A stretch of 47,359 nt of DNA, counting the filler, from Jimgerdemannia flammicorona (taxonomy: Eukaryota): assembly GCA_003990765.1 (NCBI GenBank). It is 2 parts of 2 records of this genome, joined end to end, with 100 filler letters (N's around TTAATTAATTAA, not from the genome) between each part and the next. Parts side by side here need not be neighbours in the genome. Positions count along the whole stretch, not along the records: positions 1 to 23,630 come from RBNJ01001086.1; 1 more part is not named here. One strand, written 5' to 3'. The notes beneath the pieces are model-generated. The model worked only from the letters and a program-made list of their open reading frames with translations, did no database searches and was not told where the DNA came from. A program made the translations under genes and the position numbers. This document shows, one piece after another, positions 1 through 47,359 of the stretch; the stretch's first letter is position 1; each line of letters opens with the position of its first letter.

Positions 1-411
1 AAAAAAAAAGAAATATTAAAGGCCAGAATGGGCCTCTTAGTCATATTTATACTAACAACCAGAACTGCATTTTCTGTAATAGTAGTATCTGTGATTATAA
101 CAGAGACTGTTTCTATTATTATCAGAATACTTATAATTAGTATATCTATTATTAAGCTGATCTATTATAGTATATATAGTATATATTATAGTATATATAT
201 TTTAGAGATGTATTGCTATAGTTATTACTGCTTAGTACTAGTAGAGCTCATAACCTTTGTTATATAAGAGGGTATTTTTATTGAACTTACATAAATTACA
301 TATTTTATATTAATGATAAATAATATAAAACTGATAAAATAGTATAAGTCTTATACTGATATATTGAGTTACTATTTCAATAGTTTTATTTAAATAATAT
401 TTAGTTAAAAT

Positions 412-739
412 GCAGAGGAGGAAGAAGGCCCAGTGGGAGCCAAGGGAGTAATGTGGAATAGTGTGTATAAGGGGGATGAACAAAGAACATAATTGAAAAT
501 GCATCAGCTATTTATTACCACATAAAAATGCAGTCCTTATATACAAAATACGACATCCCAAAAGGGAGGATGTGCCACAACTTGGGGCAAACTGAATTAG
601 GAACCACATGACTACCAGAGATAGATGGAGATAAAGAGGGAGCCAATCCCAGTTGCAGGATAAAAATCACAAATAAACACAAATAAAACAAATCCAAATT
701 GAGATTAAAAAACATCTACAGACCCCAGAGGGGTGAGCA
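412..739 (-). repeat. Inverted partial copy of the PLE pseudo-LTR
   Basis: Reverse complement of about 846-1207 and about 4505-4862 (e.g. gaggaggaagaaggcccagtgggagccaagggagt vs actcccttggctcccactgggccttcttcctcctc), with a roughly 35-nt deletion near 449. Confidence 0.92.
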
Positions 740-1205
740 CTCACTCTGGGGTCTCAGCCTTACTCTGCTCCCCTCTGCTGCCTTTGGCCCCTTGCTTCAC
801 TCAGGCTCACTGTGGCTTGCTCCATTTTGGTCTCACCCCTTGCTCATGCTTACCCCTCTGGGGTCTGCAGATGTTTTTTAATCTCAATTTGAATTTGTTT
901 TATTTGTGTTTGTTTGTGATTTTTATCCTGCAACTGGGATTGGCTCTCTCTTTATCTCCACCTATCTCTAGTGGTCATGTGGTTCCTAATTCAGTTTGCC
1001 CCGAGTTGTGGTACATCCTCTCTTTTGGGACATTGTATTTTGTATATAAGGACCACATTTTTATATGGCAATAAATGGCTGATATATTTTTGGTTATATT
1101 CTTTGTTCATCCCCCTTATACATGCTATTCCACATATCTTCCGTTCACTTTGACACTGGCTCTGGGTTCACTCTCTTGGCTCCTACTGGGCCTTCTTCCT
1201 CCTCT
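740..1205 (+). repeat. 5' pseudo-LTR of the PLE
   Basis: Direct repeat of 4398-4862; both begin ctcactctggggtctcagccttactctgctcccc and end gggccttcttcctcctc. Confidence 0.92.
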
Positions 1206-2300
1206 GCTGTACTGCCTGCCCTTGGGGCCTCTGTCCTCATTGACGAGCTTATGGATGAGGCTCTCCCTCCTCCTCCTCCCCCTGCCTTCACCCCTGCCAC
1301 TGTCTCATTCAAGACCTATATCTTGTCTGCCATCCTTTCTCTCCCCCTGGACCTTCATCCCTCTGATCATCTGCTCCTCTCTCAGTTCTGGTTGGTTCTT
1401 ACTCTCTCTACTAAGGAGGCTCATCTCTGCTATGACATCAACATCATCGCTCTACCTGCTGTCTGCTACTCCATTCTCCCCGAGGCCCACTGCCAAGCTC
1501 TCTCCGAAGAGGTTCATATCACCACTGCCACCACCAAGCTCACCACTGCTGATGCTGCTACCACTTCTGCCACCACTGCTTCTGCCTCCTTCCACTATAC
1601 CTGTGCTGCCTTCATGGCCTTCACCTCTTCTCACCTTTCAGATGCTGCCCTCTTCTATGACTTTGCCATCCAAGACATTCCTTCCATTGTCACTGACATC
1701 AATGCTGTGCATCATTTTCTTCTTACTGGCATCTCTTTTGTTACTTGCCTTTACAAGCAGGAGATGTCATGCACTGCCGCTGCTACTCACACCGCCACCA
1801 CTGCTCCCCTACCTGCCTCCCCTGAGGTTTTGGTCTCCAAGACCATTTGTGCCAAAGCTCATGCTGCTGCTCATGCTGAGGTCCATTCCTTCGCTGCTAC
1901 CACTACCAAGACCCCCTCCAAGACCCCTGCCAAGACCCCTGCCAAGCCCAACCAGGCTTCATCAGCCTCTTCTTAGTCTCTCTTCCCTGCCAAGGCTTTC
2001 TCCTCTATTCCCCCTACCCCTAAGCATGGCCACCAACTTGGTTCTTGCCCTGTCAGGGCCTGACCTTGCACTGTCTGCTCCGGTCACCTCCACCATGTCT
2101 ACTGGCACCTGGCCAAGTCCATCTGTCCTCATGGTGGTATTCCTCATGCTGCTGTCCCTTCAGCTGCTTGCTCACCTTTGGCCTCCTCCACCAGTTCCTC
2201 CTCTGCCTTCTCCACCCATGCCCCCAAATGTAAGGACTGCACGAAAGCCTGTGGCTGCAAGGTCTGGCACTCTGATGGGGTGTACTCCTGTTTGTCGGGC
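1122..2300 (+). pseudogene. PLE ORF1 / N-terminal region (Pro-rich start, Ala/Thr-rich helical part, KTPA repeats), decayed
   Basis: ORF 1122-1976 has strong third-position C/T bias; the frame appears to continue through transition-derived stops; lies upstream of the RT. End coordinate approximate. Confidence 0.55.
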
Positions 2301-2559
2301 TTGCCATCTTCAAAAAAAGTCAGAGAGAAGGGGAAGGCCTCCTGCTCTTAAACTTCCCTCTGGCATAATTCTCCCCCAGTATCCCCATCCCTTCTTGGAT
2401 TCCATTGTCACTTCTGGTGTACCCTGAGTGGTTCCTCATATTGTCCCCCTTTCACCTTTCCCAGTTGCTTGTCCTGAACTTTTGGGTTTACTCTTCTCTT
2501 AGAACTCTTTTGTCTCCTCCTTTTTCTCTGGCTAACTGTCCCCTTTCTCCTCTTTAAGT

Positions 2560-4255
2560 CTTTGCCTTATCCTTGGGTCCTCGCTTCATTTTTCCTGCAA
2601 CTCCCTCACAATTTTCTTTCACTGATCCAGCTTGTTTCACATGTTTTCATTGTGCTCTTGACCTTGCCATTTTCTTTCAAGATCATGGTGAGATGTCCTC
2701 TCACTATTTTGTTTCTAGTGATTGGGTCCCCCCTCCCAATGTCTCTTCACACTGCATATTCCTTAACATGGCCTGCTCACTGTCTGTTCCCAGATGTACT
2801 TGCTCTTGCTTGGTTTTGGACCATGCTGTGTGTACTATGCTTAAATCGGTCAAGCAATTGCCCATGCATTTACTCATAGTCACTGATAAAAATCAGGGTT
2901 TTGTGCTTATTCCTAAGTCACTCTACCTTGATGGCCTTTCTGCCCTTCTTTGAGCCATGGCTTATGAGCCTAGTGCTCTTGGATTGGATGAGATTCTCAC
3001 TCTTCTTCAGGCTTCTCTGGCTCATACTAGATTGCTTTTGGACTCTCCATTTGTGAACTCTATTTTTAACTTCTTCCAGGACTCTTTGTCCTCCCTGGAT
3101 ATTTCTCTTCCAGTTTTTTATACTCTTCCTAAAGTTCACAAGCCTATTTTGGCTTGGCATTCCATTATAGCTGCTTATAGTTCTCCTATCACCAAGATTT
3201 TGAAGTGGTTATCCTGCTTCTTCCTCTCCTGGATGGCTCTCTTACAACACCATCTTGGGCCTGAGTATACTATTCTTCATGATACTCAGGAGCTCGCCCT
3301 TCTCTGCTCCACCATTGTGCCTGTTCACCATTTTTCCCATTTGGCCTCTGGTGATTTCTCTTCCTTTTATACTGCTATTTATTTTGATGAGATCGATGAT
3401 TGCCTTCACTTCTTGGATTCCATTGTTTTTCCTTTGGACTCCCTGGTTTTGCTAGCTTCCATTGTGGAGCTTATGCTCCTCATCTGTGGCTCTAATTATT
3501 TTGAGTTAGCTCTTGGCTTCTTTTACCAGACTTCTGATATTGCTATGGGAATGAATTGTGCCCCCACCCTTACCAACCTTGTTGGTCTGGTCCATGAATT
3601 GCATGCATTACATGATATTTCTTCATCTTTTTCCATTGTGTTTCGGGCTGGGAATATCTTCTTTCACTGATACATTGATGACTTTATTGTCTTTGCTGTT
3701 GCTAATATTGATATCCCTAGTGTGTTTCTGGGCATCTACCCTCCCTACCATTCTATTACCTGGGTGTGTGGTATGACTAGTATCCTCTTTTTGGACCTTT
3801 CCATTTCTCTTTCTCCCTTCCAAACTGTTGTTTATTCCCATTTTCCCCATTCCCAACAGTTCCCTAACTTCTTGTCCAATCATCCTTGTCGTACTCTTCT
3901 TAAATGTATTCATGGTGAGGCTTGTCATCTTGCACTATACTGCTCCTGTCGTTCTGATTGGGTGTCTGCTGTTCAGGTTCTTGGCAACTTCATGGTCCAT
4001 CATCATGTCTATCCTATTTCTATCATTTGCGATCTGCTTGCTTCTGTTGAATGGTCTGTTATTTGCTCTTCTCTTCTCTCTCCTCTTTATCCCCCCTCCC
4101 TTTCCTCCCTCCCCCCTTATCCTCTCCATACCCCCTCTTCTTTCCCACCTCTGATTCTTATCATACCATTTGATCATGCTTGCTGGGTTGCTCAATACCC
4201 TGATTTTGTCCTACACTCTTCTCTTTCACACCATAGACTTTCATCTCTTTCTTGA
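2560..4255 (+). pseudogene. Penelope-type reverse transcriptase, interrupted by stops
   Basis: Three in-frame ORF pieces (2573, 2957, 3722) with LSLGPRFIFP, TDKNQG, FYTLPKVHKP, DFSSFYTAI, YQTSDIAMGMNCAPTLTNL, FFH*YIDD, LFLDL, HP...IHGE...YCS, LIIPF. These match PLE RT motifs (DKG, YxLPKIHK, DxxSLYT, QxxGxAMG, RYIDD, FLD). Confidence 0.9.
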
Positions 4256-4397
4256 TGCCATCTGATTGCTCGTTTGCATCTTCCTTCTGTTTCTTCTTTA
4301 ATCCATCGCTCTCGTTTTGCATTTTCATCACCTTCTGGTACCTCTGGCTCTGCTGGAGAGGATTAAAAAACATCCTTGCCCCCTCTGGGGTCTTGTG

Positions 4398-4862
4398 CTC
4401 ACTCTGGGGTCTCAGCCTTACTCTGCTCCCCTCCACTGTCTTTGGCCCCTCACTTCACTTGAGCTCACTACAGCTCACTCTGTTTCGGCCTCACCCCTCA
4501 CTCATGCTCACCCCTCTGGGGTCTGTGGATGTTTTTTAATCTCGATTTGGATTTGTTTTATTTATATTTGTTTGTGATTTTTATCCTACAACTGGGATTG
4601 GCTCTCTCTTTATCTCTGCCTATCTCTGGCAGTCATGTGGTTGCTAATTCAGTTTGCCCTGAGTTGTGGTGCATCCTCCTTTTTGGAATGTCATATTTTG
4701 TATATAAGGACCATGTTTTTACATGGCAATAAACAGCTGATACATTTTCGGTTACGTTCTTTGTTTGTCCCCCTTATACATGCTATTCCACATATCTTTC
4801 ATTCGCTTTGACACTGGCTCTGGGTTCACTCCCTTGGCTCCCACTGGGCCTTCTTCCTCCTC
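4398..4862 (+). repeat. 3' pseudo-LTR of the PLE
   Basis: Direct repeat of 740-1205, differing mostly by transitions. Confidence 0.92.
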
Positions 4863-4892
4863 AGTTATAAAGTTATACTAGATAGTTTTAGA

Positions 4893-4895
<3 letters not shown>

Positions 4896-4927
<32 letters not shown>

Positions 4928-6911
4928 ATATAGACTCTGCCATTTATTATCAGTCTATAGATATAATTACAATATCTTCTCTCACTACTCAATCCCTATA
5001 GGAGAACTCCCCCCCTATACTTTCATACTTGAAAATTACCCTATTATCTACTACTCCAACTCTCCTCCCAAATTTTCTCTACCAAATAATGCCACTGACT
5101 ACTTTATAGACCCCAACCAATCTATCAGCCCATCAGAGTATTCTCTATCAATTCTTCTCATCTCAGCAGCTGCACCCCAAGCCCAGATATCTCCTTTCCT
5201 CAAAAACAAATAATCAGTGATCTGCCAACTCCACCTATACAGCTAGTACTCAACCTAAAGTAAGCTACTCTATCCCAACTCCTCTCACTAATCTATCTTA
5301 CAAATTCTCCTACTAATCTCTCACACCATCTCTCCTATACACTATACCCAATCATTTCCTAACTACTATCTAGAAGTTACTAAGTACCTTGTACTCTTTT
5401 AGCCAATATTCTGGTATCTGTACAAAATCTCCTTTCTGTCTAATATTATAGCACTCCTCACAGTCAAAGCTTCTCCCCTCTACAAGATGGTCTGAGCAAA
5501 AGTTAAGCATAACATTCCTCTTTAATATATACCACTAGACTACTCAATACTTCAGTAGTAGTCACTGCTGAACCTCAGCACTCTAGGCCCAGACCCTATT
5601 CTAGTCCCACTCTTCTTCTATATTTACCAACTACTATCTGCTGGGCTATAGATTCTGCTCTAACCCCTTCTGGTACTCAACCCCATCATCAATATCAAAA
5701 TTACCTAGAGGAATGCCCCCTAACAATACTCAGTCTCATCTCTATATTACTAGACCTCAAGACATCTCTCCTTTATCTCTCTGCTAATGAATTTCAATAT
5801 AGTGTACTCCATCTACTACTCCCTATCAGAAGTCCTTAAATCAAATGTGCTCATTATTCTGAAGTCTAATCAAGGACAGTAGATCTCTTATAAAGCCTCT
5901 CAATAAGGACCTTATCTCCCAGACCTTCTTTATAAAGAAAACTCAGCTATCATCTCTCAGCTCTATAACTCTCTTCAGCCATCATGCTCTCAGACAGTAT
6001 AATCTCTTTAGAAAGTCAACCAGCCTAAGTTTCTCTTGAGCCACTGGTAAAGACAAGATTTCCCAGCTAATCTGGCTCCTCTTTCTGGCCCAGATCCACT
6101 CCTTGGCTAATTTCAATAATTTCTTTACTACCCAGACCAGGAAGTCCAGATAATAAGCCAGATACCACAACTTTGGCAGCTAGTAAGCATTCAAAATTGA
6201 AACATGCCCTGCCAGAGACAAGTGGTGACCTCTCCAACTCTACAGAGCCTCTCTCCAGATTACAATTTACTGCTCCCACCAGAGTCTTGATAGAACTGAT
6301 CCATATACTAAGAGATAGATACCCAAGTATCTCATCATCTCTCTAGTAGGGACAATTGTTCTGATGACATCTCCCCCCACCAGATCATTATCCAACACTA
6401 TTGTTTCACACTTGTACCAATTGAGTTTAGTCCCAGAGTATACCTTATATCACTCTATAGTTTTCTTGAGTTTCTCAACATCAGTGATTAAGCTTAGGCT
6501 GACCATCATATCATCTGTAAAGGTGCTGACTTTTCACCCAATGCCATATATTGAAAGTCCTACTATCATCAAAGACTCTAAAGAGAGAGCATACAGAATG
6601 GGAGACAGTGAGTCCTCCTGAGGAACACTCCTATCTAGAGAGAAAGTCACTCCTCAATGCCTATTACACATGAGTGCAGCTCTACTCCCCTCTAGTAGGC
6701 TAACCATTACTACTTAGAACTACTGAGAAATGCTAATCTGATCCAGTACCTTTGCTATCCAGACCTACCATATATGGTCATATGTCTTTTCCTGATCTAG
6801 AAAGACAAGGTACCCATCTAGTCTATAGATATGTACCCTTCAATAATACTATATATCCAAGCTATATCATCTCTAATGAGCCAGCCTCCTACAAAGCCTC
6901 ACTACTCTATA
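4896..6911 (-). mobile_element. 5'-truncated L1/Tx1-clade LINE (RT core to poly(A))
   Basis: Poly(T) at about 4896-4921 is the poly(A) tail; minus strand gives FLDQEKTYDH, GVPQEDSLSPILY, FTDD, KLWY...WIW...ISWEILSLP; many stops. Confidence 0.9.
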
Positions 6912-6997
6912 CTATCTTTCTTCAGTAACATTTAGATTATATAACCTTTTGGTAACACTTACAATATAGTTTTCAGAGAGAAGAGTCTAGTAATATA

Positions 6998-9030
6998 GTG
7001 ATCAATGTATATTCTGAAGTATATACTGGGCAGGATGGCCCTAGTGTATTTGACTGGCAGTATGTAGAGAGGGGTCCTGGCTTGAGAGGAATTATGAGAG
7101 GTCTGCTGGCAGAAGGACATAGACAGAGAGGAAGTAGAGTTAGAGGGCAGGAGATAGAGAGGATAAGTTTTGCAGATATGACAAAGAGAGAACAGCTGGT
7201 ATTTGAGCTGAAGAGCTGGCTGAGGAAGAACAAGGAGACAATGAAGACAACTGAGTATGAGAGAGCAGCCCTTGGTGGTAGGAGTAGTGGAGCTGGGGGT
7301 ATAGTGGCTGAAGTGAGTGTGATGGCTAATAGTAATGAGATTACCAATCTGGAAAAAAATCCAGATATGACTACTAATAGTGGAGCTGAGAGGATGGAGC
7401 TTGGATGAATAGGGGATCTGGCAGATGGTATAATGGGCCTGGCAGATAGTGTAATGGGCCTGGTAGTGGCCCTGTCACTCAAGAAGTTAATCTTGGAGTT
7501 TACAGTTACTTTGTACTTTAGAGGCTTGGTAGTGATAGTATGAATAGTACTGGGGCTGATTGCTAAGTAGGTGGCTGAAGTTGTATCTGTGAAGTTTCTG
7601 AAGAGATTAGAAGAAGTAGAGGTTAGTTTTGAGGAGACTGGGCTATTAGAGGAAGTGCTGAAGGCTGGGCTGACTATTGGAGAGATATATATTCTAATAA
7701 TACACTGCTTGAGGTGAGACCTCAGAGTAGTGCAGTTACTGATAAAAGGAGTGCCTACAGTAATCACTGAGGAGATGAGAAGGAGAGTTAAGGAAGTCAT
7801 GGCCAAGTATAGAGAGATAGTTAATATTGGGTTCTGAGTCTGGAAGGGGACCTCATTCTAGACTGAAGATGTTGATATTAGGATTTGGTTGGCAGGAAAG
7901 AAAGCTATTGGAAAGGCTAGAGACTGACCTTTGATAATAGTTTGGGGAGCTTTTTGTACAAGGTAATAAGGGTGAAGGAGAGTAAGAAGGAGGAAGAGGA
8001 TTTGTTGGAGATATTGGAGGAGCTGAGTAGTACTGTAGAGTAGAGAGCAAAGGCTTAGAAGGTATATATCAAGTCAATATATTTGGAAGTGGTAGATGGA
8101 AAGAGAATTTATATAGATAAGGGGCTGTGGGAAAGATTCCAAGAATGCAAGAGGCAGAGAGAGCTGTTGGTGAACCTGGAGAGCTGGGTGAAGAAGAATG
8201 TTGGTGGTATTGAAATCATAAGGAGAGTCAAGGAGAGTGTCTGGGCTGATGAAAATAGAGAGAATACAGAGAAGGGGCCAGAAGTGGACAAAGAGGCAAC
8301 TGGGTATAACTCTTATGCAGATGGTACTTTTGAGGTCTGAGAAGACTTTCTAATCCCTATATCTGTTGTTAGATGAGATCTAGCTTCAAGGGGCAGAGTG
8401 GCAGAGAATGTGTCCATATAGGGAGCTCAGCAAGTATACTTTGGAATTCCTAAGATAGCAAAGAGAAGGCAGGTGGTAGTGGCTGATGAGGATGAACTGG
8501 TAGATATCTAAGAAGAGGAGTGAGATAAGGCTGTAAGTGTAAGGGTTAATATCTCAATACAGGATGGAGGGAGGCCAGCAACTCCTGGAGGAAAGGAGGT
8601 GAGAAACCTTCTATAGATGTACAAGATGATGAACAACTTTGTAGTAGAGGAGCTGGGGGAGGTGGATCTGTAAGTGATGAGTGAAGAGTATTAGGTATGT
8701 ATCCTATAGAGTGGTAGAGGCACTAAAGGTAGAGATTCTTGCAGTTTTCCTAGAGAAGGAAGGGTATGAGATTGATAAGAAGAGGGAGGCTGAGCTGGTA
8801 GTTGCTGCTAGTATTCTGTTAAGCAGAGTGGCATAGATTGCAGCTCTGGCAGGAGGCCTGCCTGGAATATCATGAGGATTTTGAGGAGAAGAAGAATGGG
8901 GAGCTTGTAGAACTTCTGGTTGGATTAGAGGCTAAGAGAACTGAAGAGAAGGGGGTGGCTGCTAAATATGATCTAAACTTGGCTCAGGAGGAGATAAATA
9001 TGGAACAGTAGAGAATATGCTTATTATTTC
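6998..9030 (+). pseudogene. LINE ORF1 (nucleic-acid-binding, RRM-like), decayed
   Basis: VQLLIKGVPTVITEEMRRRVKEVMAKYREIVNIGF (about 7728-7835) resembles L1/Tx1 ORF1 RRM regions; located upstream of ORF2. Boundaries approximate. Confidence 0.65.
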
Positions 9031-9042
9031 ACATTATTTCTT

Positions 9043-11576
9043 ATGAACAGTACAACCAACATTTTTTCTTTGAATGTAAATGGGTTACAGGGTTTATTTT
9101 GATAATAGAACATTTTTGCTTAGCTGAAGAGATTGGAGGCTGATCTCTTTCTTTTACAGGATGTCAGATATGAGGATGATTTGGATAAACTGGAATAGAC
9201 AAAGGAATAGAGAGGGGAGGTAGTTTGGAAGGGCAAGGTTAGGATTCTGGTCTAGAGGGGTAGAGGGGAGATATAAGATATGTGGAACTGGGGAGACAGG
9301 CTGGTCTGGAGAGAGTGGATTTGTACTGGTCAAGAGCTAGTTATAGTGGAATTCTGCTACTGCCCTGCTGTACAGAGTGAGTATATAGGGTGGGTGAAGG
9401 GTCTTCAGAAGAAAGAGACCCTAGCAGAGGCTGGAGTAGATGTGCTTGGCAGGGACTTTAATATGGTCAGAGATGTACTATTGAATAGAACTAATAGAGG
9501 GTAGAGGGTAGAGGGTAGGAGTGGAGGTTTGGAGGTATAGAAGGAAGTAGAGCAGTTGAGTACTTTATTGAATACTGGCAGAGGGTTTTGGGGTGATAGG
9601 AGGGTATATGTATTGGGCAAATGATCTGAAGATAAAGATAGACTGGATTTTGATGGTAGACTACTGGGGCCTAGATGTTTGAAGATCACTGGAGGCTGAA
9701 TGGTATCCATGGTCTGATCATTAGAGATTATTAGAATAGAGCTATTTTGGAGAGAGTGAAGATGAACTGAGACATTGGTACCTCAACTTCTCCTTGTTAG
9801 ACAATAAGGTACTATAGGACAAGTAGGCTGAGGATATTTGGCAGAGAGTAAAGGGATGGATACAGGAAGGTGCCCTAGTTAGAGTTAGGTAGATGAGGCT
9901 AAAAGAGGCTGCTAGGGTCTATTGGAGAGAGACCAGTAAGGTGGCTGGTAGATAGAGAAGGAAGAGGATATTGTGGGCTTCTGCTAGACTGATAAGACTG
10001 TTGGAAGATTGGGCAGATTTGTTGGCCCTAGAGAGGGTGGAGGATTGGAGATTATTATGGGTGAAAAAGGAGATTGTTGAGTTGTAACAGATATTGCAAG
10101 AGAAGGAGGAAGTACAGGTGCAGAGTTTGGTAGCATGACTACATTGATAGGGGCTGGAGGAAGGAGAGAGGTCCTCTAATTTTCTCACAAGAGTCCTTTA
10201 GATAAGAAGAGTTCAGCAGAGATAGGAGGGGGTTCTTGATTCTAAGGGGCTATTGGTACATGGTATATAAGATATTCTCAGATTATTGAAGGAGAGGTGG
10301 AGTAGTTTGTGGAGTGAGAAGGAGAGTGGGGCTGATGCTACCACCATTGATCATGTTTTAGAGGATTAGCACTTACCACAGGTAGAAGGACTGAGTGACC
10401 TGGTATTGCTTGCCCCTTTCTCCACTATCTTATCAGTCACAATAGTTTGGTAGGCAATCTTCTAAGTCCACTTTCCACAATTATTATCCCCTCTATCTCG
10501 GGTTGGTTTGCTGTATCTATTGCAGGGTAGTGGGAGGGAGGCAATGGTGATAAGTTGCCCCTTTATTAGTGTCAGATCAGTATCTTCTCTACTTTTTCAT
10601 AGTTTCTAGTACCTTTGGCTGTATCTGAAGTGTATCTGTTTTAGTGTAGTGCCTTCTTTCTTTTACCATCACCAATAAGGTGCTGTCTCAGTATATTATG
10701 AGCTATATAGGGAGTCAGCTGACCTTGGGCATCAAGTGCTCAGTATAGGTTACCTACAGATTCTCAGTACCTATAATGGGGCCCTCTGGCTTTAGCAAGC
10801 TTTCTGGTGAGTGTGGTTCTGATATAGGTGACTGCTTTTTAGGTATTGTCAGAATGGGAGGAGAGATAGTCATTACAGATAAGAGGAAGGACAATAATAG
10901 TAGACCAGTAGGGTGCCAGACTAGGGGCAGTTGTTGGGGCTGAGACAGGTGCTGCTTCAGTGGGGCCTTTTGATTGGTATGGAGCAGTTAGGTAGTAGGT
11001 ATCACTCTTGACTTCTTTTGGTAATTTGGCAGATTGGGCCCTAGTTGTTGGAGGGGGTCAGGGGGCCCAAGACTATCTATTTCAGATATCTTGGCTATAC
11101 TTAACTAGAACTAGGAGCTGATATAGCAATGTGATTAAGACCTATAGACTTGAGTAGTAGAGTATTGGGGGTCTCCTCCTGCCTTATATATAAGTCCTTT
11201 ACTTACCTCAACTAGAAGAACCAGGTTCTACCTACTATAATGTACTTTGATGAGAGTTTTTCTTTATCTGTCATTCTCTTTAGAGTGGTGGGAGCTATTC
11301 TATTTAGCTTGGACATAGCCTTGTATATATATTGGGTCTCAGACATGTGCTTTTGGTCATTGGTGTATGGCTGGGTTCCCCCTGGTGATAGAGAGAGTAT
11401 AGTGTGCAGAATGAGATATAGGCCAATATAGGCTCTACTGTATCTGGCATAGTTGAGCTGCTAGACAATAGCTAGCCTAGATTAATAGGGGAGCAGTACT
11501 TGATAGGTGGTGGGGGAGGGTTTTGGCCTATATAGTCTAGGTTCCCTTCTAATAAAAATCTACAGGACATTGAGTC

Positions 11577-11620
<44 letters not shown>

Positions 11621-13273
11621 GTATTGCTGGTGCAGGAGAAGGAGATTTGTCAGATTCTTATTACAACTATGCTGAGTATAGTATCAGGAGAGGATAGCCT
11701 GCTCTGGGATTTCTGGAAGAAGATAGTGGGTGTTTCTAGTATACTAGAAGAGCTAAGGACACTTTGTGACTTAGTTCTATAGTCCAGGAGATAGGTAGGT
11801 GAGCAGGATTTGGGGCTGATGGTACTGCTGTATAAGAATAAGGACAGGAGAGAGAACTAGAAGAACTGGAGGCTGATCATGCTACTGGATATAGACAGAA
11901 AGTTGGTTACTAAGGTAGTAGTAACAAGGCTGCAGAAAGTGGCCCAACAGGTCTTGGGAGAGAGCAGTAGAGCTTTGTTGGGAGCTGGCTCATTCAGGAT
12001 GGTATGGCTTAAATATACAGCATTATTGAAGAAGCATGAGCCTGTGGACTAGATGGGCACCTAGTTTTCTTGAATTAGAAAAAAGTATACAACTATGTTC
12101 AGAGGGTCTGAATGGTAAAGATACTAGATTAGATTGGTATCTCTCAACAGTTCCAAGTGGCAATGGTCAGTCTACTGAAAGGGAGCAGAGCTGTAATCAT
12201 GTATAATGAGTATTGGGGGGTGGCTTTCTCTCTGAATAGGAGTGTTCCCTAGTGGGACCCACTGTCCTCTATTCTGTATATACTCTTCTTGGAGCCTTTA
12301 ATGAATAGAATTCAGCAAAGGATAGGAGGGCTTTCAATATTTGATATTAAGTATCTTTGTGGATAATATAGTGGTCAGCCTAGACTCAATTACCAATATT
12401 GAGGAACTCAAGGAGACTATGGAGTAGTATGAGACATACTCTGGGGCTAAACTCAATTAATGTAAGTATGAAATAATAGTGCTGGGTAATGGTCTGGTGG
12501 GGAGGAATATCATTGGAACAATTGTCTCTACTAGGGAGGCAGTAAGGTACTTGAGCATCTATCTTTTAGTATATAGGTCAGTTCTACCAAAACTCTGATA
12601 GGAGCAGTAGGTAGTTATCTAGAGAGAAGCCCTGCAGAGTTAGAGAGACTGTCACTTGTCTCTGGCAGGATATATTTCTATCTTGAATGTTTACTGGCTG
12701 CTGAAGTTGTGATATTTGATATATCATCTGGACTTCCCAGCCTAGGTGGTGAAGAGACTGCTGAAACTGGCCAAGGGGTGGATTTGGGCTGAGAGGAGGA
12801 GTCAGATTAGCTGGAAAATCTTGTCTTTGTCAGTGACTAGAGAGGGACTTGGGCTGGTTGACTTTCTGAAGAGATTGTACTGCCTGAGAGCATGGTGACT
12901 GAAGAGAGCTATGGAGCTGAGGGGTAGTAGCTGGGTTTCTCTAATAAAGAAGGTCTGGAAGATAAGGTTCTCACTGAGAGACTCTATAGGAGATCTACTG
13001 TCCTTGGTTAGGCTTCAGAATAATGGATATATGTAGTTTAAGGGCTTCTGGTGGAAAGTTATAGATAGGATATACCATATTGACATTTATTGACAGAGAG
13101 ATGAAGGAGAGATTTCTTAGGGTCCAGTAATGTAGAGATGGAACTGAGTGTTGCTGGGGGGTATCCTCCTTAGTGACTTCAATATTGGTGATAGGGTTGA
13201 GTACCAGAGAGGGTTGGGGCAGGATCTGTAGCCCAACAGATAGTAGTTGGTAGGTATTAGAGAAGAGTGGGAC
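9043..13273 (+). pseudogene. LINE ORF2 (APE endonuclease + RT), decayed and interrupted; C-terminus continues at 19762-20195
   Basis: MNSTTNIFSLNVNGLQG, ADLFLLQD, GRDFN, SDH (APE motifs); KNWRLIMLLDIDRKL, GVP*WDPLSPILY, YLSI (RT motifs). Confidence 0.88.
10411..11616 (+). mobile_element. 1.2-kb poly(A)-tailed retroposed insertion of a different family
   Basis: 36-nt A tail at 11581-11616; perfect TSD cctggtattgct at 10399-10410 and 11617-11628; interrupts LINE ORF2. Confidence 0.88.
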
Positions 13274-13289
13274 TAGTACTCCAAATGAG

Positions 13290-13555
13290 TCAATTTAAAT
13301 CAAATCCAGATTCAATTCGTCACATAATGGTTTGATCCAAATCTCAAATCTGAAGCCATCTGAATTAACTCAGATTAATCTGAATTACCCTATCTGAATT
13401 ACCTTATCCAAATCACCCATCTGAACCACTCTAATCTGAATCACTTAATCTGAATCACTCAATCTGAATCACTCAATCTGAATCACTCAATCCAAATCAC
13501 TCAATCTGAATTCTCATCTGAATCTTTCAACTGAATCCTCCAATCCAAATCCTCC
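13290..13555. repeat. hAT left subterminal repeats, about 14-bp unit aatctgaatcactc
   Basis: Directly visible tandem units at 13433-13510 with degenerate copies around them; related atctga/aatcga motifs at the right end (19645-19735). Confidence 0.85.
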
Positions 13556-13656
13556 ACATGACTCATATGCTGGATGCATCTATAATATAATATACATACA
13601 TGCATATACAATATACACACACACATACACATGTATACACAAACATGCAAATACAT

Positions 13657-16251
13657 ATGTTGACAGATCAGTCTTCAACAGTTTACAGTACTGATGATGC
13701 TTCAAGTCAAACATCTCTGATAGTTCCACACCTTCCACACAATTCTCACTCCAAAATCTAGCAATATTGTGCTAAGATAGGAGATGATGTTGTTTGTAAT
13801 TATTGCAGGTAAAAAATTAAGACGCACCTATTGACACTTTTTGTTTTGACATATATATGATATTGTTTCATCCACCCCCATAAACTGCACCAGTCAGAAG
13901 TTCAAAATGCTTAGTGGTATGACTTTAAACATGAATCAATATATAAAAGACAAGCACTCTGACAAAATCAAAAAGAACATGAAGATAAATAAAATCAACA
14001 TCTCAGCTGTAGTGGGTATGTTTATCTGATTGCCTGACCATTTCTGTACCAACAATACTGTTTAATCAAAAATATTTAGCCATACTCTTTGGTAGAATTT
14101 CGAAATCAGCTCATTTGCTAGATTGTATGTATAGACTAGCCATTCACAATCATCAAGAGTAATCAATTGTATAGCATCTTTGGCCTCCTCAAGCATGATT
14201 TATATTTGCCAAATGCTGATACTATTTGCAAAAATGTCCTGAAGGCCTATAGGAAGGAGCATGACAATCTCTGTCAGATACTTCAGATAAAATAAGGACA
14301 GCACCATGACCTTTACAAGCTGAATTATATAAAAGAGCTTACCAATTTAACCTCACATTCAATAAGCAAAATTTGGCAGACAAAATTTCATTTATAATTG
14401 ATACATGGATATCTTCCAATATAATTTTGTTTCTGGGTATTACTGGTTATTGGATTGATCTCAATTGGTAGCTTAAATCTCTCACTCTTAACTTTGTCAA
14501 ACTTGCTGGCCCTCATTCTGGAGACAATATCACAGATGTTTTTATTAGTTGTATCTGGGAGCTTAGAATCACAACTAAGGTAAAAAAGGGGGGCTTGCCA
14601 TTAGATCAGTATTTTGAGGGAGGTCTTAAAATAAACCAAATTTTATTAGTTATTTATTTTTGCATAAATTCACTAACTGAATATTTCAAGTACAGATTTT
14701 GGCCATTATGATGGATAATACTACAAATAACTCAACATTTTTCAAAGTTTTAGCAACTAGCCTCAAATAGAAAAATATGGCCTTTGATATAAAAAGCTAC
14801 TGTATGTGATACTAGACCCACATACTGAACTTTACTGTTCAGAACTATCTTGCATGTAGACAAAACATCCAAGAGAGGAGGGGCCCTGAGTATAATTTCC
14901 AAACTGTACAAACTGATTGTATTGGTCCAATCATCCCCATAATGATAAGACAAATTCACTATACAGTGTAGGGCAATCAGTTTAGCCCCAAAAGAACTTA
15001 TATTGGACATCTGTACATATTAGAACTCAATATTTGTAATGATCTAGTATATGCTAGAGTTTGCTATGGTATATGTTCTTTTTTTTTCTTTGGTCAGCTG
15101 AAGCAACTTGTTTCAGATGATTGAAGATTTATTTTAAAAAAAAAAAAAAAATACAAAAAAAACCAATAGATTCAACAGTGACTGCCAACAAGGAAATATG
15201 GGCCAAGGCTCTAGGTGAAAGTGAGTGGAATATACTTAGGAATGTTGTCAGAGTTTTGGAAGTAAGTGGTGATTGCTCTGGCTCCACACTCATTTTATCA
15301 GTCTTAACACCCATTTTGTCTGCCTCTGTACAATACAACACCTCACCACATATAACTGCCAGTGTTTTGATGATTGTACAAAGGATATAGTCAAACAAAT
15401 GACCCTGACAATAAGCTCAGCAATACCAGTATATAATCTTCTAATTGACTGGCTAGAGAATAAGCTTGAGGATAGGCTAGAGGGTTATAGTGATTTACAG
15501 TTGAGTCTGGATCAGAGAGACACTATGGAGGTTGCTCTTAGCAAGCTCAGAAAGTACTACTCCCAAACAGATACCACCATATACTCAATCAGTACAGGTA
15601 TGTTGATATCAGCATAAGGCCATTGCTCTTTCCAAAACAGAGAAACCTCTGCAAAAACTCACTCTCTCCTTTTCTTCAAACAGTGCTGGACCCATGCTTA
15701 AAGCTACAATACTATAAAGATCAGGGCTGGGAGCAGCACTTTATTGAGAGAACCAAGCAGGTCATAATCAAAGTATACTGGAAAAACTATATATCACTGC
15801 AAGGTTCTGACCAAAGTCTGGATGAATATGCTGAGGGATCTCTCCTATTCCATATTTATTTCAGCAGAAAGAGGAAGAGGGAGCCATCAGTAGAAGAGCT
15901 GCCATCAATAGATGAACTTACCATTTACCTCACCAGTGACTGTATGATCCTGCTGGAGGGTGTGGAGATGCTCAACTAGTGGAAGGTGGGTTGTCAGATA
16001 GGTATTGGACCAATTTAACCCACTAATCTAACTACTGCTCTATCCACTGGGGTGTGCAGCTGCATCAAACAGACTTCCCCAGCCTGTGTGATATGACTCA
16101 GGACTACCTGGCAATTCCTGCCTCCAGCACTCCCATCAAGCAGATGTTCTCAGATAGGGTGGACCTCATTGCCCCAAAGAGGTGTGCACTGAATACTGAG
16201 ACAATCCAGGCATATATATGTCTGAAGTCTTGGTGGGGCTCAGGCTACTAA
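13657..16251 (+). pseudogene. hAT transposase, multi-exon, inactivated by stops
   Basis: BED finger (SKI*QYC...VCNYC | intron 13809-13893 | ...MNQYIKDKH); IDTWIS...FLGITGYWID, GPHSGDNI, MDNTTNN, HILNFTVQ, LDICTY*NS (DxxTRWNS), VLDPCLK, and the dimerisation domain DYLAIPASSTPIKQMFS...ETIQAYICLKSW. Confidence 0.93.
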
Positions 16252-16410
16252 AATTTGGCAGGTCCTAGGGGTTTGTAGATAAGTTGGTTGGTCTTATGGA
16301 ATATTTAATACCTTTCAAAAATAATAAAAAGGTAAAAAATCCTGAAGACTCAGTCTAGAGTTTGCAGCCCAAGTGGGCAGCAGTCAGTAGAGTTGGTGAT
16401 GGTGGTGGTG

Positions 16411-17066
16411 GAGAGAGTGTGTAATATTTGCAGCCCTCTGCCAGCAGCAAGGGGCAGCCCTAAGCTATCAGTACCTGAGTTGGTGGATGGATCAGCAGAG
16501 GGAGCATACAAAATTTGCAGCTCTCCACCAGCAGCAAGAGGCAGCCCCAAGCCACAAGTATCCTGGTCAGAGGGGTTGGTGGAGGGGGGGTTGGTGGAGG
16601 GAGTGTACAAAACTTGCAGCCCTTTGCCAGCAGTGAGGGGCAGCCCCAAGCTGTCAGTATCTGGGTCAGTGAGTAGGGTCAGTTGATAGGGTTGGTGGGT
16701 ATGGGGTTGGCAGAGAGAGCATGCAAAATTTGCAGCCCTCTGCTGGCAGCAAGAGGCAGCTCCAAGCTGCAAGTATCTGGGACAGGTAGGGCAGGTAGAG
16801 GGAGCATACAAAATTTGCAGCCCTCTGCCAGTAGCGAGGGGCAGCTCCAAGCTATCAGTACCCAGATCAGTAGGTGGGATCAGTCAGCAGGGTTAGTGGG
16901 TGTAGGGTTAGCAAGGGAGTGCATAAAATTTGTAGCCCTCCACTAGTAGCAAGGGGCAGCCCTAAGCTATAAGTGTCTGGGACAGGCAGGGCAGGTAGAG
17001 AGAGTATGCAAAATTTGCAGCCCTCCACCAGTAGCATAGGGGCAGCCCCAAGCCACCAAGGAGTCC
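16411..17066. repeat. Array of 7 conserved ~65-bp units separated by variable 20-50-bp linkers
   Basis: Core aaatttgcagccctc(t/c)gccagcagc(a/g)aggggcagccccaagc in units starting near 16411, 16498, 16597, 16713, 16798, 16914 and 16998. Confidence 0.9.
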
Positions 17067-17074
17067 AGGGCAGA

Positions 17075-17175
17075 GAGTACTTCTGGCAGTCAAAGGGTAC
17101 TTCTGGCAGTTGGAGGGTACTTCTGGTGGTCAGAGGGTATTTCTAGTGGTTGAAGGGTGCTTTCAGCAGTTGAAG
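17075..17175. repeat. 20-bp tandem repeat x5 (gggtacttctggcagtcaga-like)
   Basis: Directly visible degenerate tandem units. Confidence 0.8.
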
Positions 17176-17423
17176 TCCACTACAGATTCAGGCCCTGTTA
17201 CTGGTTTGGGTCCCACAGACACCCTGGCCCTATACCACAGTACTATACTGGTAGCACTACAGAGCAGAGCCAAGGGGCTGGTAGGGCTCTGTATAATAGC
17301 TAAGCTAGTGCTACAGAAGAGGTACTCAGCCCAACCCCCTACATAAGACTGCTCAACCTGTACAAAATGACTGTCTAACCCTTATGAAAGACTGCTTATC
17401 CCTTATAAAAGATTGCCTAACTC

Positions 17424-19508
17424 TTATAAAAACTGCTCTACCTGCCAGTCCCAGGTCTTGATGAGCCTATTATCTATTGTGAGTACAATGACTGTTGTGT
17501 CTGAGCTCTCCTCAAAGGCGATGGTACTATGGTGGTCATATAGTTGGAAGAGGATGGCCATGTTGGCCACAAACAGGACCCCAAAACCATAGATGAAGTC
17601 ATACCAGACTCCTCTGCTATCCTCCCAGGTTGGGCTCTTCCTTTCTAGAGTGTAAAACATTACTGGAGTGATATTGTTGTTTGTGTATATGGGTAGAGAA
17701 ATATTGTACCTGATGTATTCTAATGTGATACAAGTATATGGTTGAGTGAACCCTTGGCCCAGGACCTCATACTGCTAGGCTGTACTGGTAGATGCCTGCT
17801 CTTGGTCTAGCCCCAGGAGCCCTGGCTTAGAAACCTGCCAAAATGGATGGCAACTGGTCAGTTCTTTTTGCATGCAGGGGGGCAGAAACCCCCTGGGCCA
17901 CAGAAATCCCCTAGGCCACAGAAACCCCTCAGGCTGCAGCACCCCAAAAAAGTGGAGCTTCTTATCTAATATGGCATGCTAAATTATGCCAAGAATATAT
18001 ATACAGCTATACTGGATCACTACTAAGCTAGTCTGCTGTATACTCTACCAATCTGCTCAAAGAACTCCAGATCATAGCTGCCATTGCCATACAGACCATA
18101 TCATGCTTGCACACAGTTTGCTCTTTGATGGTATTTCTAAAGTTCCAGTAGGGGTACAGAATCTTGTGTATCTCTGGAATTGTATCAAAAAGAGTATGTT
18201 AGTGAAGAGTATAATTTATCTGAGGAGGAGAAAAAAAAAAAGAAAGACAAGTGTAGGGGATTTTAGAACTCTGGAACCCACCATTCACCAGTATTGAAGT
18301 ATACCCAATTCCCATCCAAACCCCCCCTCCTTGCTTTTTTTGTCCTCTCTTTCCTGCTACTTAGTATTTGATGCAATCCTTATAAATCTTGTTAATATGG
18401 CAGCAAAGCTCATCACTGTAGAGGTTCCTTACCACCATTGTAATCACCTCTCTATATTCATTAATAAAGATATAGTTCTCTTCATTGTTGGTTACTCCTG
18501 CTGGCCAATAGACCCCTTGGTTGAGAATGATTGGCTCTAATTTGAATGTAGACCCTCAAGCCTTGATGACGATGCTGGTACTGCTTATGCTGAATATCTT
18601 GCCCTCAAATTTCTCTATTTGATCAGATGCCAGATGTGGTTGAACTTAGGTAACTTTGAACTCTCCTTTCTAATGGAACTGAGCCCTGATCTGAGGGACT
18701 GAGATAAGTGTGTAGATGGGTTGCATGCAGACAGGTTGCATGCAGATGGATTGTATGCAGGCAAGTTGTATGCAGACAGGTTTAGAGAGAGACCACATAA
18801 AAAATGAAATTAAATAAAACACAGAGATGGGTATTTCAGAAAAAGAGCATAAGTGAGTAAGTGAGTAAGCTATATACCAATGAGTTGCGTATTGACAAGT
18901 TGTATGAGTTATACAAGATTGCTCATAAAGACTTACTTCTGTTCCTTTTGAGACCTCTGTCACACGATGCATTGACTCAACAGCTCAGCCACCAAAGGCA
19001 TGTCCCACAACATCCTCTAACCTTTCTTCATTTTGACCAGATATTGCAAATAAAGTTGGCAGATCTCACCATAGAGCTGTGGACCCTAAGAAGAGTATGA
19101 GGTGAATCAGGTCATACTGGGAGAATTTAAATAAGTAAAAAGTAGCAGCAGAAAAGAGCAACCTATATCTACTACTGACTGTTCCAAAAAGGCTACTGTA
19201 TATATAGCTGTGAGATCTGTAAATTCCAAGGTCCAAAGGGCTACTGTGAGTTGTTGCTGTAATTCACCCTCATCCCTGCCATCACCATTGTCATCACCAT
19301 TGCCATCACCATCACCATCACCACTGCCATTGCCCCTTTGGCTCTTGATGAGCAGCTTGTATACTATTCATATGAGAAAGAATCTAACATTATCAGCAGA
19401 GAGTGTGTTTCCACCTCAAATACTCCCTCTTTTGATAATTATTACAGAGTGAAAAATGAGTAGATTGGACCAATGAATAAATTAAGGGCTGCTGTTTTGT
19501 TTGCTCAT
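17424..19508 (-). pseudogene. Spliced passenger gene inside the hAT; candidate TET/JBP-like 2OG-Fe(II) dioxygenase
   Basis: ATG at 19508; reading frames broken mostly by transition-type stops; approximate exons 19508-19163, 19116-18937, 18790-18282, 18173-18049, 17834-17424, with GT donors and ctaac/ctgac...cag acceptors. The last exon resembles the TET/JBP catalytic core. The gene itself is well supported; the product call is an inference. Confidence 0.6.
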
Positions 19509-20577
19509 AATGTGACAGAAAAGAACAAAGAAAAAGAACAAAGAAAAGAGAGAGAACAAAGGAAAGGGTGATGTCACCAAAGTGCAGCAGAAAAAAAAAA
19601 AAACAAGAGTGAAATGAATAAAAGAAAGGGTAATATCACCAAAGATTTCAATCTGGATCAGATCACAAGACCAATCTGAGTTGATTCAAATCTATCACAT
19701 AATGAACCTGAATCGAATCTCATCCAGATCAACTCCATTTGTTCAGAGCACTAAGTGGGACTGGAATAGGGTCTGGGCCTAGAGTACTGAGGTTAAGCAG
19801 TGGCTGCCATTGAAGTATTGGGTGGTCTGGTGATACATGTTGAGGAGAAATGTTATACTCAACTTTTGCTCTGGCCACCTTGTGGGAGAGAGAAACTTTG
19901 ACTATAAGGAGTGCTACAATATTAGACAAGAAGGGGGTTTTGTGCAGATATCTGAATATTGGCTAGGGGAGTATGAGATGCTTAGTAACCTCTAGATAAT
20001 AGTTAGAAGATGATTGGATATAATACAGAGGGGGTATGGTGTGAGGAGTTGGTAGAAGGATTTGCAGGATAGATTGGTAAGAGAGGTTGGAAAGAAATGG
20101 CTTACTTTAGATTGGGTACTGGCTATATATGTGGGATTGGTGAGTCACTGGTTATTTGATTTTAAGGAAAAGAGATGTCTGGGCTTAGAGGGCCTACTCA
20201 CTGTTTTTCTCTCTTATTATTACTCCTTTTATTGCTCATTGTTTGCTCCTTCCTTCTTACTAAAGGCCACTCACTATATTCATACTGTTTACCTGCTCTT
20301 CGTTTTCTTGTCTTATTATTGCTCATTGTTCAGTAAAAGAGGCTATTATTATATGGTGAGACTATAGTTATGATTTGCCATTATGTCATCTAGTGGCTTG
20401 CCTCATCAACACATCCAATACTCTTGTCTCCAGTCAGCCAGTATATTTAGGCTTAGAGAAGAAAAAAAACAGAGTGAGTTTCATTCAGTTTATCATATTG
20501 GCTAATTATACTGGCTCTCTATACCAGCTTATTGTTCTTTTGAGAGGGAGGAGAGTCTTACCTTATTGTTATTTTCA

Positions 20578-20715
20578 GATATCTTGTCTTGCTGCTTATT
20601 TCAATATACCTTGTCTCACTGCTCATTCCAATATACTTCACCTTGCCACTCCTTCCAATGTATCTCACCTCACCACTCATTCCAATATATCTCATCTTAC
20701 TGCTCATTCCAATAT
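20578..20715. repeat. 27-bp tandem repeat x5
   Basis: Units such as tatatctcatcttactgctcattccaa. Confidence 0.85.
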
Positions 20716-20745
20716 AACCCTAGTCAGCCAGCATATTCATAGATA

Positions 20746-22322
20746 GTGGGGACTTTGGCAGAGGATACTTCAGCAGAGGGAACTTTGGCAGAGAGAGACT
20801 TTGGCAGAGAGGACTTCAGCAGAGGGGACTTTAGTAGAGGAGACTTCATTTTAGCAAAGAGAACTTTGGCAGAGGGGACTTTGGCAGAGGAGAATTCAGC
20901 AGAGGGGAATTCAGCAGAGGGGACTTTGGCAGAGGGAACTTTGGCAGAGAGAACTTTGGCAGAGGGGAATTTGGCAGAGGAGACATCATTTTGGCAAAGA
21001 GAACTTTGGCAAAGGAAATTTCAGTAGGGGGATTTCAGTAGAGGGGACTTTGGTAGAGGGGACTTCAGTAGAGAGGACTTCAGTAGAGGAGACTTAGCAG
21101 AGGAGAATTTGGCAGAGAGGAATTTGGCAGAGGAGACTTTGGCAGAGAGAACTTTGGCAGAGAGAACTTTGGCAGAGAGAACTTTGGCAGAGAGGACTCT
21201 ACTTTAGTAAAGAGAACTTTGATAGAGGGAACTTTATCAGAGGAAACTTTATCAGAGGGCACTTTAGTAGAGGGGACTTTAGCAGAGAGAGCTTTGGCAG
21301 AGGGGGCTTTAGCAGAGGGGACTTTGGCAGAGAAGACTTTGGTAGAGAGGGCTTTGGCAGAGGGGACTTTGGCAGAGGAGAATTCAGCAGAGGGGAATTC
21401 AGCAGAGGGGACTTTGGCAGAGGAAACTTTGGCAGAGAGAACTTTGGCAGAGGGGAATTTGGCAGAGAAGACTCCATTTTAGCAAAGAGAACTTTGGCAA
21501 AGGAAATTTCAGTAGGGGGATTTCAGCAGAGGGGACTTTGGTAGAGGGGACTTCAGTAGAGGAGACTTCAGTAGAGGGGACTTGGCAGAGGAGAATTTGA
21601 CAGAGAGGAATTTGGCAGAAGAGACTTTGGCAGAGAGAACTTTGGCAGAGAGAACTTTGGCAGAGGGAACTTTGGCAGAGGGGACTCTACTTTGGCAAAG
21701 AAAACTTTGATAGAGAGAACTTTATCAGAGAAAACTTTGTCAGAGGGCACTTTAGCAGAGGGGACTTTAGCAGAGAGGGCTTTGGTAGAGAGGGCTTTGG
21801 CAGAGGGGACTTTGGCAGAGAAGACTTTAGTAGAGAGGGCTTTGGCAGAGGGGACTTTGGCAGAGGAGACTTTGGCAGAGAGGGCTTTGGCAGAGGGGGC
21901 TTTGGCAGAGGGGGCTTTAGCAGAGGGGGCTTTGGCAGAGAGAGCTTTGGCAGAGGGGGCTTTGGCAGTAGAGACTTCAGCAGTAGGGGCTTCAGCAGAG
22001 AGAACTTCAGCAGAGGGGGTTTTGGCAGAGTGAGCTTCAGCAGAGGGGGCTTTGGCAGAGAGGGCTTTGGTAGAGAGAGCTTCAGTAGAGGGGGCTTCAG
22101 CAGAGGAGGCTTTAGTAGAGGGGGCTTTGGTAGAGGGGGCTTTGGCAGCAGAAGCTTCAGCAGAGGAGACTTTGGCAGAGAGAGCTTTGGCAGAGAGAGC
22201 TTTGGTAGAGGGGGCTTCAGCAGAGGGGACTTCAGCAGAGAAGGCTTTAGCAGAGGGGGCTTTGGCAGAGGGGGGCTTTGGCAGTAGAGGCTTTGACAGA
22301 GGAGACTTTAGCAGGAGAGGGG
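20746..22322. repeat. 15-bp minisatellite (ggcagagggg(a/g)cttt), about 100 units, with a ~488-bp higher-order duplication
   Basis: Directly visible; explains the EGTLA/SAKAP/LPKFS pentapeptide ORFs in all frames. Confidence 0.97.
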
Positions 22323-22329
22323 AGGTTAT

Positions 22330-23630
22330 AGAAACAATTGTCCCCACCAGTAAAGCAGCGTGGTACTTAGGTATCTACTTATCAGTCTATGGATCAGTTC
22401 TGCCCAAGCTTTGGTGGGAGCAGAGGATTGGAATCTGAGAGGAGGCTCTGCGGAGTTGGGGGGGAAGATATTTTTCTCTGGCAGGGCAGGTCTCGATTTT
22501 GAATGTCTACTGGCTGCCAAAGTTGTGGTACCTGGCATATCATCTGGACTTCCCAGCCTGGGTAGTGAAGAGATTGATGAAGTCGGCAAAGGGATGGATT
22601 TGGGCTGGCAGGCGGAGTCAAATTAGTTGGGAGACCTTGTCCCTACCAGTGGCAAGAGGCGGTCTTGGGCTGGTTGACTTCCCAAAACAGTTATACTGCT
22701 TGAGAGCATGGTGGCTGAAGAGGGCAGTGGAGTTGAGAGGAGGTGGATGGGTTCCTCTGTTACAGAAGTTATGGGAGAGGCGGGCATTGCCAAGGGGCTC
22801 AACTGGTGATCTCCTCTCCTTGGTTGGGCTTCAGAACACTGCCCAACTATGATATAAAGGATTTTGGTGGAGAATTGCAGAAGGAGTGCACCGCATTGGT
22901 ATTCGTTGGCAGGGGAATGAAAGTGAGGAGGATTGGGACCCAGCAATGTGGAGATGGGACCGTATACTGCTGGGTGGTGCTCCTTTAGTTGAGTTCGACA
23001 TTGGTGATGGAATGGAATGCCAAAGGGGACCAGGCCAGGATCTGTAGCCTAGCAGTTGGCAAGGAGTTAGAATTGGCGAAGAGTGGAACTGGCATAGTGT
23101 TTGGACCTGGAGCACTGCAGTGAGAGCATGGCTGCCACCAAAGTACTGAGTGGTCTGGTGGCGCATGCTGCAGAGGAATGTTATGCTCAATTTTCACTCA
23201 GGGCACCTGGTTGTAGGGGGTTGCTTCAACTGTGAGGAGTGCCATAATGTAGGGCAGGAGGAGGGTTACATACAAATGCCTGAATATTGGCTAGGAGAGT
23301 GTGAGGTGTTGGGGGATTTTTGGCAGACAATTGGGGATCACTTAGGGGTACAGAGTAGGAGTGATGAAGTATGGGGGCGATAGGAGGACTTGAGGGTTAG
23401 ATTGGTAGAGGAGATAGGGAAGGAGTGGCTTACTTTAGGTTGGGCTTTGGTAATTTGGGTGGGGCTGGCCAGTCATTGGCTATTTGTTTTTGAGGATGGG
23501 AGGAGGCAGAGCTTGGGGGACCAGCTGCTATGATGGCATAGGCTTATGGAAGATACCTTAACAGGCTGGTGGCTGGGTTGGGGGATGCAGGGTGGTCGGA
23601 GGCACTACTTGGTGGAGAAAATCTGTAGGC
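22330..23630 (+). mobile_element. LINE ORF2 C-terminal fragment, least mutated copy, cut by the gap
   Basis: YLGIY, KLWYLAYHLDF...ISWETLSLPVARGGLGLVDF, WWRMLQRNV...CEEC...EYWLGEC; retains CpGs. Confidence 0.9.
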
Positions 23631-23730
23631 NNNNNNNNNNNNNNNNNNNNNNNNNNNNNNNNNNNNNNNNNNNNTTAATTAATTAANNNNNNNNNNNNNN
23701 NNNNNNNNNNNNNNNNNNNNNNNNNNNNNN
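23631..23730. other. Assembly gap with artificial TTAATTAATTAA spacer
   Basis: N run with a six-frame stop linker at 23675-23686. Confidence 0.97.
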
Positions 23731-26700
23731 CATCTCTATTAGTTATCTTCAATAACCCCCCCCCAACCTCTCACCCCCTCTATCACTCATTCAATAGGTC
23801 CATCATTAGCCACTTCTATCTTATCCTCAATATCATCTACTTGCTATTCTTAAATATATACATCCAATATTCTATAAGCCCAATCCAGATTGCCAGCACC
23901 TATCCTAATATCAACCACTCATCTCTCAACCCCTCTACCTGTCTCTCCCAGAGGTCACTCCACCATTCTCCCACCTCTAACCCTGGTGGACACACTACAG
24001 CCATACCTTAATTGCCCTCCAAAAGTCACCCAACACCTCACACTCTCCTAGCCAATGTTCAGATATCTGTACCACTCCTCTCTTCTGTCTTATGTTCAGA
24101 TACTCCTCATACTCCTGGCTACCTCCTTCCACCAAGTGACCTGACTAGTAATTCAACATTATATTGTACTATAGAAGTCTTTATAATACTACTCAGAACT
24201 TGGGGGGAATCTATCTTATCATCTGCTTACTCTATGTTTAAATGCTATTTTAGTCCCACTCTTCTTTAATCTCCAACTCCTGCTATACCTCAGGCCACAG
24301 ATCTCTCCCATGCTTCTGAAGGCTCTCCATTCTATTCTCTAAGCAGAAGTCATACTGATACCCCACCCAGCAGAAGGCAGTCCCACCTCTATATCTGAGG
24401 TCTCTATTTCTCCTCTCTCTTCTTACCCCACTATTAGAGACCAATACAATGAGCCCCATCAACTACTCCTCACCAGAATCCTCTATAGTATATCTTCTGA
24501 CTCCCCTTGAAGGCTACTAGAGATAGTAAATCCCCAGTTATATCATGGGGAGAGAACTAGACCTTTCACACTCTCTGTATGAGGAGAACTCACTCACTAC
24601 TCCTCAACTTACTAGCTTTCTTCAGCCACCATACCCTCAAGCAATAAAGATACTTGAAAAAATCCACCAGACCCAGGCCACCCTGGTCCACTAGTAAGGT
24701 CAACACCTCCTAGCCAATCTGACTCCATCATTCTGCCTATATCCAGATTCTGGTCATCTTCAATAGTCTCTTGACCACTTGTGCTTGAAAGTCTAAGTAG
24801 CAGCCTAGATACTATAGCTTAGATAGTCAGCACAATCACTCTCACTACTAAAGATATATACTAATCACCCCACTCTAAGAGAGTACTCCCCCACTCTGCC
24901 AACTACTGTTTCTATCATCTGTGAGATAATAAGGAGCCATATGCTGAAAATAGATCTCCAGATTGTAAACTGCCTCTCCTATAGAGACAATTGTTCCAAT
25001 TATGTCCCCACCTATAATCTCTCTCCCCAACACTAAGGTCTCATACTTATGCCAGTTGAACTTAGTACTCAAGTACTCCTCATATCACTCTACTGTATCT
25101 TTCAGTACTGCTATATCTTCTGCTAACTCTAGCCTGCTCACCATATCATTGGCAAAGGCCCCTATCTTCCAATTAACCCCCAGAATATCCAGCCCCCCCA
25201 CCTTTTGCCTTATCTAATCCAAAAGAGGCTTCAGGGAAATTGTATATAGGATTGATGAGAGTGGATCCCTCTGTAGAACTCTCTCTGCCCAGAGGAAATG
25301 AAATCCCTCTTGGCCTATTCACTATGATTGCTATCCAACTCTCTTCTAGCAGACCAACCAAGATCTGCTGGACCCCAGAGGGGATCTCTATATACTTTAG
25401 TACCCCTTCTAACCATGCTTATCAGATCTTATTATAGGCCTTCTCTTAGTCTAGGAACAATAGCCTTTTATCTACTCCAGTAGTACAAGTTCCCTCAATA
25501 ACCCTATGTATCCAGGCTATCTTATCTCTGATCAGACATTCCCCTATAAATTATCTCTACTCTACTCCTAGAACTCACTGAGTCACTCTCTGTAGCCTAG
25601 CTATCAGTATCTTTATTATCAGTTTATGATCCATATCTAGCAGTATAATTAACCTCCAGTTTTTTCACTCCTCTCTCTCTCTCTTATTCTTAAATAGCAG
25701 AGCCACAAGACCTAAGCACTGCCCTCCAATCTAAACCCCTGAGCTAATAATTTCATAATACATCACTGTTATTTCCTTCAAAATTAGCTCAAAACCTGCC
25801 ATCTTCTTCCAAAAATCCCATAGTAAACTATTCTCCCTGGATACTGTCTCTGAGCTCATAGTCATCAGTACCAGCTGAATCTTCTCTCCTTGGACAATAG
25901 CACTAAGGTCACCTAAGCCTACTGTTGGATCAGGATGCCAGTTCTCTAAGTATCTATCAATGTCCAGCACCCCCACCCCCCCTTCCTTCTCAATCCCAAT
26001 CACTCTCACTATATACTCAGCTGGTCCAAAATCTCCAGAGTATCAACAACCAACTTCTCTACCTCATCCAATACCCCTTCCCATCACTGCTGAACTCTCC
26101 TCATCTGTAGAAGATACAATAGAAACTTTGTAGGCCTCTCCCTCTCCTCCAGTCTCTACTACTATAGCTGGGCCACTCTGCTCTATATCTATAGATCTTC
26201 TTCCTGCTCCAGCAATCACTCCAACTTCTCCACCTCTAGCCAGATCCACTGGGCCCTCCAATCTCTCTCTTCACTATCATTCAGCTTGTCTGCCCATATT
26301 TCCAGTAATCTCACCAACCTCTGGGAGGCCCACCTCACTCACTTCCTTCTCTAAGCACTACATAATCTTCCTGTATTCTCTCAGTACTATTGTGCAACTA
26401 ATTTCAGTCACCTCTAGTGATCCTCAATTAGCAACCCCTTCATTCTCCATCTCAGTATTCTGGATCCAATGTCTGTCACTCATATATCTCATAAGGAGGC
26501 CTCTCCAAGCAATGAGGTATTCAGGCACCAATGTCTAGGCTCCTCCCCACTTCCCCCAAAGCTCCCCTCTCTCAGAAGGTCTGAGTGATCAGATCATGGA
26601 CACTAAACAGTTTTCAAAGATCTCCAGATATCAACTCCCCAGTATTCAGCAGTCAACATTCAGTCAATCCTCAAGCCCAATCTAATTACTTAGTAAGTAT

Positions 26701-29278
26701 AGATGCTGCAATCCCCCGATCCAAGTCTCCCAGCATCCACTAAGGAACTCAGATATTTGACTTCCTCCCAGGCTTCTATCCTACTACTCCTACCAGCTAT
26801 CTCCCTTCTCTCATCAGTTCTATCCACCTTCCCATCCTATATCATATTAAAGTCTCTATCTTGACAGTCAATCCCTATCTCTACTAATACTCTAGATTCT
26901 TGTAGTTCTTGAATTTATTCTACCCTCTCCCTTCTTTCTTCTGGACAATAATATGACCCAATAGTTAAGAGACTCTAGTCTGGCCTTCTCTAAACTCTCC
27001 ACACTATCCTGCTTCTCCAATGTTCAATATTACTAATATTTCCCTTGTCTTTTCTAACCAGAATACCCACATTTCCACTTCAAATAGCTATACTACCTCA
27101 TTCCTTCATCTAGTCCAGACTATCTAAGTCTCTATTGCACCCAATATCCTATAGTAGAAACAAATCTACATCCAGTCTCTTTAGCCAGATAAAGATATTT
27201 TAATATCTCTCTACTCTTCATAGTATACTAATATTTAAAGAGAAAATTCTAGTTATACTATTTACATTGAATAATATTTTTTTTATGGAGAATAGCTATC
27301 TACTCTATAATTTCATACTTGCTGCATCACCTGTAACATCTAGATTTCTCTCTATCTATAGCTCCTCTGTCTCTCCCTGCTGAGCCTCCAATATCTTCAA
27401 GATCTCCTAACAATCTACACCATCTACTTCTTCCATATCTGCCTGATACTTCTCACATACTACCTGTTATTTCACCAGTCTCTTTCTTAGATCTCACAAG
27501 TATAAAGCCCTGTCATTTGCAATTACCAGAAGTGCAGTCTCTCTGGCATCATTTACTTGATATGCCTCAGCCTTCAGTAAGGTCACTATTATCTTATCTC
27601 TGAGTTTCTGTAGCACCTCCTCCCCTCACAGGATTTTACCCCAGTTTCTCTCACTCAGCACCAAAAAGTCCTCTCCTCCCAGCTCCTCAGCTGTCATATT
27701 TGTCAGTATTTTTTAAAGCTATCTCTTCTCAATCACAATCTCCTCTACTCTCTGGACCACCTCTTTCTCCCCTTCCACCTGCCCCCCCCTCTGCATTCAT
27801 TCTAGCTGACTCATCTCAATCATCCTTCAGTATATCCTTCAATTCATCATCTCCTCCAGTCCCTACTGGCACTCTATACTGAGTATGCTCCTCCTCACCC
27901 ATCTTCTCATCTTCTATAATAATACTCTGTCCTGTATCTTACTTTTCCCTAATGTCTCCTTGAGTGCTACTTTCTTCTTCTCTGCTCAGACACTTGCTCT
28001 CAACCTAATAACTTCAGTAGCAGTCCCCTCTCTATTCCCTCATCCAACTTTATCAATAGTATATTTTGAATATGACTCTTCTGTACTCTCTCTCAGGTCA
28101 TCTGATCTAGCTACACCTTCTTGTCATTCACAATCTCCATTACCTTCTTGATTTCAACTTTTTTCAGACTAATCTCTTCCTCTCAACAGTCTCTGCCAGA
28201 TCCTCCAATATCTCTAATAAGTCCTCCTCTTCCTCTAGCATCCCTTTCACTCTTGAAACCTTGTACTCTACTAGTCCTCACTTGAGGACTGCTGGCCAGT
28301 CCCTTGCTTTCCCCATATTCTCCTTACCTATCAGCTGCACCCTTACATCCATATCTCCCATTTTAAACTCTGTGCCTTTTCAGATCCAAAACTCAATATC
28401 CATAATGTCTCCATACACCTTAATGGTCTCTACAATCAATCCCCTGACCATCTCCTTCAATACTAAAGGAACATCCAGTACTGTCAACTGTACTACTCAT
28501 GGATCTCAGTATAAGTACCTGGCCATGGAGACCACTACTCCCCCCACTACCACTCTCTTATCCATTTCTTCCAGCAGTATATCCTACTTCTCAAAGTCCA
28601 CCTCCACCTCTTTCTGATCCTTCAAAAACTTCACTAAGACTGCTCCCTTCACCTCTTGGTCCAGTAGTCTCATAATCATTCTCATGATCATTGCCAAGCC
28701 CTGGAAGTATAATGTGATGGCAAATTCTGACCTTGACTTCTTGAGTAACAGTACCACCACCAGGTCTGTTATATTATCTGCCAGATCTCTAGACCTTGTG
28801 CCCACCCCTTGTCCAGATCTACTATTAGCCATTATATTCAGATTTTTTTTCCAGATTAGTAGTTTTCTTATCATCAGCAGTCCTCTCCTTCCAGCCACTA
28901 CTCCCCCAGCCCTACTGCCCTCACCACCAAGGGCCACTCCACCGGACTCTGTATTCTTTGCCATCACCTTACCCTTCCTCAGCCAGCCCTCCAGTCTAGT
29001 TAATGGATGTCTCTCCTTTATCTTAACAGTGAAGCTTATCCTCTCAGTCTCCTATCTGCTCCTCTTCTATATCCTCTAGCCAGTAAGTCCTACATACTTC
29101 CCCCCAAGCCATGACTTCTCCCCACATACTGCCAGTCAAATACACTAGAGTCATCCTACCTAGTATGTATCTCAGAATGCTTGTTAGTTACTATATTGCT
29201 AGTACCTATTCTCCAAAAATAATGTCTTGCAGATTGCTAGAAGTTTGTGTAATCTGAATATTATCAGAGAAAGGTATA
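23731..29278 (-). mobile_element. Near full-length L1/Tx1-clade LINE (ORF1 about 29200-27290, ORF2 from about 27265), decayed
   Basis: Minus strand gives NSITRIFSLNI at the ORF2 start, SDH, NWRLIILLDMDHKL, FLD*EKAYN, FANDM, GGLGLVDF; 5' end homologous to 6912-7070. Confidence 0.88.
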
Positions 29279-29339
29279 CACTGCTCTCTTATCTTTATTA
29301 TTGAACAGTAGTACTACCAGATCAAGCTTTTGCTCTCCA

Positions 29340-30050
29340 ACCTACTCTCCAGATATGAGAATATAATCACAAAGCACTGCTATCTCCCCTAACACCCTAG
29401 GGACCCACACCATCTTTTTTCAAAAATCCCAGAACAGACTATCCTCCCCTAGTGCTATGCCTAATTTTGTGATAGCTGGGACCTGCAGAATATCTGCCTC
29501 CTTAACTGGAAGAACTAAATCTCTAAGATCATCTACCTGTAGAGATTGCCAATCCTCCAGAGAGTACTCTATAGCCTCAGCATTAGTACTTCCTTCCTTC
29601 TCAATCTACAGATCTCCCTATATTCACTTTAGAGAGCCTAAAATCTACTGAGTACTATATTTCAGTATACTCTCTATATCTAATACTTTATCTTATAGTT
29701 ATCACCTAAAGAAGTCATGATAGATACTTAGAAGACTGCTTGTCTTCCTCAAACCTCTGTTATCTCAACCAAGCTGCCATTCTCTTTATACAAGTCCCCT
29801 TCTCTCCCCTCATCACTCTCTGTAACTTCACTATTATCAACTTGGCTTATATCAGTCTCCAATCTTCCACCACCCCCTAGCTCAACAGTTCAGCCCATTC
29901 TACCTATAACCAGACTAATCAATCAGAAGTCTATATCACTCTCCTACACTATTCCTTTCCAGCAAACCTACTAGCCTCTCTCTAATATACTCTAGTAGTC
30001 TCCTTCAACCTCACTCAGTAAACTCTCACTAGAAGCTGATACATCTCTAT
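29340..30050 (-). mobile_element. LINE ORF2 fragment (EN-RT linker), heavily decayed
   Basis: Minus strand LGEDSLFWDF*KKMV matches the GEDSLLWDFWKK motif of the other copies; boundaries approximate. Confidence 0.6.
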
Positions 30051-32604
30051 CTATTATAGAGCAGTATCCCTCCTCTTATTGTTTAGCTAAAAAGTAGTAT
30101 GTCATTAGTACTTTATATAGTATTAGCTTTTAATAGTGGCTCTTAAGTCATTTTTACATATATTCTTCTATTTTTAAGATATCTAACCAGTATCTCTGTA
30201 TATATACTGGCTCCATCTTATATATACTTACTATTTGAATATAGCTGACTTATATAATCTGTAGAAAAAGCAGCTTATCATAATCTATTATAGATATAAT
30301 CTATCTATTAATAGTATTAAAAATATATTAATTATATATCTTAAAGACTCTTATCTATTATCTGTCTCAGTATCTCAGTACTTTATATCTACTATTATAG
30401 TATACCTTATAAGCAACCCTCTCTCAGTCCTGATATCCGTATCTCTGGTCTTCTTCTCTATAAACTTTTCAGTCAGACTTTAGATATTTCAAACTCTATT
30501 ACTATAATTTCAGCTCTCTCTCTGGATCTATAGACCTCTACTATATGATATATTATAGTAAGTCTCAGTCATTCTTTATTTCTGATATAGTTTTATAATA
30601 TGATTAGATATATATTAGTATATCTTCTAGTATTTCTCAATATAGAGAATTATCAAATTTTAGTTAAATGGACAGACTTTGCTCTGATCTCATAGATTAA
30701 TATTAAGTAGAAGCCTGTCAATCTTCTGCTCAATTATGAACTAGACCTCTCCCTCTGACTCAAGGCCCTCTTCTATATTTGTGATATATGGCTAATCCTA
30801 GAGACCATAAAGTCTATAACTAATATAGTATATATAGTTCAGCTCCTAGCCTATATCATCTTTATCATTAAAGCTATTAATAATTACTATAATGAACTAT
30901 ACTATAGTATTTCAACTATCAGGTCTATACTTTGAAGACTTTCTTTCCAGAGCTAGACATTGATAATCCAGAGATAGTTTGATATACTTTGAAGATAGTA
31001 GTTAATCAATCAGTATCTGCTCTAGTAGTATTTCAATAAAATCACTCTATCAATTCTACTATCTCACTCATAAGCTCTAAAAATCCATCTATATATATAT
31101 ACTCTATTATACTTTTTGTATAGAGTATAGGAATACTTATTTACTTTCTGCACCCAAGTGCCTTTCTAATATCTAGTATTTATCTTCAAACCAGGTTCTA
31201 TAATAGAGTCCCCAACTCTATCTATCAGAACTTCAATAGCTATAACTATTATAGTAATTATAGTAAATTTTATACATATCTATATTTTTAACTATAAGCC
31301 TCATATAGTTATAGTATACTCTACTTACTATATAGCTAGTCTTGCTATCTCTCTACTAGCTTCTAGCTCTTATATCTCTTATCATCTGAAGGTTTGGTAT
31401 AATATTTTATATACTCATTTAGACTAATTACTAATTTAGTATCATTTGCTAATCTTTAATATAACTACTTCTATAATAATTATTTATACTCAGAGCTTTA
31501 TATATACCTCCTATCTGATAATCTCTCATCTATCTCTATTTGTCAGATAGTTCTTTCTAATAATATCTTAATTAAATTTACTATTAACTAGTATCTCAGT
31601 CTCTTTATATTATACTTTACTCTTCATATTACTCTTCACTCTTCTCTACCCTTATTACAATATCTCTCTAAATATTATTTCTAAGAAAAACTGAGCCAAA
31701 TTTCATATAATTCAATACTTATCATTTCTTAAGAGTGACTCTATTAATAATAGCATTAATTATAAAAAGTTCTTCATTTAGTATTAATCTATTCAAGAAT
31801 TATCCAGCTTCTTATATCTATTAGCTCTACTGCCCTCTTCTAGAAGATAGATATTTTTGATATATTTCAAACTATTTTAGTCAATTAGGCCAATTGGATT
31901 ATATGGAATATCTGCTAACTCAGTCTGTATTTTCTCAATAATATATATCTCTTATTTAGCCTCTACTCTATCTTCTTCATTTTATCTCACTTATAAATCT
32001 CTTTATACAAATATATATATCATTAGTTATATAATCTTTTCAATCTGAGATATTTTATTAATAATTATATATATATATTATAAATAATATATACTTATGA
32101 TATATATCTACTTTTATTAGATTACTACTTAGTTTATTCTTCTGCTCAATCTCTCTAAGAATATCTCTCTCTCTTTAACTATCAAATATGTAGATTTTTT
32201 ACTAAATCCTCTCAATATAACTATCAGTCTTTTATAAACAAATATGAGCATATTCTTATTATTTTTATAGACTAACTCATCTTTTTGAACAATTCTTACT
32301 ACTCTTATCTATAGTTATATTATAAGGTATAATTATTATAAAGTTATTTAATATATATTATCTAGTTCTTATCTAAAAAAAAAAGTATTCTATAACTTTA
32401 TATTTACTTATCATAGTATAAAAGTCACTATATATTAGATACTATAACCTATTTAACTATTTTATCACTAACTTACTTTAGTAACAAAATATACTATACT
32501 TATTAACAGACTATTATCTGCTCTTTTACTCTAATTATAGTTTTGTTATAGATGTATTAGACTTACTTAGTAATAGTACTTAGTTTGGCCAGTATTGATA
32601 AAGT

Positions 32605-32902
32605 TAGTACTTCCAATAAATCAAATTAAAGGTCTAATTTAAATTAATTCAAATTAAATTGAAGATTTAATTTGATTTAAGATTCAATTTAAACTCTATA
32701 TTTTGAAATATATTAACCTAATGAAAACATATCCAAATTTAACAATCTTTAGCTTATTAGATTTCTCTATATAAGAGAAATTTAACAAGTGAAAGATTAT
32801 TAAATTTGAACATATTTTTATTGAGTTATTATATTTCTAAAAATAAGATTCAAATCAGACCCTCTATTTGATTTGAATTGATTCAATTTATTTAGAAGTA
32901 TA
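32605..32902. mobile_element. hAT-type MITE (about 300 bp)
   Basis: Imperfect TIRs tagtacttccaataaatcaaat / reverse complement tatacttctaaataaattgaat; flanks gataaagt (32597-32604) and agtaaagt (32903-32910) are both one G>A step from ggtaaagt, i.e. an 8-bp TSD. Confidence 0.65.
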
Positions 32903-34981
32903 AGTAAAGTACTATTATGCTCTCTCATTCTCTAAACTAAGTAAATATAATATCTTTTAAAAGACAATATTTACTATTTGAGTCTTACTTATACTTTAAA
33001 ATCTATTATTCTATTCTTATCAGATTATTCTATAATATGATAGTTAATCTTATATTAACACTTTAACTAGTAACTATATCTCTTACTATTTTCTTATTAA
33101 TAATCTCCTTTATGAGATCATTATCCTTTTTCTCAAATTTACCTTTAATATTTAATATATCTCTTTAGAGTCTAACTCTGCTGATTTTTTATGTTATTTT
33201 GTATACCTTGTGACTTATTTATAAGATCTACTCTTATTGTAAATATTTAATATTCCTTTTTAACGATATAATTAATTTAAAGTCTATTTATATTAATATA
33301 TCTATATATACACTAACAGTCTCTACTCAGAAATTAACTCTCTTCTTTAGTTTCTCAATTTCTATTATATTACTAAGCAAATAGTATTTCTTTTATCTAA
33401 AAATTATCTCAGTTATTAGATATTATAGTTAGTTAATAATAAGAAGCCCCACATTATTATAAAGAACTAATTTTACAATCTAGCTAATTATAAGATAGTT
33501 TACTAATAGAACTCTAATCTATAGTATACTAACTATCTTTATTTGACATAGTTCTAAAGAATATTATTACTAAACTCACTTTTAATATCTTATTATTTAA
33601 CTATTATTCTATTATCTACTAATATCTCTAATATATCTATCTTTACCTATATATTGATACTTTAATCAGTACTATAGTCTGAACTTTGTTATATATAGCT
33701 TTTTATAGTCTTAAAAATAAAAATAGATAAATTAACAATCTAAGATAGTTAGACTTTTAATCAATCTTAGTAAGTCTATTATTATTATATATCTTTAATA
33801 TTACTAAGACTCTACTTTTACTTATCTATTTTGATCAATTTATTTACTTTATATAAAAATAGACTCTGTTAGTAAGATATATATTTTTAAGATTCTCTAG
33901 AATCTTTAATTATCTTATCTAGTGATTGATAATATGGTTTGGATTATTCTGGCTCAGCCAGATAACTCTATCTTTATCTAGAATCTTTTCAGCTATTATT
34001 TTTCATAAGCTTTATTAATATTATTTTATTTACTTTATCTAATTTAGCTTATATATCAGAGATCTATAGTTATTTCTTTTATATTAGTTATACTTCTATT
34101 GGCTACTCTGACAGTATTATCTAATTAGCTAATTACTAGAAGTTCTTTATCTTTTTGCATTATATTAATAGTTTAATTATACCATTTTCTATATAATACA
34201 TATATAAGTCAAACCACTCTTTCTAGTATCTCTGTTAACTATAAGTTTAACTGATATTAATCAGACTTTATTTAAAAGTAATTAGTAATATTTTATAAGA
34301 CCTTAACTATTTCTCAAATCTTTAATAATTGGATTTCTTTATAATAAATAAGAGTAGGAATGGGAAGTATATACTTCTCCCAGTCAACTCAATGTTTGCT
34401 TTACTGTTTATTTTGATACTCTCTTCTCTTTCTATTCTATTTTATTCTTCTCACTCCTATTTAATTATTGTGATTTTTTTTTTTAATAATATTTATTTAT
34501 AATATATCTTGAAATATTATTAAAGTATAAATATATATAGTTTAAACTATAATAAAGTCTCTGAGATAGAAGGACTCCAGAATTATCTATTTTAGTAAAT
34601 ATAGTATAGTTTTGGCTGAGGTCTCTCTTAGTATCTCTTCTCTAGCTAGTTAGTTTTAAATTACTCTAGTTATATATAATATACTTAGTATATTATATAA
34701 ATACTTCTATTTGCTAAAGAGTAGTATCTTCTATCTCATTACTTAACTAAACAGTAGTATAACATTAGTACTTTATATAGCCTCCAGTAGTGGCTTCTAA
34801 GCTATTTTTATATACTTCTTTTTCTTAACTCTAATATAATATAATTAAAGATAATCTTCTTTACTATAAGTAAGAGGAAGTCTAAAAAATATACTTTACT
34901 TAGTCAATTTAATATTTATTTTACTGCTCATTTTGATCTTCTCTTTCTTTTCTTCAGTTTTATTTCTCTCACCCTTACTTA

Positions 34982-34985
<4 letters not shown>

Positions 34986-35022
<37 letters not shown>
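34986..35022. repeat. (TA)n microsatellite
   Basis: Directly visible. Confidence 0.95.
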
Positions 35023-35032
<10 letters not shown>

Positions 35033-35480
35033 GTAGTATATTTTTATAATATACTTAGAAAACTTATAAAACTTTAAATTAATTAAATATTATAATTTAT
35101 ATTGAGTTATTTTATTAATAATAAAATCATAAAATATAGTATTAGTCAGAAATTTTATATAGAGGATATAATATATATTATTTATATTTATATAATAGTA
35201 TATTAGAAAAGAGATTATATTACACTATTAGCTTTAAGATTTTAAAATAAAATTTTATAAATATAGAGAATTATTCAACGTTTAGCTTACAACTTAGTAG
35301 ATATGAAAGATGGTATGCCTATACAAGCATATATAATAAAGTATCTGAAGTATCCTAAAATTACGATACCTAGTTAACGGCGCAGCAATAATATAAGAAT
35401 TAACAGTCACTTCACATTTAAGTGTAGTTTACACGACGACAAAGGATAGAAAGACTTGCTTGTCGACCCAGAGGTTCGGT

Positions 35481-37013
35481 ATGGCGTATGATTCACTCTA
35501 TTCAAAGCTGCCACCTACTCGCGATTCTCATGGAAGTGGGGATGACGATGTTCAATTTACAGGAGTTCCATACTTGTCATCGTCACAACCTGAAGAGATT
35601 CGGCAGCTTGTAAAGGTCATCGAGGTCATGCAGAAAGATCACATCTCGTGGGGCGATGGCGACATTGTCACGGAGGTGGAGCAAGAGGGTATAATGGTAT
35701 CTCACAACGAACTGGACTCCGGCAAACGAGAGCGAATACTTAAAACAACCACCGAACACTCTTATCCGGGTCGAAATACACTTATATTGGCACCCGATTC
35801 GATCAGCGAGGATTCCGACGACAACGAGCCCCTTTATTTGATGCACAACTCAAGTCCGCTTCTTGAATCAGTGGTGGATCAAAACTGTAATGACAGTGCC
35901 GCAACGGAGGCCCTGAACACTGACTTATGGTTACTGACATCGAGCGTGGGGTCAGAGACCATTTACGTGGCAACGCCAAGATCGTCGTCGTTTGGAGACG
36001 ATGACGAAGATCGAAGATCATTGCCGCACCATTTTTATTTCCTTAAAGATGATACAGATGAAAGCGAGGGCTCTTCGCCTATCGACACACTGCTTCCAAA
36101 TTTGCGAGAATTTGAGAATTACGATATTCCTGCCGCGTCTACGGAGGTTCCGATATTGACAAAAAATACATCGTTTATTGCGTGTAGTCTGCTTGATGAC
36201 AGTGTTGTTTGTGACGAGGTCTCGGTAGAACAAAAACAAGGGACGCCAGGAGAGTTGGAAGAAGCTGACGAATTTGACTTCTCCGTGGTGTCTCCCACCG
36301 AGATTAAGGACATTTCGTTTGTTGCATGCAGTATATTTGATGACAGCGTCGGTGGCAACGAAGGCTCAGGATCAAAAAGCCACACTATGGCGGGAGGGCT
36401 TGAAGAGATGGTTTTTGATAGCGACAGTGAATCAACATTTACGGAATTGGGTGCGAACCCAAAACTTCCTTCCCAGAGAGTGGGCTCATCCCATGCAACC
36501 AAGTCCCGCTCATCAAGTCCGGACCTTTGGGTGGAGATCCCACTTCTCCGCAGGAGGAACCTTCCCCCACATATGGAAAACCTGGCAGATCGGCCTCTTC
36601 ATTCCGGGGCCGATACCAGAACTTCCGCATCATTGTCATCCTTGTTGTCGCGTAAGCCGTCGCATTTGCGGAAGAAGGAAAATAGGCTCGGGCGTGGACA
36701 AGGGCGCGGGCCATATTCACCGGTCAGCGAAAGCAAGGAGCCCAACGAAGGTAGCCAGCATATCAGGCCATCGGTGATCTCGGAGGCATCGCCTACCCGA
36801 TTTTCGGAGCATGGCAGTGGTGACAGAGTTAGAGGGACGCCTATGCGGTGTTGGATGAAACGACATGAGGAGGAAATAATTGATATGTCGCCAGGAAGGA
36901 AGAGGCTCAAGTTGCAAAACGGTCATGTAGCGGGCGATTGCGAGCAAATGGAGAAAAACGAAATGGTTGCACGATGGCTCGCTGATTTGCGCACGTCTAT
37001 GCCAAATTCATAG
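35481..37013 (+). CDS. Hypothetical protein, about 510 aa; acidic Ser-rich N-terminal part, basic C-terminal part, probably disordered and nuclear
   Basis: Long uninterrupted ORF (track start TTG 35460; first ATG 35481) with normal CpG content; NLS-like RKRLK; no family recognised. An upstream exon cannot be excluded. Confidence 0.8.
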   Translation: MAYDSLYSKLPPTRDSHGSGDDDVQFTGVPYLSSSQPEEIRQLVKVIEVMQKDHISWGDGDIVTEVEQEGIMVSHNELDSGKRERILKTTTEHSYPGRNTLILAPDSISEDSDDNEPLYLMHNSSPLLESVVDQNCNDSAATEALNTDLWLLTSSVGSETIYVATPRSSSFGDDDEDRRSLPHHFYFLKDDTDESEGSSPIDTLLPNLREFENYDIPAASTEVPILTKNTSFIACSLLDDSVVCDEVSVEQKQGTPGELEEADEFDFSVVSPTEIKDISFVACSIFDDSVGGNEGSGSKSHTMAGGLEEMVFDSDSESTFTELGANPKLPSQRVGSSHATKSRSSSPDLWVEIPLLRRRNLPPHMENLADRPLHSGADTRTSASLSSLLSRKPSHLRKKENRLGRGQGRGPYSPVSESKEPNEGSQHIRPSVISEASPTRFSEHGSGDRVRGTPMRCWMKRHEEEIIDMSPGRKRLKLQNGHVAGDCEQMEKNEMVARWLADLRTSMPNS

Positions 37014-39139
37014 GCGGGGAAGAGGGAGGTTAAGCTGGGGTTTTCAGAAATCCCTGGGTAAGCGGAAGAGGATGTAGATTTGAGTCTGTGGCGGAGGTAT
37101 TGAGGGAATAATGAATGGATTCTGAGGAGGGCAGGTTAACATAAAGCCTGAAATTGAATTCTGTTATGTTCATTTAAATAGCTCTACTCGGCAAGTGGTC
37201 TATCAAGTACCCGACCCGAAAAAGAGTCCGCAAACCCCACCGCAAGAAGGGATTACTGCAGAAATTGTTCAAGAGGTTGGGCCAATTGACCCGCAGGAGC
37301 AACAACCCCGCCAAAAGATACCCTGAGCCATCCGAAACTCCATAATCCAAACAACGCACCCCCCTTACTTTCAAGCTCCTGATCCTGGGCCTGGAACCAG
37401 ATATTACAAACTTATTTTACACAGCGGCCTATTACGTTGTTGAGAGGTAATCGTTTTGATATCGGGGAGATTTTGGCTTTCGAGGATAGGGTAAACAACG
37501 GCTGCCGTTCGATGGGGTGGGAGGAGGTTTTTATGATTAGGGAAATTCATTGTATAGCGTAGGACGAATGCATCAATGAAGTCTTCTCGACCGGATCCTT
37601 CATCGTTATTACTCTCCGAGATAACGAATAAAATATTTGGTTTTGTCTCTTGATTCCTGTCAGTTAACAAAGAGAATATTGCCATCGAGGTGTTGCTTTA
37701 TACGGTATATCCTGCCATCATGTCATCATAGCAGCCTTCAGAGGATCGTGCAGAATAAACCAGACCAGGTTTCCTTCGAATGTCTTAGTTTCGATTCATG
37801 GAAGGGCCCAGGCACCCCTTTTACACACTATTTGCGATCATGTGATCCTAGGCCTTTAAATGGACTCGCGTATCTTTTTTATAGCCATTCCTTTGACCTT
37901 CACCATATCCAAATGTTACTCATAAAATCCAATGCTTTGGATCTCAGAAAGTATGGCAATAAGTATATTTTCAAACGATGTGTCTAGCTCTGCTTGGCGT
38001 CTGCTACAGGATATATGGGCGTTTCGCTCAAAGGGTTGGATCTTGTTGGAGCTCAACGGTGACAACGACCACGACATCAGTACGCGTGGGGTAACAATAC
38101 CTATCTGGCTAGAAATATATGCTTATACTTGAAATTCCTGCTACTTTTGCTGCGCATCTTCAATGCCATAACAGATCCATAAATCCCACCCGATGATCGC
38201 ACCGCAAAGCAATTTCCAGCTCTCTATCTCAGTGATCAGTTTCAGACATTATTCGTTCCAGAGACTTGTGGATCTTAATATTTATTGCGCACACCTGAAA
38301 GGAAAATGAAAATCCGTGGAGTTCTATAACTTATTGCATTCAATCAAAATGGCCTCTCACCCAAAGAAATAAGTTTTGGTTTGATATGAACGTCGTCACT
38401 TGGATACAATCAAGTTCTATTTTATTTTCATTCGGCATTAACGTATTGAGCGAGGATCCATTGCAAGCGACAGTGATACGTCACACGGCTCAAAGCGTGT
38501 GTTATACAAGTTTAAATGTGCGGTCAATATTACTCGAGCAATGCCGTTTTCAAAAAAATCGGTTGATGCAATGTCGGTTTGCGGTAACGTTTCTCGGATT
38601 AAATGTCTCTTTGAAGATGGGGAGCTCCAGCGTCCGACAAGTGGAAAATTACAGAAATATAATGAGCCAATAACGTGTTTTTCAGGTTTTCGTGTGAACT
38701 GCCTTATTAAGTTCAATAACTGAGATAGAATTACATGGTGTCCCCGTGGCAATATCGCCCAAGGGTAATGTTTATGAACTGTCTGAACATGGCAGTGAAT
38801 GGTGGTGGATGTTCGTTCTTCCCGGGGTCCTTAAGGTTTGATGGGCTTGTCGAGTGGCGAACAGTGAGTTTGATGTATAGGTCAGAATTAGATGGAGAGT
38901 TCTGGGATGGCGGTGGTATCGGATCGGTTGGGAAGGGATGCTTAATGTTCTCGGTTGTTAGGAGTTATTTTGATGCCGATAATCGGTTTGATATTATAAC
39001 AGCAACAAACCCTTCGGATCTTGGTTGTTAATTGTAAGTTTCGTATTATTTGATGCTTTTAATTGTCGAACCAAACGAGAGTGCCAGAACTAACCAGGCA
39101 TATTATTCGTGTTACTCATTTTCTTCCGCGATCATGTTT

Positions 39140-40575
39140 TCTTAGTAACTGGTATAGCTAAATAGCTTTCTTTATAGGTGTATATAATACTTATTATTTT
39201 ATCTATATTGAGGACATTACTACTGAGCTCTGCTTATGTATTTATCATAAGATAACTTCTTATTATAAATGTAGAAAAGTATTCTATTATAAATTGATGA
39301 TTGTCTAAGTCTTCTGCCCAATCAGTATTATATATACTGAAAAGTTATATAGTTACTATTGTTATCAATAGATATAGTATTAGACTTTCTTAACTTTTTA
39401 GATATATATATCTATAGAAGTACTGATAGGTTTACATTTGCTTATATTGAATTACTCTAAGATAGCATAGATATATATTAATTGAGATTAAAATTATAAT
39501 GAGTGATATAAGTATAACATAACCTTCACATATCATATTTACCCTCATAGTTATCTAGTTGCTGCAGAAACTATATAAATAATATAAGATATCTAGACTG
39601 ACAGAACTTAACCTTAAAGATACTATACCTTAAAGGTACTATACCCTGAGAGTATAGAGGAAGTTATATATTATATTTAGCAATACTATATATTTTATAA
39701 TTACTTAAATAGCAACTGAGATAGCAATCAACTTATATAAAATACTTCAGAGACAAGAGTGAATAAACCTCAGTCTGAAATTTAAACTCTATTTTAACTC
39801 TAGTTTACTTTCTAATATAAAGAACAAGTTCAAGAGTATTTACTATCTAAGTTCAAGTAAAGAACTTTACTGCTATTTAAAAAGAAATTTACTACTTAAG
39901 GAAAAGCTGATATTTTCAAGAAAGTCTACTATGTTTTGGTCTACTTGCCAGATAAGTCTGAAGAATTTGAGAAGTCTATCTTATCACAAAGTCAGTCTAT
40001 TTGATACAACTTTATAGCAAAGCCAGTCTCTCAATATAACTTTATATAAACAAAGCCAGTCTTTGATATCTTTATCAAAAATCTGTCATCTGAGTTATTT
40101 TCCAGAAAGTCTGTTTGTATTCTAACACCAAGCTAGCCTTTTGATATAACTTTGCAGTAGAGTCAGTTGTCAATATAACTCTATACAAACAAAGCCAGTC
40201 TTTATATAACTTTGAGGAATCTACCATATTTTGGTATACTTGTTAAACAAAGTCAGAATTATGTCAATTCAGAAAAATCTATACTAAACTGAGTTATCAG
40301 ATTTACCAAATTATATATCAAACTGAGTTATCCAAGTTATTATTCAAGAAGTCTGCCAATTTAGGAAAAATCTATGCCAAATCAAGTTATTCACCAATCT
40401 GCCACTTATTAAAAAATTCCACCAAGACTATTATAGATCATTATACTATTTAGAGATTGTTATACTATATTGAAGACTGTTACACTAAAAATCACATACT
40501 TTGGAACTCATTATACTATATAGAGATTGTTATACTATACAGAAAATTGTCACATAGAAATTATATAATGAAACT
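39140..40575. other. AT-rich hypermutated repeat relic with short internal duplications
   Basis: CpG-free; duplications at 40003-40070 / 40143-40212, aactgagttatc copies, agagattgttatactata at about 40452 and 40522. Confidence 0.55.
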
Positions 40576-40577
40576 AC

Positions 40578-43500
40578 TACTGAGTATTGACAGCAGAGTA
40601 CTGGAGAGTAAATGTCTGAAATACACTAGAAGTGGTCTGGTGTCTGTGGTCAGATCACTGAGGTCTGATAGGGTGCAGGAAATTTGAGAGAAGTGGGGAT
40701 GGGTCTGGACATTGGCAACTGAATTCTTTCTTGTTAGAGGAGGGTTCCTTGTAGGCTAACTGGAAGGTGGAAGTTGTGGAAAAGATTAGTAGGTAGTAGG
40801 AGTAGGGATTGAAGATTGGGGACTATAAAATCAAGTACTCAGAGGTATTGGAGGGAGACAGAGAGGGTTAGGAGTGCCCAGCAGAGGTGGTGAGTATAAT
40901 GGGCTTCACAAAAATTGGTAATGCTTCTAGGAAAATGAACAGGATTGCTGAAGGATTTGGGGATGGCCAATTGGTGAATTCTGCAGATATAAAAGAAAGT
41001 AGATGAGCTAAAGGATGTGCTATAAATAGTGGAGGAGGTTCAGCTAAAAGAGATAGTAGTATGATTGCAGTGACAGGAGTTGGAGGAGAGAGAGAGACCC
41101 ACTAAGTTCTTTTGAGGATGCTCTAAGCTCAGAGAACCAGATATGGTGGTATTCTGGAAGAGGATGGGGAGATAGTGGTAGGGACTCCTAAGATTCTGAG
41201 ATTGCTGCAAGATCACTGGGGGACCTTATGGAGGGACAAAAGAGGGGGTGAGGATGCTCTGGACATTGAATGACAGTTGGAGGATTGGTATCAGGATCTG
41301 ATACTGAGCCTGGGGACCCTGGGTGGATCCATGCAAGGAGAGAAAGTATGTAGGATCTTGGCTTTGACAAGTAAGGGAACAGCTCCAGATGAGGATGGGC
41401 TTCTCTGAGATTTTTGAAAGAAGATGACTGGGGTGGAGATAGTATTGGAGGAGATGACAGTAATGTGTAATGAGGTACTTCAATCTAGAGATTGGATTAG
41501 AAGCCAGTGCCTAGGGCTGATCTCCCTGCTCTATAAGGATAAGAGAAGAAGAGAAGATTGGAGGAATTGGTGACCAATCATGCTTCTTGACATAGACCAC
41601 AAGCTAGTGACAAAGATCTTAATAACTAGACTACAGGGGGTTGCTCAGCAGGTACTAGGAGTGAAGCAGAGGGGGTTTGTTGGTGGCCAGTTGATCTGAG
41701 ATAGAACTGCCTGAGTTCATGGAGTGATTGAAGAAGCTCAGATAGCTGGGGTTGATGGACAGTTAGTATTCCTGGATCAGGAGAAGGTGTGCAATAGAGT
41801 AAGGAGGGTCTGGTAAGAGGGAGTGCTGAAATATGTGAGAGTTCCCCCAGAGTTCAGGAGGTCATTAATCAGTCTACTAAAGAACAGTCAAGCAGTATTG
41901 GTGGTAAATGAGCACAGAGGTGTAACTTTTCAGCTAGGTTGTAGAGTGCCACAAGGAGATCCTCTGTTACCCATCCTATACACCCTTTCCTTGGAGCCAC
42001 TATTGGATAGGATTTAGTATCAAATTGGGGGTTTGGACATTTTGGAGATTAACTGAAAGGTTGGGACCTTTACAGATAATATAGTAGTAGGACTGGATTC
42101 ATTAGCAGATGTGAAGGAATTAAGAAGAACTGTAGAATGGTATGAGAGGGGCTCAGGGGCATGACTCAACTGGTATAAGTGTGAGACCCTGGTGCTTAGT
42201 AGTGGAATAGTTGGTAGTGATGTGATTGGCACAGTGGTTTCTGTATAGGAACTGGTCCAGTACTTGGGGATATACTTTTTTGTATATGGGTCTCTTTTGT
42301 CCTATATATGGTGGGAATAGCAGCTACTAGTATGGGATAATGTTCTCTTGAGATAGAGTGGTAGGTATATATTCTTAGCAGGAAGGGTGATAGTGCTGAA
42401 TGTATATTGATTGTCGAAGTTGTAGTATGTGGAGTACTACCTGGACTTTCTGGCATGAGTGGTCAAGCAACTTCTGAAGATAGCAAGATCATAGATTTGG
42501 GCTGAGCAGTGAAGTCAGATAGGCTGGGAGGTTCTCACTCTACCTGTTGACAGAGGTGGACTGGGTTTGGTGGACTTTACCAAGTACCTTTACTGTCTGT
42601 AAGTATGGTGGCTGAAGAGGGTGAGTTAGTTGTGGGGCCAGGAGTGGGTGTCACTTATATAGAGGTTGTGGGAAGCTTGGTATTCCTCTCATAGAGTGAT
42701 GGGTAACCTGCTTACAATGGTAGCCATGGATGAGACTAGAAGGATTTTGTACAAAGACTTTTGGTGGAGAGTGGTAGATGGTACTAGAAGAATCAGACTT
42801 CAGTAATAGGGGGGTGAGGGGGAGAAGGACTGGGGACTGTGAATGTGGCAATAGGACAGGTTACTGCTGGGAGATACATTAGTGGAGAATTTTCAGCTTA
42901 GTGATAGAATGGAATATATGCAGGGGCCTGGGAGAGATATGCAGCCAGAAGTATGACAAAGAGTGGGGATCAGCAAGGAGTGGGATTGGAATAGAGTTTG
43001 GCCTTAGAGCAAGCTGGTGATATAGTGGCTTCCCTCCAAGTTCTGGGTAGTATAGTGGAGATTCCTCAGGCAGAATGTAATACTAAACTACTGGTCAGAA
43101 CACTTGGTGGCAGATGGTATATTTGAATGTGAGGAATGTATAGATATGGAACAGGAGAGAGGAGTGATACAAATGCCTGAACATTGGCTAGGAGAGTGTA
43201 AAGTTCTGGGGGAGTTTTGGTACAATATTATAGTCAGATTGGGTTTGTAGTCTGGTGGAGAGGGAAGGAGGGAGATGGGGGGACCTCCAGTGAAGGTTAG
43301 TGGGTGTGATTGGGGATGAATGGTTATCTTTAGAGTGGGCCTTGGTGCTTTGGGTGGGGATGACCAGTCATTGGTTTTATATCTTAGAGAAGAGCTAGTG
43401 AGTTGAGATTGGGGCTAGAGTAACACATTGAGAATAGTTACTACTTGACATTTTGAATGGTTGGTGGAGAGGGTGGGGCCTGAGTGGGGGGGACTATCAG

Positions 43501-43683
43501 AAATTAGTAAATTGTATTTGTAAGAAGAGTGGAGAGAGGGTTCATGTAGTAGGTGGTTGGGTTGTCCTTCAGCAAAGAGAGGAGAAGTATGGAGTAGGAG
43601 AACCTGGGGGTATTGGCTGAAGGGCTGTGGGTTCTTATGTATTATTATTTATAGATAGATTGATAGTAAATAGAAGTCTAAGT

Positions 43684-43718
<35 letters not shown>
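40578..43718 (+). mobile_element. 5'-truncated L1/Tx1-clade LINE with poly(A) tail
   Basis: From the APE C-terminus through NW*PIMLLDIDHKL, FLDQEK, VPQGDPLLPILY, FTDN, GGLGLVDF, CEEC...EHWLGEC to the A tail at 43690-43718; same taattata(A)n end as the copy ending at 4896. Confidence 0.9.
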
Positions 43719-43725
<7 letters not shown>

Positions 43726-43729
43726 GGCC

Positions 43730-46700
43730 ATAGGGAAGGAGAGATGGCTGTAGAAAGCACTGATGAATGTTATGGCTAATGAGTTAGATGAGGTGGACTT
43801 TGGGCTAATTAGTGAAAAGTATTGGAGTGAGATCCTATATAGTGAGGAGGTGATATAGAAGCTCTAAAATAAGCTATTGGTGGATTTGTTCGAGGTAGAG
43901 GAATGAGATGAATGATGTCAGAGAGGTAGTGCTTAATATTACAAATAACTGTGTGGTCTATCTGTAGAGATTAAGAAAGGGGTTGGAGAAGTGGTAGGTA
44001 GTGTGTAAGGACTACTGGTTTAATATGGAGGTAGTGAATGATGAGAACTATCAGGATATCTTAGAAGTACTAGACACTTAGCAGGAAGAGGCAGATGAGC
44101 TTGAGGCAGAGCAGAACCTGGATATTACTAGTGATATGGTGAGGATTAAATTGTAAAGCAAATGTCTATTCTCTAAACATTATTTAATATGAACAGTACA
44201 ACTAGAATCTTCTCTTTGAATATCAATGGATTGAGGGGTATGATGAGGTATCAGAATATTTTCAGCTAGTTGAAGGGGCTGGATACAGATCTGTTCTTAT
44301 AGCAGAATGTAGGATATGATACTGACTTAGATATCCAGAACTAGATGAGAGAATGGGGAGGAGTGGCCATATTGTAGGATTAGATAGATATTCTGGTTAG
44401 GAAGAGTAATGGGAATATTGGGGACATTGGACATTATAGGAGCTGAGAAGTGTGGAGAGTATGGAGGAGGCCAGACTGGAGCCCCCTGACTATTGGGTTA
44501 TATTATTGCCCAGTGGAAAGGGGGGAGCATCTGAAGTAGATAAGGGGTTTACAGAATACTAGTGTTTTGGTAGTAAAAGAGATTGCCTGTCTGGGGGATA
44601 ACTTTAACATAATATATGATAGATAGCTGGACAGGACTGAAGGAGAGAGGGGGATGGCTGATAGGAGTAAAGGGATAGAAGGCTGGGAGGAGATTGAGAG
44701 ATTGAGTTCACTGATAGATGTGAAGCACTTTGGATAGAGAGATTGCCAGATATATACTCACTGGATAGTATGGCTGGAATCAAGAATTGACTAGATATTG
44801 ATTGCTGAGTACTGGAGAGTAGATGTCTGGAGTTCTCTGGAGAGAGTTTGGTATCCTTAGTCTGACCATTAGAGTTTGCTGAGTTACTGAGGATTCAGAA
44901 GAAGTGGAGAGAGACCTGGACATTAATGTCTGAATATATCTTTGTTAGAGGAATACTCCTTGTAGGATTTGTATATAGTAGATATTAGCTCTAGGATTAT
45001 TAGCTAGAGGATACAGGGGCTGGAGATTGGAGATCATTGGCAGTATTTAAAATCTGATGCTCAGTAATACTGAAGAAAGGCTGGAAGAGAAAGGGGTACT
45101 CAGAGGAGGAGTTATATAAGGTGGGCCTTCCAGAGATTGGAGAGGCTGTAGGCAAGGTAGACAGGATCTTTAAATAATAGAGAGAAAGGAGATTGGAGGG
45201 CTAAATGGATCCAGCTAGAGGTGGAAGAATTGCAGAGGCTGCTCAGACAGAAGGAAGAACTACAGATGAAGAGTATAGTAGCTCAGTTGAGATAGTAGAG
45301 TTTAGAGAAGAGGAAGAGGTCTATAAAGTTTCTATCAAGGCTGCTCTAGATAAGAATGATAAGACAGTTGTGGAAAGAAGTTTTGGATAAGATAGGTCAG
45401 GATACTAGAGATTTTGGGCCAGCTGCAGTCTTAATAGAGGTATCTGTAGAGTGAGGAGGAGGGTAGAGAGAATATACTAAACATTGAATGGTATCTAGAG
45501 AATTAGCACCCAGACCCAGCAGAGGGTCTTGGTAATCTTGGAGTTTCTGTATAGAAGGAAGAGGTTTATAGGGTTTTTATGATGACAAGTCTTGGGATAG
45601 TCTCTGGAGAGGATGATCTATCTTGGGATTTTTGAAAAAGAATACCTAGTATAAAGGTGATGTTAGAGGAGATAATATGAATATGTAATGAAGTTATTGA
45701 CTCAGAAGGGGAAGTACTTGGGGCTTGTGGTATATTGTACAAGAATAAGAGAAGGAGAGAGAATTGGAAGAATTAGAGGCTGATTATACTTCTGGATATA
45801 GATCACAAGTTAGTAACTAAGATATTGGTGGCTCAGTTATAAGGAGTAGCTCAGTAGATATTAGGAATACAGCAGAGAGACTTTGTCAGAGGTCATTTAA
45901 TAAGAGATAGAACAATATGAGTTCAATGGTATTATTGAGAGTACTCATACTGCTGGAGTAAAAGATCAATTAGTTTTTCTGGACCAGGAGAAGGCTTATG
46001 ACAGAGTTCAGTATATATATACTGAAGTGAATGAGAGTTCTTCTGGAGTTTAGGAGATTACTGATCAGTCTATTGAAGAAGAGTCAGATAGCTATTATGG
46101 TGAATGGGTATAAGAGAGAGTCATTTCTCCTAGATAGAGGAGTATCACAGAGAGATTCACTGTCACCAATTCTTTATGACCTCTCTCTGAAGTTACTATT
46201 GAATAAAATTAGGTACAGGATAGGGGGGTTGAATATTCTGGGCATAAACTGGAAGATGGGGGTCTTTGCTAATGATATAGTAGTAGAGCTAGGCTCTGTA
46301 GAGGATGTGGCAGCACTGAAGAGTATAGTGAAATAGTATGAGAAGTACTCAGAGGCTAAGCTTAACTGATACAAATGTGAGACTATGATTTTAGATAAAG
46401 AGATCATAAGAGAGAATGTGATTGGAATAGTTATCTCAGCTAGAGAGGTAGTCTATTATCTGGAAATCTACTTCTCAGTATATGGTTCTCTGTTATCTCA
46501 AGGATAATGAGAGTAGCAGCTGGTCAAATAGAGAGATGCTCTCCTGAGATAGGGTGACCAATATATTTCTCTAGCAAGAAGAGTAATGATACTAAATATA
46601 TATTGACTGTCTAAGTTATAGTATCTGGGATATTACTTGGACTTCTCTATATAGATGGTGAAGTAGTTATTAAAGATAGCTGGATAATAGATATGGATAG

Positions 46701-47359
46701 TACAGCAGAGTCATAGTTGGTTAGGAGATGTTGATAGTACTAGAAGACTGAGGAGGACTGGGCCTGGTGGACTTTTCCAAGCAACTATACTACTTAAGAG
46801 TATAGTGGCTGAAGTGAGCTAGTAAGTTGAGAAGTTGAGAGTAGATATCACTTATACAAAGAGTGTGGGAGGTCTGTTTCTCTCCCTGGGGCATATCTGG
46901 TGACTTGTTCTCTCTGGTGAAACTGGAGAGAAGCTGGAAGATGCACTATAGGGGATTCTGATAGAGAGTGGTTGATGGTACCTATTGAATTAGTCTCAGA
47001 TAGTAGAGTGTTAAGGGGGGGGTAGACTGGGGACCCTAGATGTAGAGGTGAGATTGTCTTCTATTAGAGGACATACTAGTGGATAATTATAGTTTAGAGG
47101 ATAGCTTGGAGTGTCTTCAGGAGCATGGAAGAGATTTGTGGCCAGAGACATAGCAGGAGGTAGGAATTGGAGAAGAGTTGGACTGAAATGGCATTTGGTC
47201 AAGGAGCAAATGAGTGGTGAGATAGATTCCCCCCAGGTTTTGGGTGGTATGATAGTGACTCTTGTGGCATAATGTGATGCTGAATTATAGGTCAGGATAT
47301 TTGGTAGACAGGGGTATCTTGGAGTACAGAATGTATAGGGGGAGAGTTGGGGTTGCTGG
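43730..47359 (+). mobile_element. L1/Tx1-clade LINE (end of ORF1, ORF2 from 44189), runs off the window
   Basis: MNSTTRIFSLNINGLRG at 44189, SDH, FLDQEKAYDRV, GVSQRDSLSPILY, FAND, GGLGLVDF. Confidence 0.9.

What the first reader, a model, noticed from the sequence alone, without database searches (positions are those of the whole stretch)
17424..19508. hAT transposon carries a convergent spliced passenger gene that looks like a TET/JBP-type dioxygenase
Seen: inside the TSD/TIR-bounded hAT, the minus strand holds a roughly 5-exon gene. Its last exon reads QPYTCITLEYIRYNISLPIYTNNNITPVMFYTLERKSPTWEDSRGVWYDFIYGFGVLFVANMAILFQLYDHHSTIAFEESSDTTVIVLTIDNRLIKTW. Inference: reversing single transitions of the type that dominates this window turns Y-T-N (tac-aca-aac, 17687-17679) into H-T-D, TLE into ALG and SRG into GGG. 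The result is PYT...P-x-HxD-xN...ALG...GG...G.x.F...IL F...HS, with a distal His at about 17529-17534. This has the order and spacing of the TET/JBP double-stranded beta-helix core as I recall it. An upstream exon has KRG...GGFGWELG followed by LYPYW. Known: fungal TET/JBP genes oxidise 5mC and are linked to Kyakuja-Dileera-Zisupton and Plavaka transposons; I know of no established hAT-borne example. In a genome where repeats lose their cytosines, this could be a transposon-encoded anti-silencing module. Caveat: the 2OG-binding Arg of the final strand is not visible.
Basis: partly seen in the sequence, partly recalled or inferred. Interest (0 to 1): 0.88.

Follow-up and report, generated by a model that had tools for sequence, protein, structure and literature searches.

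The report
Dead hAT transposon with TET-like gene
A decayed hAT DNA transposon in a methylating, probably basidiomycete genome carries a dead copy of a spliced gene that looks like a very divergent TET/JBP-type DNA dioxygenase, a kind of transposon cargo that was already described for rust fungi in 2025.

Summary
A hAT element (13274-19753) is bounded by imperfect TAG...CTA inverted ends and an 8-bp target duplication, AGTGGGAC. Two uninterrupted paralogues of the target confirm the duplication. It is not a chance ORF. Metagenome relatives exist (E 5.6e-46, 5.8e-21, 1.2e-5). One contig (L001) holds an intact 4-exon, 358-aa version with two intron positions shared with the window. The window copy is a pseudogene: at least 6 in-frame stops, a frameshift, CpG o/e 0.03. 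TET/JBP identity is supported only indirectly. A profile-profile match to phage TET/JBP proteins puts the triad in register (P 0.002; 1 of 150 shuffles as good), and language-model neighbours are "Tet-like". Against it: no Pfam or PDB sequence hit, both folds failed, and no conserved 2OG-binding Arg. The novelty claim fails: Kojima (2025) already reports TET-carrying hAT elements. This one differs from those (8-bp, not 7-bp, duplication; other termini).

The parts
13266..13273 (.). left copy of the 8-bp target-site duplication AGTGGGAC
   Evidence: two uninterrupted paralogues show an 8-bp overlap of the two flanks
13274..13291 (+). left terminal inverted repeat of the hAT (TAGTACTCCAAATGAGT...)
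   Evidence: first 8 nt match the right end in 7 of 8, then CAAATG(G)AGT after a 5-nt indel
13377..13537 (+). subterminal array of 14-bp repeats (AATCTGAATCACTC, 11.7 copies)
13700..16251 (+). decayed hAT transposase gene (many stops); C-terminal dimerisation domain at 16027-16251
   Evidence: PF05699 E 1.7e-10; weak PF14372 E 0.11 at 15273-15617; ORF pieces
16573..17162 (.). internal tandem repeats (116/201-bp and 20/40-bp units) between the two convergent genes
17424..17834 (-). last exon of the passenger gene (stop codon 17426-17424). In-frame TAG at 17777-17775; decayed metal-binding motif Y-T-N at 17687-17679; distal His pair at 17534-17529
   Evidence: (tblastn E 1.6e-11 to L001 exon)
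17943..18173 (-). middle exon (PYWNF... helical region), with stops and a frameshift; AG acceptor at 18175-18174, GT donor at 17942-17941
   Evidence: (E 0.51, collinear)
18282..18690 (-). N-terminal core exon (...GKRGQKKQGGGVWMGIGYT...), 4 in-frame stops; GT donor at 18281-18280, same position and phase as in L001
   Evidence: (E 1e-7)
18800..19400 (-). possible 5' exon(s) and leader of the gene; not verified
   Evidence: only by-eye resemblance to L001 upstream ORFs; tblastn found nothing
19731..19753 (-). right terminal inverted repeat (reverse complement TAGTGCTCTGAACAAATGGAGT...)
19754..19761 (.). right copy of the target-site duplication AGTGGGAC

Best explanation
The window holds one dead copy of a canonical hAT DNA transposon with an 8-bp target duplication. 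When active, the element encoded two proteins. One was the transposase. The other, transcribed towards it from the other end, was a small spliced protein of about 360 aa. That protein is a very divergent member or close analogue of the TET/JBP branch of Fe(II)-dependent dioxygenases, nearest to the 'PU type' that rust-fungus transposons carry.

Inferred mechanism: the enzyme binds Fe(II) through His-x-Asp and a His 50 residues downstream. It oxidises 5-methylcytosine, or a related modified base, on the element's DNA. This would counter the CpG-methylation silencing and C-to-T decay that this genome imposes on repeats.

Shown: the hAT borders, the gene and its relatives, the conserved triad in relatives, and the decay of this copy.

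Inferred: the fold, the substrate and the anti-silencing role.
For: Element.
- The TSD and TIRs are confirmed by two empty-site paralogues.
- PF05699 scores E 1.7e-10.

Gene.
- Relatives score E 5.6e-46, 5.8e-21 and 1.2e-5.
- Metagenome contig L001 has an open 358-aa model of four GT-AG exons.
- Its exons hit the window collinearly at E 1e-7, 0.51 and 1.6e-11.
- The two introns between the last three exons sit at the same position as in L001, and the first has the same phase.

Triad in alignment A2 of 21 rows.
- First His: 20 H and 1 Y; the Y is the window.
- Asp: 16 D and 5 N.
- Distal His: 18 H, 1 Y and 2 gaps.
- The spacing is 50 residues, the same as H171-H221 in phage Cooper gp2.

Link to TET/JBP.
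- hhalign of A2 against 9 phage TET/JBP homologues gave P 0.0021 over 68 columns, with H, D and H in register.
- The full-length family gave P 0.0029 over 107 columns.
- Controls: the reversed alignment scored 12.8, and 150 column shuffles averaged 12.5 (sd 2.7). One of the 150 reached the real score of 28.0.
- ESM Atlas with P0005: rank 4 scored 0.91, sharing 178 of 256 features, and is named 'Tet-like 2OG-Fe(II) oxygenase' (PF20515 in 72% of members). Rank 7 scored 0.89 (PF12851 in 31%). The taxa are Basidiomycota.
- By eye, the motifs follow the same order as PU-type proteins in Kojima's Table S1.

Multi-copy, transposon-like behaviour.
- The P0004 cluster has 28 members that differ mostly by transition-type replacements.

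Context.
- The hAT has 9 CpG in 6480 bp (o/e 0.033), against o/e 1.05 in the block 34800-39500.
- Precedent: TET+ hAT7 and six other transposon lineages in Pucciniomycetes (PMC12730594, sections 3.1, 3.4 and 4.2 read).
Against: - No Pfam family, including PF12851 and PF20515, matched any exon or relative at E<=10.
- PHROGs gave one weak, uninformative match (phrog_25783, unknown function, E 0.035) and NCBIfam none.
- No PDB sequence related to it matched at E<=10.
- hhalign probability is only 13% and 11%, and one shuffle equalled the real score.
- The N-terminal half aligns to phage TETs only at P 0.27.
- AlphaFold2 on the last exon failed twice, with pLDDT 35.4 and 37.9, so the fold was never seen.
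- The Arg that is invariant 15 residues after the distal His in the phage set (R236) is T, S or L in this family.
- No full-length annotated protein of the family was found.
- Only one hAT copy could be examined because no genome is held. That the gene is a regular part of this hAT family is therefore not shown. L001 has no transposase, and its end resembles the hAT end only weakly (blastn-short E 0.37).
Confidence: 0.65

Rival explanations
1. The passenger is a real, conserved transposon accessory protein but not a TET/JBP-type enzyme. The H-x-D...H pattern would then belong to another metal-binding or cupin-like fold, or to a non-enzymatic protein, with a different role in the element's life cycle.
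For: All sequence-family searches gave nothing related. The 2OG-binding Arg is absent. hhalign probability is 11-13%, and one of 150 shuffles scored as well. The Atlas search with the N-terminal exon gave only weak gelsolin neighbours at 0.85.
Against: The hhalign match is to the right region, with all three ligands in register and identical 50-residue spacing. The Atlas neighbours that carry a family are Tet-like; 10 of the ten best share that family or clan. The motif order resembles published PU-type TETs.
Confidence: 0.2
2. The gene is TET-like but not a regular part of this hAT family. This copy would have acquired it once, by nested insertion of a fragment of another TET-carrying element or by capture of a host gene.
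For: Only one copy of the hAT could be inspected. The relatives' contigs show no hAT transposase. Kojima reports frequent transfer of TET genes between transposon superfamilies.
Against: No second TSD/TIR pair brackets the gene; the only flanking inverted repeat is a (GGT)n/(ACC)n microsatellite (I23). The gene and the transposase are equally decayed (CpG o/e 0.046 and 0.023). The L001 end has GATTTGA-type subterminal repeats and a terminus resembling the hAT left end, though the match is not significant.
Confidence: 0.12
3. There is no gene; the ORFs are chance open frames in transposon filler DNA.
For: The window copy is full of stops and has no Pfam match.
Against: Relatives score E 5.6e-46 and 5.8e-21. 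An intact spliced homologue has conserved intron positions.
Confidence: 0.01

Closest known systems
TET+ hAT7 transposons of Puccinia (Kojima 2025, PMC12730594)
   Same: A hAT-superfamily element carries a TET/JBP-like gene beside its transposase, in a basidiomycete-type genome that hypermutates methylated repeats. By eye, the protein motifs follow the same order: GG-x-MW-x-IGW, H-x-D, GG-x-F, HxT, GLSLQ.
   Different: The TSD here is 8 bp, against 7 bp. The termini are TAGTACTC..., against CAACGGTGG.... phmmer does not link the protein to any annotated rust protein. The Arg before the G-L-S-L motif is missing. No formal alignment was possible.
PU-type transposon TET/JBP dioxygenases (Dileera, IS3EU, Harbinger, EnSpm, ESTA and Helitron hosts)
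   Same: A small single-domain protein with an HxD...H triad, encoded by DNA transposons, with a presumed anti-methylation role.
   Different: This family could not be tied to them by any statistical test run here. Their own activity is also untested, according to the paper.
Phage TET/JBP proteins (Mycobacterium phage Cooper gp2 and relatives, PF12851)
   Same: A profile-profile match at P 0.0021 across the HxD-to-His core, with the same 50-residue spacing. gp2 itself scores only 26.6 bits against PF12851 (cut-off 34.9), so weak HMM scores are normal in this superfamily.
   Different: The phage proteins keep the invariant Arg (R236). The N-terminal halves do not align significantly (P 0.27).
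AG-type TETs linked to Kyakuja/Zisupton, and CcTET of Coprinopsis
   Same: Transposon-linked fungal TET enzymes. According to the paper, CcTET is shown to oxidise 5mC.
   Different: They belong to a different transposon superfamily and protein subtype. No sequence link was found here.
CMD1 of Chlamydomonas
   Same: A TET homologue with a divergent co-substrate: vitamin C instead of 2-oxoglutarate, according to Kojima's discussion.
   Different: It is only an analogy for how an Arg-less TET-like enzyme might work. Nothing was tested.

Membership tests
hAT superfamily | 8-bp target-site duplication | tested here: met
   AGTGGGAC on both sides; the flanks overlap by 8 bp on two uninterrupted paralogues
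hAT superfamily | short terminal inverted repeats | tested here: met
   TAGTACTC / TAGTGCTC (7 of 8), continuing with an indel
hAT superfamily | transposase with C-terminal hAT dimerisation domain | tested here: met
   PF05699 E 1.7e-10, 41 bits against cut-off 21.4
hAT7 (Kojima 2025) | 7-bp target-site duplication | tested here: not met
   the TSD is 8 bp; the termini also differ from CAACGGTGG
TET/JBP (2OGFeDO) dioxygenases | match to Pfam PF12851 or PF20515 at the gathering score | tested here: not met
   no hit at E<=10 for the window exons, P0001, P0002, P0004 or the L001 exons
TET/JBP (2OGFeDO) dioxygenases | H-x-D ... H iron-binding triad | tested here: met
   Met in relatives: 20 of 21 H, 16 of 21 D, 18 of 19 covering rows H. 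Lost in the window copy, which reads Y-T-N.
TET/JBP (2OGFeDO) dioxygenases | conserved Arg after the distal His that binds 2-oxoglutarate | tested here: not met
   R236 is invariant in the phage set; the corresponding stretch in this family has T, S or L and no conserved basic residue
TET/JBP (2OGFeDO) dioxygenases | profile-level homology to accepted members | tested here: inconclusive
   hhalign P 0.0021 and 0.0029, probability 13% and 11%, triad in register; 1 of 150 shuffles as good
TET/JBP (2OGFeDO) dioxygenases | double-stranded beta-helix fold | tested here: inconclusive
   AlphaFold2 on the last exon gave pLDDT 35.4 and 37.9, so no fold search was run. The spliced full-length protein could not be submitted.
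TET/JBP (2OGFeDO) dioxygenases | oxidation of 5-methylcytosine or thymine in DNA | not testable with these tools
   biochemical
PU-type transposon TET (Kojima 2025) | PU-specific conserved residues (the paper's Figure 7) | not tested
   The figure is not held. There is only a by-eye comparison with Table S1 sequences. Those sequences could not be entered into a tool.

The most novel reading that the evidence does not exclude
Canonical 8-bp-TSD hAT elements of basidiomycetes carry a separate clade of TET/JBP-like enzymes that standard family models do not detect. The clade has lost the 2-oxoglutarate-binding arginine, so it may use another co-substrate (as CMD1 uses vitamin C) or make a different DNA modification. 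It also occurs as a multi-copy family in soil eukaryotes that lack CpG depletion (L001, CpG o/e 1.2).
Probability: 0.2. Interest if true: 0.65.

Novelty: new member of a known kind. Interest (0 to 1): 0.38.

Why it matters
Transposon-borne TET-like genes are the main candidate for an active counter-defence of DNA transposons against cytosine-methylation silencing in fungi. This case adds a second hAT lineage and a protein family so divergent that Pfam and phmmer miss it. Such cargo may therefore be under-counted in genome annotation. The missing Arg raises a testable question about co-substrate use. The window copy itself is a fossil: it lost its catalytic residues to the same C-to-T decay that the enzyme presumably opposed.

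Tried and rejected
- Whole-genome search for other copies: no genome is held. Earlier-findings look-ups returned nothing.
- Pfam, PHROGs and NCBIfam on all exons and relatives: nothing related. The weak hits (7TM_transglut, DUF4176, MFP2b, Mo25, phrog_25783) were judged chance.
- PDB sequence searches: nothing related.
- Search for longer, full-length proteins: none found, twice.
- ESM Atlas with the N-terminal exon: only gelsolin-like neighbours at 0.85, uninformative.
- AlphaFold2 on the last exon alone, with L001 and then P0002 as the target: pLDDT 35.4 and 37.9. I ran no fold search on such models.
- Sequencing runs: one soil-metagenome DNA run holding a 0.07 share of the words; no RNA holder listed.
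- The genome search with PF12851 and PF20515 on L001: the record is not held.
- L001 as a second hAT copy: it has no transposase similarity, and its end resembles the hAT end only at blastn-short E 0.37. I did not count this as evidence.
- hhalign of the N-terminal half against phage TETs: P 0.27, collinear but not significant.
- P0003 (1874 aa, repetitive, E 3.3e-6) was dropped as a spurious repeat match.
- The 17-nt inverted repeat flanking 16411-19306 is a GGT/ACC microsatellite, and I rejected it as a nested-element border.
- Supplement search for the window's termini among Kojima's consensus starts: no element begins with them. Cells longer than 400 characters are cut in the held text, so absence there is weak evidence.
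Full report
**What is in the sequence**

The window is eukaryotic, and no genome is held for it. CpG is almost absent from nearly the whole window, with observed/expected (o/e) of 0.00-0.14 per 2 kb. The exception is a block at about 34-40 kb where CpG is normal, at 0.90-1.04. This is the signature of a genome that methylates repeats at CpG and then loses those sites.

The codons TAC ACA AAC (Y-T-N) lie at 17687-17679 and the His pair at 17534-17529.

**The hAT element**

- Ends. The element spans 13274-19753. It starts TAGTACTCCAAATGAGT, and its other end in reverse complement starts TAGTGCTCTGAACAAATGGAGT.
- Target duplication. Both ends are flanked by AGTGGGAC, at 13266-13273 and 19754-19761.
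- Empty sites. The host sequence is itself a repeat. On two uninterrupted paralogues, the left flank ends at 5604 or 23089 and the right flank starts at 5611 or 23082. That is an 8-bp overlap in both cases, so the duplication is real and 8 bp long.
- Transposase. On the plus strand there are decayed transposase pieces. They end in a hAT dimerisation domain at 16027-16251 (PF05699, E 1.7e-10, 41 bits against a cut-off of 21.4).
- Repeats. A 14-bp subterminal array lies at 13377-13537, and internal tandem repeats lie at 16573-17162.

**The passenger gene is real and spliced**

phmmer of the ORF against 1.84 billion representative proteins gave 4 hits at E<=0.001.
- P0001: 136 aa, 67% identity, E 5.6e-46.
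- P0002: E 5.8e-21.
- P0004: E 1.2e-5.
- P0003: a 1874-aa repetitive protein that I dropped as spurious.

The three relatives come from short metagenome contigs and carry no informative names. P0004 stands for a cluster of 28 near-identical members. These differ mostly by replacements typical of C-to-T and G-to-A change, as copies of a transposon would.

A scan of JGI metagenome contigs matched 327 stretches to the patterns, and 2 were confirmed: L001 (3666 bp) and L002 (2870 bp). Both have 34% GC and CpG o/e 1.2.

In L001, four exons (615-647, 745-1180, 1267-1451, 1534-1956) are joined by three GT-AG introns. They give an open 358-aa reading frame.

tblastn of the L001 exons against the window gave collinear hits.

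| L001 exon | Window position | E-value |
|---|---|---|
| N-terminal core exon (745-1180) | 18564-18280 | 1e-7 |
| Middle exon (1267-1451) | 18171-18037 | 0.51 |
| Last exon (1534-1956) | 17849-17505 | 1.6e-11 |

The two upstream L001 ORFs that I tried found nothing.

The two introns between the last three exons sit at the same place in both sequences. The first interrupts the codon after GYT-x5 in phase 1, six codons before P-Y-(W/R)-N-F. The second follows the F/L-rich end of the middle exon.

So at least three exons can be placed in the window: 18690-18282, 18173-17943 and 17834-17424. Four are proven in the homologue. A fifth is possible but unverified.

- The last exon starts near 17834 and runs through an in-frame TAG at 17777-17775. 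That position is W in P0001.
- The motif 'GGFGWELG' is read in the wrong frame. The homologue-supported frame gives GKRGQKKQGGGVWMGIGYT.
- TLE derives from T-S-G, not A-L-G. SRG derives from S-G-G.

**The copy is dead**

- The N-terminal core exon has 4 in-frame stops.
- The middle exon has stops and a frameshift.
- The last exon has one stop.
- The hAT as a whole holds 9 CpG in 6480 bp (o/e 0.033). The gene region is at 0.046 and the transposase region at 0.023.

Alignment A2 holds 21 rows of the last exon. I chose these from the 23 proteins and loci in hand, leaving out the short fragments P0015 and P0017 and also L002, which has a stop. The counts are:

| Position | Count |
|---|---|
| First His | 20 H, 1 Y (the window) |
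| Asp | 16 D, 5 N |
| Distal His | 18 H, 1 Y, 2 rows not covering it |

The two His residues are 50 positions apart. P0001 and P0002 read P-T-H-T-D-N-N where the window reads P-I-Y-T-N-N-N.

**Is it TET/JBP?**

Direct family tests failed.
- Pfam gave no hit at E<=10 for any window exon, P0001, P0002, P0004 or any L001 exon.
- PHROGs and NCBIfam gave nothing related.
- A profile search and two single-sequence searches of PDB sequences gave nothing related.
- Two searches for longer, full-length proteins found none.
- AlphaFold2 on the last exon alone gave pLDDT 35.4 and 37.9. I ran no fold search on these models. The spliced protein could not be submitted.

Indirect tests point to TET/JBP.

1. 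ESM Atlas. With P0005 as query, the top three neighbours are unnamed basidiomycete clusters. Rank 4 scores 0.91, shares 178 of 256 features, and is named 'Tet-like 2OG-Fe(II) oxygenase' (PF20515 in 72% of members). Rank 7 scores 0.89 (PF12851 in 31%). All ten best family-bearing hits share a family or clan; the tool warns that a third of shuffled proteins also do.

2. Phage reference set. I fetched Mycobacterium phage Cooper gp2, which Kojima's Figure 7 legend names as a TET/JBP reference. Its own PF12851 score is only 26.6 bits against a cut-off of 34.9. I took 8 further relatives out of the 102 phage records that matched and aligned all nine as A5. In A5, H171, D173, H221 and R236 are invariant.
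   - hhalign of A2 against A5 aligned 68 columns, query 35-106 to template 159-230. The score was 28.0, P 0.0021 and probability 13%. H-x-D lay on H-x-D and His on His.
   - The full-length family, spliced inside a script, gave P 0.0029 over 107 columns.
   - Controls: the reversed alignment scored 12.8. The 150 column shuffles averaged 12.5 (sd 2.7, maximum 28.2), and 1 of the 150 reached the real score.
   - The N-terminal half aligned collinearly but not significantly, at P 0.27.

3. By-eye comparison. The PU-type proteins printed in Kojima's Table S1 (for example those of hAT7-2_PGr and IS3EU-8_PSt) show the same order of short motifs as this family: GG-x-MW-x-IGW; H-x-D-x-(N/D); GG-x-F; (V/L)-H-(G/C)-T; G-L-S-L-Q. 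I could not enter those sequences into a tool, so this is a resemblance and not a test.

One defining feature is not met. The Arg that binds 2-oxoglutarate is absent. It is R236 in the phage set, and the R or K two residues before G-(L/F)-S in the PU proteins. This family has T, S, A or L there, and no conserved basic residue nearby.

**Literature**

A search found Kojima 2025, Biology 14:1741 (PMC12730594). I read the abstract, sections 3.1, 3.2, 3.4 and 4.2, and the figure legends, and I searched the supplement text.
- It reports TET/JBP genes in seven DNA-transposon lineages of Pucciniomycetes. These include 20 'hAT7' families from six Puccinia species with 7-bp TSDs.
- It states that this function has not been validated by experiment.

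So a hAT-borne TET is in print. The element here differs: its TSD is 8 bp, and none of the consensus starts held in the supplement text begins with its termini. hAT7 elements start CAACGGTGG or CAACACTGG (long cells are cut in the held text). A second search added no other hAT case. I did not read Iyer et al. 2014 and know it only through this paper's citations.

**What remains open**

- Whether other copies of this hAT carry the gene. No genome is held. L001 has no transposase, and its GATTTGA-rich end resembles the hAT left end only at blastn-short E 0.37.
- The fold of the full-length protein.
- Expression and splicing in the source organism.
- The organism itself. Relatives and Atlas neighbours point to Basidiomycota, and the published precedent is in rust fungi.

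**Verdict**

The TET/JBP reading is probable but rests on indirect evidence, and one defining residue is missing. The claim of a first hAT-borne example is superseded. I file this as a new member of a known kind, with moderate interest.

Noticed in passing
window 7001-13000, 21001-23000, 24001-30000, 41001-47000: Long repeat blocks (retroelement-like; weak RVT_1 hit E 0.006 at 11861-12052) have extreme GC skew of +/-0.3 to 0.58. Between paralogues, transitions outnumber transversions about 10 to 1 (144 against 14), and they are strand-asymmetric (112 purine-purine against 32 pyrimidine-pyrimidine changes on the plus strand). This suggests strand-biased deamination and not only CpG decay.
   Followed up: partly
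window 34800-39500: This is the only CpG-normal block (o/e 1.05, 199 CpG) in a CpG-free window. It holds a 538-aa open frame at 35397-37013 (+), which I did not run through Pfam or any other search. It is presumably an unmethylated host gene.
   Followed up: no
window 20748-22314: A 15-bp minisatellite (GGGGACTTTGGCAGA, about 103 copies, with a 488-bp higher-order period) lies just right of the hAT insertion site. It gives long spurious ORFs in several frames.
   Followed up: no
window 30001-35000: A very AT-rich stretch (GC 19-29%) sits between the repeats and the CpG-normal block.
   Followed up: no
window about 23679-23770: A run of 88 N (an assembly gap) lies inside the second retroelement-like paralogue.
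   Followed up: no
L001 2320-3372 and 3490-3632: Downstream of the intact homologue lie further open frames with no family match. After them comes an array of GATTTGA repeats ending in a sequence that resembles the window hAT's left terminus. This may be a transposase-less relative of the element, but the match is not significant.
   Followed up: partly
L001 / L002 against the window: The same gene family occurs in an AT-rich eukaryote with normal CpG (o/e 1.2) and in this CpG-depleted genome. So the cargo is not confined to genomes that show CpG decay.
   Followed up: no
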